The notes under the pieces are model-generated. The model saw only the letters and a list, made by a program, of their open reading frames with translations. It was not told where the DNA came from and made no database searches. Source: Candidatus Poribacteria bacterium (GTDB lineage Bacteria; Poribacteria; WGA-4E; WGA-3G). From it: DNA of 64,000 nt. Where the stretch lies: positions 384,001 to 448,000 of the forward strand of contig CAXXUA010000003.1 in NCBI GenBank assembly GCA_963663765.2. Direction: 5' to 3'. The translations under genes were made by a program, and so were the position numbers. Positions within the stretch are counted from its first letter, which is position 1. The number at the start of each line of letters is the position of its first letter. Shown here in pieces: positions 1 through 64,000 of this stretch.

Positions 1-7
1 GTCAACT

Positions 8-523
8 GTGAGAGATGTTAAAGAAAAAATAAGTGAGGAAATAAAATCTCAACCAGAGCCGCAACCAGCTGAAGAATTACAATTAAACCAACCACCCCTA
101 ATTTATATTAATTCGTTGCCTGCATTCAAATTAGCCCTTGAACAACAAAGGCAATCAATTCTTGATACAGGCACTAAAATGGAATACGCATATTTGGATT
201 ACATAGAATCACTTACAAGTATTCTCGTTACGCTTGCGAATTATTATTCTCCAAAACAATTTGGCAATCAAACACCGCAAGCGTTTATTTCTGAGATAAT
301 AGAATCTCGTTTCCGATGGCATTCTGCTGTTGTAGAACCACTTGGGCCAATGACAGGTGGAAAATTCGCACTATTGGAGTCTGCTGCGGCTGTAGCAGGT
401 GATGTCGAAGAAATGATTGCAGATATGGTTTTTCACTTGTATAGAGATGATATTATCTGGGGAGATAGCCAAAACGATGAGTGGCACGATGAGTGGGTGA
501 AGGCATGGTGTAATAGTAACTGA
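8..523 (+). CDS. Hypothetical protein (probably 5'-truncated by the window edge)
   Basis: 171-aa ORF with protein-like composition; no family recognised. Confidence 0.55.
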   Translation: MRDVKEKISEEIKSQPEPQPAEELQLNQPPLIYINSLPAFKLALEQQRQSILDTGTKMEYAYLDYIESLTSILVTLANYYSPKQFGNQTPQAFISEIIESRFRWHSAVVEPLGPMTGGKFALLESAAAVAGDVEEMIADMVFHLYRDDIIWGDSQNDEWHDEWVKAWCNSN

Positions 524-627
524 GGGGTATGCATAAATAATTGGTGGATCAACATAGATGGTGACACACGTCACATACTACTTCATGTGGATGGACACCA
601 TTCTTAGTGCAAAAAGGACAAGATTTT

Positions 628-710
628 GTAGGTCGGGTAGAGTTTGCGAAACCCGACATGCAAGCCTGGATACGAGTATGTCGGGTTTCACTGCGTTCTA
701 CCCGACCTAC
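628..710. repeat. GTAG-type REP doublet (inverted pair)
   Basis: gtaggtcgggtaga...aaacccgacatg / tatgtcgggtttc...tctacccgacctac; related copy at 51471-51720. Confidence 0.8.
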
Positions 711-784
711 GACATAAGCTTAAAATCAAATATATTTATGCACACACCTCATAGTAACTTTTAGTTGCCTATCAATTTAGTATT

Positions 785-941
785 CAGGACTAACGCAGTT
801 TTCATGATCCAATCAAGAATTAAGACGAAAACGATGTAATTTTCAGCATTTTTTAGGTTTCCGGCGCCAAATCAACGGTATGAATGCCTTTTGGCATTCC
901 CCGCCTACAAAGCACGCCTACCGTTGGGTGCGTAAGTCATG
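785..941. mobile_element. MITE with CAGGACTTACGCA-type terminal inverted repeats
   Basis: Ends caggactaacgca / tgcgtaagtcatg; flanked by the direct repeat gtatt; family recurs at 10019, 16302, 47664 and 58343. Confidence 0.75.
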
Positions 942-1059
942 GTATTTTATAGCCTCATATTGAGAGATATTGATGTCTGAGCGTTTTTGAGAAATATCAG
1001 CAATACTGAATCCGTTAGCACTTTGTGAACTCGTAATCCCTAAATAACTGATTAACATT

Positions 1060-1815
1060 ATGGAAGATAATACATTAGATTTCAACTTCTGGCCGTCCTT
1101 TTCAGACTTAATGCTGACACTTGTTTTGATCTTAGTCATTGTTGTGTTTGCGGTTATCGTTTCCTTTTCTGTAAAACCAGAACCGGTTAAGCCGCCTGAT
1201 CCTATAGGAGATGTTATTCCCTCAGAAGTAAAAGAAAACCAGATGGCGATGATAAATGCGATCTCTGCAGACTACAACGTTGAACCGAAAGAAACTGATA
1301 AAGACACCTTTCGGATCCGAATTCCCCATGATAATGGCGAATACAGTGAGATTCTTATCAAGAACGAAGCAACGCTGCAACGTTACAGTTTTAGTGACCG
1401 GATTTTGTTTAAACCAGATAGATACGCTCTCAACGAAGAAGGGAAGAAAACACTTCTGATTGTAGGTCGTCAAATTAAAAAAAATCTGCAAAACTTCAGC
1501 GAAATACAAATTCAAGGACATGCGGATCCTGACACTCCAGGTATTGAACGTTCTAATTTACATCTTGCAGCATTACGTGCAATTGAAGTATTTAGATTTC
1601 TCCAACACGAGATTAGAATAGATCCGGCAAGGCATCTCATGTCAGCTACCTCTTTCGGTGAGTATAAACCTGTTCAAAGAACAGATAAAGATAGAACATA
1701 TACCCCAGAGAAACTCAAAAGGCATAATAGAGACAAAAAATTAAAAGCCAAAAATCGTCGAATTGAAATTTTACTAATATATCCATCTGAACAAACAACC
1801 CTAACAGAGGGATAG
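1060..1815 (+). CDS. MotB/ZorB-like membrane protein with OmpA-type peptidoglycan-binding domain
   Basis: N-terminal WPSFSDLM plus TM helix; ILFKPD, IQIQGHAD, SNLHLAALRA, SFGEYKP and NRRIEI OmpA motifs. Confidence 0.85.
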   Translation: MEDNTLDFNFWPSFSDLMLTLVLILVIVVFAVIVSFSVKPEPVKPPDPIGDVIPSEVKENQMAMINAISADYNVEPKETDKDTFRIRIPHDNGEYSEILIKNEATLQRYSFSDRILFKPDRYALNEEGKKTLLIVGRQIKKNLQNFSEIQIQGHADPDTPGIERSNLHLAALRAIEVFRFLQHEIRIDPARHLMSATSFGEYKPVQRTDKDRTYTPEKLKRHNRDKKLKAKNRRIEILLIYPSEQTTLTEG

Positions 1816-1821
1816 TTCATT

Positions 1822-2787
1822 ATGTACATTAGATTGTTTATCGCTCTTCTCCTGGGTAGCCTCGTTATCACGCCAAATAGCATTGCGCGAGACGCACTCA
1901 GCGATGTTCGCATCGTAGAAGGCATAGTGCAGCAACGTCCACCGAATACACGGCAAACAATCGGAAAACGGTACGTTTGGAATTTCAAAGGAAAATCTTA
2001 TACGGCATTAATGACAATTGATATAGAAAAGTATAATTCCTACGATGGTAAAGAACGCTACGATATTCCAGAATTAGTTGAGGAGGGAAGAACATCAATA
2101 GGTAACCTGACACGGGAATTTCAGAATGTCTTCAAACGACATCGCGAGTGGTCTAAACAAGAACGTATTGACTTCGTTCTGAGTTTCGTCCAATCTTTAC
2201 CCTATACGCTTGACGACGTGACCACAGGTTATGATGAGTTTCGCCGCTACGCCATTGAAACTTTGATTGATGGCGGTGGTGATTGCGAAGACACCACTAT
2301 CTTGGTTGCAGCCATCCTACGCGGTTTAGGTGAGAAGACTGCACTCATTTTCACACCCGGACACATAGCACTTGGAGTCAGTGGTAACTTTACAGGCACC
2401 TCGGCCACTTACAACGGAACTAAATATTACTATTGTGAAACCACTGGTACCGGTTGGACTGTTGGGGTGATGCCCATATCTTCTGGAATAACCGTAACCA
2501 ACATCGTTCCATTAGCACCAACAAAAATAAGTCCCGCACCGAAACCTGAAATGACAACTATACCTGAACCTATCCCACGTAAACCGGCACCCGAAATAAC
2601 GACCCCGACACCACAAACACCTCCAATAAAAACAACCCCTGAAGCAACCAAACCAGACACCCAAACTGAAAGTAAATCAAAGAGTCGCCTCGGTACTGCG
2701 ATTGTTCTTATTTTTATCCTAATTGCACTTGGCATCTCTACAGTTTATTTCCTACACAAGTCCTATAAAGAACAAGATGAATTTTAA
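1822..2787 (+). CDS. Transglutaminase-like cysteine peptidase-domain surface protein
   Basis: Signal peptide; FVQSLPY...GDCEDTTILVAAIL...PGHIALG...YYYCETT; Pro/Thr linker; C-terminal TM anchor. Confidence 0.8.
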   Translation: MYIRLFIALLLGSLVITPNSIARDALSDVRIVEGIVQQRPPNTRQTIGKRYVWNFKGKSYTALMTIDIEKYNSYDGKERYDIPELVEEGRTSIGNLTREFQNVFKRHREWSKQERIDFVLSFVQSLPYTLDDVTTGYDEFRRYAIETLIDGGGDCEDTTILVAAILRGLGEKTALIFTPGHIALGVSGNFTGTSATYNGTKYYYCETTGTGWTVGVMPISSGITVTNIVPLAPTKISPAPKPEMTTIPEPIPRKPAPEITTPTPQTPPIKTTPEATKPDTQTESKSKSRLGTAIVLIFILIALGISTVYFLHKSYKEQDEF

Positions 2788-2809
2788 TTTGACTATCTAT
2801 TTAAATACA

Positions 2810-2970
2810 ATAATCGGGAATCAAACTGTCCTCCTACAATCCAAGATAGTCATTACAAACCTAAAACTTGAAAATGAATCGCGCGACCACAACTCACAAT
2901 ACACATCCCAAGAATTCTTGAAGTAACGAAAATCCGTTACCACTAATATAACATGTAAGCGTTAATGTGT
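2810..2970 (+). repeat. 161-bp direct repeat, copy 1
   Basis: Near-identical to 7110-7270 (4300 bp downstream). Confidence 0.9.
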
Positions 2971-3400
2971 TAGGGTTATTCAGTTATAATAGTTTTCTGT
3001 TATTGAGATTTACTGAAAGTTAATACCCAAATAAGGTTTCCTAACCGCACCTAATACATCAAATTTAGATTATTGAAACATGAACATCGCTCTTTAGTCC
3101 CGTAGGGACGATATGTTTATAGAAAACGAATACCCCCACCAGTTCTTTAGTCCCGTAGGGACGATATGTTTTTTCTTCTATGCCGTTCCTACGGAACTCA
3201 AGAGGGGTAGATAACATTTTTCTATAAACATATCGTCCCTACCAAATCAACGCCAAATGCGCCAAATCAACGGTATGAATGCCATTAAGGCATTCCCCGT
3301 ATGGCATTTGGCGGGACTAAAGACATGGAGAAGATGGCAACACACAAAATTAACGTCATAGTAAATATTCATCAAAAATGCCTAAAACTGAAAAACCCTG
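2971..3400. mobile_element. MITE with ISAs1-like ends carrying gtcccgtagggac REPs
   Basis: Ends agggttattcagtt / aactgaaaaaccctg resemble the ISAs1 end at 63030. Confidence 0.65.
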
Positions 3401-3525
3401 ACTTTACACAGCCCATAGGTTGACTATTCGCTGTGAATGTCTTATACTTAATCAGACTGGCAATATGATAATTGTGCTTACCATAGCATTGCATTGTTAA
3501 CCACTTTTTGTATGGAGGTATCTCA

Positions 3526-3744
3526 ATGACAACACGACTTGAACAAGCTTTTACAGAAGCATCAAAGTTCTCACCGAAGGAGCAAGATGCACTGGCAGAT
3601 TGGGTGCTTGCTGAACTCCGATTTGAAAAAAAATGGGATAAATTATTCGCCAATTCTCAAAAGGTATTATCCAAATTGGCTTCTGAAGCAATTGCCGAGC
3701 ATCGTAGTGGTCAAACAAGAGAACTTAATCCAGACCAACTATGA
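3526..3744 (+). CDS. Putative type II antitoxin
   Basis: GGAGG RBS then MTTRLEQAF...; stop overlaps the toxin start (ATGA). Confidence 0.7.
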   Translation: MTTRLEQAFTEASKFSPKEQDALADWVLAELRFEKKWDKLFANSQKVLSKLASEAIAEHRSGQTRELNPDQL

Positions 3745-4011
3745 ATTCAAGAACGATAAAAACGCTTCCGTCAGATGCTGACGAAATTACCAAGTAACAT
3801 TCAACAGCAGGCTAAGGAAGCATACAAACTCTTCATTGAAAATTTACACCATCCAAGTCTACGATTCAAGAAAGTCCACAATACAGATTCAATTTACTCC
3901 GTACGTATCAACATCAATTACCGAGCGGTTGGGGTTGTTGAGAATGGCGTAATTGTTTGGTTCTGGATCGGTCCACATACAGAATATGAGAAATTACTTG
4001 GCGAACTATGA
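3741..4011 (+). pseudogene. ParE/RelE-like toxin with +1 frameshift near the start
   Basis: MNSRTIK/RFRQMLTKLP...HPSLRFKKV...YSVRININYRAVG...WFWIGPHTEYEKL; one extra A in the A-run at ~3758-3762. Confidence 0.7.
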
Positions 4012-4078
4012 GATTTAGGGCTTACGAAATAATTGGGTTTGTGGTATCACAGTTTATAACGGCTAAACATAATTCACC

Positions 4079-4426
4079 ATGAATATAGATATTAAACTTC
4101 AACAATGCACAGTCCCTTTTAAAGACTATCTTCTTAAAGATTTGGCACAACCCGAATTTGCGAAAGGTTATCTTGAAGCTGCACTCCAAGATTTTGATAA
4201 AGACGGCAACATTGAGATGCTATTACTTTCCATGAAAGATATTGCAGAAGCACAAGGCGGAATTGAAGAACTTGTCACATGGACAAATCTCAGTCCGCAG
4301 ACTCTCACCTCTCTGCTTAGTCCCGAGCACCCACCGCAATTGGATAAAGTGCTGGATATTCTCTCCATGTTAAAAGATTCCCTTCATACAAAGCATGTTG
4401 TTATTGATAATGATTCTACAACATAG
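4079..4426 (+). CDS. Addiction-module antidote (HI1420-like) HTH protein
   Basis: YLLKDL..PEFAKGYLEAAL...LLLSMKDIAEAQGG..L...TNLS..TL pattern. Confidence 0.7.
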   Translation: MNIDIKLQQCTVPFKDYLLKDLAQPEFAKGYLEAALQDFDKDGNIEMLLLSMKDIAEAQGGIEELVTWTNLSPQTLTSLLSPEHPPQLDKVLDILSMLKDSLHTKHVVIDNDSTT

Positions 4427-4450
4427 TCTATATAAAGAAATGGCACGAAA

Positions 4451-4672
4451 ATGATTAAGAACAATCAAGTACTTGAGACAACATTAGCGCGCATCAGATA
4501 TTTTCAAAAACAGATAGAAAAAATTCGAAAGGTTGAAACTAATCCGCAGAATTATCGACTCTCAGTCGGCGGTTTTCTCTATGAAATTGATCGAATGAAC
4601 CTGGAAGTCCGAGAGTATCTATCGATACATCCGAGCGAATTGGTAGAATACGTCGCTGAAGGAAAAACGTAA
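4451..4672 (+). CDS. Small hypothetical protein (TA-associated type)
   Basis: 73-aa helical ORF directly downstream of the HTH gene. Confidence 0.6.
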   Translation: MIKNNQVLETTLARIRYFQKQIEKIRKVETNPQNYRLSVGGFLYEIDRMNLEVREYLSIHPSELVEYVAEGKT

Positions 4673-4732
4673 ATCTGGCAAAACCGAGATTTTGAATTAC
4701 TTCATCTACAATTTTTGTTAGGATATATATTT

Positions 4733-5507
4733 ATGAAATCTCGCTCTAAAGAATTGGTTGATAGAGCAATTGCTGCAACTGTTTCAGCTATAGAAATATA
4801 CAATAAACCTGATTTTCGTTATCGCGCAGAAACCTTTTGCATCCTTGCAATCAATGGCTGGGAACTACTCTTTAAAGCTAAATAGTTAAAAGAAATTAAC
4901 AACAAAATTCATTCTCTTTATGTAAAAGTCGCTGATAGGAAACAGTATGGAACGAAAAGCAAGAAACTGAAAATAAAACGTACTCGATCGGGGAATCCAT
5001 TTACATATAGTCTTGACTATCTCGCTAAATAATTAGTTGAACAAGGACATTTGGAACATAATGCATGGGGGAATATCCAAGCATTGTTAGAACTACGGGA
5101 TTCATCTGTTCACTTCTATTATTCGTCTCGTAATTTTTCAACAAAACTGCAAGAAATAGGAACAGCAAGTTTAAGAAATTTCGTTAAACTTGTAACTGAA
5201 TGGTTTAAACGAGATTTAAGTGAGTACGACTTTTTTCTTATGCCATTATCCTTTATGGAACTTCCTACGGATACTGAAGCAATTGTGTCAAACAAAGAGG
5301 AAAAGAATTTCTTGAATTATTTAGAACATCTCAAGACCAGTGCAGATGATGCCGATTCCAAATACTCTGTTGCGATTAATGTAGAGGTAAAATTCATGCG
5401 ATCAAATACAAAAGATGCTCTTAACGTTCAGATTGTCAGTCCTGATACCCCCAACGCGTTAGGACTCCACTTAACTGAAGGACAGTTTCTTAAGGGTTAT
5501 CCTTGGA
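4733..5507 (+). pseudogene. DUF3644-like HEPN protein, inactivated
   Basis: MKSRSKELV..AIEIYNKPDFRYRAETFCILAINGWELLFKAK; RxxxxH-type motif (RDSSVH); in-frame TAG 4883 and TAA 5030; 3' end replaced by a MITE at 5508. Confidence 0.75.
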
Positions 5508-5730
5508 CAATACCTTCGCCATTTTTGAGTGCTTCAGTTGAATGAGTATTTAGTGTTGATCTACCATTGCTCTGTGATATTGTTAGGATTACATAAATAA
5601 AAATAACTTCAGGTTTTCGTTGAAGTATTTTTAATTATCATAGCGTCTAATTTGACGATAGAATCTGACAGAATAATTTATATGCACAATCTGGAAGAAT
5701 GTGCTACAACTGACCACACAATCTGGATGA
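5508..5730. mobile_element. Partial MITE (CAATACCTTCGCCA end), empty-site homolog of the 41854-44003 element
   Basis: Matches 41854-41970 joined to 43697-43815. Confidence 0.8.
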
Positions 5731-5849
5731 AGATTAATTTATTAATCGGGTAATAAATATTTTTCAGATGGTAGGCGGGGAATGCCTAAATGGCATTCAT
5801 ACCGTTGATTTGGTGGTTTGTAAGCGCGCTCTTGGGACTTGATGTGCCA

Positions 5850-7025
5850 GCGCGCTTACAAAGCACGCCTGCAGTTGGGGGCGCGCTTACAAAGCACGCC
5901 TGCAGTGGGGGGCGCGCTTACAAAGCACGCCTGCAGTGGGGGGCGCGCTTACAAAGCACGCCTGCAGTGGGGGGCGCGCTTACAAAGCACGCCTGCAGTG
6001 GGGGGCGCGCTTACAAAGCACACCTGCAGTGGGGGGGCGCGCTTACAAAGCACGCCTGCAGTGGGGGGCGCGCTTACAAAGCACGCCTGCAGTGGGGGGC
6101 GCGCTTACAAAGCACGCCTGCAGTGGGGGGGCGCGCTTACAAACCACGCCTGCAGTTGGGGGCGCGCTTACAAAGCACGCCTGCAGTTGGGGGCGCGCAT
6201 ACAAAGCACGCCTGCAGTTGGGGGCGCGCTTACAAACCACGCCTGCAGTTGGGGGCGCGCTTACAAAGCACGCCTGCAGTTGGGGGCGCGCTTACAAACC
6301 ACGCCTGCAGTTGGGGGCGCGCTTACAAACCACGCCTACCATCGGGGGCGCGCTTACAAAGCACGCCTGCAGTTGGGGGCGCGCTTACAAAGCTCACCTG
6401 CAGTTGGGGGCGCGCATACAAAGCACGCCTGCAGTTGGGGGCGCGCATACAAAGCACGCCTGCAGTTGGGGGCGCGCATACAAAGCACGCCTGCAGTGGG
6501 GGGTGCGCTTACAAAGCACGCCTGCAGTTGGGGGCGCGCTTACAAACCACGCCTGCAGTTGGGGGCGCGCATACAAAGCACACCTGCAGTTGGGGGCGCG
6601 CTTACAAAGCACGCCTGCAGTTGGGGGCGCGCTTACAAACCACGCCTGCAGTTGGGGGCGCGCTTACAAACCACGCCTACCATCGGGGGCGCGCTTACAA
6701 AGCACGCCTGCAGTTGGGGGCGCGCTTACAAACCACGCCTGCAGTTGGGGGCGCGCATACAAAGCACGCCTGCAGTTGGGGGCGCGCATACAAACCACGC
6801 CTGCAGTTGGGGGCGCGCTTACAAACCACGCCTGCAGTTGGGGGCGCGCATACAAAGCACGCCTGCAGTTGGGGGCGCGCTTACAAACCACGCCTGCAGT
6901 TGGGGGCGCGCTTACAAAGCACGCCTACCATCGGGGGCGCGCTTACAAAGCACGCCTGCAGTGGGTGGCGCGCTTACAAAGCACGCCTGCAGTGGGTGGC
7001 GCGCGGACAAAGCACGCCTACCGTG
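5850..7025 (+). repeat. Tandem array of ~38 x 31-bp REP-derived unit gcgcgcttacaaagcacgcctgcagttgggg
   Basis: 31-bp periodicity; no unique spacers. Confidence 0.95.
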
Positions 7026-7109
7026 GCCGGATTAGTAGAATTACCCAAAGTATTTTTTAATCTTCATACAGATTGTGCTACATTGGTAGGGGTTTTGTCG
7101 TGATTCTTG

Positions 7110-7270
7110 ATAATCGGGAATCAAACTGTCCTCCTACAATCCAAGATAGTCATTACAAACCTAAAACTCAAAAATGAATCGCGCGACCACAACTCACAAT
7201 ACACATCCCAAGAATTCTTGAAGTAACGAAAATCCGTTACCACTAATGTAACATGTAAGCGTTAATGTGT
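7110..7270 (+). repeat. 161-bp direct repeat, copy 2
   Basis: Near-identical to 2810-2970. Confidence 0.9.
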
Positions 7271-7359
7271 CAACTTTCCTTGAAATTGTGTCAAATCTGT
7301 GTTAAAATTTCTTTTTCACAAATTCAATCCGACAGCAAAAGAACTTACGGTGAAAAGAA

Positions 7360-8613
7360 ATGAATAAATTATTAGCAGAGGTCGACCCACAAATTGTTGA
7401 AATAACCTCTAATGACTTAACACGTCAGCAAAATTCGTTGATGCTTATACCATCCGAGAACTATGCAAGCCGTGCCGTCATGGAAATTCAGGGAAGTATC
7501 TTAGCGAACAAATACGCTGAAGGATACCCTGGCGAACGTTACTATAACGGTTGCGAGTTTATGGATGGCGTAGAATCACTTGCAATTGAACGTGCAAAAG
7601 CACTCTTCGGTGCGGAACATGTCAACGTCCAACCGCATGCTGGTACACAAGCAAACATGGCAGCATACCATGCACTGCTTGACCCAGGGGATACCATATT
7701 AGCGATGTCCCTAAGCCACGGAGGACACTTGAGTCATGGCGATAAAGTAAACTTTTCAGGACGTTATTACAACATCGTTGCTTATGGCGTAGATGCAGAA
7801 ACTGAACGTATTGACATGAATGAAGTAGCACAACTTGCGGAACAGCATCGTCCAAAACTTATTGTTGTCGGGGCAACTGCGTATCCACGTCTCTTTGACT
7901 TCGCTGCATGGCGAAAAGTTGCAGACACAGTTGATGCTTATTTACTTGCTGATATAGCACACATCGCCGGACTGATTGCAGGTGACGTTCATCCTGACCC
8001 AGTACCTCACAGCGATGTGGTTACAACGACAACGCACAAGACCTTACGTGGTCCTCGCGGGGCAATGATTATGTGTAAAGAGGAGCATGCAGCGAAGATT
8101 GATCGGGCAGTATTTCCCGGTTTGCAAGGCGGTCCATTTCTGCATACAATCGCTGCCAGAGCGGTTGCTTTCAAAGAAGCAAGCGAACCCGAGTTCAAAA
8201 CATATCAAGCACAAATCGTCAAAAATGCCAAAGCACTTGCAGCAAGACTCACCGAGAATGGGTTCAGGTTAGTGAGTGGTGGCACAGAAAATCACCTGAT
8301 GTTAATTGATCTAACAACTAAATATGAGAAATTAAGTGGTAGACAAGCAGCGGATCACCTTGAGGATGCTGGAATTATTGTCAATAAAAACACTATTCCT
8401 TTTGATAAAAGGAAACCGAAAACCACAAGTGGAATCCGTCTTGGTACACCCATGGTTACAACGCGTGGTATGAAAGAAGATGAGATGGTTCACATTGCTG
8501 ATTTTATCACTGAGACGCTTGAAAATAGGCAGAAGTCCGCAATAAAACGGCGAATCAAGGAAAAGGTACACGAATTCTGCACGCAATTCCCAATTTATGA
8601 ATACCTAAATTAG
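7360..8613 (+). CDS. glyA: Serine hydroxymethyltransferase
   Basis: [41 protein letters not shown]. Confidence 0.98.
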
Positions 8614-8624
8614 ACACATTCTAT

Positions 8625-10007
8625 ATGCCGTTACCGACAACATTAAAATTGGATTACAATTCTGCACTTACATATATTGAGCAGTTCATAGACTATGAAA
8701 GAAGTCCAGACTTTGCGCGGCAAGCAAGGTTCTACAATCTGAATCGCATCTCAAAGTTATTAGACCTACTCGGTAACCCACACGACAAGTTAAAAGTTAT
8801 TCATGTCGCGGGAAGTAAGGGAAAAGGATCGACAGCAGCGATTATCGCTTCAGTGCTAACACATGCAGGATACAAAACGGGGTTGTTTACGTCCCCACAC
8901 CTCATCACACCGCGAGAAAGGTGTCGTATTGATAATGAACTTATATCAGAAACTGAGGTTGCATACTACATAGACAAACTCAAACCGGCAATAGAAACCG
9001 TTTCCGCATCCAAATTTGGACGTGTTTCGTTTTTTGAAATATACACAGCACTTGCGTTTACCTATTTTGCAGACAAAGCAACCGATTTTGCTGTAATTGA
9101 AGTTGGTTTGGGGGGAAGACTTGACGCAACAAATGTAGTCTCACCTGTAACGACTGTCATTACGCAAATTGGTTTAGAACACACGAATATATTAGGAGAA
9201 ACTTACGCTGAGATAGCGAGCGAAAAAGCAGAAATCATAAAACAAGGATGTCTAGTCGCGCTTGCACCGCAACATGCTGAAGCACAAAAAGTCATTGAAA
9301 ATGTTGCTGTTGAACGCAACGCACCCATCGTTCAAGTCAAGAATTTTATAGAACGAGACTCGGAAGTGTCTGTTTCGCAATCCATACGGAACTCCAAAGG
9401 TATACCTATTGCACAGCAATTTGATGTGGAAACAGAGTCAGAAAGTTATTCACAACTAAAATTGCCACTACTTGGACATCATCAGTATGTGAATGGGACA
9501 ACTGCCATCGCTGCAATTGAATGTCTGAAACAGGCAGGATATAAGGTTTCCAGGGATACCGTATACGAAGGATTTGAGAACGTGCAATGGCAGGGACGAA
9601 TCCAGCGAGTTATGTCCGCACCTCTTGTAATACTTGATGGTGCGCATTCTCCTGTCTCTATGGAGGCGTTATGCCGTGCCATTCGTGAATACTTTTGTTA
9701 CACGAAAGCGATTTTTATCGTTAGTATTATGAAGGATAAGGATTTAATTGAAATTGGCGAAATTATCTCAAAAATAGCGGATTCCGTGATTGTTACACAA
9801 GTTTCGGATAACCCGCGTGTTATGCCTGCGGAAATGATACAAGATGCTTGGTTGGGAATATGCAAACAGATAACAATTTGTCCAAATACAGAAGAAGCAA
9901 TCACGACAGGATTATCATCCGCATCTCCAACAGATCTCTTATGTGTCACAGGTTCGCTATACCTTGTTGGGGAAGCACTCAAACATTTTAACCTGGAATA
10001 CAAATAA
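8625..10007 (+). CDS. folC: Folylpolyglutamate synthase/dihydrofolate synthase
   Basis: HVAGSKGKGST, TSPHL, EVGLGGRLDATNV, LDGAH, TGSLYLVGE. Confidence 0.96.
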   Translation: MPLPTTLKLDYNSALTYIEQFIDYERSPDFARQARFYNLNRISKLLDLLGNPHDKLKVIHVAGSKGKGSTAAIIASVLTHAGYKTGLFTSPHLITPRERCRIDNELISETEVAYYIDKLKPAIETVSASKFGRVSFFEIYTALAFTYFADKATDFAVIEVGLGGRLDATNVVSPVTTVITQIGLEHTNILGETYAEIASEKAEIIKQGCLVALAPQHAEAQKVIENVAVERNAPIVQVKNFIERDSEVSVSQSIRNSKGIPIAQQFDVETESESYSQLKLPLLGHHQYVNGTTAIAAIECLKQAGYKVSRDTVYEGFENVQWQGRIQRVMSAPLVILDGAHSPVSMEALCRAIREYFCYTKAIFIVSIMKDKDLIEIGEIISKIADSVIVTQVSDNPRVMPAEMIQDAWLGICKQITICPNTEEAITTGLSSASPTDLLCVTGSLYLVGEALKHFNLEYK

Positions 10008-10018
10008 ACATATATAGT

Positions 10019-10722
10019 CAGGACTTACGCAGTTTTCATGATTTGATGAAGAATTATGACGAAAATGGTGTAATTTTCAGCATTTTGTAGGTTTCCAGCG
10101 CGCTTACAAAGCACCAAATCAACGGTATGAATGCCATTTAGGCATTCACCGCCTACCATTGGGTGCGGATGAAGAATTATGACGAAAATGGTGTAATTTT
10201 CAGCATTTTGTAGGTTTCCGGCGCGCTTACAAAGCACGCCTACCATGTGAGAAATATTTATTACCAAACAGGACTTACGCAGTTTTCATGATCCAATCAA
10301 GAATTAAGACGAAAACGATGTAATTTTCAGCATTTTGTAGGTTTCCGGCGCGCTTACAAAGCACGCCTACCGTTGGGTGCGGATCAAGAATTAAGACGAA
10401 AACGATGTAATTTTCAGCATTTTGTAGGTTTCCGGCGCGCTTACAAAGCACGCCTACCGTTGGGTGCGGATCAAGAATTAAGACGAAAACGATGTAATTT
10501 TCAGCATTTTGTAGGTTTCCGGCGCGCTTACAAAGCACGCCTACCGTTGGGTGCGGATCAAGAATTATGACGAAAACGATGTAATTTTCAGCATTTTGTA
10601 GGTTTCCGGCGCGCTTACAAAGCACCAAATCAAGAAATCAACGGTATGAATGCCTTTTGGCATTCCCCGGGTATGAATGCCATTTAGGCATTCACCGCCT
10701 ACCGTTGGGTGCGTAAGTCCTG
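10019..10722. repeat. CAGGACTTACGCA MITE with internal ~88-90-bp unit tandemly amplified
   Basis: Unit atcaagaattaagacgaaaacgatg...gcctaccgttgggtgcgg repeated about 6 times; ends caggacttacgca / tgcgtaagtcctg. Confidence 0.9.
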
Positions 10723-10767
10723 ACAAATAAACATATATAGTAAAGCGTATAAATATTTGGACATTTT

Positions 10768-10823
10768 GTAGCACAAACTTTTAGTTTGTGGAGATGCGGA
10801 CACAAACTAAAAGTTTGTGCTAC
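10768..10823. repeat. GTAG-type REP doublet
   Basis: gtagcacaaacttttagtttgtg ... cacaaactaaaagtttgtgctac. Confidence 0.75.
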
Positions 10824-10903
10824 AATACTCATGTTAGGTTCGGTTTCCGAACCTAAAATAATGTCCAATTAATTCTAAAGTCAACTTAAAAGAGAGGTTT
10901 TTA

Positions 10904-13285
10904 ATGCGTGAAATCTTATGCAAGAGACGGTGGCTAAATTGGAAGATTCTCCTGACGTGCCTACCGATACTGAATTTAGCCACCGTCTCTTTTGCCCAAA
11001 CAGACCCTCCTCCCGCAGTACCGACAGTGTGGTGGATCGCCCCAATTGGTGCTCTGATTGCTCTCGGTTTTGCATATCACTTCTATCGTTCCGTAATGAA
11101 ACAGGATGAAGGGAATGAAACAATGCGTGATATCGCGCAATCTGTCCGCGAAGGTGCAATGGCATACCTTAGACAACAATATAAAGTCGTTGGTATCGTT
11201 TTCGCTGTCCTCTGTCTCATCTTCATCTTCATGGCTTTTGTCCTTGATGCCCAAAATAAAGTTGTTCCGTTTGCATTTCTTACAGGTGGTTTTTTCTCAG
11301 GTCTCTGTGGCTTCTTGGGAATGAAAACCGCGACAAATGCCTCTGCACGCACTACAAGTGCGGCAATGCAAGGACTAAACGCGGGACTAAGAGTCTCGTT
11401 CCGCGCAGGTGCGGTTATGGGGCTGATCGTTGTCGGATTCGCTTTGCTGGACATAACAGGATGGTTTCTCATACTCTATTACATCTTTCCAAAGGTATTG
11501 CCCGGATTTTTAGATGTTAACCCATTACCACAGATTACAGTCATTATGCTCAGTTTCGGTATGGGTGCTTCAACGCAAGCACTGTTCGCACGCGTCGGCG
11601 GTGGTATCTATACCAAAGCAGCTGATGTGGGGGCAGACTTGGTGGGGAAAGTTGAAGCAGGAATCCCAGAAGACGATCCACGCAATCCTGCTGTCATCGC
11701 TGATAACGTTGGTGACAACGTTGGTGATGTTGCAGGCATGGGTGCTGATCTCTATGAGTCTTATGCGGGTTCAATCCTCGCAACCGCTGCACTTGGTGTC
11801 GCTGCAGCTGCTGCCCAAAATCATGGCATCGACATACAACTAAAATATCTCTCTGCCCCAATGATTATTGCGGGTATCGGTGTGCTCCTCTCTATTTTAG
11901 GTATCTATCTTGTGCGGACAAAAGAGGACGCGACAATGAAGCAGCTGATGGGTTCCTTGAACCTCGGCATCAACGGCAGCGCTTTCGGTATCGCTATAGC
12001 ATCACTTCCAGTGCTTTTTTACCTTGATCTTCCCAATAAGTGGCAGGTTTGGGGAGCAATTATCGCTGGACTCGTCGCAGGTCTGATTATCGGTAAGGTT
12101 ACCGAGATCTACACCTCTCACGAGTATAAACCAACTCGTGCCATCGCGAAGCAAGCGCAAACGGGACCTGCAACAGTCATCATTGAAGGCGTTGCTGTCG
12201 GTATGGAATCTACTGCAATCCCTGTCATCACAATTATCGCAGCAGTTGCCATTAGTTACTATCTGCCCGGTGGCACAAGCGAACCGCTTATGGGACTTTA
12301 CGGGGTCGGTATCGCTGCTGTCGGCATGCTTGCAACACTCGGTATTACACTTGCCACGGATGCTTACGGACCCATCGCAGACAACGCAGGTGGAAACGCT
12401 GAAATGGCAAAACTTGACGAAAGTGTCCGAGAACGAACAGATCAGTTAGACGCACTCGGTAATACGACCGCCGCTACAGGTAAGGGTTTTGCTATCGGTT
12501 CTGCAGCATTGACGGCACTTGCACTTCTCGCAGCCTATCTTGAAGAAATTCGGCACGGTCTGATCCAAGCAAAAAAGCACATTGACATTGATGGCGATGG
12601 CATTTCTACTTATATCAATGACGTTTTTGATAAGGGTGAAATTGTAGAGGCTACCGTGAACAATTTTATGGATTACTATAACGTCACCCTGATGAATCCG
12701 CAAGTCCTGATCGGTCTATTTATCGGTGCAGTCATGGCATTTTATTTCTGTGCGTTGACGATGAAAGCTGTCGGACGGGCTGCAGGTGCTATGGTAGAAG
12801 AAGTTCGACGCCAATTCCGTGAAAAACCGGGTATCATGAAAGGTGAAGAAAAACCAGATTACGCCCGATGTGTGAGTATCTCAACTGTAGGTGCACAACG
12901 TGAGATGATTTATCCATCTCTCATCGCCATCGTTGTACCTGTTGCTGTCGGATTGTTATTTAATGTTGCTGGTGTGTTAGGCTTGCTTGCAGGTTGTTTG
13001 GCAACAGGTTTCGTTTTGGCGATCATGATGGCAAATGCTGGCGGCGCATGGGATAACGCGAAAAAGTTTATCGAAGAAGGTAAACATGAAGAAGAATACG
13101 GGGGAAAAGGATCAGAACAGCACAAAGCCACCATTGTTGGGGATACCGTTGGTGACCCCTTCAAAGATACCTCAGGTCCTTCACTAAACATTCTAATTAA
13201 ATTAATGTCTATGGTCTCTGTTGTGTTTGCGGGTCTCATCGCAAAATATGGCGACGTGTTCAGCACTTGGTTAGGGATGCAATAA
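10904..13285 (+). CDS. hppA: Membrane-bound ion-translocating pyrophosphatase, K+-dependent type (likely Na+-PPase)
   Basis: DVGADLVGKVE, DNVGDNVGD, GDTVGDPFKD; GNTTAA has Ala at the K+-dependence position. Confidence 0.95.
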   Translation: MREILCKRRWLNWKILLTCLPILNLATVSFAQTDPPPAVPTVWWIAPIGALIALGFAYHFYRSVMKQDEGNETMRDIAQSVREGAMAYLRQQYKVVGIVFAVLCLIFIFMAFVLDAQNKVVPFAFLTGGFFSGLCGFLGMKTATNASARTTSAAMQGLNAGLRVSFRAGAVMGLIVVGFALLDITGWFLILYYIFPKVLPGFLDVNPLPQITVIMLSFGMGASTQALFARVGGGIYTKAADVGADLVGKVEAGIPEDDPRNPAVIADNVGDNVGDVAGMGADLYESYAGSILATAALGVAAAAAQNHGIDIQLKYLSAPMIIAGIGVLLSILGIYLVRTKEDATMKQLMGSLNLGINGSAFGIAIASLPVLFYLDLPNKWQVWGAIIAGLVAGLIIGKVTEIYTSHEYKPTRAIAKQAQTGPATVIIEGVAVGMESTAIPVITIIAAVAISYYLPGGTSEPLMGLYGVGIAAVGMLATLGITLATDAYGPIADNAGGNAEMAKLDESVRERTDQLDALGNTTAATGKGFAIGSAALTALALLAAYLEEIRHGLIQAKKHIDIDGDGISTYINDVFDKGEIVEATVNNFMDYYNVTLMNPQVLIGLFIGAVMAFYFCALTMKAVGRAAGAMVEEVRRQFREKPGIMKGEEKPDYARCVSISTVGAQREMIYPSLIAIVVPVAVGLLFNVAGVLGLLAGCLATGFVLAIMMANAGGAWDNAKKFIEEGKHEEEYGGKGSEQHKATIVGDTVGDPFKDTSGPSLNILIKLMSMVSVVFAGLIAKYGDVFSTWLGMQ

Positions 13286-13338
13286 TAATAGTTGGCATCA
13301 CTAATGAAATCTGACAATCAAAATCGGTAGTTGAATAC

Positions 13339-13577
13339 GTAGGGGTTGGGTTCCCCAACCCCTTTGGTTTGTGAGTTTCCGTAGATCGGACCGGACGTGG
13401 AAACCACACCCCATAGGCGTCAATTTAAGGATTTTGACCTCTTGTGGGAGGGGTTTTCAACCCCGATTTGACAGAAAATAAACATAAACTCGGGGTTGAA
13501 AACCCCTCCCACAAGAAAAAATGCCAACACTACTTCTTAAATTGACGCCTATAGGGCGTGGAAACCACGGCTCTACG
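13339..13577. mobile_element. Nested REP/MITE (taggcgtcaatttaag TIR element at 13412-13553 inside a GTAG REP)
   Basis: TIRs cataggcgtcaatttaag / cttaaattgacgcctatag; internal gtgggaggggttttcaaccccg REP pair; recurs at 46743 and 51498. Confidence 0.75.
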
Positions 13578-13616
13578 AATACCCAATTTGAACGTCAAAG
13601 TTCATAAGGAGAAAAT

Positions 13617-14150
13617 ATGAAAATAAAACATACTTTCGGAATATTCCTGGGTTTATTCGTCCTTTTAACATTAGGGTTAACAATAGGGTGTCAGCAAATG
13701 CAAAACCAGATGAAGGGGGATCCTAATAATACTTCCGTATCCGTTTCCATTGATGACGTTGACCCAACTGATTTGATTTATACAGGGGAAGTTTTTATCG
13801 GAGATGCAGGAAACAGATTTGGAACAGACGAATTTGCCTTGAATTCTGCGACCATCACAGATGATATGTTAACTGTCAGTGTATCTTACAGCGGTGGGTG
13901 TGAAGAACATCAATTTACTTTAGTCGCTTCGGATTCATTCCTTGAATCATTTCCTGTTCAACTTCATGTTTACCTTGCACACAATGCTAACGGTGACAAC
14001 TGTGAAGCATATCCAACTGAAAGTTATCAGTTTGACCTCACGCCAATCAAAACGATGTATCAAGAGGGTTACCAACAGGAAGCAGGCACGATTGTTTTAC
14101 ATCTCAAAGATGCTCCAGACGGTGAACTAATCTATGAATTTACAATGTAG
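13617..14150 (+). CDS. Predicted lipoprotein (NigD-C-like beta domain)
   Basis: AAGGAG RBS; lipobox LTIGC; YSGGC..H.FTL, HNANGDNCEA, FDLTP motifs. Confidence 0.75.
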   Translation: MKIKHTFGIFLGLFVLLTLGLTIGCQQMQNQMKGDPNNTSVSVSIDDVDPTDLIYTGEVFIGDAGNRFGTDEFALNSATITDDMLTVSVSYSGGCEEHQFTLVASDSFLESFPVQLHVYLAHNANGDNCEAYPTESYQFDLTPIKTMYQEGYQQEAGTIVLHLKDAPDGELIYEFTM

Positions 14151-14360
14151 TGCTTAGTCACGTGCTTATTGACGGATCTAAAAAGAAGTCGGGAATCGGA
14201 GTTCCCTCCTACAATACCAAGATTTCTGTAGGATCGATCTCCGATTCACGACCTACGAAAATATGTTGACTAAGCAGTAGTCAACATTATTAAAATCTTT
14301 CTAAATGAATACTTCTCTGTATCAGATTACCCCTATTTATCCTTGTAGGAGAACAAGCCA

Positions 14361-16040
14361 ATGTCCAACAAACTGAAACCCCGAAGTTATGTGATTACTG
14401 ATGGACCCGACCGCGCTGCTGCACGTACCATGCTTATGTTCGGTGATGGTGGTCTTTCTCCAGAAGATCTTGACAAACCGATTATCGGCGTAGCAAATAC
14501 ATGGATTGAGATCGGTCCTTGTAATTTTCATTTACGGAGACTCGCTGCGAAGGTCAAACAAGGAATTCGTGATGCAGGCGGAACACCTCTTGAATTCAAC
14601 ACCGTTAGCATCTCCGATGGTATCACAATGGGTACAGAGGGCATGAAAACCTCACTTATCAGCCGGGAAATTGTCGCCGACTCAATTGAATTAGTCTCCA
14701 TCGGCAACATGTTTGATGCAGTTGTCACGCTCTGCGGTTGCGACAAGACCGTTCCCGGTACCGTTATGGCATTAGCACGTTTGGATATTCCATCTCTCAC
14801 GTTATACGGTGGTTCAATTATGCCGGGTAAATTCCAAGGACGTGATGTCACTATACAAGATGTTTTTGAAGCGGTCGGTCAACATGCAGAAGGCACAATC
14901 ACAGTAGAAGAATTGGACGATCTGATTAGCAAAGGGTGTCCCGGTCCCGGTGCATGTGGAGGTCAATTCACTGCGAATACGATGGCAACTGCTGTTGAAA
15001 TGCTGGGTATCGCACCGATGGGCAGCGGTAGTGTCCCTGCTGCAGTAGAAGAAAAGGACGACGAGGCATACAAAGCGGGACAACTCGTTATGGATATGCT
15101 CAATGCTGACCGTAGACCGAGCCAAATTATCACACGAAAATCTCTTGAAAACGCTATAACCTCTGTTGCAGCGACAGGCGGTTCTACCAACGGTGTTCTG
15201 CATCTACTCGCTATCGCATACGAAGCACAAATCCCTTTGACGCTTGAAGACTTCCACACTATTAGCCAGAGAACACCTGTATTAGCCGACTTGAAACCCG
15301 GTGGACAGTATGTTGCAACCGATCTATATGAAGCAGGCGGGATTCAGTTCTTAACCAAACGTTTGGCAGAAGCAGGATTACTCCACACCGATGAACTTAC
15401 CGTCACAGGAAGGACGATCGGTGAAGAAGCGAACGCTGCCACTGAAACTACAGGACAGAAAGTTGTCCTCCCTGTAGACGAACCTCTCAAACCCACCGGT
15501 GGATTTGCTATCTTAAGAGGTAATCTCGCACCAGATGGATGTGTCATCAAGTTAGCAGGTCAGAAAAAAACGATCCATCGCGGTCCTGCACGTATCTTTG
15601 AACGTGAAGAGGACACATTCGCTGCAATCAAAGGCGGGGAAATTAAACCCGGTGATGTTGTTGTCATCCGATATGAGGGACCTATCGGAGGTCCCGGCAT
15701 GCGTGAGATGTTAGGTGTTACCGCAGCACTCGTCGGTGCAGGTTTGAGCGAAGATGTTGCACTACTAACCGATGGCAGATTCTCTGGCGCAACACACGGC
15801 TTTATGATCTGTCATGTTGCCCCTGAAGCTGCAACGGGTGGTCCTATTGCCATCCTTCAAGAGGGTGACGAAATCGTGATTGACGCAAAAGCACGAAGAC
15901 TTGATGTCACACTCACCGATGCTGAAATACAAGCACGTCTTGAAAAGTGGACACCTCCCGAACCTCCCTACACACGCGGTGTCATGGCGAAATACGCAAA
16001 CTCTGTTTCGTCTGCATCTGAAGGTGCTGTGACAGGATAA
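14361..16040 (+). CDS. ilvD: Dihydroxy-acid dehydratase
   Basis: [35 protein letters not shown]. Confidence 0.97.
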
Positions 16041-16081
16041 AATCTGGCGGTTCATGAAAAGAATGAGTGCTATCGGGAATT

Positions 16082-16217
16082 TATAGTGAAATCCAAAAAT
16101 ATGTTTACACATCTTCTGTAGGAGCGATCTCCGAATCGCGACTATGGGTATGTATGGTCGGGAATCGGAGTTCCCTCCTACAAACAAACTGTCAAGGTAA
16201 TTGTAAAATCCACTATA
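16082..16217. mobile_element. MITE with TATAGTG(G/A) ends carrying a gtaggagcgatctccgaatcgcgac REP pair
   Basis: Recurs at 53302-53440 and inverted at 61472-61607. Confidence 0.7.
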
Positions 16218-16284
16218 AACCCGTATGCCCATTATGTTCATTGAAAACAACAGCATACACTTTTTACATGAACGTAAGATTCTT

Positions 16285-17184
16285 ATGGATCAATATATTA
16301 TTAGGATTTACGCAGTTTTCTTGATTTAATCAAGAATTATGATGAAAATGATGCAATTATCAACATTTTTATGGGTTCCCAGCGCGCTTACAAAGCGCGC
16401 CTACCGTTGTGTGCGTAAGTCCTGTATTATTATCCTAATCGTCTCCACAATGCTATTGTCTTGTCAATCAAAGGAAGCAGAAACCGTCATAGATAAACAT
16501 CAAAAGCACCCCCGTGTCCGTACAGCCATGTTAGAAAAGGACAGTTTACTCCGCAAACGGTTTGAAGACAAAGGACTTATATATCCCCCTCAGAATCTGT
16601 TTATCCGAGTTTTCAAACAAGAAAAAGTTTTAGAAGTTTGGACTTTATCGGGATCAGATGACATCTTCAAAAAAGTCTACGACTATCCAATCTGCCGCAC
16701 CTCGGGCAGTTTAGGTCCAAAAAGACAAGAAGGTGATTTACAGATACCGGAAGGATTTTATTATATTGACCGGTTTAATCCCAAAAGCAATTTCTATCTC
16801 TCTCTTGGAATCAATTATCCAAACCGTTCTGATCAGATTTTGGGCAAAAAAGGTGATTTAGGAGGAGATATATTCCTGCATGGTGGGTGTGCTACCATTG
16901 GTTGTGTTCCAATCACCGATGAATATATCAAGGAGGTATACTTGTTAGCGGTGCATGCAAAGTCTAACGGTCAGGCAAAAATTCCTGTCCACATTTTCCC
17001 ATCAAGATTAGATAAACGCACGATGTCACAGTTGATCAAAAAGTCTGGTACAGATGCAAACTTGGTTAGTTTCTGGGAAAATCTACAGATCGGATATCAG
17101 TGGTTTGAAAAACACCGCAACCTACCAAAAATCTCAGTAAATTCAGATGGCAAATATCAGTTCTCAACTTCTACATCACAATAA
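16285..17184 (+). CDS. L,D-transpeptidase (YkuD)-family lipoprotein, YafK/DpaA-like, interrupted by a MITE
   Basis: GPKRQEGDLQIPEGFY, YLSLGINYPN, IFLHGGCATIGC; removing the MITE restores MDQYIIILIVSTMLLSC. Confidence 0.85.
16302..16424. mobile_element. CAGGACTTACGCA-family MITE inserted in a gene 5' end
   Basis: TIRs taggatttacgca / tgcgtaagtcctg; 6-bp TSD tattat. Confidence 0.85.
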
Positions 17185-17289
17185 AAGGTATTAAATCATA
17201 TAGAGCGTATCTCATAAATATTAAAATGGTTTGATTTTTTTTAATTTCTCATCATCTCTGCTAAACTATATCTATTTTTACTATAAGTA

Positions 17290-18231
17290 ATACCATTTCC
17301 GTTTGATAATGTCTCATTAGCAGCGGAAATCTGGTAGGAGCAACTTCACGGTCGCGACCGGGAGGTCGCTCCTACCGAAGAGAGTAACACCCTGCCAATA
17401 AACAGTAGAATTCCTTAATGAGACAAGATTTATGAGAATGGGTATAATAACATTTTCATCGGATAATGTCTCATTAGCAGCGGAAATCTGGTAGGAGCAA
17501 CATCACGGTCGCGACCGGGAGGTCGCTCCTACCGAAGAGAGTAACCCCCTGCCAGTAAACAGTAGAATTCCTTAATGAGACAAGATTTATTAGAATGAGT
17601 ATAATAACATTTTCAAGGGATAATGTCTCATTAGCAGCGGAAATCGGGTAGGAGCAACTTCACGGTCGCGACCGGGAGGGCGCTCCTACCGAAGAGAGTA
17701 ACACCCTGCCAGTAAACAGTAGAATTCCATAATGAGAAAAGATTTATTAGAATGGGTATAATAACATTTTCATCGGATAATGTCTCATTAGCAGCGGAAA
17801 TCTGGTAGGAGCAACATCACGGTCGCGACCGGGAGGTCGCTCCTACCGAAGAGAGTAACACCCTGCCAATAAACAGAAGAATTCCTTAATGAGACAAGAT
17901 TTATTAGAATGGGTATAATAACATTTTCATCGGATAATGTCTCATTAGCAGCGGAAATCTGGTAGGAGCAACATCACGGTCGCGACCGGGAGGTCGCTCC
18001 TACCGAAGAGAGTAACACCCTGCCAATAAACAGAAGAATTCCTTAATGAGACAAGATTTATTAGAATGGGTATAATAACATTTTCATCGGATAATGTCTC
18101 ATTAGCAGCGGAAATCTGGTAGGAGCAACATCACGGTCGCGACCGAGAGGTCGCTCCTACCGAAGAGAGTAACACCCTGCCAGTAAACAGTAGAATTCCT
18201 TAATGAGACAAGATTTATTAGAATTGGTATA
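17290..18231 (+). repeat. Head-to-tail array of six 157-bp MITE units
   Basis: gtctcattag at 17311, 17468, 17625, 17782, 17939 and 18096; internal GTAG REP pair. Confidence 0.95.
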
Positions 18232-18268
18232 AGCATCAGCATTCCAGCTATCATAAGGTCCTATGATA

Positions 18269-21200
18269 CTACTTCACAATCAACATCTTACGCAGATATG
18301 AATAGTCCCCTGCCTTCAGTTGATAAAAATAAACACCATTCGCAACGCGTTCGCCGACTGCATTCCGACCATCCCAATACCCCGCACGACTCCGATCCGT
18401 GTAATATCCCGCTTGTTTCTGACCAAGATCTAAATGACGCACGATATTGCCTTGAATATCGTAGATCGTGATAGAAACAACACTCGGTTTATTGAGTTGA
18501 TAAGGAATCCACGTTTCAGGATTGAACGGGTTTGGGAAGTTCGGAAGCAGTGCAGTTGTTTCTGGTCGCTGCGAGTCAGCACTGCTTTGCAGCGAAGGTG
18601 CTCCAGTTCCTTCATCATCAGGGAGAACCTCTAACGGCTGATCGCTACTGTTATTGAAGGCATAGCCTGAATGGCCAGAGGGTAATGAAGGATACATTGT
18701 AGCATCAATGCTCACACCTATACGAGATACTGATATAGTCGTTGCATCAGTATCAACTACAAATGTGTCACTATAAATGCTTCCAGCTGAAATAGTGGGC
18801 TGCTGGGAACGAATTCCGACAAGCCACTCACCACAAAAACCGAACAGACATAACTTCACATGTGTTAGGACATCCACCTGCATATCAAAGGGTGCTGCTG
18901 TGTTCACTTTCACCCTAACGTCCGCGGTTTTAATATCGCTATCGCTATCAGCAACCCTTTCCATTGACAAAACAATTGCTGGTGTTCCAGAATTACCAGA
19001 AAGGTCTAAGGTGCTTAAGGATAACCCACTGAAGATACCATCAGGAAGAGAGGTTCCTAATAAATTATCACTGAGGTCGAGGGATGTCAGTGAACTCATC
19101 CCATTAAAATCACCAGTGGACAGCGATGAAATTGACTTACTTGAAAGATTCAACGCGGTAATACTTGCAAGGTGGGCACCTGTGATGTCGCTTGCAGAAG
19201 TCACCCCATCAATAGCGGCAACGATAGCATCTCTAACAGCAGCAGTGCGGTCAGCGACTGCAGGGGACGGTCCTCCAATAACATTGATCGTAACACGCGT
19301 TGTCGCTTTCAGTCCAGCCGTATCCGTTGCCTCTATGTCAACACTAAAAGTTCCAGCTGCCAATTCGGCTTTGTTTTGGAGTTGCGCTGTTGCCTGAACC
19401 GCGTACCCATCCGAACCGGTATAGGCTGCGGTTGTCGTCGTGGTAAGTTGGAACAAATCGACATTCGTGCCGCCAAGTGAGAAGGTAAGCGTATCGCTAT
19501 CATCATAGTCGTAAGCAGTATAAATGGAACCTAAATTTGTGCTGGCAGCATTCCCAGCATTGAAACTTAATGTCGGTTCATTATCTGATGAAATAAGCGG
19601 AATCTCATTGGTATCGATCACAGTGACCGTTACCGAGATGGAATCGCTTCCATTGTTGGTGTCCGTTGCTGTAATCGTTAGCGTATGAGATGCTGTAGTT
19701 TCATGGTCTAAACCAATACCCTGCAACTGACCACTGGATTGAATTCGGAAAAGAGATGATGAATTGGTAATAGCATAAGTGAGTGTATCGTTATCCGCAT
19801 CCGTTGCAGTGATCGGATCCCCAATATTTTCCCATGATAATGACAGAACATCTGCTGTATAAGCTGTCTCATCAATGGAGCGGGTGACGGATTCACCGTC
19901 AGTGAAAGTAGGGTCGTTGTTCTCGGTTACATTGGTAATGTTGATGGTCACCGTGATAGTGTCTTTGCCATTGTTCGGCTTCGCATCAGATGCTGTAATG
20001 ATGACGGTATAAGAAGTCTTCGTTTCAAAATCAAAAGTTGTAGCAGTCGTCAGCTGCCCGGTTGAACTATTCACACTAAACGATGCAGCATCTGTCCCAC
20101 TCAGCGAATAGGACACCGTGTCACCACTGTCTGGATCAGTCGCCGTGAAGGCAGGACCGACGTTGCTACCAGATGCAGTATTTTCCGGTATGGAACGGGT
20201 AGCGGTTGCGCCATCACTGAACGCAGGAGGTTCGTTCGCCACCTCCGTCACGTCCGTAACTTTGATCGTCACCGCAATGGAGTCTGTGCCTTGATTCCCA
20301 TCAGATACAGAGAGCGTAACAGAATAGGAATTCTTCGTCTCATAATCCAAGTCCGCCTTCGTCTTGATTTGACCAGAAGTGCTAACAACATCAAACGAAG
20401 CAGCATCCGTGCCACTCAGCGTGTAGGTTAACGTGTTCGCGGGTTCATCCTCATCTGTTGCAGCAACAGTCGAACCGATATTCGAATCTTCCACCGTATT
20501 TTCAGCAACAGTTAGAGTAACGCTTGTGCCATCCGTAAAGACAGGCGCATCGTTGATATCGTTGACGTTGATTGTAACTGTCGTAGTCCTATTGTTAGAA
20601 CCGTCCGTCACACTTATGAATACTGTATAAGAGTCTTTCGTTTCATGGTTGAGTGCGGCACTCGTTTGTAGCTGCCCAGTTGAACTGACAATAGTGAAAG
20701 AGTCGTTATCCCGTTGTCCTGATGGCAAACTGTAAGTCAGTTCATCATTCTCGTCCGGATCCGTTGCACTGACAGGTGAACCGATATTTGTACCAGATGC
20801 CGTATTTTCGTCAACAGAACGCGTAATGGTAGCAAACAAATTAACCGACAACTCATCGAATTCAGGTGGCTGACTCCCAGGGAAATACTGACCGACATTG
20901 ATTGTCACTGTGATGCTATCGGAAAGCGGTGTATCCGTATCCGCATCTGTATCTGTTTCATTATCAGTGGCAGTAACGACCACCGAATAGGTTCTCTTGG
21001 TATCAAAGTCAAGTTCAACAGCAGTTCTCAACTGTCCTGTGGTAGAATCAATCGTAAATGACGCAGCATCGGTGCCACTGAGCGTGTAGTTCAGGACATC
21101 TCTATCCTGATCAACTGCGTCAACAGGATTACCCACAATTGTGCCGATAGCAACCTCTTCGCCAACAGTTCGGGTCGTTGTTGTGCCTTCATCAAATTCT

Positions 21201-24200
21201 GGCGCATCATTTGCATCCGTAACATTAATTGTCACCGCGATAGTATCTGAGAGATTACCATCCGATACAGTGATCGTCACTGAATATGAGGCTTTCGTTT
21301 CATAGTCAAGTGCGGCACTCGTTTGCAGCTGCCCGGTGCTACCAACAATACTAAAGGATGCCGCATCCGTACCGCTGAGCGAGTATGTCAATGTGGTGCC
21401 TGGATCAGCATCTGTTGCAGTAACTGCACTGCCGATGTTCGTTCCTGATGCAGAATTTTCTGCGACTGAACGCGATGTGCTCGTACCTGCGACTGAACGC
21501 GATATGCTCGTACCATTAGTGAACACAGGGGCGTTCTGAGTCACAACCTCGTTTAAGTCTGTAACACTAATCGTAACCGTAATATCGGTTGAATTCGTGC
21601 CATCCGAAGCAGTGACGGTCACCGTATACGATGGCTTCGTTTCAAAGTCAATTGCGGTACTCGTCGTCAGCTGCCCCGTTGTTCTACTAATACTAAAGGA
21701 TGCCGCATCCGTGCCACCCAACGTATATGTCAATGATTCACCTTCTGGGTCAGTCGCACTCAAAGCACTTCCGACACTCGTCCCTGTACTGACGTTCTCT
21801 GCGATAGCACGCGTTGCACTTGAACCATCCGAAAATGATGGTGCTTCATTCACATCCGTTACCTTGATGTTCAATGAAAGCGTGTCAGTGGCACCTTTAA
21901 GGTCAGTCACTGTCAGGACTATGGAATAGTCTTCTTTCGTTTCATAGTCCAATTCTGTATTTGTATATACCTCAGTAATACTAAATGTAACGAGGGGTCC
22001 ACCAATAAATATAGCCGTTAAATCGAGTCTACCGTTATCGCTAACGGTAAACAGAGCGGCATCTGGACCACCAATAGAACTTCTCATCTTATTTTGATGG
22101 CTTATGTCTTCATCTGCCACATAGATTGCTGCAACGAGCGATCCTATATCTGAATTCTCCGCAATTTCAAACTCTCTCACATTGTCCATAATATCTATGA
22201 ATGTGTAGAGTGGTTCAGGATATGTTTCACCAAGATGCGCATCAGCGAAGAAAGGGGAATGGTTGTTATACGCATGGTTCCCGTGTGCACTGATCAGATG
22301 AACATTCACGGTAATCGTATCTGTGCCTCCATTGCTATCTGATACCGTTATTGTCACCGTAGATTTTCTGAATGCGTCATCCCAATAACTGAAACCAACA
22401 CCGCCTACTTTGACTGACAGCTGGCCTGTTGCGCTATTAATGTTGAACCTATTGGCATGTGTACCACTCAGGCTATAGGTCAACGTATCATTATTCGCAT
22501 CGGTCGCAGTAATGGGATCACCGACATTTGTACCTGCATTCGGTTGTGATTCAATTAAACGATACGTGCTATCCCCTTCGGTGAAGACAGGTGCAACGTT
22601 CGGTCCAACAACTTCTGTAACATCGGTTACATTGATAGTGACGGTAATGCTATCCGTGCCACCATTGCCATCGGAAACATTCACCGTGACGGTATAGGAG
22701 GTTTTCGTTTCATAATCCAAGGCTGCATTTGTTTGGAGTTGTCCGGTTGTGCCAACGATTGTGAACGAAGCTGCATCCGTGCCACCTAACGTGTAAGTAA
22801 GCGTATCCGTGAGATCTTGATCCGTCGCAGCAACAGGCGTACCGATATTCGATCCGCTTTCTGTATTTTCTGCGACAGACCGCGTTGTGCTAAGACCATC
22901 GGTAAAAGTAGGAGCATTGTTTGTGATGACTGGCGTTTGTTCTGTGCTTTCGTTTTCTACGTCGGTCACATTGATCGTGACAGAAATGCTATCGCTACCA
23001 CCTCTGCCATCGGAAACATTCACCGTGACGGAATAGGAGGTTTTCGTTTCATAATTCAAGGCTGCATTTGTTTGGAGTTGTCCGGTTGTGCCAACGATTG
23101 TGAACGAAGCTGCATCCGTGCCACCTAACGTGTAAGTAAGCGTATCCGTGAGATCTTGATCCGTCGCAGCAACAGGCGTACCGATATTCGATCCGCTTTC
23201 TGTATTTTCTGCGACAGAGCGCGTTGTGCTAAGACCATCGGTAAAAGTAGGTGCATTGTTGCTTGGTGTTTCTGGTACGTTTCTCTCAACTTGTTGTTGT
23301 GTGCCTTCATTTTTGACATCGGTCACATTGATGGTAACGTTGATGCTATCGCTACCACCTTCGCCATCAGAAACGGTGACCGTTACTGAATACGAGTTCT
23401 TCCGCTCATAATTCAGAGCATTTTTCGTTTGCAGCTGCCCGGTTGTGCTCACAATATCAAATGTAGCAGCATCCGTGCCACTCAACGTGTAGGTGAGGGT
23501 GTCATCACCGTTTGCATCAGTTGCCTCAACGGGTGTGCCGATATTCGTGCCGGCTGCTGTGTTTTCTGCAATAGAACGTGTGGTTGACGTGCCATCTGTG
23601 AACACGGGTGCTACGTTTTCAACTACATCGGTTACATCAATAGTAACAGTAATCGTATCACTCAGGTTATTATCAGTGACATTGACTATGACCGTATATG
23701 AGTCCTTTGTTTCAAAGTCCAGTGGTGCTCTTGTTTGAAGTTGTCCTGTGGAAGCAACAATTGTGAACGAAGATGCATCTGTGCCAGTCAATGAATAGAC
23801 AAGTGTATCAGAACTATTTCCATCCGTAGCAGCTACTGGTGTGCCGATGTTCGTGCCGGGTGCGGTGTTTTCTGCAATAGAACGTGTGGTTGACGTGCCA
23901 TCTGTGAACACGGGTGCCACGTTTTCAACTACATCGGTTACATCAATAGTAACAGTAATCGTATCACTCAGGTTATTATCAGTGACATTGACTATGACCG
24001 TATATGAGTCCTTTGTTTCAAAGTCCAGTGCTGCTCTTGTTTGAAGTTGTCCTGTGGAAGCAACAATTGTGAACGAAGATGCATCTGTGCCAGACAATGA
24101 ATAGACATGTGTATCAGTACTATTTCCATCCGTAGCGGAAACAGGCGAACCGATGTTCGTGCCGGGTGCAGTGTTTTCTGCGATGGAACGTGTAGCATCT

Positions 24201-26746
24201 GTCCCTTCCGTAAATACGGGAGCAACATTCACTGCCTCAAAGATTATCAGTGGCAAGTCGGATGACTTTGTCAAAGCATAACCGTTATGGGATGTGGGTA
24301 TACTCGGCAACGTGCCAATATTCACGGTAACTGCGCCAAGTGTATTGAGTGTTCTTGTAACGGCGAGTGTTCCGCTTTCGACACTGCCTTGTGAGATGGT
24401 GACACTGCTTGCGCTGTCTGCTGCACTGCCGTTCGCGACAGTAATTGGCAACACAACATCAAAAGGTGCACCGATGTGTATCACAGCTTTAAACTGATCT
24501 GTGCCGACCTTCTCTAAAGAGACTTCAAACGAGAATGGCGCGCCTGAATTACCTGTTAGCTGCAAGGTTGTCAAAGAGGTCATTCCTGCAAAGATGCCAT
24601 CAGGGAGACTACTCAGTTGGTTGCTTTCGAGATTGAGTGTGGCAAGAGCTAACAGTCCGGTAAAATCATTGCTTTGCAACGAAGTGATGGAATCGTTACT
24701 GAGATCCAACGAGGTGATCGCAGCGAGTTGTGCTTCACTAACATTTCGGCAGTCTGTTACTCCTGGTACTGCGGCAGCAATCGCATCTGCAACTGCTTTC
24801 GTCACGTTACATGTTGCGGATTTTGAAAGCGCATACCCGAAATGGTTTGTTGGTAAAGCGGGTAACGCTCCCATATCAATATATGCACCGCTCACAACAG
24901 GCACTGTTAGTGTTGAACTTCTGATAGTACCTTTTGACACTGTTAATGTTCCTAATTCTTCAGGTCGACTAACGCCATCTGTAAGGAGGAGTGGCACCGC
25001 AACATCAAAGGGTGCGCCTGCAGGTATCACGATCCTATATTGATTGTTACTTACCTGCTCTAATGACACAAAAATCGGCATCGGACTCACGGTGTTGCCA
25101 CCTAACCGAAGCGATGTCAATGAGGTTAATCCGTTGAATATACCATTGGGGAGTGCACTCAAACTGTTGCCGTAAAGGTTCAGAGTTCTAAGATTGGTAA
25201 GTCCAGAAAAATCACCTGCTTTTAAGGCGGTGATGCCCTTATTTCGGAGATTAAGTGAACCTATCTCCCTGAGATGTGCATCGGTAACATCAGATGCATC
25301 CGTAACATTCAGCACTGCCGCGACGATAGCATCACGCACTTCGGGTGTGCGGTCACTCACGCCAACAGACGCTGTGGATATGGTAGTATCCGCTACATCT
25401 ATAATACTTATCACTACTGAAATTGTATCGGTATCAGAGGTATCAGAAACGGTAATTGATACGAGATAGACACTTTTTGTCTCATAATCCAGGGCAGCTT
25501 CGGTTTTCAGTTGACCTGTCGTAGACTCAATCGCAAACGATGCCGCATCTCTCCCACCAAGCGTATAGGTTAAGGTATCATCCGAATCCTCGTCTGTAGC
25601 ACCTACTACCGTACCGATGTTTGTATTCGCTGCAGTGTTCTCAGCGATGGAACGCAAAGTAATCGTACCATCAGTAAAGGAAGGGGCGTTATTTTCAACC
25701 TCCTCCCCTTCGTCATCCGTTTCTGTTACGACCTCTTCAGTTACATCCGTAACATTAATCGTGACTGTAATCGTATCACTACCACCATTGCTATCTGATA
25801 CTGTAACTATGACGGTATAGGCGTTCTTCGTCTCATAATCCAGTGCTGCTTTCGTTTGGAGTTGTCCGGATGTGCTCACAATATCAAATGATGCCGCATC
25901 CGTACCACCAAGCGTGTAGGTTAACGTATCATCCGTATCCTCATCCGTCGCACCAATCGCAGTACCGATATTTGTCGTTGCTGCTGTGTTCTCAGCAATG
26001 GAACGTGTCACTGTCTCTCCATCTGTAAACATAGGGGCGTTGTTCACTGCTGTGGTCTCTTCGCTTAGTGGATCTATTTTGGCAAGTTCATATCCGTAAT
26101 GATTTCTTGGAAGCGATGGCAAAGTGTCACCGATTTCAACAGTTGTGCTGACTATAGAGGCTGCAGTAAAAGATGCACTTTCCACACTGCCTTTGGACAC
26201 GGTTTGATTCCCTAACGCTTGGGGGTTTACGCTATCTGATATTTCAAGGGCAACGGTAATGGCAAACGGGGCACCTGTTGGTACGACCACCTTGTAATTA
26301 CTACCATCAATATGCTCAACGTATATGCCGACTTGCATCGGGTCAGTGGTGTTTCCACCTAACCGCAACGTTGTCAACGCTGTTAGTCCTTCAAAAATAC
26401 CGTTGGGCAGTCTGCTCAGTTGGTTGCCATAGAGATTTAGGCTTGTCAGTCCTGTCATCCCGTCAAAATCACCAGATTTTAAAGCTGTGATGCTTTTGTT
26501 CCGCAAGTTAAGGCTTGTGATTGCTGCGAGATGTGTATTCGTTACATTTGCAGCATCCGTTACACCATCTACTGCTGCGACGATTGCATCCTGCACTTGT
26601 GTTGTTCGATCACTCACGGCAAGGATTGTCTCTATGTTTTCTTCTTGTGCTTCTGTTACAATTTGGAAATTAAAAATCAATAAAAAGGTTGCTAATACGA
26701 ATACTACATGTTTAAGGTTCTTTATATTAAAGTTCTTTATATTCAT
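18269..26746 (-). CDS. Giant secreted adhesin-like protein (2825 aa): LRR modules, many cadherin repeats, C-terminal FlgD-like sorting domain
   Basis: Signal peptide; LxxLxLxxN LRRs; repeated N.AP.F...AEN...ATD.D...LDYETK cadherin motifs; C-terminal LLPNFPNPFNPETWIPYQL...WDGRN...YFYQL. Confidence 0.93.
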   Translation of the reverse strand: MNIKNFNIKNLKHVVFVLATFLLIFNFQIVTEAQEENIETILAVSDRTTQVQDAIVAAVDGVTDAANVTNTHLAAITSLNLRNKSITALKSGDFDGMTGLTSLNLYGNQLSRLPNGIFEGLTALTTLRLGGNTTDPMQVGIYVEHIDGSNYKVVVPTGAPFAITVALEISDSVNPQALGNQTVSKGSVESASFTAASIVSTTVEIGDTLPSLPRNHYGYELAKIDPLSEETTAVNNAPMFTDGETVTRSIAENTAATTNIGTAIGATDEDTDDTLTYTLGGTDAASFDIVSTSGQLQTKAALDYETKNAYTVIVTVSDSNGGSDTITVTINVTDVTEEVVTETDDEGEEVENNAPSFTDGTITLRSIAENTAANTNIGTVVGATDEDSDDTLTYTLGGRDAASFAIESTTGQLKTEAALDYETKSVYLVSITVSDTSDTDTISVVISIIDVADTTISTASVGVSDRTPEVRDAIVAAVLNVTDASDVTDAHLREIGSLNLRNKGITALKAGDFSGLTNLRTLNLYGNSLSALPNGIFNGLTSLTSLRLGGNTVSPMPIFVSLEQVSNNQYRIVIPAGAPFDVAVPLLLTDGVSRPEELGTLTVSKGTIRSSTLTVPVVSGAYIDMGALPALPTNHFGYALSKSATCNVTKAVADAIAAAVPGVTDCRNVSEAQLAAITSLDLSNDSITSLQSNDFTGLLALATLNLESNQLSSLPDGIFAGMTSLTTLQLTGNSGAPFSFEVSLEKVGTDQFKAVIHIGAPFDVVLPITVANGSAADSASSVTISQGSVESGTLAVTRTLNTLGAVTVNIGTLPSIPTSHNGYALTKSSDLPLIIFEAVNVAPVFTEGTDATRSIAENTAPGTNIGSPVSATDGNSTDTHVYSLSGTDASSFTIVASTGQLQTRAALDFETKDSYTVIVNVTDNNLSDTITVTIDVTDVVENVAPVFTDGTSTTRSIAENTAPGTNIGTPVAATDGNSSDTLVYSLTGTDASSFTIVASTGQLQTRAPLDFETKDSYTVIVNVTDNNLSDTITVTIDVTDVVENVAPVFTDGTSTTRSIAENTAAGTNIGTPVEATDANGDDTLTYTLSGTDAATFDIVSTTGQLQTKNALNYERKNSYSVTVTVSDGEGGSDSINVTINVTDVKNEGTQQQVERNVPETPSNNAPTFTDGLSTTRSVAENTESGSNIGTPVAATDQDLTDTLTYTLGGTDAASFTIVGTTGQLQTNAALNYETKTSYSVTVNVSDGRGGSDSISVTINVTDVENESTEQTPVITNNAPTFTDGLSTTRSVAENTESGSNIGTPVAATDQDLTDTLTYTLGGTDAASFTIVGTTGQLQTNAALDYETKTSYTVTVNVSDGNGGTDSITVTINVTDVTEVVGPNVAPVFTEGDSTYRLIESQPNAGTNVGDPITATDANNDTLTYSLSGTHANRFNINSATGQLSVKVGGVGFSYWDDAFRKSTVTITVSDSNGGTDTITVNVHLISAHGNHAYNNHSPFFADAHLGETYPEPLYTFIDIMDNVREFEIAENSDIGSLVAAIYVADEDISHQNKMRSSIGGPDAALFTVSDNGRLDLTAIFIGGPLVTFSITEVYTNTELDYETKEDYSIVLTVTDLKGATDTLSLNIKVTDVNEAPSFSDGSSATRAIAENVSTGTSVGSALSATDPEGESLTYTLGGTDAASFSISRTTGQLTTSTAIDFETKPSYTVTVTASDGTNSTDITVTISVTDLNEVVTQNAPVFTNGTSISRSVAGTSTSRSVAENSASGTNIGSAVTATDADPGTTLTYSLSGTDAASFSIVGSTGQLQTSAALDYETKASYSVTITVSDGNLSDTIAVTINVTDANDAPEFDEGTTTTRTVGEEVAIGTIVGNPVDAVDQDRDVLNYTLSGTDAASFTIDSTTGQLRTAVELDFDTKRTYSVVVTATDNETDTDADTDTPLSDSITVTINVGQYFPGSQPPEFDELSVNLFATITRSVDENTASGTNIGSPVSATDPDENDELTYSLPSGQRDNDSFTIVSSTGQLQTSAALNHETKDSYTVFISVTDGSNNRTTTVTINVNDINDAPVFTDGTSVTLTVAENTVEDSNIGSTVAATDEDEPANTLTYTLSGTDAASFDVVSTSGQIKTKADLDYETKNSYSVTLSVSDGNQGTDSIAVTIKVTDVTEVANEPPAFSDGATATRSIPENTASGSNVGPAFTATDPDSGDTVSYSLSGTDAASFSVNSSTGQLTTATTFDFETKTSYTVIITASDAKPNNGKDTITVTINITNVTENNDPTFTDGESVTRSIDETAYTADVLSLSWENIGDPITATDADNDTLTYAITNSSSLFRIQSSGQLQGIGLDHETTASHTLTITATDTNNGSDSISVTVTVIDTNEIPLISSDNEPTLSFNAGNAASTNLGSIYTAYDYDDSDTLTFSLGGTNVDLFQLTTTTTAAYTGSDGYAVQATAQLQNKAELAAGTFSVDIEATDTAGLKATTRVTINVIGGPSPAVADRTAAVRDAIVAAIDGVTSASDITGAHLASITALNLSSKSISSLSTGDFNGMSSLTSLDLSDNLLGTSLPDGIFSGLSLSTLDLSGNSGTPAIVLSMERVADSDSDIKTADVRVKVNTAAPFDMQVDVLTHVKLCLFGFCGEWLVGIRSQQPTISAGSIYSDTFVVDTDATTISVSRIGVSIDATMYPSLPSGHSGYAFNNSSDQPLEVLPDDEGTGAPSLQSSADSQRPETTALLPNFPNPFNPETWIPYQLNKPSVVSITIYDIQGNIVRHLDLGQKQAGYYTDRSRAGYWDGRNAVGERVANGVYFYQLKAGDYSYLRKMLIVK

Positions 26747-27012
26747 GCTCTCATCTATTCCTTATATGATAGATAACCTAGTTTGCGACCTAATCAATAT
26801 ATATGTTTAATCCCACAAACATCATATTACAACATATTTGAATTAGTTATTATATATTTTATTATAGTCTTAATATGAATAATTATACACAAATTCAACA
26901 AATTTGTCAAATTAAATCTGTTGATGATTTCGAATTAACCAGTAATCCACATGATGTTTCAGCAAAGTGGTATTTGCACACTTGTGATATGATATCGCAA
27001 TGCCTGACTTGA

Positions 27013-28104
27013 TTGACGCGCTTAGAAAACACGGTTATGACTTCGGGGCAACTGATAAATACTTTAAACGATATTATTGAACGCTGCCACAATCGGCACG
27101 AAAAACCGCTACGACAACGGAAAACAATTGTAACACCTGCGATCTATAAAGGGTTGATATACCATTTCACGGTGTATTGTGCACATAGAAAACCGATCCG
27201 GCTGCATGATTTAGCGTTTGCGAACATCTTCTTTATGCCGATAGGCGGTGCGCCGCGGCTTGACCGCATGCCACAGTCTTTTGGTGGGAAACGATTCTTG
27301 AAACGTTAAGGAATGGAAGATTGGGAGATACGACAATGGCACACATCTTGGGGTATACAGATATACACAGGGATACCGTCTAAAATAAATGATCCCTGTT
27401 GGCACGATATAGAATTCAAATACGCGGTAATCTGCGCTGCACCCGAGGCTGTTCTCACTTGTATTGATAGACTCATTAGCGTGGTGTCAAGTCCGTGATT
27501 GACAATCACAAAATCTGGCGGACTCCGTTTTTCCTGTCGAATCCCGAATTATCTGCACCCTAACACAGTTGATAAAAGATTTTACATCTACAAAGATGTC
27601 TCAACCCAGGGAACTCAGCAGCATCGACAAGTGTATCTCGAAATCCGTGGTGAATCAGGTCATAGCCCATGGGACGCACGTTATGAGTTACTACGGGGTA
27701 ATCTGTTAGCACCACCTGTGATTGCTAAAGAGGTGATCTTTACCTCGCTTGAAGTGTTACGTAATGAACTTGACGGTTCCGAGTTGGTCAGAACATCTGA
27801 CACAGAAACGTTTGTCGGCTCGTTACCATCACTCGGTTCACATAAATTGGATCTCGCAAAGGAAGCATTTTTTAAGCGAGGGTACGTTTATCTGCTACAA
27901 GAAAACAAATGGCATCACTGGACACAACACACCACCGAGAAGAATGACACAAACGTACTGTTATGGGAACACGACGGGACTATCTGGATACGTGCAACGA
28001 ACACCGATGTTGGCTTACCGATGGTCGATACACCTATCACTGCTGTATGGAATGATACTGGTATCCTGTCACCGATTACCGAATGGGACTGTCGGTGTCT
28101 GATA
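27013..28104 (+). pseudogene. Decayed hypothetical gene, possibly primase-polymerase-like N-terminus
   Basis: Three ORFs in one frame separated by TAA 27307 and TGA 27496; TKSGGLRF motif; truncated by the MITE array. Confidence 0.55.
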
Positions 28105-28733
28105 ACACCATTTTCATGTGAAAATGTCTCATTAGCAGCGGAAATCGGGTAGGAGCAACATCACGGTCGCGACCGGGAGGGCGCTCCTACCGAAGAGAGT
28201 AACACCCTGCCAGTAAACAGTAGAATTCCATAATGAGAAAAGATTTATGAGAATGGGTATAATAACATTTTCAAGGGATAATGTCTCATTAGCAGCGGAA
28301 ATCGGGTAGGAGCAACATCACGGTCGCGACCGGGAGGGCGCTCCTACCGAAGAGAGTAACACCCTGCCAGTAAACAGTAGAATTCCATAATGAGAAAAGA
28401 TTTATGAGAATGGGTATAATAACATTTTCAAGGGATAATGTCTCATTAGCAGCGGAAATCGGGTAGGAGCAACATCACGGTCGCGACCGGGAGGGCGCTC
28501 CTACCGAAGAGAGTAACACCCTGCCAGTAAACAGTAGAATTCCATAATGAGAAAAGATTTATGAGAATGGGTATAATAACATTTTCAAGGGATAATGTCT
28601 CATTAGCAGCGGAAATCGGGTAGGAGCAACATCACGGTCGCGACCGGGAGGTCGCTCCTACCGAAGAGAGTAACACCCTGCCAATAAACAGTAGAATTCC
28701 ATAATGAGAAAAGATTTATGAGAATGGGTATAA
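28105..28733 (+). repeat. Head-to-tail array of four 157-bp MITE units
   Basis: gtctcattag at 28126, 28283, 28440 and 28597; same unit as 17290-18231. Confidence 0.95.
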
Positions 28734-28811
28734 TAACATTTTCATGGGATAATGGTATAACATTATTTTCGTCGTAATTCTTGACTAAAACATGAAAACT
28801 GCGTAAGTCCT

Positions 28812-29184
28812 GTATATAAACAGATCTTACTATTTTTTGAGTCTTAAATAACGCCAAAACTCCCCTTTGCTTTTGGCGTTCAGTTACCATATTTTTTTCG
28901 AGCGACCTCGCAGCTTCCAGTTGTTCCTTTAGGAGTTCCACCTGTTCTTCCAGGACTGCTATGACCGCCCCGTTTTCAGCGTTCCCATTTGTTCCCACTT
29001 CGTGGTTCGGGGAATTCCCGTTTTCTCTCAACTGGTAAACGCACTGGAGTTCTGCTACATCAATAACCTTTTTACCACGCTCGTCTTTTTCAAAAGAGAT
29101 TGTCCCGTTGTCCATATCTCTGTAGATGCCAGACTGCGATACTTCAAACATTTCTACGGCTTTGGAGACTCGTATTTTTGACAT
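28812..29184 (-). pseudogene. Plasmid-type HTH/coiled-coil protein (entry exclusion 1-like), 3' end disrupted by a MITE
   Basis: MSKIRVSKAVEMFEVSQSGIYRDMDNGTIS...IDVAEL..VY; paralog at 40702-41085. Confidence 0.6.
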
Positions 29185-29319
29185 TTCCACTTTCTCCCAA
29201 AAACTCCAATTGGTAATTGTCATGGGTAATGATGGGAATTGCGGGGTGGTGACAAAAAAAGACCCTAGGTTGGGTTTGACGAGGGTAGTGAGAAGGTTAA
29301 CTTTTTAGAGATTCGCGTA

Positions 29320-30725
29320 TCACATATCTTTTAGTGCTATTAAAACTTCTCTTTCCATACGTTTATTGCCCGTAGTTTTGCATAGTTGTAATGCTTTTTG
29401 CAAATCTTCTTTGGCAGGTTTCAACTCCGCTAAATATCTTTTTGCCAATCCACGAGCATAGAATGCATCTATATAATCTGTGTTTATAGTAATTGCCCTG
29501 TCAAAGTCTTGAATAGCATCTGTATAATTTCCTGATTGTCGTTTGGCAACACCTCGATCATAATAAGCATTGGCATTGTTTGGATCTAATTCTATTGCTT
29601 TGTCAAGGTCTGATATACATGCTTCAGGGTGTCCTAATCTTGTTTTGGCGTGCGCTCTACCGTAATATGCTTCTGCATTGTTAGGATCCTGACGAATTGC
29701 TTTATCAAAATCGTATATAGCGTCAAACTATTCATACATGAATAGTTTTATATTACCTCTGTTATAATATGCCAAAGGATAGTCTTCCCTTAACTTAATC
29801 GCATTATCAATATCTTGGACAGCATCTTTATAATCCCCGAGGTTGCGGTAGGCAATACCCCGGTTGTAGTACGCTTCTGCAGAATTGGGTTGTAATTTTA
29901 TGGCAGTATTAAAATCTGTAATTGCATCTTCAGGACGGTCTAATTGTCCTTTCGTTACACCTCTATGATAATAAGCTTCTGCGTTGTTTTTATCTAAATT
30001 AATTGCATCGCTAAAATCTGTAATTGCTTCAAAATACTGTCCATCACTTCTTTTAACTTGTCCCTTAAAATATAAACCTCAACATTTTTGGGTTTCTTGT
30101 TCAATCGCAAGATCAAAATCCTCTATAGCCTCTTTATATCTGCCTTCGTTATACCGGGTTGTTCCCCTATGGATGTATGCATCCACTGATGAAAGTTCTA
30201 CAGATTCCTCAAATTGTTCTACAATAGGGTTTTTGGTATCTTCCATTAGGTGGTTCCTTTCCCAAACTGCAGATCATACGATTGCTTATCCGCACCTTTA
30301 TCATCATTTACTACTTGATCTGGAATGAGTTCCGGTTCTAGCTGATTATTTTTGTTCCTACTAGATAAAATGTGAAGTATAATTGGCATGATTATACCCC
30401 CAACAATAGCGACAAGAATTATATTTTGAATTGTTCTGAACCATACTGTTCGCTCTTCAATAACAGATATTCTCACGTTGAAGCCATTCATGCTGGTAGT
30501 GAGATTTTTCACACTTTCTGTAAGTTGTTTTTGACTTTCTGTGAGTTGACCAACATTGGTGGTAAGATTCTTAATATTATCTGACAGTTCTCGTAAATCT
30601 ATTGTTTCGGTATATTTAAAAACAGATGATTCTGGGTTGGACTGTTGGCTGAACGTAGCAGGGGTAACGCAAAAGATAAAGAAAATAACAAAAACATTCC
30701 AATGGATTCCCCACGCTGTACGCAT
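29320..30725 (-). pseudogene. Secreted/membrane TPR-repeat protein, disrupted
   Basis: ORF 30725-30246 (signal peptide, coiled coil, TM) continues out of frame into TPRs such as AEAYYNRGIAYRNLGDYKDAVQDIDNAIKL; contains an internal stop. Confidence 0.7.
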
Positions 30726-31036
30726 TATAATTCTCCTAAATATTATCTGGTGGCAAAAAAGGGTTGATATTCGCTTATAGCATATTTATTATAGCATCTT
30801 TCAAGAGAAAAAGAACAACAATAATTGTTTACGAGACATTATTCTATGTTTGCCGTGTGTTGATGTTCGTTGCCGTTTATATCAGTTACTTTAAATGGTG
30901 CGTTAATGTCTGTGGCAATCTCCATTATATTTCCTCTATTTTTAACTTTACGTATAGTTGTGCATGTGTGAGTTAATGATGTCTTGCACCACAAACAGAC
31001 TTTGCTTAACGGTTCAGTATAATAATAACCAGTGGA

Positions 31037-31285
31037 TTATTGGTTATTATCGGTATCCAGTAATGTCAATTGTTTCTCGTTGTCTTTATCTAAGTGACGA
31101 TACGTGCTAACATTTTTACCTTTTGCTTTGCGATCCTTAAAAGTATTCTCTACTACATGCAACTCAAGTTCTTTCTGGATTTTTGGCATTTCACATGGTG
31201 ACGCATCCAATCTTGCACATGTCATATTTATATATGCTTCACTTCTGTCAATGCCTATATATTTGTGTCCCAATAGTTTGGCTTA
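31037..31285 (-). pseudogene. C-terminal remnant of an N4/N6 DNA methyltransferase
   Basis: AKLLGHKYIGIDRSEAYINMTCARL matches the post-motif-I tail of beta-class MTases. Confidence 0.55.
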
Positions 31286-31358
31286 TCTGACATGGTGTTT
31301 AGCGTTGAATAATGCTAATTATAATACGCTATTTCAGGATATGCATACAACGGAATAA

Positions 31359-32120
31359 TCAATTTACACCTATTAGATTAGCAACAAGCACAAGGTCTAA
31401 TATATTGACCACACCGTCACCGTTCACATCTTCGCGAAGAATATCGTCAACCATCATATCATCGGGAAGAGTATCATTTGACCATAAACCTTTCATTGTC
31501 AAACGGGCGCGTTCACCATAATGCACAAACAACGCTTCTTGCTCAAACGGAAAGTCTGTATATGCATGTCCATACCCTTGACGCACAATCTCTAAATTCA
31601 CGAACAGTCCATCAGGTGCCCGGTAAAGATATGCTAACGTCCGTCCAAATATATCTGTTGTGTTCTGAGGATCAAAACGTAAATAAACATGTTCACCTTG
31701 TAAAAGATTTCGAGTGAACATTGAGGCTTCTTTACCATATTCTTCTTCAGGTATTCTCGGATGCACCGTTTCTGGTGTATCTACACCGATAAGCCTTACG
31801 CTTGTTTCTGTGCCTTCATAATCAATTATAACTGTGTCGCCATCAACGATTCGTATTACTTCATGCGCAATGTCATCAGCAAAATCCAACACAGGTATAG
31901 GAATAACTGGTGGAATCATTTCAACTGGATTATCATCTTCGTCTATGACGTTACCATCTTCGTCTATGGTGTTACCATCTTCGTCATGAAAATGATAGAC
32001 TCCAGTTGCATTGTTAGTGTGCCCGCCGTTTGCGTCAGTTCGACCGCCATGTGTGTATGCATACACCGCTATAAATAGAACGCCCAGTAAAACCAATAAA
32101 ATAAAAGACCATTTATACAT
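31359..32120 (-). CDS. Secreted thermonuclease (SNase) with N-terminal YHYH-like and C-terminal dockerin-like motifs
   Basis: HGGRTDANGGH...YHFH; RIVDGDT, VRLIGVDTPET, DIFGRTLAY, GLW; DVNGDGVVNILDLVLVA. Confidence 0.88.
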   Translation of the reverse strand: MYKWSFILLVLLGVLFIAVYAYTHGGRTDANGGHTNNATGVYHFHDEDGNTIDEDGNVIDEDDNPVEMIPPVIPIPVLDFADDIAHEVIRIVDGDTVIIDYEGTETSVRLIGVDTPETVHPRIPEEEYGKEASMFTRNLLQGEHVYLRFDPQNTTDIFGRTLAYLYRAPDGLFVNLEIVRQGYGHAYTDFPFEQEALFVHYGERARLTMKGLWSNDTLPDDMMVDDILREDVNGDGVVNILDLVLVANLIGVN

Positions 32121-32215
32121 GTTGTTCCTCTTTGTTTGTCGGTGTTATATTACATAACACCGTATCAAATGTCTTTGAATCCCATTATAATACGGTGTTT
32201 GTTCTCTGTTTTTAA

Positions 32216-32450
32216 TCATTCAGGTTTTAATACTTCCAAAAGATTACCTTTTAGATCAGCTTTTACTGCAATCGTATTTGTAACAATAGCATTATAGACG
32301 TTTGTTCCTCTATATTTCATCTCTATTATCCGGTAGTCCTCCTTTTTGTTTGATTGGAATGATTTAGGATTATGCATGCTCTTTTTGACGAACTCAACTG
32401 TGGTTAAATGACTGCCATCAAATAAAAATTGCTTTGATAATTGGATAAAC
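32216..32450 (-). pseudogene. Fragment of a hypothetical protein
   Basis: Open frame DGSHLTTVEFVKKSMHNPKSF...MKYRGTNVYNAIVTNTIAVKADLKGNLLEV* with no clear start. Confidence 0.4.
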
Positions 32451-32512
32451 TCACCTTTTATAGCAGTGGCTTTCGATATTGCTTAACGTTTCGGTATGAA
32501 ATTACGCTTTTA

Positions 32513-32778
32513 TTAGGTTTTATACTCGTTTCTCCGATCATGCAAATCTTTGTGACAATATTCACACAGAGCCACGAGTTCAAAGAGCGGTTCATTTCCA
32601 ATATGGTGATAGCGTTTGTGATGGACAACTTCCGCACGCGATCCGCAGATGCAGAGGTAGTCATCTCGTTTGAGAACCTCTTTCCGTTCTTTTTCCACTC
32701 TGCGGATTGGATATAAAGCGGATAGTATTTGTTCCAGTCCTTTGATATTAAGCCTGCCCAGTCTATTGTTTCTGCCAT
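32513..32778 (-). pseudogene. HNH endonuclease split by a -1 frameshift (copy 1)
   Basis: YIQSAEWK / KERKEVLKRDDYLCICG..AEVVHHKRY...LVALCEYCHKDLH. Confidence 0.75.
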
Positions 32779-33518
32779 TATTTGATAATAAATGTCACTT
32801 CATAAGGTTCAGGGGCAGAACCTTGAACAAAAAAATGAATATGTTCGCTTGTTTCCATATATCTTTTCTATGTTAAAAGGTGGGTACAACCAGTAAATAG
32901 CATAATTATTATGATCATCAATATTATTGCTATTAACCCGAATAATGACACAAGATTCCAATTGCCGCGTAGTTTAGCCCCTCTGGTTAGAAATGCAAAC
33001 ACGACAAAACAGATCATCAAAATTGTCTTCATATATACGACTCGTTCTTTAAATTATTCTGATATTTCTCAAGAATATATCAGGACAAATGCAAAGTACG
33101 CCTGAAATATAATTATAATTGAACGCAATTGTGACGAAGTATAACATGAACCGTGAAGAATTACGATAAAGTCTTAACAATCCCCACACATGCGTCCACG
33201 CATATACGCACATCTGAACATGTGCAGCAACGCACAAACGCATGTCCGCATATGTGCGTATCCGCACATATCGAGATGTCCGATGAAAACAATAGCACTT
33301 CTCTCGAGAAAAGGTGGGACAGGTAAAACGACACTTGCTATACATATACCAGTCGCAGCAGAAAAGACAGGACATACCGCAGCCTTGTCAGATGAAAACG
33401 CTCATCGGCTGGACAGACGGATATGGAAATAATGAAAAAGCGTATGGTCTGGGGGATCGTAAAAAAATAGACATGACCATAGAACTCGCGGATGGCAAGA
33501 TACATTTACAGCCACATC
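32529..33518. repeat. ~1-kb duplication, copy 1 (HNH + parA remnant)
   Basis: Near-identical to 39532-40522, offset 7003 bp. Confidence 0.95.
33283..33432 (+). pseudogene. ParA ATPase N-terminal remnant
   Basis: MKTIALLSRKGGTGKTTLAIH (deviant Walker A); truncated; duplicated at 40286. Confidence 0.75.
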
Positions 33519-33668
33519 TCGAATTTCCACTTGGCAAGAATCACAAGGTCTGAATAGATACATAACGCCATTAGTACGTATCAGGTGGTAGAGTATACAA
33601 ATGCATTGGTCGGAGGTAGGACGCTGAATAAGTCTTTTGAGAAATGGGAAGTTAGTGCGTAAAAAAAC

Positions 33669-33697
33669 TTGCATTCAGGATAAAATCGTGATATAAT
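33669..33697 (+). promoter_or_regulatory. Sigma70-like promoter
   Basis: TTGCAT-17 bp-TATAAT with an extended TG. Confidence 0.6.
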
Positions 33698-34087
33698 TGT
33701 TAATCAGAAAAGGCTGGACGGGTAACTCAGTAATTTTCAGTAATTATGGGGTTACACGTCTAGCCTTTTTTGTTATCATGATTTTATGTTTTGATATTTT
33801 GCCAAAAATTAGAACAAACTTTATGTTACCCTTTTTTATTCTGCGTTAAATTAGTAAAATTTCTAAAAAAGCACATATCTTTTGTAATCTTAAAGTGGGC
33901 TAATCGTTTTTATAGGTAAAATCATTTCATTTATTCGTGTTTTATTATATTTTTCAAAATAGATGTCGACATGAATGACACCTATTTGAAAATTCAAACG
34001 TTATTATATGTAAGTAACAGAAAAGCAAGCAGACTGCGCTAACGATCTGCTTGCCTTGACGTTCTTTTTTAAAGGAGGTGAACTTAT

Positions 34088-34204
34088 ATGTTTGCCCAAG
34101 TGGGCCTGTATGTTCGGATTGATATCCATCCCCGCTTTTACTTGGCTGTGCGAGCGGTGGTTGGGTTCTTCCGAAAAGTCATCGGGACATTAATGTTGCA
34201 TTGA
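34088..34204 (+). CDS. 38-aa small protein, type I toxin-like
   Basis: AAAGGAGGTG RBS; MFAQVGLYVRIDIHPRFYLAVRAVVGFFRKVIGTLMLH; flanked by hairpins. Confidence 0.5.
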   Translation: MFAQVGLYVRIDIHPRFYLAVRAVVGFFRKVIGTLMLH

Positions 34205-34512
34205 CGTTCCCGATCGTAAATTTCACCTTAAAGGTTAAGGCACTGCAACTAAAATACTATTGGGACATGCCCCATGTTGGACATGGACCATGCAGTTAAG
34301 GTGCCTTAACTGACACACATGAAAACGTCTAAAAATCCGAATAGATACAATATTATTACAAGAAATAAAGAATGTTTTACAAGAAATCTGGTGTATATTT
34401 TACTGTATCGTTAATCCGCTTGCAAGTGATTTAATGTCGTCTCTACCTAACTAATCTGACACTGCTTAACGGTTCGGTATAAACACTTACTTTTAGCTCG
34501 GAACTTTTACTA

Positions 34513-35028
34513 ATGGAGATACCAATGTTAATAGCTTCAATTACAACAGCCATTGCGACAGGGATTCTTGCTGTATTTACTGGATTTTACGTGTTTTTTA
34601 CATATAGATTGATGAAGGAAACAAGGCGAATGGTAGATGAAATGACCAGACCGGATGTAGCTATCTATTTCAAAAATGAAAAACCTGAAAAAACACAAAG
34701 TATCTATTTTAAGATCTGTTTCTGTATAAAGAATGTTGGGACACATACTGTCCGTAAAGTAAGATTTGAAGGCGATCTTGCTTTTAAACCTCAAGATAAA
34801 GCCATTGGGGATATTCGATGGGTTAAAAATGGTATAGAAGTACTTCTACCATCGGAAATGCATTCCGACAGTATTTATGTAGCAACTATTCCGAAACAAC
34901 ATAGCGAGTTTTATGATATTAGTGACTCAAAAGCAAATATTAAGGTAATATATGAAGATATTTTTAGGGGAAAACAATGCTTTGATCAACAACTTAATTT
35001 ACATGAAATAGATGTGTACAAACAATAA
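34513..35028 (+). CDS. Hypothetical membrane-anchored protein
   Basis: N-terminal TM helix followed by a beta-rich domain. Confidence 0.7.
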   Translation: MEIPMLIASITTAIATGILAVFTGFYVFFTYRLMKETRRMVDEMTRPDVAIYFKNEKPEKTQSIYFKICFCIKNVGTHTVRKVRFEGDLAFKPQDKAIGDIRWVKNGIEVLLPSEMHSDSIYVATIPKQHSEFYDISDSKANIKVIYEDIFRGKQCFDQQLNLHEIDVYKQ

Positions 35029-35056
35029 CCGAACAACTTTACGAAGGAGATTTATT

Positions 35057-35392
35057 ATGTATCCGATAAGACCAAACTTCAATCCGTATAGGACAAGGTA
35101 TTGTACATTCAGTGGTATAATAAATACCTATGTCCAGACTGTGGACGGTAGAATACTCAATCTAAATAACTTTGCTGGCATTAGTATTGAACAGAGTAAC
35201 TTAATGGTTGTTCTGAAGCACCCCTTGCCAGAGTCCGTATTTCCGCTTATCAAATGTATTATTTCAAGTTACAAAAATAGCACGGATGCAAATAATGCCT
35301 ACTACTCTCTTTGTGCAGCTATCCAAAGAGGTTATCCGTTTTGGAATGTAAATTGGCTAAACCAATATATACCGTATAAGATGATTTTTTGA
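35057..35392 (+). CDS. Hypothetical protein
   Basis: AAGGAG RBS before the ATG at 35057. Confidence 0.55.
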   Translation: MYPIRPNFNPYRTRYCTFSGIINTYVQTVDGRILNLNNFAGISIEQSNLMVVLKHPLPESVFPLIKCIISSYKNSTDANNAYYSLCAAIQRGYPFWNVNWLNQYIPYKMIF

Positions 35393-35486
35393 GACATCCG
35401 ACGTTGATTTGCTACTTGCTATAATTTATAGGGTAACTCATGTTTTATGAAACTATAGGAAGAAACGGAAAACTGTTATATATGAT

Positions 35487-35831
35487 TTGGAAATCATCCA
35501 GCATGTTGTAATAGAAACCGATAACCCTGGGAATGACGAAATACCTGATTATAAGGGAATACAACTTGATGATGCTGACCTTGCAAACAAAATCTGTAAT
35601 GAATATAGAATCTCACCAAGTAAACTAATTTGGATTAAGTATTTTCCTGAGCAAAAAGAAAATGATACAGAAAGCTTTAATCTAATCATATTCAACATTG
35701 AAGATCGAGTATTAAGGAGTTTCCCTCGTTGGATAGGTATCAGTCGAGAAGTTGCTGAAGCTTTTAAAAAACAGGCAAAGGAATTAGAGTTAAACTTAGC
35801 ATTAATGGATAAAAAAGAGGCTGAGGTATAG
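35487..35831 (+). CDS. Hypothetical protein
   Basis: 114-aa ORF. Confidence 0.55.
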   Translation: MEIIQHVVIETDNPGNDEIPDYKGIQLDDADLANKICNEYRISPSKLIWIKYFPEQKENDTESFNLIIFNIEDRVLRSFPRWIGISREVAEAFKKQAKELELNLALMDKKEAEV

Positions 35832-36101
35832 AACTTAATGCAAAACACCGGTGTCTTTGAGTTTTTGTTTTAGCTGTTCTTGGGTGCCGCTGCCTTTGGT
35901 GGAATTACACGCGCCACAGAGTAGTTGCAGATTATCTATCCCATTTATATCCCCAAACAATCTCATTCCGAAAGTTATGTGTTCCGAATACACTACCCAT
36001 TACTAATTTCAAGTAGTGACTTGCGGTTGGATCGCAATGTAGGTAAATGCTGCCGGTGGGTTTTAGGATGCGGCGCATTTCCAGCATACGTATTCCCTTC
36101 A

Positions 36102-36487
36102 TTATGAGGTGTTTCGAGCAGATGATGCCCCAGCATACAAATTGCCATCTTCAACAACCCTTCTCGCTTCAAGCCAATATATGCCAACTTCTTCTGGCCA
36201 GTGTTCAGGAGATCGTTCTGTCCGTCTTGCCTGAGGTATAACGATTGAGTTGTGGATATTCCCATACTCACTGGCAGACCAAAATACCAAGACATATCCT
36301 GCACAATTCCCACACATAAGTGTATCAAAATTTAGTTTCTTTGCTGAATTCGGTTTTTCTTTTCTTCATGATGTGCAGTTTCAAAGATACCATTCTCCAT
36401 ACAGAAAGGACAAGTGATATTGAACGTAGACAAACTACTTCCCGTATAGCCTGATTCACCAAATCGCCACAAACTATGATTCTTCAT
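36102..36487 (-). pseudogene. DUF4145-like protein N-terminus (Zn ribbon), frameshifted and truncated
   Basis: AGGAG RBS; CPFC...CGNC; PEHWPEEVGIYWLEA; one A missing in the A-run near 36355. Confidence 0.55.
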
Positions 36488-36496
36488 ATAAATCTC

Positions 36497-37207
36497 CTAT
36501 TTTATATTTAGTATTGTCAACTTCTCGGCTAAGACTCTCAGGTTTATAGATTTTTGTTGTATAAAACTGTCCCAAGAATTATAGCATCGAATAGATGCTT
36601 TTTCAGGTTTTGGAGCGTCTTCAGTGTCTATCAATTTCAAAGTTAAGTCTTCCATTGTTCTTTGTATTTTCTGTGCAGTAGGGTAGTCTGGGGAGGCAGG
36701 AATTTTATGTGCATCAATAAAACCTCGACAGAGATTGTTAGGGTTGTTTTTAAGGTTAGTTTTCCAATGCCTCCTCTCGTGTATTTCTGTATCTGTTCCT
36801 CCAAAATTAACCCGTTGATGTTCAATGTCTGATGCCCAACGTTCAAAATCATCAGTTAACTTTGTAAATAAAGAACATGATACTATAAACAAGTCAAGAT
36901 CCGAGTCAATATCGTGGAAAGGAGTGCCAATCTTACAAGGGACAAGAGATTTACCTAAATGTGCGCTTCCTACCAACCCTATTTCTTTTGGTTTCACTTC
37001 TAAGCGTTCTGTAATCCAACAACGAAGTGAATCATATATTGCTGGACACTTTAAAAAAACAGACGGTATTCCTTCAGATAGCCATAGTCTTGCAATTGCA
37101 TCTTGGGCATCTTTACCACCTTCAAGGGCTACTTCTAGTAACAACTTTGGATCAGGATAGTGTTCACTCAATTTTCGGAGTGGTGCTACTATTTCAAAAG
37201 GTTTCAT
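36497..37207 (-). CDS. Pol-beta-superfamily nucleotidyltransferase-like protein
   Basis: IGLVGSAHLGKSL...DSDLDLFIVS (hG[GS]...DxD). Confidence 0.75.
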   Translation of the reverse strand: MKPFEIVAPLRKLSEHYPDPKLLLEVALEGGKDAQDAIARLWLSEGIPSVFLKCPAIYDSLRCWITERLEVKPKEIGLVGSAHLGKSLVPCKIGTPFHDIDSDLDLFIVSCSLFTKLTDDFERWASDIEHQRVNFGGTDTEIHERRHWKTNLKNNPNNLCRGFIDAHKIPASPDYPTAQKIQRTMEDLTLKLIDTEDAPKPEKASIRCYNSWDSFIQQKSINLRVLAEKLTILNIK

Positions 37208-37805
37208 TATGAGATTCCTGACAACGTGTTAGACTTTTACTCATATTATCGTATAGTCTTATTAGATGACGAGCTCTACGTAGGATTTTCGCATAGTGTT
37301 CAGTACTACATTCTCGAGGTTCTGGATATTTTATTCGGGCTACAAGTTTAGCAGCTTCAAACACGTTTATAGATTTTGGATCAATGTCCAATTTTGTACA
37401 AGCCTGCTGAAAATTGTTCATCCTCCAACCATAGTAAGCGACCCATAAGTAAAGTATTGGCAATCGATCTCGCGAAACATATCGCGTTATACGGATAGCA
37501 AAATAAATTTCAATAATTTTTCGACTCAACGTCTGTTCATTACGACCTGTGACTGCTCTGACTAATTGCATGGCAATTGTTGAACCGCCTTGTCTTATTC
37601 CGCAGATGGATGTTTTCCAGAATGCTCTACAAAGAGCAAATAGGTCAACGCCAGGGTGTTGATAAAAGCGATGGTCTTCACCAGCAATAAGGAGTTTACA
37701 CATTTGGTGTGTTGGAATGGGCAAATCAGTTTGAGCGATTTCTAACTCCAGTTTTTTGATTGATTTATACAAGTGTTCCCATTGGGCTTTAATTGGTACT
37801 CGCAT
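37194..37805 (-). CDS. Stand-alone GT51 transglycosylase-domain protein lacking a membrane anchor
   Basis: EDHRFYQHPGVD, QGGSTIAMQLVR, RKIIE, EAAKLVARIKYP; no hydrophobic N-terminus. Confidence 0.85.
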   Translation of the reverse strand: MRVPIKAQWEHLYKSIKKLELEIAQTDLPIPTHQMCKLLIAGEDHRFYQHPGVDLFALCRAFWKTSICGIRQGGSTIAMQLVRAVTGRNEQTLSRKIIEIYFAIRITRYVSRDRLPILYLWVAYYGWRMNNFQQACTKLDIDPKSINVFEAAKLVARIKYPEPRECSTEHYAKILRRARHLIRLYDNMSKSLTRCQESHNETF

Positions 37806-38277
37806 TAGGCTAATCCATATACAATTATTCTAAGATCGTAATAGAGCTTAAGTTTATATTGTCCCGTTAACTTCCAAAGTTTTACCTCTCATGATCTTGC
37901 GACTTTCAGACACTTGTACAAAGTAAATAATCCACGTTTTAGGTGTTGTATCTGGTAATTCCATTGATACCTCCACATAAAATTATGTTAACAATAATTA
38001 CGAAGTATAGCATGAACCGTGAAGAATTACGATGAAATAATTAACATTCCGCACACCCACATATTCGCACATGTGCAGCAACGCACAAACGCATATAGGC
38101 ATGTCCGCATATGTGCGTATCCGCACATATTGAGATGCATTTGGATTGTCAACCTCCAATTGTTTATGCCGTATTATTGTACCGAGATATAAAAACACGC
38201 CTCATATTTATTAATTTCTTTACAAGATCCACAAGTTAAGTTATATTATTGACTATTGAATATAATATCAACACATA

Positions 38278-39073
38278 ATGAGGGGACGAATGCAACAACA
38301 GCCATTACTTGATTTCGGCACACACAGAACAACTAATCCTAAACTACAGTCCGTATTAGATTATATAGACGAAAAATCCACTTCATCCGCAAGAAAAGGC
38401 ATACTTTTTGAGCGTTTAATGCGACAGTATTTCCTTACAGACCCAGTCTATAAGGATCAATTCACTGAAGTATATCTTTACAAAGAGTGGGCATCCTTAG
38501 ACTCATCACGTAATCCACGAGATTTGGGCATTGACTTGGTTGCAGTAAAACTGGATGACACCTTCTGTGCAATTCAGTGCAAATGCTACGCACCCACAAC
38601 TCGCATATCGAACCCCGATATTGACTCATTTATAGCAGAGTCAAGCCGCTCGCATTTTACAGCACGAATCATCGTTGATACCGGTGGCAGTTGGGGCGAA
38701 AACGCTAAGGCAGCTATAAGAGGCATAGAACCTTTTCTGGGAAGAACAACCAGAACATTTCGTATTAGGAACAAAAACAATGAAATTCGCTGATGAGCGT
38801 AAGACAGTGCTTATTCTCAATGAACATGTCGGCGTATCTGGCATCCCAGAGGCAGCACACTAATACGTTGTCAATGGCAGGACACCTCTTGAATGGTTTA
38901 TTGATAGATACAAGGTAAAACAAGATAGAGAGAGCGGAATTGTCAACGATCCCAATGGGTGGTTTGAAAATCCACGCGATATTATCACAGCAATAGAACG
39001 CATTATCCATGTGAGCGTTGAATCAACAAAAATTATTGAAAGTCTCCCTCAAATAGAATGGGAAAACACATAG
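38278..39073 (+). pseudogene. Type ISP restriction-modification enzyme, internally deleted
   Basis: N-terminal Mrr-like KG..FE...DLGIDLVA...AIQCKCY joined out of frame to C-terminal GIPEAAH*YVVNGRTPLEWFIDRY...SGIVNDPN...VSVES..IIESLP. Confidence 0.8.
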
Positions 39074-39107
39074 CCAAATTAAGTAATTTAAATAAAATGA
39101 GGTAAAT

Positions 39108-39485
39108 ATGAATATCGAAACTGTGGAAACTTTGTTATCAACGAACAATCAAGACATCTATGGTGCAAGGGGATGGCGAGCTATGGTTGAAGTCGCTATT
39201 ATAGACTTTTTAGCAAACAATCCTTCAAGTTCAATAGAATTCAGAACACGGGATATACACACTAATTATGGTAATTGGTTACAAGAAATATTCCCAGATA
39301 ATACAACAATAGAAGCAACTACGAATGCTACTTTAAGCGATTTGGTTGATGTCCATAAGCAAATAGAGAGGATAGAGACTGGCAGATACAAACTTGTCGT
39401 AGGTGAACGTTTATATATACGAGTGGAACTTCAAAAAAGTAAGCGGAAACTACAGGCAATAAATGATATACTGTCAAGTCCATAG
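39108..39485 (+). CDS. Winged-helix protein, DpnI-C/Dam-replacing-like
   Basis: F.TRDI....LQEIFPDNTTIEAT....LSDL....IERIETGRYKL pattern. Confidence 0.5.
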   Translation: MNIETVETLLSTNNQDIYGARGWRAMVEVAIIDFLANNPSSSIEFRTRDIHTNYGNWLQEIFPDNTTIEATTNATLSDLVDVHKQIERIETGRYKLVVGERLYIRVELQKSKRKLQAINDILSSP

Positions 39486-39531
39486 GTTTGAATTAACACA
39501 GGTTATGTTAACTCACCAGCCGCCTTATTCC

Positions 39532-40522
39532 TTTCTCCGATCATGCAAATCTTTGTGACAATATTCACACAGAGCCACGAGTTCAAAGAGCGGTTCATTT
39601 CCAATATGGTGATAGCGTTTGTGATGGACAACTTCCGCACGCGATCCGCAGATGCAGAGGTAGTCATCTCGTTTGAGAACCTCTTTCCGTTCTTTTTCCA
39701 CTCTGCGGATTGGATATAAAGCGGATAGTATTTGTTCCAGTCCTTTGATATTAAGCCTGCCCAGTCTATTGTTTCTGCCATTATTTGATAATAAATGTCA
39801 CTTCATAAGGTTCAGGGGCAGAACCTTGAACAAAAAAATGAATATGTTCGCTTGTTTCCATATATCTTTTCTATGTTAAAAGGTGGGTACAACCAGTAAA
39901 TAGCATAATTATTATGATCATCAATATTATTGCTATTAACCCGAATAATGACACAAGATTCCAATTGCCGCGTAGTTTAGCCCCTCTGGTTAGAAATGCA
40001 AACACGACAAAACAGATCATCAAAATTGTCTTCATATATACGACTCGTTCTTTAAATTATTCTGATATTTCTCAAGAATATATCAGGACAAATGCAAAGT
40101 ACGCCTGAAATATAATTATAATTGAACACGATTGTGACGAAGTATAACATGAACCGTGAAGAATTACGATAAAGTATTAACAATCCCCACACATGCGTCC
40201 ACGCATATACGCACATCTGAACATGTGCAGCAACGCACAAACGCATGTCCGCATATGTGCGTATCCGCACATATCGAGATGTCCGATGAAAACAATAGCA
40301 CTTCTCTCGAGAAAAGGTGGAACAGGTAAAACGACACTTGCTATACATATACCAGTCGCAGCAGAAAAGGCAGGACATACCGCAGCCTTGTCAGATGAAA
40401 ACGCTCATCGGCTGGACAGACGGATATGGAAATAATGAAAAAGCGTATGGTCTGGGGGATCGTAAAAAAATAGACATGACCATAGAACTCGCGGATGGCA
40501 AGATACATTTTACAGCCACATC
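39532..40522. repeat. ~1-kb duplication, copy 2 (frameshifted HNH + parA remnant)
   Basis: Near-identical to 32529-33518. Confidence 0.95.
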
Positions 40523-40701
40523 GGCAAACATCACATGGCAAGAATTGCAAGGTATGAATAGCAGACACTATGCATTGCTGAGCGCGCTTGCCGTAAACTT
40601 TTAGATGTCGAGTGGGTAACACGCCAAACAAAGACAGGTGGTGGGTTTCCTGCCACCTATTATCTTTTTAATCTGAAATAATTGAGAAAATTGCCTTTTG
40701 G

Positions 40702-41085
40702 TTATGGCGGAGGGAGCATTAACATTTCCGTTTTCTTCTGTTCTGTTTGCAGCATTTCCAACAACTGTTGGCATTCGGTCACCATTTCTTTCTCGCGTGA
40801 CTTTGCATCTTCCAGTTGTTCCTTTAGGAGTTCCACCTGTTCCTCCAGGACTGCAATAACCGCCCCGTTTTCAGTGTTCCCATTTGTTCCCACTTCGTGG
40901 TTCGGGGAATTCCCATCTTCTCTCAACTGATAAACACGTTGGAGTTCTGCTATGTCTATAACCTTTTTTCCGCGTTCGTCTTTTTCAAAAGAGATTGTGC
41001 CGTTGTCCATATCTCTGTAGATGCCAGACTGCGAAACTTCAAACATTTCTACGGCTTTGGAGACTCGTAATTTTGACATTTCCAC
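40702..41085 (-). CDS. Plasmid-type HTH/coiled-coil protein (entry exclusion 1-like)
   Basis: Intact paralog of 28812-29184. Confidence 0.65.
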   Translation of the reverse strand: MEMSKLRVSKAVEMFEVSQSGIYRDMDNGTISFEKDERGKKVIDIAELQRVYQLREDGNSPNHEVGTNGNTENGAVIAVLEEQVELLKEQLEDAKSREKEMVTECQQLLEMLQTEQKKTEMLMLPPP

Positions 41086-41170
41086 TTTCTCCCAACCCCC
41101 AATTGGTAATTGTCAGCGGAGTGGTGACAAAAAGATTTGGGAAAGAATTTGATAAGGTGCGATCAATTAT

Positions 41171-41476
41171 TTACTCTGGTCGTCGATCTATTTCAATCTC
41201 AACCCATGATTCCCAACCATAAATTTTGACAAACTCGTTAGTTTGATCTATCATTGTTTTTATGGTGTCTTCTATTATATCTGTTTCAACGTCTTTAGGA
41301 TACCTAACGAATAACACAAGTGTCTTTCCATCATTCTTTGGTATATAAAGCCTATTTATATCCATATTTTTTGTAATGGGAAGATCCACATACTGCATGT
41401 GTGAATTTAATAAAAGTGCTAACCATTCTAACCGAGATGGGATGTAATCTTCAAAGCCTGGTGATCTTTCCGACAT
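41171..41476 (-). CDS. Hypothetical protein
   Basis: AGGAG RBS; 101 aa. Confidence 0.65.
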   Translation of the reverse strand: MSERSPGFEDYIPSRLEWLALLLNSHMQYVDLPITKNMDINRLYIPKNDGKTLVLFVRYPKDVETDIIEDTIKTMIDQTNEFVKIYGWESWVEIEIDRRPE

Positions 41477-41495
41477 TGTAACTCTCCTGCATCTA

Positions 41496-41812
41496 TTATT
41501 TAGAAATTATATTCACAATTAAGGTGACAATTACACCAAGAATGCCAATGCCACAAGCTATAATGTGATTCGTCATTGTCCGCAAAGTGTTTCTTATTTC
41601 CTTAATGTCATCTTTCAGATCTGTTTTAGCTTCTCTAATGTATTTCTCTAAGTCTGTTTTGAGTTGTGTAATATCACCTTTAATATCTGTTTTACTTCAG
41701 TAATTCGTTTTTCAACGCGCGACTCAATCTTAACTAACTCTGTGTCCGATTGTTCTTTAGATTCCTGATACCTTTTTAAGTATTCAAGTATCTCGTCTTT
41801 AGATTCTGCCAT
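41496..41812 (-). pseudogene. Coiled-coil protein with C-terminal TM helix, frameshifted
   Basis: MAESKDE...RITEV / KTDIKGDITQLKTDL...IIACGIGILGVIVTLIV; one A missing near 41690. Confidence 0.5.
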
Positions 41813-41970
41813 TACCTGCTCCTCATCTGGAAGTTGAACTTATATTATACTTACAATACCTTCGCCATTTTTGAGTGTTTCAGTTGAATGAGTATATAGT
41901 GTTGTTCTACCATTGCTTTGTGATATTGTTAGGATTACATAAATAAAAATAACTTCAGGTTTTCGTTGAA

Positions 41971-43690
41971 CCTACACTCCGCAGTTATGGATCTGGAAAA
42001 TAGACATTTTTTACTTCTATGCCTAAAATGTTGATGATTTGTGTGTGTATTTCATTTAAATTTAATATAGACCTTTGTATATGTTCGTTTTGTTCTATCA
42101 ATAATACATCAACGCCTTCAAACATTTGAAAAATACGCCTGAGTGTTGGTTTTTGCGTGGGTTTACCAACTTGGTTAGGTATTGTTTGTTCTTGTTTTTT
42201 TAGCTCTTGCCGAACCCATCGTTCGGCAAGAGCGTATACAAGTAAAGAAAGTCCCATCACCATCAGTAATGCCATAATCCGCTGGGGTTTTTCAAGATAT
42301 AGACTATCGGCAAAGAATAAGGGGTCTTTCAAAAACCGAAAACCGCGTTCTACAGACACGTTCTGTGCTTTATATGCTTCAAGGATAGTCGCATCGTCAA
42401 ATAAAGTTGTATCCAGTTCATTGGTAGCTAAGACAAATCGGCCTTTGCTGCGTTTGAGTTTTTCAATCGTTTCTATATCATCAATAACTTCACCTTCAAC
42501 CCGATAACGAAAATGTGTCGGTTTATCTGTCTTTTTGGGGCGTCCCGATGTAGTGTAATGTGGAACAGAAATAATGGAGAAACGAAGTTTATGATATTTC
42601 CATGACTTGGCAAGGACTGTTGCCGCAGCTGCCGCAGCTGTATCGGTCTCATACGTTTTATTTTGTAAACGATTGAGTGATGTTTGTGCAGTTGTCTGTG
42701 CTTTGTCAATCTTTTTTACTAAAGTTGCCACTTCACGATGATACGCAGTTTGTGAATAAACAACTAACCACCTTTGTGGAACATCCGCATAGGTGCTATC
42801 TACTGATAGATAACTATATCCATCAAGAGATGCTGGCTGCATATCTTCAGTCGAAATAGTTTGGTAGAGTTCTTTGACAGCTTTGAGTGTTTCCGGCACA
42901 CGCGTAATAAAACGCACATCACGCAGCTTCGCAATGTTTTGTGCTGTATAAAGCGCACTATCCGCTACAAAATAAGGTGCATCACTGCCACGCAGTTGAG
43001 ACAAATATTCTCGGATCGTGTTGGGAAAACTTGTTTTATCAGACTGATTTCCATCAAGTGCTTTGAACCATACAGGGAACTGAGACCGATAAGAACAGAG
43101 AAGTTGAACTACCACTTGTTTGAGATCCGGACGCTGATCGCGACTATACCCGTGGGTAATGTGAATAGCGTGTTCATCAACTGTTTCGGTATCATAGTTC
43201 CCCTGAAAACTAAACGTGGTGCTATCCAGATGAACAAAACGATGGTCAATCTCATAAGTTGATAATGCTTTAGAAGCAACTGTTGCAAAAAGTTCGGTAA
43301 CACCATTTTCATAAAGTGTATCTAAAGCACGCCCAAGACAATCGTCCGTGAAATCGGCAGCACAGAGATGAGGGCGTATCAATAGATCCACCGGTTTATT
43401 TGAAAAAAACTCAGGTGTCAAGTAGAGTGGGCGTGAGACAAAGCCTAAAGCATTCAAGATCATAGCAACAACAGATTCACCCACTGAAACTTTCCGTTTC
43501 GTTGGGGAAATAAAAGTATCAATAGTGTTTATCAAGTCAATACGATCACATACACCAGCTACTATGCCGAGGTGATCTAAACGTTGTGTTGTAAAAGTAG
43601 ATTGAGTGATGATGTTATACTCCTTATATAAAGATATAAAGAGTATAACATAAATACTTAAAATCCGATTAAACAACTGCGGAGTGTAGG
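41971..43690 (-). mobile_element. IS1634-family insertion sequence
   Basis: TIRs cctacactccgcagtt / aactgcggagtgtagg; 6-bp TSD gttgaa. Confidence 0.92.
41985..43676 (-). CDS. IS1634-family DDE transposase
   Basis: LDHLGIVAG, HLDSTT, GYSRDQRPDLKQ, VADSALY, VERGFRFLKDP; true start probably near 43610 after AAGGAG. Confidence 0.92.
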   Translation of the reverse strand: MFNRILSIYVILFISLYKEYNIITQSTFTTQRLDHLGIVAGVCDRIDLINTIDTFISPTKRKVSVGESVVAMILNALGFVSRPLYLTPEFFSNKPVDLLIRPHLCAADFTDDCLGRALDTLYENGVTELFATVASKALSTYEIDHRFVHLDSTTFSFQGNYDTETVDEHAIHITHGYSRDQRPDLKQVVVQLLCSYRSQFPVWFKALDGNQSDKTSFPNTIREYLSQLRGSDAPYFVADSALYTAQNIAKLRDVRFITRVPETLKAVKELYQTISTEDMQPASLDGYSYLSVDSTYADVPQRWLVVYSQTAYHREVATLVKKIDKAQTTAQTSLNRLQNKTYETDTAAAAAATVLAKSWKYHKLRFSIISVPHYTTSGRPKKTDKPTHFRYRVEGEVIDDIETIEKLKRSKGRFVLATNELDTTLFDDATILEAYKAQNVSVERGFRFLKDPLFFADSLYLEKPQRIMALLMVMGLSLLVYALAERWVRQELKKQEQTIPNQVGKPTQKPTLRRIFQMFEGVDVLLIEQNEHIQRSILNLNEIHTQIINILGIEVKNVYFPDP

Positions 43691-43772
43691 GTTGAAGTAT
43701 TTTTATTTATCATAGTGTCTAATTTGACAATAGAAATGACTATATCAGCAATCTGACAGAATAATTTATATG

Positions 43773-43982
43773 CACAATCTGGCAGAATGTGCTACAACTA
43801 CCCGCACAATCTGGCAGAATGTGCTACAACTACCCGCACAATCTGGAAGAATGTGCTACAACTACCCACACAATCTGGAAGAATGTGCTACAACTACCCG
43901 CACAATCTGGAAGAATGTGCTACAACTACCCGCACAATCTGGAAGAATGTGCTACAACTACCCACACAATCTGGAAGAATGT
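43773..43982 (+). repeat. ~6.5 x 32-bp tandem repeat cacaatctgg(a/c)agaatgtgctacaactaccc(g/a)
   Basis: Units start at 43773, 43805, 43837, 43869, 43901, 43933 and 43965. Confidence 0.95.
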
Positions 43983-44401
43983 CTATTATTGGCGAAGGTA
44001 TTGTACTTAGTCTACTATAACATATCAGAATATGCAAGAAAAGATAAACTGAGGCAAGGTTATTTAGTTTTAGGCATTTTAGTCGTTTTCTGAGAAAATC
44101 GCGACCAGGAGGTCGCTCCTACCGGTGGGTTTCTTTTTCAATAATCCAAAAATTAGGAAGACTGAATAAGCCTGAAACTGGGGGGTGTGTAAAGTTTTTG
44201 CACAAACTGCTCACTCTCCATTATAGGGCGGGGTCTCTGTGCCCCGCCGAAACTGATTAAATAAGAGATTGCAGGAACAGGACACATAGGTGTTGTCAAC
44301 ATTAGGAAATATTGTTAATATCAACCATACGTTTCAGTCCCGTAGGGACGATATGTATATAGAAAAACGTGAGTTTGATAGATAGTTTTAGTTGTTACAT
44401 A

Positions 44402-44510
44402 TCATTGGAAACGGATAATTAATTTCCTTGAGTTCTTTTCGTTTGAGCGAGGGTTTTTTCTTCAGATAGGTATAAGCGATCAAGGCAGCAACTGTATTGA
44501 CTTGGAAGTT
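44402..44510 (-). pseudogene. IS982-like transposase C-terminal remnant
   Basis: NFQVNTVAALIAYTYLKKKPSL. Confidence 0.5.
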
Positions 44511-44666
44511 ATACCATTTTTATGTGATAATGTCTCATTAGCAGCGGAAATCTGGTAGGAGCGACCTCACGGTCGCGACCGGGAGGTCGCTCCTACCGAA
44601 GAGAGTAACCCCTTGCCAGTAAACAGTAGAATTCCTTAATGAGACAAGATTTATTTAAATTGGTAT
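44511..44666 (+). mobile_element. Solo 157-bp MITE
   Basis: Same unit as the 17.3-kb and 28.1-kb arrays; atacca / tggtat ends. Confidence 0.85.
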
Positions 44667-44748
44667 TAGGAGTGACTTCCAACTCACAATTGCTGAAACT
44701 AACATTTTATTAGTGGACAGACCACTGGCACTGATTCTAATATTTGCT

Positions 44749-45159
44749 TCACCAACGCCGCTGCCCAGTTGAAATTAGAACCGAGATATCACTCGTTTCA
44801 TCAAGCCATTGGTGACCGTGAGTTCCATAAATTGGCCGGGTAAAGAAAAATAATAAATCCAATACCTCTTTCCAAGTTTGACGTGTAAGTTTCCAAGTGA
44901 AATGGTTTTTGGTATTTTCTAACAAAACTACGCCAAAATCTTGATCGGAAACCTGTGCAGTTAGTCTACAACCATCAACCGGACAGATAAATGGCAAACC
45001 ATGAATTTCCAACAATGTCACATAATCCGTAGCGACATTAAGTAACATACTGTATAACTCTTCAGCCTCACTTAGATCTTTAGTTTTACGTGTAAAGGCT
45101 GGAGATATAAGTAACAACGGACAATCTATGTGTCCATCTGGTAAGAATTCAAGATACAT
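44749..45159 (-). CDS. Putative immunity protein
   Basis: GGAGG RBS directly downstream of the toxin-like gene; 136 aa. Confidence 0.55.
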   Translation of the reverse strand: MYLEFLPDGHIDCPLLLISPAFTRKTKDLSEAEELYSMLLNVATDYVTLLEIHGLPFICPVDGCRLTAQVSDQDFGVVLLENTKNHFTWKLTRQTWKEVLDLLFFFTRPIYGTHGHQWLDETSDISVLISTGQRRW

Positions 45160-45182
45160 AGAAGCCTCCTAAATCAACCGAT

Positions 45183-45794
45183 CTAAATTCCTTCAATTTC
45201 TTCACCTGAAGAATCAACATTTATCCACCTATGATTTCCAGACTTTGTATAAGGTTTATAGTTATAGTAACCGGGTTTTTTGGTTCCATCTTCGTACTCG
45301 GCTGACTTTTCGGGTCGCCATTCGCCACCATCTTCATCGTAATAACTTTTCTGACCAAATCTTGCTGGTTTATCTCTTGATGGTACACCTTCTGTGTAGG
45401 CAGGATAACCGTATGTACCGCCTGATGGAGGAGTGGGCCAAGTGCTGGTGTCTGTCATGTCTAAATTGTCCCAATCAAAATCTTCATAACCAGAAATGAT
45501 AACATCATCATCATCATCTTCATCTTCATCTTCTTGGCCATCTTCTCCATCATCTCCACCTTCTCCATCATCTTCCGGATTATCAGGTTCGGGTTCTTCA
45601 GTTCCACCACCATTTCTACCACAGTTGTCACTACTCATCTGTGCAAACCAGGCATCAACATCACCGCCAACAGCAGTTTGCACATTAAAACCATCAAAAT
45701 CAAAAGCATAAATAACACCCGCACCAAAACAGAAGTGCTATAAGCACGGTGCCGACTACGTTTGGTTGACTAAGAAAATTTTTAAAAAATCCAT
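45183..45794 (-). CDS. Secreted polymorphic-toxin-like protein (Ntox37-like C-terminus), 5' frameshifts
   Basis: AAGGAG RBS; signal-like MDFLKNFLSQPNVVGTVLIALLFGAG after correcting two homopolymer indels; acidic linker; PSRDKP..GQKSYYD.DGGEWR....YNYKP...WINV. Confidence 0.5.
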
Positions 45795-46208
45795 TTTCTC
45801 CTTGTATTTTGATACCTATGTGAGTATCAAATGTTGATTCAACTTACACAAACATAGAAAGATTTTCCAATGCAACAACAAAAGTGCGGACACGAAAATA
45901 TCGCAAACACGAATGTCTGTGATCGTAATTTGTAATTTAAAAAAATTAACAAATGGGGTGGGGTGGACACTAACCTCCAGTTAATTGCAAAGGCAAACGT
46001 ATTGCACGTAACAATACCCGGTTCAGATAGATATCTGGTGTGGTCACTTCTGGTTAGCAATTTCATCTTCTCACAAGTATGAAAAACAGAATAAGTGGTG
46101 ACGCAGATTTTATTTCAATCTGCATTTTATTTCAATCTGCATTAACCCGTGCATAGTATAACACAAATATTATAGTAAGACACAAATATTATAGTAAGAC
46201 ACAAATAT

Positions 46209-47082
46209 GGGTGTGTAAAGTTTTTGCACAAACTGCTCATTCTCCATTGTAGGGTGGGGTCTCTGTGCCCCGCCGCATAGGTGTCAACTTAAGAAAAGTC
46301 AAGTGCTAAATACCCCATCTCGGTAGGCGTGCTTTGTAAGTGCGCCGATAAACCCAGGATTGGCAACGGTGCGCTTACAAAGCACGCCTACAGTTGGGGG
46401 TACGCTTACAAAGCACACCTGCAGGGGAGTGCGGGTGAGTGCGGGGCGCGCTTACAAAGCACGCCTGCAGGGGAGCGCGGGTGACTGCGGGGCGCGCTTA
46501 CAAAGCACGCCTGCAGGGGAGCGCGGGTGAGGGCGGGTGACTGCGGGGCGCGCTTACAAAGCACGCCTGCAGGGGAGCGCAGTTGAGGGGCGCGCTTATA
46601 AAGCACGCCTGCAAGGGAGTGCAGGGGAGTGCGGGGCGCGCTTACAAAGCACGCCTGCAGGGGAGTGCAGGGGAGTGTGGGGCGCGCTTACAAAGCACGC
46701 CTGCAGGGGAGTGCAGTTGGTAGGTGCGCTTACAAAGCACGCCATAGGCGTCAATTTAAGAAAATATTGTTGTCATTTTTCTTGTGGGAGGGTTTTTCAA
46801 CCTCGATTTGAGAGGAAAAGCGCATAAATTCGGGGTTGAAAACCCCTCCCACAATACGTGAAAATCCTTAAATTGACGCTTATGGTGCGCTTACAAAACA
46901 CCAAATCAACGGTATGAATGCCGTTTAGGCATTCCCCGCCTACCTTGAGTGAGAAAATCGGGATTTCAAGGTTTCCCTCCTACAAGAATATGAATCGCTA
47001 AGTTGACACCTATGCGGCGGGGCACAGAGTCCCGCCCTACAATGAAGAATGAGCAGTTTTGTGCAAAAAACTTTACACACCC
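46209..47082. mobile_element. Multiply nested MITE with an internal REP tandem array
   Basis: Outer TIR gggtgtgtaaagtttttgcaca; inner cataggtgtcaact TIRs; about 10 gcgcgcttacaaagcacgcc units; inner taggcgtcaatttaag element. Confidence 0.85.
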
Positions 47083-47149
47083 CAACTAAAACGAAAACTC
47101 TTGCAATAACTCACCAAATTTAGTAGAATATATTTATGCATGAGAACAA

Positions 47150-47500
47150 ATGAAACCCGTTGTTTGGGTTGGACACTCCAAAAGGAGACTTTTAGCATTT
47201 CCTCGCGAAGTACAGTGAGACGTTGGTTTTGCTCTTGAAATCGCACAAGGTCGTGAAACCCATTTTTCTGCTAAACCTTGCGTGGTTTTTCGTGTGTCTA
47301 CGAGATTGTGAGTAATTATGTTCGTGATACATATCGTAAGGTATATGTGGTCAATCTTGGAGATATATTTTATGCTACTGCACTGTTTTCAAAAGAAATC
47401 AAAAAGAGAAATCAAAACTCCAAAGAAAGAAATTGATTTAATTCGCAATCGTTTGAATTGGGTAAAAGGACTCGCTCAGAAGGAAAACGAAAATGAGTAA
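47150..47500 (+). pseudogene. RelE/HigB (Gp49-like) toxin pseudogene
   Basis: MKPVVWVGHSKRRLLAFPREVQ*DVGFAL...LHCFQKKSKREIKTPKKEIDLIRNRL. Confidence 0.7.
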
Positions 47501-47663
47501 AGAAAAAATTGAATATGAAATAGGCAGTGGTAATGTTTACAAGGATTTAGGATTCCACAATCCAGAGGCGATGCAAGCAAAAGCACATCTCGTTTTCAAG
47601 ATTCTGGATACTATAACCGAACGCAATCTTACCTTAGATAAAGCAGCTGAAATTTTACGTATT
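47493..47663 (+). pseudogene. HigA-like HTH antitoxin truncated by a MITE
   Basis: GSGNVYKDLGF.NPE....KA.L...I.ERNLT...AAEIL; MITE end caggacttacgca at 47664. Confidence 0.75.
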
Positions 47664-48577
47664 CAGGACTTACGCAGTTTTCATAATTTGATGAAGAATT
47701 ATGACGAAAATGGTGTAATTTTCAGCATATTTTCGGTTCCAGCGCGCTTACAAAGCACGCCTACCGTTGGGTGCGTAAGTCTTGTTATGTTTCCATTGAC
47801 GATCTACTACTTAAACATAAGACTACTGGGTTCTTCAGAATTGAAATTTTATTTTATGCTACAATTAACTGCCGAAAGAACCATTTAGTTCCGTAGGAAG
47901 GAAATGTTTATAGAAAATGTTTTCAACCCCAATAGAGTTCCGTAGGAATGACATAGAAGAATAAACATATCGTCCCTACGGGACTAAAGACATGGGGAGG
48001 GTATTCGTTATCTATAAACATATCGTCCCTACGGGACTAAATGGTTTTCTTGCTATGTATTTATTATATGTTTCCATTGATGATCTCCTACTTAAACGGA
48101 TGACTACTGGGTTCTTCAGCATTGGACTTTTATTTTATGCTAAAATTAATTGCCGAAAGAACCACTAAATGGTTTTCTTGCTATGTATTTATTATATGTT
48201 TCCATTGATGATCTCCTACTTAAACGGATGACTACTGGGTTCTTCAGCATTGGACTTTTATTTTATGCTAAAATTAATTGCCGAAAGAACCACTAAAGAC
48301 ATAGGGAGGGTATTCGTTATTTATAAACATATCGTCCCTACCAAATCAACGCCAAATGCGCCAAATCAAGAAATCAACGGTATGAATGCCTTTTGGCATT
48401 CCCCGGGTATGAATGCCATTAAGGCATTCCCCGTATGGCATTTGTTGGGACTAAAGAGCGATATTCAGTTTTCAATAAATTAAAATTGATGCGTAAATGT
48501 CGGTTAGGAAACCGAACCTGGGTATTAACTTTCAGTAAATCTCAAGAACAGAAAACTCTTAAAACTAAATAACCCTG
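47664..48577. mobile_element. Cluster of MITEs with a ~128-bp tandem duplication
   Basis: CAGGACTTACGCA MITE at 47664-47784; gtccctacgggac REPs; 48039-48166 repeated at 48167-48296; ISAs1-like end at 48577. Confidence 0.7.
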
Positions 48578-48674
48578 ATTAAATCATATACAGTGGAACG
48601 CAGTCAGGAGAAAACTATACTTCGCGGAAACTACATCTCAACTTCAGTAAATTGATACCCATCCACGCACAGTT

Positions 48675-49655
48675 ATGAAAACTACACCACAAATCTACCA
48701 CATCCAAACAGAACACAAAGGGAAACGGTTGGATCGGTTTCTGATGGGTGCGACTGAAGGTGTATCGCGAACCTATTTGCAGAAACTGATTCGTGATGGG
48801 ATGGTTACCGTCAACGATAAAGCCTCCAAACAACCGAGTCGGACGCTGCGCGTTGGTGACCAAGTTTGCATATCGTTTCCTGATTCCCGTCCTCTGGAAA
48901 CTCTAAAATCTGAGAATATACCGCTTGATATTCTCTATGAAGATAGCCACTTAATTGTTCTGAACAAACCTGCGGGCATGCTTGTTCATCCAGCAAGCGG
49001 TGTAAATTCAGGGACACTTGTTAACGCACTCTTGGCACACTGCAACGACCTGTCTGGTATCGGTGGTGTAGAAAGACCCGGTATTGTTCACAGGTTAGAC
49101 AAGGATACATCAGGTGTGCTGGTAGTTGCGAAAACTGACGTTGTGCATCGGGAACTGTCCGTGCAGTTTGAAAAGCATACCATCACACGTCAATATGTTG
49201 CTGTTGTGTGTAGTGTGCCTGCTGAAGTCGTAGGAACGATTGACGCACAAATTGCCCGGAGCCGTCGCGACCGAAGGCGAATGACCACAGTCAATAACAA
49301 CGGCAGACGTGCTGTCACACACTATCAGGTATTAGAGAGTTATAACAGATTTTCACTCGTTCAACTCACATTAGAGACCGGAAGACTCCATCAGATACGT
49401 GTGCATCTGCAGCACATCGGACATCCAGTTGCAGGTGATCCGATATATGGTGGTGAACAACGTGCTTTAAACGATGCCGGCGTACTTCCCGTGAAACATG
49501 CACTCATACACCTGAAACGGCAGGCATTGCATGCACGTACACTGCAATTTGAACATCCTATCACACATAAAACCTTGATGTTATCAGCACCTAAACCAGA
49601 GGATATGGAAAGACTTATTGATGCTTTGCGCACATTAACACGAACACATCTATAG
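48675..49655 (+). CDS. rluD: RluA-family pseudouridine synthase (RluD-like)
   Basis: S4 domain RLDRFL; NKPAGMLVHP; HRLDKDTSG; TGRLHQIRVH. Confidence 0.92.
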   Translation: MKTTPQIYHIQTEHKGKRLDRFLMGATEGVSRTYLQKLIRDGMVTVNDKASKQPSRTLRVGDQVCISFPDSRPLETLKSENIPLDILYEDSHLIVLNKPAGMLVHPASGVNSGTLVNALLAHCNDLSGIGGVERPGIVHRLDKDTSGVLVVAKTDVVHRELSVQFEKHTITRQYVAVVCSVPAEVVGTIDAQIARSRRDRRRMTTVNNNGRRAVTHYQVLESYNRFSLVQLTLETGRLHQIRVHLQHIGHPVAGDPIYGGEQRALNDAGVLPVKHALIHLKRQALHARTLQFEHPITHKTLMLSAPKPEDMERLIDALRTLTRTHL

Positions 49656-49665
49656 GAGAAGGCTC

Positions 49666-50652
49666 ATGGAATATGTCACATTTGGAAAAGCAGGGGTTAA
49701 GGTGAGTCCACTTGCATTAGGATTAGGATTGAGGGGACAGTCTGATGAAACCGCAGCTCAACGGTTGATTGAACACGCTATTGATTCTGGCATCAATCTC
49801 ATTGATTGTGCTAATATATATGGTCCGATGGATGATCGTGCCAATATTGGTCGGTCAGAGGTTATCCTCGGTAAAGCGATCAAAGGGAAACGAGATGATG
49901 TGGTGATTACATCCAAGGTCTGCAGCCATGTTGGACAAGGACCAAATGACTACGGATTATCACGATACCACATTATGCGGGAGATAGACCGTTCATTGAC
50001 CCGTCTCGGGACTGACCACATTGATGTCTACCTGATTCATGTGGCAGACGACACCACACCTCAAGAGGAGACGATCCGTGTGTTAGACGATCTCGTGCGT
50101 TCAGGTAAGGTGCGTTATCTTGGCTGTTGCAACCATCAGGCATGGCAGGTTTGCAAAGCACTTTGGATTGCGGATAGTAGTAACGCGACACCGTATATGT
50201 GCGTTCAAAATATGTATAACCTACTCAACAGAGACTTGGAAACCGAGATGTTCGGCTTGGTGCGTGAGGAAGGTCTTGGGGTGATGTGTTATAGTCCGTT
50301 ATCAGTCGGTTTATTGAGCGGTGCCTATTCTCCTGACGAACCACCTCCTGCTGGAACACTTTGGGCAAGACGATATAGAGACGAATTTGATCGCCGAATG
50401 CGCGGTGCTACTGGCAAAGTAATTGTTACACTGAAGAGATTGGCAGAGGAGTTAGGAAAAACCCCCGCACAACTTGCAGTGGCATGGGTGGTATCGCATC
50501 CTGAAGTCACCGTGGCTATCAGTGGCAGCGATACAATTGAACAATTGGATGACACGGTTGGCGGTGTCGGTTGGGAATTAGATGCGGCTGTTCGCGAAGA
50601 ATTGGATGAAGTGTCACGTTCGTTTGTGCGTTTGACTGCACCCCCTTTTTAG
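49666..50652 (+). CDS. Aldo/keto reductase
   Basis: IDCANIYG, SEVILG, SLTRLGTDHIDVYLIH, YSPL, TPAQLA. Confidence 0.93.
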   Translation: MEYVTFGKAGVKVSPLALGLGLRGQSDETAAQRLIEHAIDSGINLIDCANIYGPMDDRANIGRSEVILGKAIKGKRDDVVITSKVCSHVGQGPNDYGLSRYHIMREIDRSLTRLGTDHIDVYLIHVADDTTPQEETIRVLDDLVRSGKVRYLGCCNHQAWQVCKALWIADSSNATPYMCVQNMYNLLNRDLETEMFGLVREEGLGVMCYSPLSVGLLSGAYSPDEPPPAGTLWARRYRDEFDRRMRGATGKVIVTLKRLAEELGKTPAQLAVAWVVSHPEVTVAISGSDTIEQLDDTVGGVGWELDAAVREELDEVSRSFVRLTAPPF

Positions 50653-50693
50653 TGATTAGAAGTGCAATTTTATGCTTCCGACTTCAACTCAAG

Positions 50694-50897
50694 TTATATT
50701 TCCTTCCTAAGACACCGCGCGGCATATCTCAGACATGCGTGAATATCTGATCTGGTTATATGTTGGTAGTCCTCAAGAATCTCTTCTTCACTCACGTTGG
50801 ACGCGAGTAAATTTAGGATAAACTCAACCGATAAGCGAGTTCCTTTGATAATCGGTTTTCCTCCCAGAATTCTTGGATCTACGGTGATTCGTTCCAT
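50694..50897 (-). CDS. DUF433-family protein
   Basis: ITVDPRILGGKPIIKGTRLSV. Confidence 0.85.
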   Translation of the reverse strand: MERITVDPRILGGKPIIKGTRLSVEFILNLLASNVSEEEILEDYQHITRSDIHACLRYAARCLRKEI

Positions 50898-51055
50898 TTT
50901 AGATTCCTCCAATGTATTATTATACCGAATTAACGTGAGTCGTCTTGCTAAGTGTGCGGTTAGGAAACCGCACCTACCGTTGGAAAAAGATAAATTACGT
51001 TAATTTGGTATTATAGCATATTGAGCAGTATAATCGCGAATAAACTTTTTACCGA

Positions 51056-51408
51056 GGGTGTGTAAAGTTTTTGCACAGAGGTACAAACTTTTGTTCTCTT
51101 TAGTCCCGTAGGGCCGCAATGTTTATAGATAGGTGTAATCACCCTCTTCTCTTGAGTTCCATAGGAACGACATAGAAGAATAAACATATCGTCCCTACGG
51201 GACTAAAGAACTGGGAAGGGTACTTGTTTTCTATAAACATATCGTCCCTACGGGACTGAAGAATATGGTTGATATTAACAATATTTCCTTATATTGACAC
51301 CTATGGGTCACTGTACCCGCAATCTCTCATTTAATCAGTTGCGGCGGGCACAGAAATCCCGCTCTACAATGGAGAATGTGCAGTTTGTGCAAAAACTTTA
51401 CACACCCC
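51056..51408. mobile_element. MITE with gggtgtgtaaag TIRs
   Basis: TIRs as at 46209; internal REPs. Confidence 0.75.
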
Positions 51409-51413
51409 TTGAA

Positions 51414-51779
51414 CAGGGTTATTTAGTTTTAAGAATTATCAGTTGATGGGTGTTACTTAAAGTTTATATCGTAGGTCGGGTAGAGCGATAGCGAAACCTA
51501 TAGGTGTCAACTTAAGAAAATATTGTTTGCATTTTCTCTTGTAGGAGGGGTTTTCAACCCCGATTTGAGCGGAAATGCACTAAAAAATCGGGGTTGAAAA
51601 CCCCTCCCACAAGAGGTTAATATCCTTAAGTTGACACCTATAGGTAGAGCGATAGCGAAACCCGACATGACAACTACAATCAATACATGTCGGGTTTCGC
51701 TATCGCTCTACCCGACCTACGCATCTAATTCACGAATGTTATAAATATCTGCAAAAACTACTAAAACTAAATAACCCTG
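51414..51779. mobile_element. ISAs1-derived MITE with a nested element
   Basis: TIRs cagggttatttagtttt / aaaactaaataaccctg; 10-bp TSD accccttgaa. Confidence 0.88.
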
Positions 51780-51814
51780 ACCCCTTGAATTTCACTTGAT
51801 TTATTTACTAAAAT

Positions 51815-52275
51815 TTGGTATACTTGCTAAAAACGAAAGCAGATGCTTTCGGAATACTTGTATTACAAGCACCGAAATTCTATGCTTCAAGCAAAACTTG
51901 TAATCGTTGTAGACACAAGAAAGATGATTTGACGCTATCAGAGAGAACTTATCATTGCAGTCAATGCGACTATCAAATAGACAGAGACATAAATGCTGCA
52001 ATAGACCTAATACCATTTTCATGTGATAATGTCTCATTAGCAGCGGAAATCGGGTAGGAGCAACATCACGGTCGCGACCGGGAGGTCGCTCCTACCGAAG
52101 AGAGTAACCCCCTGCCAGTAAACATTAGAATTCCTTAATGAGACAAGAATTATTTGAATTGGTATAAGAACCCTCGCTGTCGGATAGACAGAGAGCATAA
52201 ACGCTTGTGGAGTCCGAATAAGACCTCACGCAGTTCAGGATAGAGGCACGAGAGACGGAAGCAGGAATCACACAG
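51815..52275 (+). pseudogene. tnpB: TnpB (IS200/IS605 or IS607) 3' remnant with right-end RNA-like region, interrupted by a 157-bp MITE at 52010-52166
   Basis: FYASSKTCNRC...LTLSERTYHCSQC..IDRDINAAIDL; downstream aacgcttgtggag...gaagcaggaa. Confidence 0.75.
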
Positions 52276-52309
52276 AGGAGAGTTATGTGTTTCAAAGAAG
52301 CACACGACT

Positions 52310-52573
52310 TTGGTTGTCGTGAGTATCACACTAGAACAAGTTATAAACCAAGACCCCGAGATTCACGGAGGTGTGCCAGTGTTTACCGGCACCCGTGTTC
52401 CTATACAGTCGATGATTGATCATCTAAAAGCGGGAGAGAGCCTTGATTACTTTCTTGAAGGATTCCCTTCTGTTTCTCGCGAGCAGGCGATCGCCTTTTT
52501 AGAATTTGCGTTGACGGAGGCAATTGGTCAAACTCCCGATAAGATCGGAAATCAACATGCGCGTACTACTTGA
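52310..52573 (+). CDS. DUF433-family antitoxin
   Basis: DPEIHGGVPVFTGTRVP...FLEGFPSVSREQA. Confidence 0.88.
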   Translation: MVVVSITLEQVINQDPEIHGGVPVFTGTRVPIQSMIDHLKAGESLDYFLEGFPSVSREQAIAFLEFALTEAIGQTPDKIGNQHARTT

Positions 52574-52889
52574 CGAAAACTTAGACTGGCGATTGGTAAG
52601 ATATTTTGATGCCGATTTCCAAGTGCCAACTGTTTCTCGGCAAGGTTGGAAAGGAACGCGAAATAGTGAACTCCTTAGGCAAGCTGCGGCAATGTTTGAT
52701 GTGTTGGTGACAATGGATAGGGGGATTGAATATCAACAGAACATCAGCAAATATGCTATCGGTGTCATTCTTATCTCTGCCAGAAGCAATCGGCTTGAGG
52801 ACATTCAACCTGCTATGCTAAGGGTGAATCAAATGCTCAGAGACGTTCAACCCGGTCAAGTCATCCATGTGACTGTCAATGTTCCATAA
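52557..52889 (+). CDS. DUF5615 PIN-like toxin
   Basis: MRVLLDENL...VLVTMDRG..YQQN; overlaps the DUF433 gene. Confidence 0.85.
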   Translation: MRVLLDENLDWRLVRYFDADFQVPTVSRQGWKGTRNSELLRQAAAMFDVLVTMDRGIEYQQNISKYAIGVILISARSNRLEDIQPAMLRVNQMLRDVQPGQVIHVTVNVP

Positions 52890-53489
52890 CCTTTGTATAG
52901 CATATATATTGGTTTTTACAATTAACTTGACACTATTGATTTGGTAGAGTGAACTCCACTTATCTGATGTTATATATGTATATATAGGGTGCTGTCTATC
53001 CGCCTGTGTTTATTTTTTTTTGGTGTATCCGTGTGGTGCTGCTGTCCAAAGCCAACGAGGCGGGTTTATCAACTATTTTAAATTCTCTTTCTTTGTCTCC
53101 CCCTACCGTTTACGCATCTCTTGTACCTTATCTACAATCAATCAAAAATAGCTGCTAACTTTGGCGGTGGTGTCGTCGGTAAGGGATGGGCGTGTGTCCG
53201 CAGGCGATGTCATCTTTGGCTGATGCTGTCGTAAAGAATGAAATAACGCGCTCAATAAGACCAGATATGTCTTATTGCTGTTCTCAATCAATATATATGG
53301 TATATAGTGAAATATACAATTAAGTTTACACTTTTTCTGTAGGAGCGATCTCCGAATCGCGACTGAACGTCTTGATAGTCGGGAATCGGAGTTCCCTCCT
53401 ACACCTGAAAGTGCTAAATATAATTCTAAAATCCACTATAATATCAGGGTTTCTACAAAAACTTTACCCACCCTATCCATATTTTGAGG

Positions 53490-53518
53490 TTGACATTTCA
53501 CACCAAAAATGGTATAAT
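53490..53518 (+). promoter_or_regulatory. Consensus sigma70 promoter
   Basis: TTGACA-17 bp-TATAAT upstream of GGAG and the TTG at 53543. Confidence 0.7.
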
Positions 53519-53542
53519 GCAATAAACGTTACGGAGCACATT

Positions 53543-54007
53543 TTGAAACAGATTAGAACCTTCTGGCAAGCCGTCCGGGACTTCTGGAGAACAGGAAAAA
53601 CAGGCGTTGCCCTATTCCTAATTTCCCTTTCCGCTCTCATATACGGAAAAGTTGCACTGGATTTTGAGACCTTACAAGGCTGGAAGGGACACCTATCCGT
53701 TCAAAATGTCGTCAAAGATATTTCAGCATTTATCCCAGTAGGTGCGGCATGCGTCGCAATGATAATCGGAGGCATAGACCTAATCATGTTACTATCAGAC
53801 TTTATTGAAGCAAGACGTGAGAAGCGCATAGCAGCGGCAGCAGCCGAAGCCAAAGCAGAAGGTATCGCTGAAGGAGAAGCGAGGGCTTATCGAAAGTTCG
53901 CAGAATGGGAACGACGGCGAAAAGAAGCGGAAGATCGGGGCGAGGCGTTCACGGAACCCCCACCGATACAACCGCAGGAGAAATCACAGGAGAATTCAAA
54001 AGAATAA
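53543..54007 (+). CDS. Hypothetical membrane protein
   Basis: Two TM segments plus a charged tail; the ORF-track extension to 53372 runs through a MITE. Confidence 0.65.
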   Translation: MKQIRTFWQAVRDFWRTGKTGVALFLISLSALIYGKVALDFETLQGWKGHLSVQNVVKDISAFIPVGAACVAMIIGGIDLIMLLSDFIEARREKRIAAAAAEAKAEGIAEGEARAYRKFAEWERRRKEAEDRGEAFTEPPPIQPQEKSQENSKE

Positions 54008-54073
54008 AGGTATCATAAAGGGGTCGTCAGTCAAATCTGCCGACCCGAAACTTTTAAGAAGGATAATATTGAT

Positions 54074-54439
54074 ATGACAGCTCAATTTGCTCACTATTGG
54101 CAAGAAGGTATAATTCTTACCGAAGAAGAACGCGAACATCAACGGAAAATAGAGCAAGCATTGAATCAAGGGGTTGTCTACACTGTTCCTGAAGGTTCAG
54201 AACTAAATGGCAATGTTCATACAAACGCTACAAAGCACGAGATAAAAATAATGATGTTCATAGAAGACGGTACACCGCTCCACATGTGGGCATTCTTTCT
54301 AAATGATGAACCCCAACCGGAAGATGATGACGAAATAGGTAAACGTTTGGCGGAACGAGAACCTTCAGAAAAAGAACCGGCTATTTTTCTTACGAGTGCT
54401 GACAAAAACGCTGCTACTTCTTGGGTATTTTTTCAGTAA
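54074..54439 (+). CDS. Hypothetical protein
   Basis: 121-aa ORF with AAGGA RBS. Confidence 0.6.
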   Translation: MTAQFAHYWQEGIILTEEEREHQRKIEQALNQGVVYTVPEGSELNGNVHTNATKHEIKIMMFIEDGTPLHMWAFFLNDEPQPEDDDEIGKRLAEREPSEKEPAIFLTSADKNAATSWVFFQ

Positions 54440-54706
54440 GACCGATTTCAACTAATCCCACCGTGACGGCGCGTGTTTAGCAGGATTGCTGCGCCACTTG
54501 CTTATTGCTCCGTCTGCTGTGCTGGACGTTTGCTCTATGTGGCATAGCCTTCGTGCTGTCCGCCCTACGATATAGACAACATCAATACATTTCGGGTTTC
54601 GCTTCGCTCTACCTGCCCTGCCAACTATGGTGAAATTTGAAAATAAGTTTACATTTCTACAATTTACCATATTGGCTGTCATGTAAGTATCCTATTCTTT
54701 TCTTTG

Positions 54707-55522
54707 GTAGGAGCGACCTCCTAGTCACGACTGTTTTGATACGTGGTCTCCAAACGGTCGCGACCGAGAGGTCGCTCCAGGCGTGCCTTATAAGCGCGCC
54801 CCGCACTCCCCTGCACTCAACTGCAGCTCCCCCCACTGCAGGCGTGCTTTGTAAGCGCGCCCGATTGCAGGCGTGCTTTGTAAGCGCGCCCCGCCCTCCC
54901 CCGCACTCCTCTGCAGGCGTGCTTTGTAAGCGCGCCCCGCCCTCCCCCGCACTCCTCTGCAGGCGTGCTTTGTAAGCGCGCCCCGCACTCCCCTGCACTC
55001 CCCTGCAGGCGTGCTTTGTAAGCGCGCCCCGCACTCCCCTGCACTCCCCTGCAGGCGTGCTTTGTAAGCGCGCCGTTGCCAATCCTGTGTTTATCGGCGC
55101 GATTACAAAGCACGCCTACCAGGATGAGGTATTTAACACTTGACTTTTTCTTATGTTGACACATATTGGTCTCTGCGCCCTGCCGCAACTGATTAAATGA
55201 GAGATTACGGGACAATAGAGACCAATATGTGTCAACATAAGACAATATTGTTAATATCAACCATACTCTTCAGTCCCGACAAATGCCATACGGGGAATGC
55301 CTAAATGGCATTCATACCGTTGATTTGGCGCATTTGGCGTTGATTTGGTAGGGACGATATGTTTATTCTTCTATTCCGTTCCAACGGAACTCAATTAATG
55401 CTGAAAACATTTTCTATAAACATATCGTCCCTACGGGACAAAAGACATGGACAAGATGGTATCACATAAAATTAATGACATAGCAAAATATTATCAAAAA
55501 TATTGAAAACTAAATAACACTG
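54707..55522. mobile_element. Nested MITE/REP cluster with an inverted gcgcgcttacaaagcacgcc tandem array
   Basis: Reverse-complement relative of 46320-46745; ISAs1-like end at ~55522. Confidence 0.8.
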
Positions 55523-55631
55523 CTAATTAAGAAATTATGGTGACAACAAAATTGTTTTATGTTATACTTTAGAGTTGTAATGGATATGATATAAAGTCTG
55601 CTTGCATAACGATAGGATAAAACATCTAATT

Positions 55632-56832
55632 ATGAATCTATCATCTGTTTTATTTAAAACTGCCGTTTCTTTTACATCACTTGCAACATCAGTTGTGACT
55701 TCCTCAACTGATACCATTGAGATGCCTACCGAACCCACCCGCGAATATCCGAGAAAGTTTTGAGATGCCTTCGTTTTATCAACAATGGATTGATGTCGGA
55801 GGTTTTCCTGTTGTCGCCTCGGAGAAGGTCAATCCGCATGCGTTGCGTGAAGCTGCATGGCTCATCCAACAAGTTATTGGACACCGTCCAGATTTACTTG
55901 AGGCATTGGCTGAAAACAACGTTCGGTTCTCTATCATGGCTTACGATGAGATGACGACGAAGATTCCAGAACATAGCGATCTAAAACCCGATTTTTATTG
56001 GGATCGTCGCGCTCGAGGTTTGGGTGCTACAAGGCACCGTCCATCTGTTAGTTGTGGTGAGGAAAATCTGCTGAATTATCCAGGTGACCCTTACGGAACT
56101 GAAAATATTCTGGTTCACGAGTTTGCCCATGCAATACATCAAATGGGATTTAGTACCGTTGACCCAGATTTTGATAAACGTCTCAAGGTACTATATGAGA
56201 AAGCAATGGAAAAGGGTTTGTGGAAAGGCACTTATGCTTCTTCAAACAAAGAGGAGTATTGGGCGGAAGGTACACAATCATGGTTCAATACGAACAGAGA
56301 AAACGATGCACAACATAATCATGTGAGTAAACGAGGTATATTGAAAGAATATGATCCTGACTTGGCTGCACTACTCACGGAAATTTATGGTGATGGTGAT
56401 TGGCGGTATACTAACGCTGTCCAACGTCTTAATCTACCACATTTGCAAGGATACAATCCTGAAAATGCACCTAAGTTTGAATGGCCCACTGACTTGGCCG
56501 CGAGTTACGATCAACTGTTTGATCCAAACTGCCAAGGAAATGACAGATGGATAAGTCTGAATCGGTATGAACAGAGTGAACTGTCAACACTGAAATCAGA
56601 AGATGGCGAGCATTCCGCGATACTTTTTGTGAACAAAACTGAGGTAGACATATCTTATTATTGGGTAGACACAGAGGGCAATGAGTCTTACCGTGGTCGC
56701 GTTGCAGCTAACGCATTCGGTGTTCAACATACGCATGCTGGACACGTTTGGCTTGTCAAAGATTCAAATGGTGACAACATAGCCATTTTTCAAGGGAAAG
56801 AAAAAACAGGACGTGCATTAATTGGAGAGTGA
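55632..56832 (+). CDS. Zinc metallopeptidase (HEXXH) with C-terminal VHL-beta-like domain; frameshift near 55735
   Basis: ENILVHEFAHAIH, EEYWAEG; ILFVNKT...YYWVD.EG....HTHAGHVWLVKD. Confidence 0.8.
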
Positions 56833-57053
56833 TATGTATTGATCTCTCTGATTGTCACGATGAGAATATGGACTATTTTAGGTTCATTACGGCGCGCTTA
56901 CAAAGCACGCCTGCAGTTAGGGGCGCGCTTACAAAGCACGCCTGCAATTAGAAACGAATGAATTAATCATATTTATAACCGTTTATGATGAAGCATTATA
57001 CCTAATGTCTTCTTCAAAACTATCAATTTTATTTATTTTGAAAGGAAAAGAAA

Positions 57054-58073
57054 ATGAAAAAATTCTTTTTACGCATTTCAGTATTGGTATTTGCATGTTT
57101 ATTGGTCCTCCCGCTGCTTGCAGATAATCACGAGAGTAGTATCCTGGACAAAGTTAAAAAGCGGGGTAAGTTAGTCTGTGGTGTAAACGGTGGTCTACCA
57201 GGTTTTGGGTTTCTTGCTGAAGATGGTAAATGGAGCGGCTTTGATACGGATTTCGGGCGCGCAATCGCAGCCGCAGTCCTCGGGGATGCTGATAAAGTTG
57301 AATTTGTACCTCTAAATGCTGCCGAACGATTCACCGCACTTCAATCGGGTGAAATAGATGTCCTAATCCGAAACACCACTTGGACTTTGGGACGAGATAC
57401 TGAGTTGAATACTGATTTTGCACCACCGACATTTTACGACGGACAAGGATTCATGGTCGCTAAATCCCTCAATATAAAATCGCTTAATCAGTTAGATGGA
57501 GCAAGCATCGGTGTTACCGCAGGCAGTACAACTGAGTTAAACCTTGCTGATACCTTTCGGACCTTAGGGGTTAAGTACAAAGAGGTGACCTATGAGGATA
57601 TTGACACACTTTACAGTAGCTACGATGCAGGGCGCGTGGATGCTGTTACCAGTGACAAGTCGCAGCTTGTTGCGCGAAGGAATGATCTCAAGAACCCAGA
57701 TGATCACGTTATCCTCGATATTACTATCTCAAAGGAACCTTTGGGTCCCCTCACAATACACGGCGACAACAAATGGAATGATGTTGTGAGTTGGGTGGTC
57801 TATGCAACGTTCTTTGCAGAAGAGCATAAGATTACTCAAAAGAATGTGGAGGAGTATGAAACGGAAAATCCAGAAATCCAACGCTTTTTGGGTGAAACCG
57901 GTGATATCGGTGAAAAACTTGGACTACCTGCCGACTGGGCAAAACAGGTAATAATGTCAGTAGGTAACTATGGAGAGATTTTTGAACGAAATCTCACTCC
58001 TATCGGTTTGCCTCGAGGTGTTAATAAACCGTGGACTGAAGGCGGTTTGCTTTATTCTATGCCGTTCCGTTAG
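57054..58073 (+). CDS. aapJ: General L-amino-acid ABC transporter substrate-binding protein (AapJ/BztA-like)
   Basis: RFTALQSGEIDVLIRNTTWT, FYDGQGFMV, ISKEPLGP, VGNYGEIFERN. Confidence 0.9.
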   Translation: MKKFFLRISVLVFACLLVLPLLADNHESSILDKVKKRGKLVCGVNGGLPGFGFLAEDGKWSGFDTDFGRAIAAAVLGDADKVEFVPLNAAERFTALQSGEIDVLIRNTTWTLGRDTELNTDFAPPTFYDGQGFMVAKSLNIKSLNQLDGASIGVTAGSTTELNLADTFRTLGVKYKEVTYEDIDTLYSSYDAGRVDAVTSDKSQLVARRNDLKNPDDHVILDITISKEPLGPLTIHGDNKWNDVVSWVVYATFFAEEHKITQKNVEEYETENPEIQRFLGETGDIGEKLGLPADWAKQVIMSVGNYGEIFERNLTPIGLPRGVNKPWTEGGLLYSMPFR

Positions 58074-58181
58074 GCTTTACAATTTTCCTTGGATTTATTT
58101 GTAGATGGGTTTATTCAACTCATCTACAAGTAATTGAATTTTGATTGTTTTCATAATGCTTGTTAACCTCAGTAAAGTTAT

Positions 58182-58652
58182 TATACCAATTCAAAATAAT
58201 CTTGTCTCATTAAGGAATTCTACTGTTTACTGGCAGGGGGTTACTCTCTTCGGTAGGAGCGACCTCCCGGTCGCGACCGTGAGGTCGCTCCTACCAGATT
58301 TACGCTGCTAATGAGACATTTTCACTGAAAATGGTAAAACAATAGGACTTACGCAATTTTCATAAATAATCAAGAATTATGGCAAGAATGACGTAATTTC
58401 AGTATGTTTTCGGTTTCTAACGCCAAATCAAGAAAACAAGAAAACAAGAAAACAACGGTATGAATGCCTTTTGGCATTCCCCGCCTACAAAGCGCGCCTA
58501 CCGTTGGGTGCGTAAGTCTTTAATTAAGAATTCTTTAAACTAAATTGACACCTATGAGTTATACCAAATTAACGGAATTTATCTTTTTCCAACGGTAGGT
58601 GCGGTTTCCTAACCGCACACTTAGCAAGACGGATTACGTTAATTGGGTATTA
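58182..58652. mobile_element. MITE cluster (inverted 157-bp unit, CAGGACTTACGCA MITE, tatacc-ended element)
   Basis: Matches units seen elsewhere in the window. Confidence 0.75.
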
Positions 58653-58830
58653 GTTCATTAACTTTACCTATAAGAAAATTAAGCATAGGTTTTTGTATTG
58701 CTATAGTTTTGACAATCTCAGTATGTTTGTGTTGTTGCATGTGTTTATGGTGTAAAGTGTCTTAGTGAACTTACTATAGAGAATTCTCAAAATTGTTCAA
58801 ACTATAGTAAATTTGAAAGAGTAACTTGTA

Positions 58831-61443
58831 ATGAAATATCTTTGCCCATTGTTAGGAATTCTCTTAGTTTTTTTTAGTTGCACCACAGGACAACAAGTAG
58901 ATATTCCTGACGACAATCTAACTTTAGCAATCCGCGATAACCTGGGATTGCGACCAGGCGCGCCTATAAAAGGATGGAATCTGCGAAAATTAAATAAACT
59001 ATCAGCACCTCAATATGAAATCAAAGACTTAAGCGGTTTAGAAAATGCAAAAAACCTGACCATTTTAGAGCTTTACGGCAACCAAATTACTGACATCTCC
59101 ACACTCGCGAAATTAAAAAAACTAAGAAAATTAACGCTCAGTGCTAATCAGATTACAGATATTACGCCGCTTGTGAGATTACAACAACTTACACATTTAG
59201 CACTTGATCAGAATCATATTAAAGACTTCACACCGATTGAAAATCTGACAAAAATAGAATTTCTAAGTATTGATAAGAATCCTGCCCACATACCTAAAAA
59301 CCATACTAAACTACTTAAAACTAAAGACAACTTGAGAGATCAAAATACACCATATTCTACAAATGTAAATCAATATGATACACAAACAAACTTACCAGAG
59401 GGAGCAATAGCACGGTTTGGTAAGGGTGGTATCAACGTGATGCAATTCTCTCCGAATGGAAAATATCTTGCAGTTGGCACTGATATCGGTGTCTGGGTAT
59501 ATGACAGTGCTTCAGGTAAAGAAAGATTCTTCTCTGTAGACACAATCGGGCAATCCAATGCAATCGCGTTTTCCCCTAACGGAAGAATTCTTGCAAGCGG
59601 CGGTTCTTCAAATCCAAATTTACAATTATGGGATATTGAATCAGGAGATCATCTCTTAAACATACCTCTACCAATTTCAGTTAATTCACACCTGATGAAT
59701 AAAAAAGAAGTAACACATGTAAAATCGGTTGCTGCTTTGACTTTTTCACAGGATGGAAAAACACTTCTTAGTATCAGTTTTTCTGGGGTTATTAACTATT
59801 GGGATGTGGGTTCTGGCAACAAAATATCAGAACATCATAGCAATTTTGATTCCGAAGGTGTATTAGCACTATCCCAAGACGGCAGCACTTTCGGTTGTGG
59901 ATATTGGAGTGGAAAGATATGGTCGGGAGACCCGTCCACAGGAGAACGAGATGGGGAACATAAAGGACATTCCAGTTTTCTCAGCAATATGCTCAATAAG
60001 ACAAAATACAAACGTGTCCGAGCATTAGCATTCTCAACAGATGGAGAATTATTCGCAAGTGGTAGTGAAGACAAAAAAGTACAAATTTGGAACACACCAC
60101 GCAATTCTAAACTTGCTACACTCAAAGGACATACTGGATGGATAACTGCACTTTCATTTTCTAAAGATACTAAAAAACTTGCAAGCGGTGATACGGACAA
60201 TACCGTTCACTTATGGGACGTACGTAAAAAACGGAAAATTGCTGTCTTCAAAGGACATACAAACGGTATACTGGCAATAGCTTTTACATCCGATGGTAAA
60301 ACATTAGCGACAGGTAGTGCAGATGGAACAGTCCGGTTTTGGGATGTTAATTCACATCAACCTATATCAACCTTTGCAACAGGACATACTGAGTTGGTTA
60401 AGTCCGTAGCATTTTCCAACGATGGTAATAAGGTGTCCATTGCTCACTATAACGCAACAGTAGAAAAGTGGGATATCAAGTCTACAACGAGATTGAAATT
60501 ATTCAACAATTTTCCGCAACATCTCACATACGCTTTGGCGTTGTCGCCAGACGGTAGTCATCTTGCATGTCATAATATTGTTGGTAGAATCTCCTTTAAT
60601 TCACAAGGTTGGCAAACAATTATTGAATATCTCGGTAACGATATAACTCGGATATTCAAATTAGATACTGTACAAGAACTACCTCATCTGACAGAAGCAT
60701 TCGGTGCTATGGCTTTTTCGAATGACAACAAGATACTTGTAAGTAAGAGTTCACACAATATCGTGCCGTGGGAAAAAACAACGGACAGTGAGGTAGGGAT
60801 GCATTTTAATTTGACTGTAGGTTATAGTAAAGACATTTTCATGTCTGATGTACATACTGGCGCGGAGTTGTTCCGTTTTTATTTCGCACAACGCGGAAGG
60901 GTCTTGTCTCAAGAAGGTTTACATCCGAATACACCATTGCTGTTTTCTCCCAACGGTTCAGAATTTGCGGTAGGTCCGAATGTGTTTAGTGTTGGTCAGT
61001 GGAATCCAATTACAGAATATGGATCTGATAAATATCAAATAGTCGCGTATTCACAGGACAATACCGTAGTTGCAATTCAAGATGATAAAGGTGTAAAAAA
61101 AGATATTCACTTGTGGGATATTTCGACACCAACTGAACCAAAGAAACTCAACACAATAAATTTACCAAATATTTTTGGTAGCAGACCTGTCGCGTTGTCA
61201 CCTAACGGAACTATTCTCATTGAAGCAACTAAAATATATTTTGACACATATTGCGAGGCAAATATCTCTCTATGGGATATCAATACCAGAAAGAAACTAC
61301 TATCTCTCCCTGGACACACTGAACACATTGAAACACTTACATTTTCACCTGATGGAGAAATGTTTGCAAGCGGATCTGAAGATGGCACTGTCATTTTATG
61401 GGACTGGTATGACATCCTAAGCAAAATAAATATGGAAAATTAA
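58831..61443 (+). CDS. LRR + WD40-repeat lipoprotein
   Basis: Lipobox FFSC; internalin-type LRRs; many GH...FSPDG..LASGS.D..V.LWD repeats. Confidence 0.9.
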   Translation: MKYLCPLLGILLVFFSCTTGQQVDIPDDNLTLAIRDNLGLRPGAPIKGWNLRKLNKLSAPQYEIKDLSGLENAKNLTILELYGNQITDISTLAKLKKLRKLTLSANQITDITPLVRLQQLTHLALDQNHIKDFTPIENLTKIEFLSIDKNPAHIPKNHTKLLKTKDNLRDQNTPYSTNVNQYDTQTNLPEGAIARFGKGGINVMQFSPNGKYLAVGTDIGVWVYDSASGKERFFSVDTIGQSNAIAFSPNGRILASGGSSNPNLQLWDIESGDHLLNIPLPISVNSHLMNKKEVTHVKSVAALTFSQDGKTLLSISFSGVINYWDVGSGNKISEHHSNFDSEGVLALSQDGSTFGCGYWSGKIWSGDPSTGERDGEHKGHSSFLSNMLNKTKYKRVRALAFSTDGELFASGSEDKKVQIWNTPRNSKLATLKGHTGWITALSFSKDTKKLASGDTDNTVHLWDVRKKRKIAVFKGHTNGILAIAFTSDGKTLATGSADGTVRFWDVNSHQPISTFATGHTELVKSVAFSNDGNKVSIAHYNATVEKWDIKSTTRLKLFNNFPQHLTYALALSPDGSHLACHNIVGRISFNSQGWQTIIEYLGNDITRIFKLDTVQELPHLTEAFGAMAFSNDNKILVSKSSHNIVPWEKTTDSEVGMHFNLTVGYSKDIFMSDVHTGAELFRFYFAQRGRVLSQEGLHPNTPLLFSPNGSEFAVGPNVFSVGQWNPITEYGSDKYQIVAYSQDNTVVAIQDDKGVKKDIHLWDISTPTEPKKLNTINLPNIFGSRPVALSPNGTILIEATKIYFDTYCEANISLWDINTRKKLLSLPGHTEHIETLTFSPDGEMFASGSEDGTVILWDWYDILSKINMEN

Positions 61444-61689
61444 TTTTGATAGAGATTTCTCATAATTTGTTTATAGTGGATTTTAGAAATATTTTTACAC
61501 TTTCAGGTGTAGGAGGGAACTCCGATTCCCGACTATCAAGGCGTTCAGTCGCGATTCGGAGATCGCTCCTACAGAACAAGTGTAAACTTAATTGTATATT
61601 TCACTATAAAACTAATCGCGCTATTTATAATTGACAAATTGCCATAGTAAACTGTAATCGGGTTGAGCGTCAATGAAACAAGATAAATG

Positions 61690-62691
61690 GGCTCATGTAT
61701 AATTTAAGTGCGATTTAATATAATTGTGATTTTTGTTGAGTTGTGTTATAGTGTAGCGTATGGATTTTCCAATACTATCTTTGATTGATGATGAACGTGC
61801 GGAGGAATGGTTGCTAAACCATTTCCACCCTCAAGGTTTATTCTGTCCCCATTGTGAAGCCAGCGTGGAGGAGGCACGCTATTTCCGAACAACAAAAACA
61901 AGTGGCTTGAAGGTATACCGCTGTAATAAATGCTCAGGTGTGTATAACCTATATAGTGGGACAGTATTTGCTCACAAGCGTTTTCGACCTGCACAAGTTG
62001 TTTTGCTCTTACAAGGTCTATGCAAAGGCTTTACGACTTCTCAGTTGGCACGCGAGCTGAATATTAGTCGTCAAACAGTGCATTATATACGACAGGTTCT
62101 GCAGACATCTGCTCAAATGCTTCAACCAGAGGCTGTTTTACCCGATACTGAAACTGAAACAGATGAGATGTTTCAAAATGCTGGTGAAAAAGGAGAACCG
62201 CATCTTGACCCAAAGGATCCACCGCGTCGGCGCGGGAATAAACGCAAAGGTCATGGCACTTATGAAAATGATCGTCCCCCTGTTATCGGCACAGTGGGTC
62301 GTGAAAGTGGTCTCGTGCGATTGCGTGTCGCACACCACACCGATGGTGCGACACTCTCAGCCCATGTGCATCAGTGGACGCTGCCGACTGCTACCGTATA
62401 TACAGATGGATGGCGCGGGTATAACGGTATTGACCGCCCCCATGCAATCGTGTGTCATAGTGATGGCGAATGGGCAAGAGATGACGATATGGATGGTTTT
62501 TGCGAAACCCACATCAATTCGATTGAAGGCGTATGGACAACGGTCCGCAACTTTCTACGCCCATTTCGCGGTGTTCATAAGAAATTCCTCGCAGGATATA
62601 TTGCTATTTGTGAATTTGCTATTAATATCAAGTCTGTCACTGTTGAATTTATATCAAAACTCGTCCAACGCACTTAATCATAACATGAGCC
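61690..62691 (+). mobile_element. IS1595-family insertion sequence
   Basis: TIRs ggctcatgt...taagtgcg / cgcacttaa...acatgagcc; 8-bp TSD gataaatg. Confidence 0.92.
61760..62677 (+). CDS. IS1595-family transposase
   Basis: CPHC...CNKC zinc finger, HTH, ETDE, YTDGW, HINSIEGVW. Confidence 0.92.
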   Translation: MDFPILSLIDDERAEEWLLNHFHPQGLFCPHCEASVEEARYFRTTKTSGLKVYRCNKCSGVYNLYSGTVFAHKRFRPAQVVLLLQGLCKGFTTSQLARELNISRQTVHYIRQVLQTSAQMLQPEAVLPDTETETDEMFQNAGEKGEPHLDPKDPPRRRGNKRKGHGTYENDRPPVIGTVGRESGLVRLRVAHHTDGATLSAHVHQWTLPTATVYTDGWRGYNGIDRPHAIVCHSDGEWARDDDMDGFCETHINSIEGVWTTVRNFLRPFRGVHKKFLAGYIAICEFAINIKSVTVEFISKLVQRT

Positions 62692-63029
62692 GATAAATGC
62701 TATACACGCATCTGACGTTGATTTTGGATGATAAACTTTCATCTAATCATAAATGTTTTACGACTTGTGCCAGTTAACCCGTTGTTTTCAAAGATTTTAC
62801 ATATATTAGGTTTATAATGCACACATATCGTCCCTACGGGACTAAAGAGGATGTCCTATGACGTTTTTCTATAAACATATCGTCCCTACGGGACTGAAGA
62901 TCATTTCAAACTATGAAGGACACCTGCAAAACGCCATGCTTATGTGAAAAAAATGATTAACATATAGTTATTTAGCACAACTCGTATGTTTTAATTAACC
63001 ACGTTCACCAAAACTACTCAGGACTTACG

Positions 63030-64000
63030 CAGGGTTATTTAGTTTTAAAAACTCTCAGTTATCAAGTTAACTGCGAGTTTAGGTTTTGAAGCTAAGTATT
63101 TTATCTCATCTGCTATACGCGTTATCCCAGCAAATCGCAACACTGCTAATGCTGTATTTCGCAAAGCAGCCATGATTTGTGGAATAGCACCGCATCGGAC
63201 AGACGATGCGTCTTCTCCAAGTTGTGTATCACGCATCCAATGCGACTTGTTCTCTATTGACCAATGCCCACGGCGTAGCTCAAGTAAACGTTGGGCAGAA
63301 GTTTCTTCGGGTGTCAGACTTGTAATACCATAATGGATTTTGGTTTTTTCTTCTCCTGTTTTCGTATTTTTGTAAGTATAACGATATTGGAACACTTGTG
63401 CTATACCTGGCCAATCCAGATATGCGTTGAGACTTGTGCTTGCTTTCAAACACCTTGTCTCTATTCTACCATGTGATTTTTCAGAAGTCTCGTGAGTGTA
63501 AATAGGGGCTCCCAATTTAGGATGTGGTGTGTTATCAGAAAGCGTGTCTGGAACGTCTTGAAAGAGTTTTTGGATCTCATCGTAAAGGTCCGGTTGGTTC
63601 TTTTTGACAGGGAGCACATAGTCTCCATTACCCTCTATGATGGCGTGGCAGAATGGTCGCTGTGTCAAAAGTGCGTCTGTTGTGATGACTTTACCACTCA
63701 CATCAAAGTTTTTGAGGATCTCTGTTGAGATCGGTATTTCGTTGGTTTTATCACTGACACCTTTTTGTGTAAGTGTGACGCCTAACTCATGAGACACAAC
63801 AGAGAGTAAATGGCTTATTGTCGCACCACTTTTCTTACTGGCACGCATCGTTTTACCGTCTATAGCGACTGCGTCAAGACAACCTTCTAAATCAGGTCGA
63901 CTTTGACAAACGTCTTCTACCCAGTCTGTAAATGTCTTTTCAACAGCATCAGCATCTAAATCTTTTAGAACATTATGTATTGTTGCGGGACAAGGTGTTT
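63030..64000 (-). mobile_element. ISAs1-family IS (transposase stop at 63045; 5' part beyond the window)
   Basis: AIDGKTMR, KTNEIP, TTDALLTQ, VKKNQ, HGRIETR, RGHWSIENKSHW.RD; end cagggttatttagtttt. Confidence 0.92.

Follow-up and report, generated by a model that had tools for sequence, protein, structure and literature searches.

The gene for a GT51 (peptidoglycan glycosyltransferase-like) protein and its partner gene, which probably encodes an MNT-like nucleotidyltransferase, form a strictly conserved, self-contained and mobile two-gene unit, whose distribution is patchy and extends across phyla. The pair considered here lies in a stretch of 64,000 nucleotides from a Candidatus Poribacteria bacterium (contig CAXXUA010000003.1), called below the window, in which the following features are of importance:

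37194..37805, minus strand: GT51 (peptidoglycan glycosyltransferase-like) gene, 203 aa, ATG start (ORF list, Pfam PF00912)
36497..37207, minus strand: partner gene, with a probable MNT-like nucleotidyltransferase core, 236 aa, ATG start (ORF list)
37194..37207, minus strand: overlap of the GT51 and partner frames, 14 bp (ORF list)
41988-43676: DDE transposase, intact (Pfam)

The ORF list and the sequence both agree with the initial annotation, in which two genes for proteins of 203 and 236 aa, overlapping by 14 bp and carrying the motifs given below, had been described. The start codon of the partner is placed inside the final codons of the GT51 gene (ORF list), and this arrangement suggests that the two genes may be translationally coupled. 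A scan for promoters and terminators gave results at the level of shuffled sequence and was uninformative. The neighbours of the pair had been depicted as decayed, which holds for the pieces recognized by Pfam, namely a 52-aa HNH fragment, a 56-aa N6_N4_Mtase fragment, a 171-aa Mrr_cat_2 piece and an 80-aa ParA piece, but not for the DDE transposase.

Linkage of the two genes was surveyed at 58 genome-contig loci, three of which had less than 210 bp of upstream DNA and were untestable, so that 55 were counted. Lack of co-occurrence among homologs had been set beforehand as one result that would speak against the pair. What was found is that the GT51 gene lies directly upstream of the partner, on the same strand, in all 55 testable loci, which represent more than ten phyla; the frames overlap in 50 of them, and by exactly 14 bp in 25 of the 55. 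Cultivated bacteria, such as Alcanivorax sp. 1008 and Cohnella fermenti, are among the carriers. In the phylum of the window, strong matches to the GT51 family occurred in 7 of 151 sampled genomes, and the identical seven genomes hold the partner, at adjacent coordinates. Moreover, single-chain proteins, with GT51 followed by the partner, account for 5 of the 150 representative clusters listed. A three-gene system was considered as well. All-against-all BLASTP and phmmer comparisons of the neighbours revealed no conserved third gene (the largest cluster comprised 4 of the 58 loci), and since no neighbour recurred beyond 3-4 loci, such a system was rejected. Loci with one damaged gene were also encountered. 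The partner is broken next to a catalytically intact GT51 at L061 (cut immediately ahead of the GS motif), at L062 (frameshift) and possibly at L057, which is hard to reconcile with a GT51 that is lethal constitutively and depends on the transferase domain. The reverse situation, a frameshifted GT51 gene beside an intact partner, was seen in 2 of the 55 loci (L020 and L033).

As to the GT51 protein itself, enzymes of this family bear two catalytic glutamates, one in motif 1 (ED..F..H.G) and one in motif 3 (RK..E), together with G.ST..QQ. Inspection of the 203-aa sequence revealed EDHRFYQHPGVD, GGSTIAMQ, RKIIE and EAAKLVA. The protein matches Pfam PF00912 with an E value of 6e-30 (104.4 bits, the cut-off being 27) over positions 24-174 of the 178 in the profile, and residues E43, D44, G73, S75, T76, Q80, R95, K96, E99 and R177 are invariant in an alignment of 51 sequences (A2). 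When the family profile was compared with the PDB, the glycosyltransferase domain of Aquifex PBP1a (3nb6_A) was retrieved at E 9.7e-21 with all motifs aligned, the counterparts in 3nb6 being EDRNF, GGSTITQQ and RKIKE; S. aureus MtgA was matched at E 2.4e-18. The GT51 identity proposed initially is thus far above chance. The structural model (pLDDT 83.2) matched 3nb6, 2oqo and 3vmq in Foldseek at probability 1.0 (E 5e-5 to 2e-4, TM 0.53-0.63), and the protein as modelled has the lysozyme-like bilobal fold. Could it be simply a housekeeping MtgA? This identity was rejected because the protein scores 55.5 bits with the MtgA equivalog model TIGR02070 (NCBIfam), under the cut-off of 182.65, and because its distribution is patchy. 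The current RefSeq names for the pair are 'biosynthetic peptidoglycan transglycosylase' and 'hypothetical protein', labels by which genome annotation is misled.

According to the textbooks, GT51 enzymes polymerize the wall outside the cytoplasm, and they are targets of antibiotics. The fold and the catalytic motifs of the window's protein are those of MtgA and of the GT51 domains of class A PBPs (PF00912); however, unlike in these proteins, the N-terminal anchor is missing in the window's protein and in 107 of 120 relatives listed, and the paired GT51, instead of being universal, has a patchy distribution, is mobile and invariably comes together with a nucleotidyltransferase-like gene. Absence of the anchor was judged from 19-residue Kyte-Doolittle means with a threshold of 1.6. 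The highest value in the window's GT51 was 1.05, and its open frame has 211 codons, only 8 of which precede the ATG, so there is no upstream room for an anchor. This bears out the claim of an anchor-less enzyme, against which an upstream start adding a transmembrane segment had been considered, but 13 of the 120 homologs listed do carry an N-terminal helix, and a group of 232 aa is among the anchored forms. In all 13 of these, the 15 residues following the helix have a net charge of +1 to +5, and in 12 of the 13 the tip preceding it has zero or negative charge. This bias is opposite to that of the two canonical PBPs of the window's own genome. Under the positive-inside rule, which is a rule of thumb applied here to 13 sequences, the flanking charges of the anchored minority predict a cytoplasmic GT51 domain. 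The fusions, in which a nucleotide-using domain would reside on the GT51 chain, were likewise counted for the cytoplasmic side. We infer that the cytoplasm is the site of GT51 action.

Assignment of the partner required weaker signals to be combined. Its sequence contains VGSAHLG...DSDLDLFIV, in agreement with the hG[GS]...[DE]x[DE] motif of Pol-beta nucleotidyltransferases, and G80-S81 as well as S102-D103-x-D105 are invariant among 53 sequences (alignment A1). A candidate for the third carboxylate, D165 ('GFID'), is not conserved, since F, T or N stands in its place in part of the same alignment; E45, also considered for the site, is invariant. The protein consists of an N-terminal helical part, which is family-specific and has invariant W42, S44, E45, G46 and P48 (alignment A1), and of an MNT-like core that bears a helical insertion. 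Neither Pfam nor NCBIfam gave a match to it at E values up to 1, no PADLOC-DB v2.0.0 model matched it, and a sequence-profile search of the PDB retrieved nothing up to E 10. A Foldseek comparison had been recommended for both proteins of the pair; the GT51 model gave the clear result described above, but the partner model (pLDDT 87.5) had no PDB match at E 0.001 or better. In VIA-align, where a Z of about 8 is the tool's reliable level, all matches were weak (Z at most 5.4), the best rows being 1no5_B (Z 5.4), 8xeh_E (4.5), 1wot (4.4) and 5yep_A (4.3). Minimal nucleotidyltransferases made up 5 of the best 20 matches, including two HEPN-MNT complexes (8xeh and 5yep). In a second structural look, enzymes of the Pol-beta fold occupied 14 of 17 rows; AadA, PolX, TUT7, the CCA enzyme and cGAS were among them, with AadA rows on top (Z 3.3-3.7). 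Comparison of the partner family with 14 PF01909 ORFs by hhalign gave E 1.7e-4 at a probability of 49%, with the GS and SDxD motifs aligned. From the GS...SDxD motif, the weak fold matches and the hhalign comparison, the partner is probably an MNT-like nucleotidyltransferase of the Pol-beta type, as had been suspected from the motif.

The partner family is large (283 clusters at 50% identity, E 1e-30 or better), and it has a sister nucleotidyltransferase family, detected by hhalign with a probability of 99.2% (E 9e-20), which adjoins a GmrSD_N (DUF262) or NsnA-like gene in 20 of 25 loci. Like the GT51 pair, the sister pair is a tight two-gene unit with overlapping frames and a common transferase core; its transferase, however, is the upstream gene, its companion is a ParB/GmrSD-type protein, and the N-terminal LWLSEGIP part of GT51's partner is lacking. 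The clade formed by these nucleotidyltransferases is unannotated, and its members pair with two different enzymes at least, GT51 and GmrSD_N. A further point of reference is provided by the HEPN-MNT systems, in which, according to one report, the MNT antitoxin MntA adenylylates the HepT toxin (PMC7641770). The GT51 pair resembles HepT-MntA in having two overlapping genes, in its mobility and in its minimal-nucleotidyltransferase-like component, for which the HEPN-MNT complexes are among the best structural matches. It differs in that the second component is a GT51 enzyme instead of a HEPN RNase, in that the nucleotidyltransferase is encoded downstream and falls below detection by Pfam PF01909, and in that the partner is twice as long as an MNT, owing to the extra N-terminal part and the helical insertion.

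A separate problem is whether the surroundings of the pair reveal its function. The pair is inserted inside type I R-M operons at three loci (L011, L026, L032), and on plasmid pM830MA it is carried beside TIR, PLD, DUF4365 and DUF4917 genes, in what is a plasmid defence island. Matches to R-M or defence genes lie near it at about half of the 58 loci; housekeeping surroundings were found at L013, L021, L024 and L027. Pfam was applied to the neighbours at L006-L029, and one search at these loci included 65 of their 130 neighbour proteins. Enrichment in defence islands, for which a survey had been advised, was at first read from the many R-M and PADLOC matches. As a control, 20 random loci of the window's own genome, with six neighbours each, were searched with PADLOC at E 1e-8; in this one genome, a match was present near 12 of the 20, as compared with 7 of 18 and 12 of 16 pair loci in two subsets. 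Matches at the random loci stemmed mainly from models of the TnpB/Cas12f-like, 'mad2' methyltransferase-like and HEAT-repeat kinds. With such promiscuous models removed, about 19-22 of the 58 pair loci retained a match in comparison with 4 of the 20 random ones, a difference which is unconvincing. By this crude count, the frequency of defence genes around the pair was no higher than in the random control from the window's own genome, and as raw PADLOC matches were equally common at random loci, the quantitative claim of enrichment was withdrawn. Taken with the patchy distribution and with the GmrSD_N / NsnA-like companion of the sister transferase, the setting of the pair suggests that it takes part in conflicts involving phages or plasmids.

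With respect to novelty, the initial supposition that the pair corresponds to no named system agrees with PADLOC-DB v2.0.0, in which the only match for the GT51 protein was an unrelated 68-position model at E 0.049. No publication on an anchor-less GT51 paired with a nucleotidyltransferase was found, while supplementary tables of defence surveys could list the pair. Judging from the literature and from PADLOC-DB v2.0.0, the pair is apparently undescribed. Homologs of the partner were absent from 50,697 phage genome records.

How might such a pair operate? Lipid II is the cell-wall precursor linked to undecaprenyl pyrophosphate. The reading which we favour, tentatively and at somewhat less than even chance, assumes that the pair is a mobile conflict module, in which a cytoplasmic GT51, controlled by the nucleotidyltransferase, would use up lipid II that has not yet been flipped. 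The GT51 protein would act at the cytoplasmic side of the inner membrane, the 'wrong' side for its family, where it would bind lipid II ahead of its outward flipping and polymerize or otherwise consume it. The scarce undecaprenyl carrier would then be tied up, wall synthesis would stop, and the cell would be arrested or lysed. The MNT-like partner would control GT51 activity, most likely by transferring a nucleotide onto the GT51 protein, as MntA does to HepT, and would release this control when an invader is sensed. Lipid II as the substrate, nucleotidyl transfer by the partner and the target of this transfer are presumed, and so is a role in defence. A more specific version appears to us possible but doubtful. 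In it, GT51 would be an immune or addiction weapon working from inside; once freed from the partner's control, it would polymerize lipid II at the cytoplasmic face of the membrane, the undecaprenyl carrier would be sequestered, and the infected cell would cease to grow, or would burst, ahead of phage maturation. A related idea has been put forward in a comparative genomics study, in which Min-Wnt (Lipocone) proteins are predicted immune effectors that attack lipid II prior to flipping and halt wall synthesis (PMC12419801). The lipid II concept is the same and both proposals are predictions; Min-Wnt proteins, though, are unrelated in fold and are expected to cut off the head group, whereas the enzyme of the GT51 pair belongs to a polymerase family.

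Other explanations should be weighed against this one. The fusions suggest successive steps on one molecule, and it might be imagined that the partner is a small-molecule nucleotidyltransferase, comparable to the aminoglycoside adenylyltransferases, and places a nucleotide on a sugar hydroxyl, either in lipid II or in a short glycan bound or made by GT51. The result would be a capped dead-end precursor, poisonous to wall synthesis, or a modified one. Conservation of the catalytic sets of both proteins would fit, as would the position of AadA, by which a sugar hydroxyl is adenylylated, as the best match in the second structural look. We regard this as rather unlikely, since those Z values are very weak, protein-modifying minimal MNTs score higher in the wide search, we know of no nucleotidylation chemistry on lipid II, and loci with one intact gene alone occur. 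The aminoglycoside nucleotidyltransferases AadA and ANT(3'')(9), which act on sugar hydroxyls, have a Pol-beta fold like the partner's, with very weak similarity; unlike in AadA, no AadA-type C-terminal helical substrate domain could be verified in the partner, and a resistance context is missing. The same resemblance could be invoked for an envelope accessory outside any conflict, which might, for example, salvage or remodel precursors or confer resistance, by means of a decoy GT51 and a modifying enzyme, to an antibiotic directed at lipid II or GT51. The lack of a significant excess of defence genes over the random control and the housekeeping surroundings at several loci are in accordance with such a role, which we nonetheless consider improbable: few of the genomes sampled from the window's phylum hold the pair, its occurrence in more than ten phyla is scattered, it is found in a plasmid island and as an insertion within type I R-M operons, and the site of action of moenomycin-type antibiotics is extracytoplasmic.

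The roles of the two proteins might also be exchanged. Nucleotidyltransferase toxins are well established, MenT and AbiEii being examples that block tRNAs, and in many pairs the antitoxin is encoded by the upstream gene; the partner could thus be a toxin of this kind, with the GT51-like protein as antitoxin or sensor, e.g. of cytoplasmic muropeptides set free as a phage breaks through the wall. The rarity of a frameshifted GT51 beside an intact partner speaks for such a case. On the other hand, both catalytic glutamates of GT51 are strictly invariant, which would be surprising for a mere binder, the partner is closer to MNT antitoxins than to DUF1814 toxins, and loci with an intact GT51 and a broken partner exist as well, which makes the exchange of roles very unlikely. 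Least probable, with only a slight chance, appears a signalling pair, where the transferase would make a nucleotide messenger that activates or inactivates GT51, its synthesis being either induced by infection, as CBASS does, or constitutive, as is the case for Panoptes. The GS...DxD enzymes cGAS and CdnE are among the weak structural matches of the partner, and two-gene synthase-effector systems are common. Nevertheless, the GT51 protein is a bare catalytic domain of 203 aa with no recognizable sensor module, a single-chain fusion of synthase and effector would be unusual for a diffusible signal, and the partner is far smaller than CD-NTases. Of the two mechanisms offered in the initial annotation, a toxin with a modifying antitoxin or a signal synthase with an effector, the latter is the less likely, because GT51 has no extra sensor domain and natural fusions occur.

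A widespread clade of anchor-less GT51 proteins, with intact catalytic residues and locked to a nucleotidyltransferase, was unexpected. If GT51 acts on lipid II inside the cell, this would be a new route of killing or arrest among effectors of immunity and toxin-antitoxin systems. The pair would then also provide a natural tool to perturb lipid II and the undecaprenyl pool from within, and, for structural studies and the development of inhibitors, a GT51 domain that is small and soluble. Should the reading of GT51 as a cytoplasmic weapon be true, its effector chemistry would be new to bacterial immunity, and a GT51 enzyme would for the first time be known to work in the cytoplasm.

The GT51 gene and its partner are one unit, as follows from their strict adjacency, joint presence and fusion into single proteins. 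In the window they are read from two frames sharing 14 bp, as the initial annotation had proposed and the ORF coordinates confirm:

37194-37805, minus strand, GT51 gene, ORF of 203 aa
36497-37207, minus strand, partner gene, ORF of 236 aa

When one genome per species was scanned, 58 partner-encoding loci were found, distributed among Poribacteria, Acidobacteriota, Nitrospirota, Chlorobium, Gemmatimonadota, Latescibacterota, Krumholzibacteriia, Bacteroidota, Bacillota and the Alpha-, Beta-, Gamma-, Delta- and Epsilonproteobacteria. In 55 of them the next ORF upstream, on the same strand, is of the GT51 family, and in the remaining three fewer than 210 bp of sequence precede the partner; the frames overlap in 50 of these 55 loci, by exactly 14 bp in 25, and are 4-22 nt apart in five. 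A third conserved gene was not seen, no neighbouring family being common to more than 4 of the 58 loci. In a 151-genome sample of the window's phylum, GT51-family matches at E ≤1e-30 occur in seven genomes, and the same seven carry strong partner matches at adjoining coordinates (the partner being in pieces in one); in an eighth, all that is present is a piece of the partner containing a stop codon. An exhaustive profile search returned 283 partner clusters at E ≤1e-30, and at least five among the 150 listed are GT51-partner fusions, 428-634 aa long, whose first half holds PF00912 and whose second half is the partner. The conserved pair suspected from the window alone is thus real.

The 203-aa protein matches the GT51 glycosyltransferase domain of Pfam (PF00912, E 6e-30), whereas the PBP1C, PBP1A and MtgA models of NCBIfam match it only partially and far under their cut-offs (55.5 bits, where the MtgA equivalog requires 182.65). 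Its lack of a membrane anchor, claimed earlier, is genuine and not due to a mis-called start, because the frame upstream of the ATG is open for 8 codons only and the protein has no hydrophobic segment (top 19-residue hydropathy 1.05). In an alignment of 51 GT51 relatives, E43 D44, G73 S75 T76 Q80, R95 K96 E99, Y124 Y125 G126, R157 K159 P161 and R177 are invariant. The profile of this alignment matches the Aquifex PBP1a glycosyltransferase domain (E 9.7e-21) and S. aureus MtgA (E 2.4e-18), with ED..F..H.G, GGST..QQ, RK..E, LYL...Y.G and RR..L in register, and the AlphaFold model (pLDDT 83.2) matches GT51 crystal structures at a Foldseek probability of 1.0. Taken together, these motifs, their register and the fold make the enzyme look catalytically competent.

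On which side of the membrane it would act may be judged from its relatives. Among 120 listed, 13 bear an N-terminal hydrophobic helix; the 15 residues that follow carry a net charge of +1 to +5 in all 13, and in 12 the short tip on its N-terminal side is neutral or acidic, whereas the two canonical PBPs of the window's genome show the usual opposite bias. By the positive-inside rule, under which positive charges flanking a membrane helix tend to stay inside, these helices would place the GT51 domain at the cytoplasmic face. The fusions likewise favour a cytoplasmic location, because the GT51 domain shares one chain with a predicted NTP-needing domain, and no membrane segment intervenes.

The partner gave no match in Pfam, NCBIfam or PADLOC, none with Foldseek at E 0.001 or better, and none in a PDB sequence profile search; clusters listed for it in the ESM Atlas are "hypothetical" only, except that at rank 20 (PF01909 in 11% of members). 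Its relation to Pol-beta-like nucleotidyltransferases, suggested in the initial annotation, is nevertheless probable, though all fold matches are weak. An exhaustive VIA-align search placed minimal nucleotidyltransferases at the top (1no5_B, Z 5.4; HEPN-MNT complex 8xeh_E, 4.5; 1wot, 4.4; 5yep_A, 4.3; 1ylq, 3.8), and on a second look at Foldseek's list Pol-beta-fold enzymes (AadA, GrpB, PolX, TUT7, CCA enzyme, cGAS, Cid1 and URT1) made up 14 of the 17 rows with Z ≥2, every Z in both being under the level regarded as safe. An independent test compared the partner profile with that of 14 PF01909 ORFs (at least 100 aa each) taken from 12 relatives as well as the window's genome; hhalign gave E 1.7e-4 and a probability of 49%, pairing GS with GS and SDLD with SDID. 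Across 53 partner sequences, G80 S81 and S102 D103 x D105 are invariant and fall in a strand-helix-strand element of the model (pLDDT 87.5); an N-terminal LWLSEGIP motif, R207 and W212 are invariant as well. We take the core to be an MNT-like nucleotidyltransferase, enlarged by an N-terminal addition and an inserted helical segment; the protein is probably active, though the third carboxylate varies across the family.

The pair lies in a low-GC stretch of gene fragments, in broad agreement with the decay noted initially, though one transposase is intact. It is bracketed by a repeat:

32523-33557 and 39526-40561, direct repeat of 1,037 bp, 98.3% identical

Within the copies, which are 7,003 bp apart, are HNH-like and ParA-like pieces. 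Part of a third copy occupies 38000-38137, immediately upstream of the GT51 gene, and a 353-bp repeat joins 28870-29222 to 40765-41115. The repeats suggest duplication or recombination between related integrated elements. Elsewhere in the window are tandem arrays at 28102-28754, 43741-43996 and 46391-46743 (a 157-bp unit in about 4 copies, a 32-bp unit in about 8 and one degenerate array) and, at 18269-26746 on the minus strand, a gene whose 2,825-aa product combines cadherin repeats (15 in number), LRR and bacterial Ig domains with a Por secretion tail signal and resembles the eukaryote-like adhesins of sponge symbionts.

In other genomes, from three phyla (L011, L026, L032), the pair separates the subunit genes of a type I R-M system; it also occurs beside type II, IIG and III R-M, Mrr-type nuclease, Dsr1, HEC-01, DRT reverse transcriptase, Hhe-like, IetA, GajB-like and dGTPase genes. 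On plasmid pM830MA of Aliarcobacter cryaerophilus, where RefSeq labels it "biosynthetic peptidoglycan transglycosylase" and "hypothetical protein", it adjoins IS21, DUF4365, PLD, TIR and DUF4917 genes. Statistical enrichment of defence genes, which the initial annotation proposed to survey, is not claimed, because 12 of 20 random places in the window's genome, put through the same neighbour procedure, also had a PADLOC match at E 1e-8. Such raw counts are inflated in this organism by its many TnpB/Cas12f-like genes, present in 5 of 20 random 12.6-kb regions (L127, L132, L133, L138, L142). When promiscuous models (TnpB-like, "mad2", HEAT repeats, candidate PDC models) are disregarded, roughly 19-22 of 58 pair loci matched versus 4 of 20 random places, the control being a single defence-rich genome at the PADLOC step only (no Pfam).

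Some loci are broken. The GT51 gene is frameshifted and the partner intact in L020 and L033, and the reverse (partner truncated or frameshifted) holds for L061, L062 and perhaps L057. L061 (L061:2394-2669, Poribacteria WGA-3G), and likewise G149, keep all catalytic motifs in the upstream GT51 gene and the first 84 residues of the partner, which is cut right before GS. Such loci run against a simple toxin-antitoxin picture: where the partner is broken, either GT51 is non-lethal alone, or the partner's N-terminal part is enough to hold it, or the assemblies are faulty. In a Bacteroidota MAG, the gene before the partner encodes an anchor-less protein of 497 aa (L058:316-1809, plus strand). Its GT51 domain looks canonical (PF00912, E 7e-49), and its C-terminal region of 300 aa, which has no Pfam match, contains S-T-L-K and K-T-G-T strings, seen by eye and reminiscent of penicillin-binding motifs.

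A tentative explanation, to which we give somewhat less than an even chance, is a mobile conflict module in which GT51 would be a cytoplasmic effector acting on lipid II before flipping and the MNT-like transferase its controller. Among four alternatives, we place highest an action of both enzymes on lipid II, followed by an envelope function unrelated to conflict; the transferase as the toxin comes third, and nucleotide signalling last. For the conflict module there is a parallel in immune effectors aimed at pre-flip lipid II, proposed on comparative grounds in PMC12419801; the idea is the same, but the domains described there are unrelated to GT51. The pair matches no named system in PADLOC v2.0.0, as had been supposed, and no description of it was found in full-text literature, supplementary tables and later catalogues being outside the search.

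The window's genome also encodes a paralog of the partner, from a sister family:

L005:1213-1812, minus strand, sister protein of 200 aa, overlapping a GmrSD_N / NsnA-like gene (L005:201-1232, minus strand, G000:C13)

Its transferase core aligns with that of the partner at a probability of 99.2% (hhalign, E 9e-20), and the GmrSD_N protein downstream matches the PADLOC models NsnA and PD-T4-2_A. The two genes stand side by side in 20 out of 25 loci in the phylum, from close-kin and hence not independent genomes, forming a second uncharacterised two-gene unit on the same clade; "predicted nucleotidyltransferase" is the JGI name of 2 among 120 sister-family members listed. Pairing with no fewer than two unrelated enzymes is in keeping with a regulatory or antitoxin-like function for transferases of this clade.
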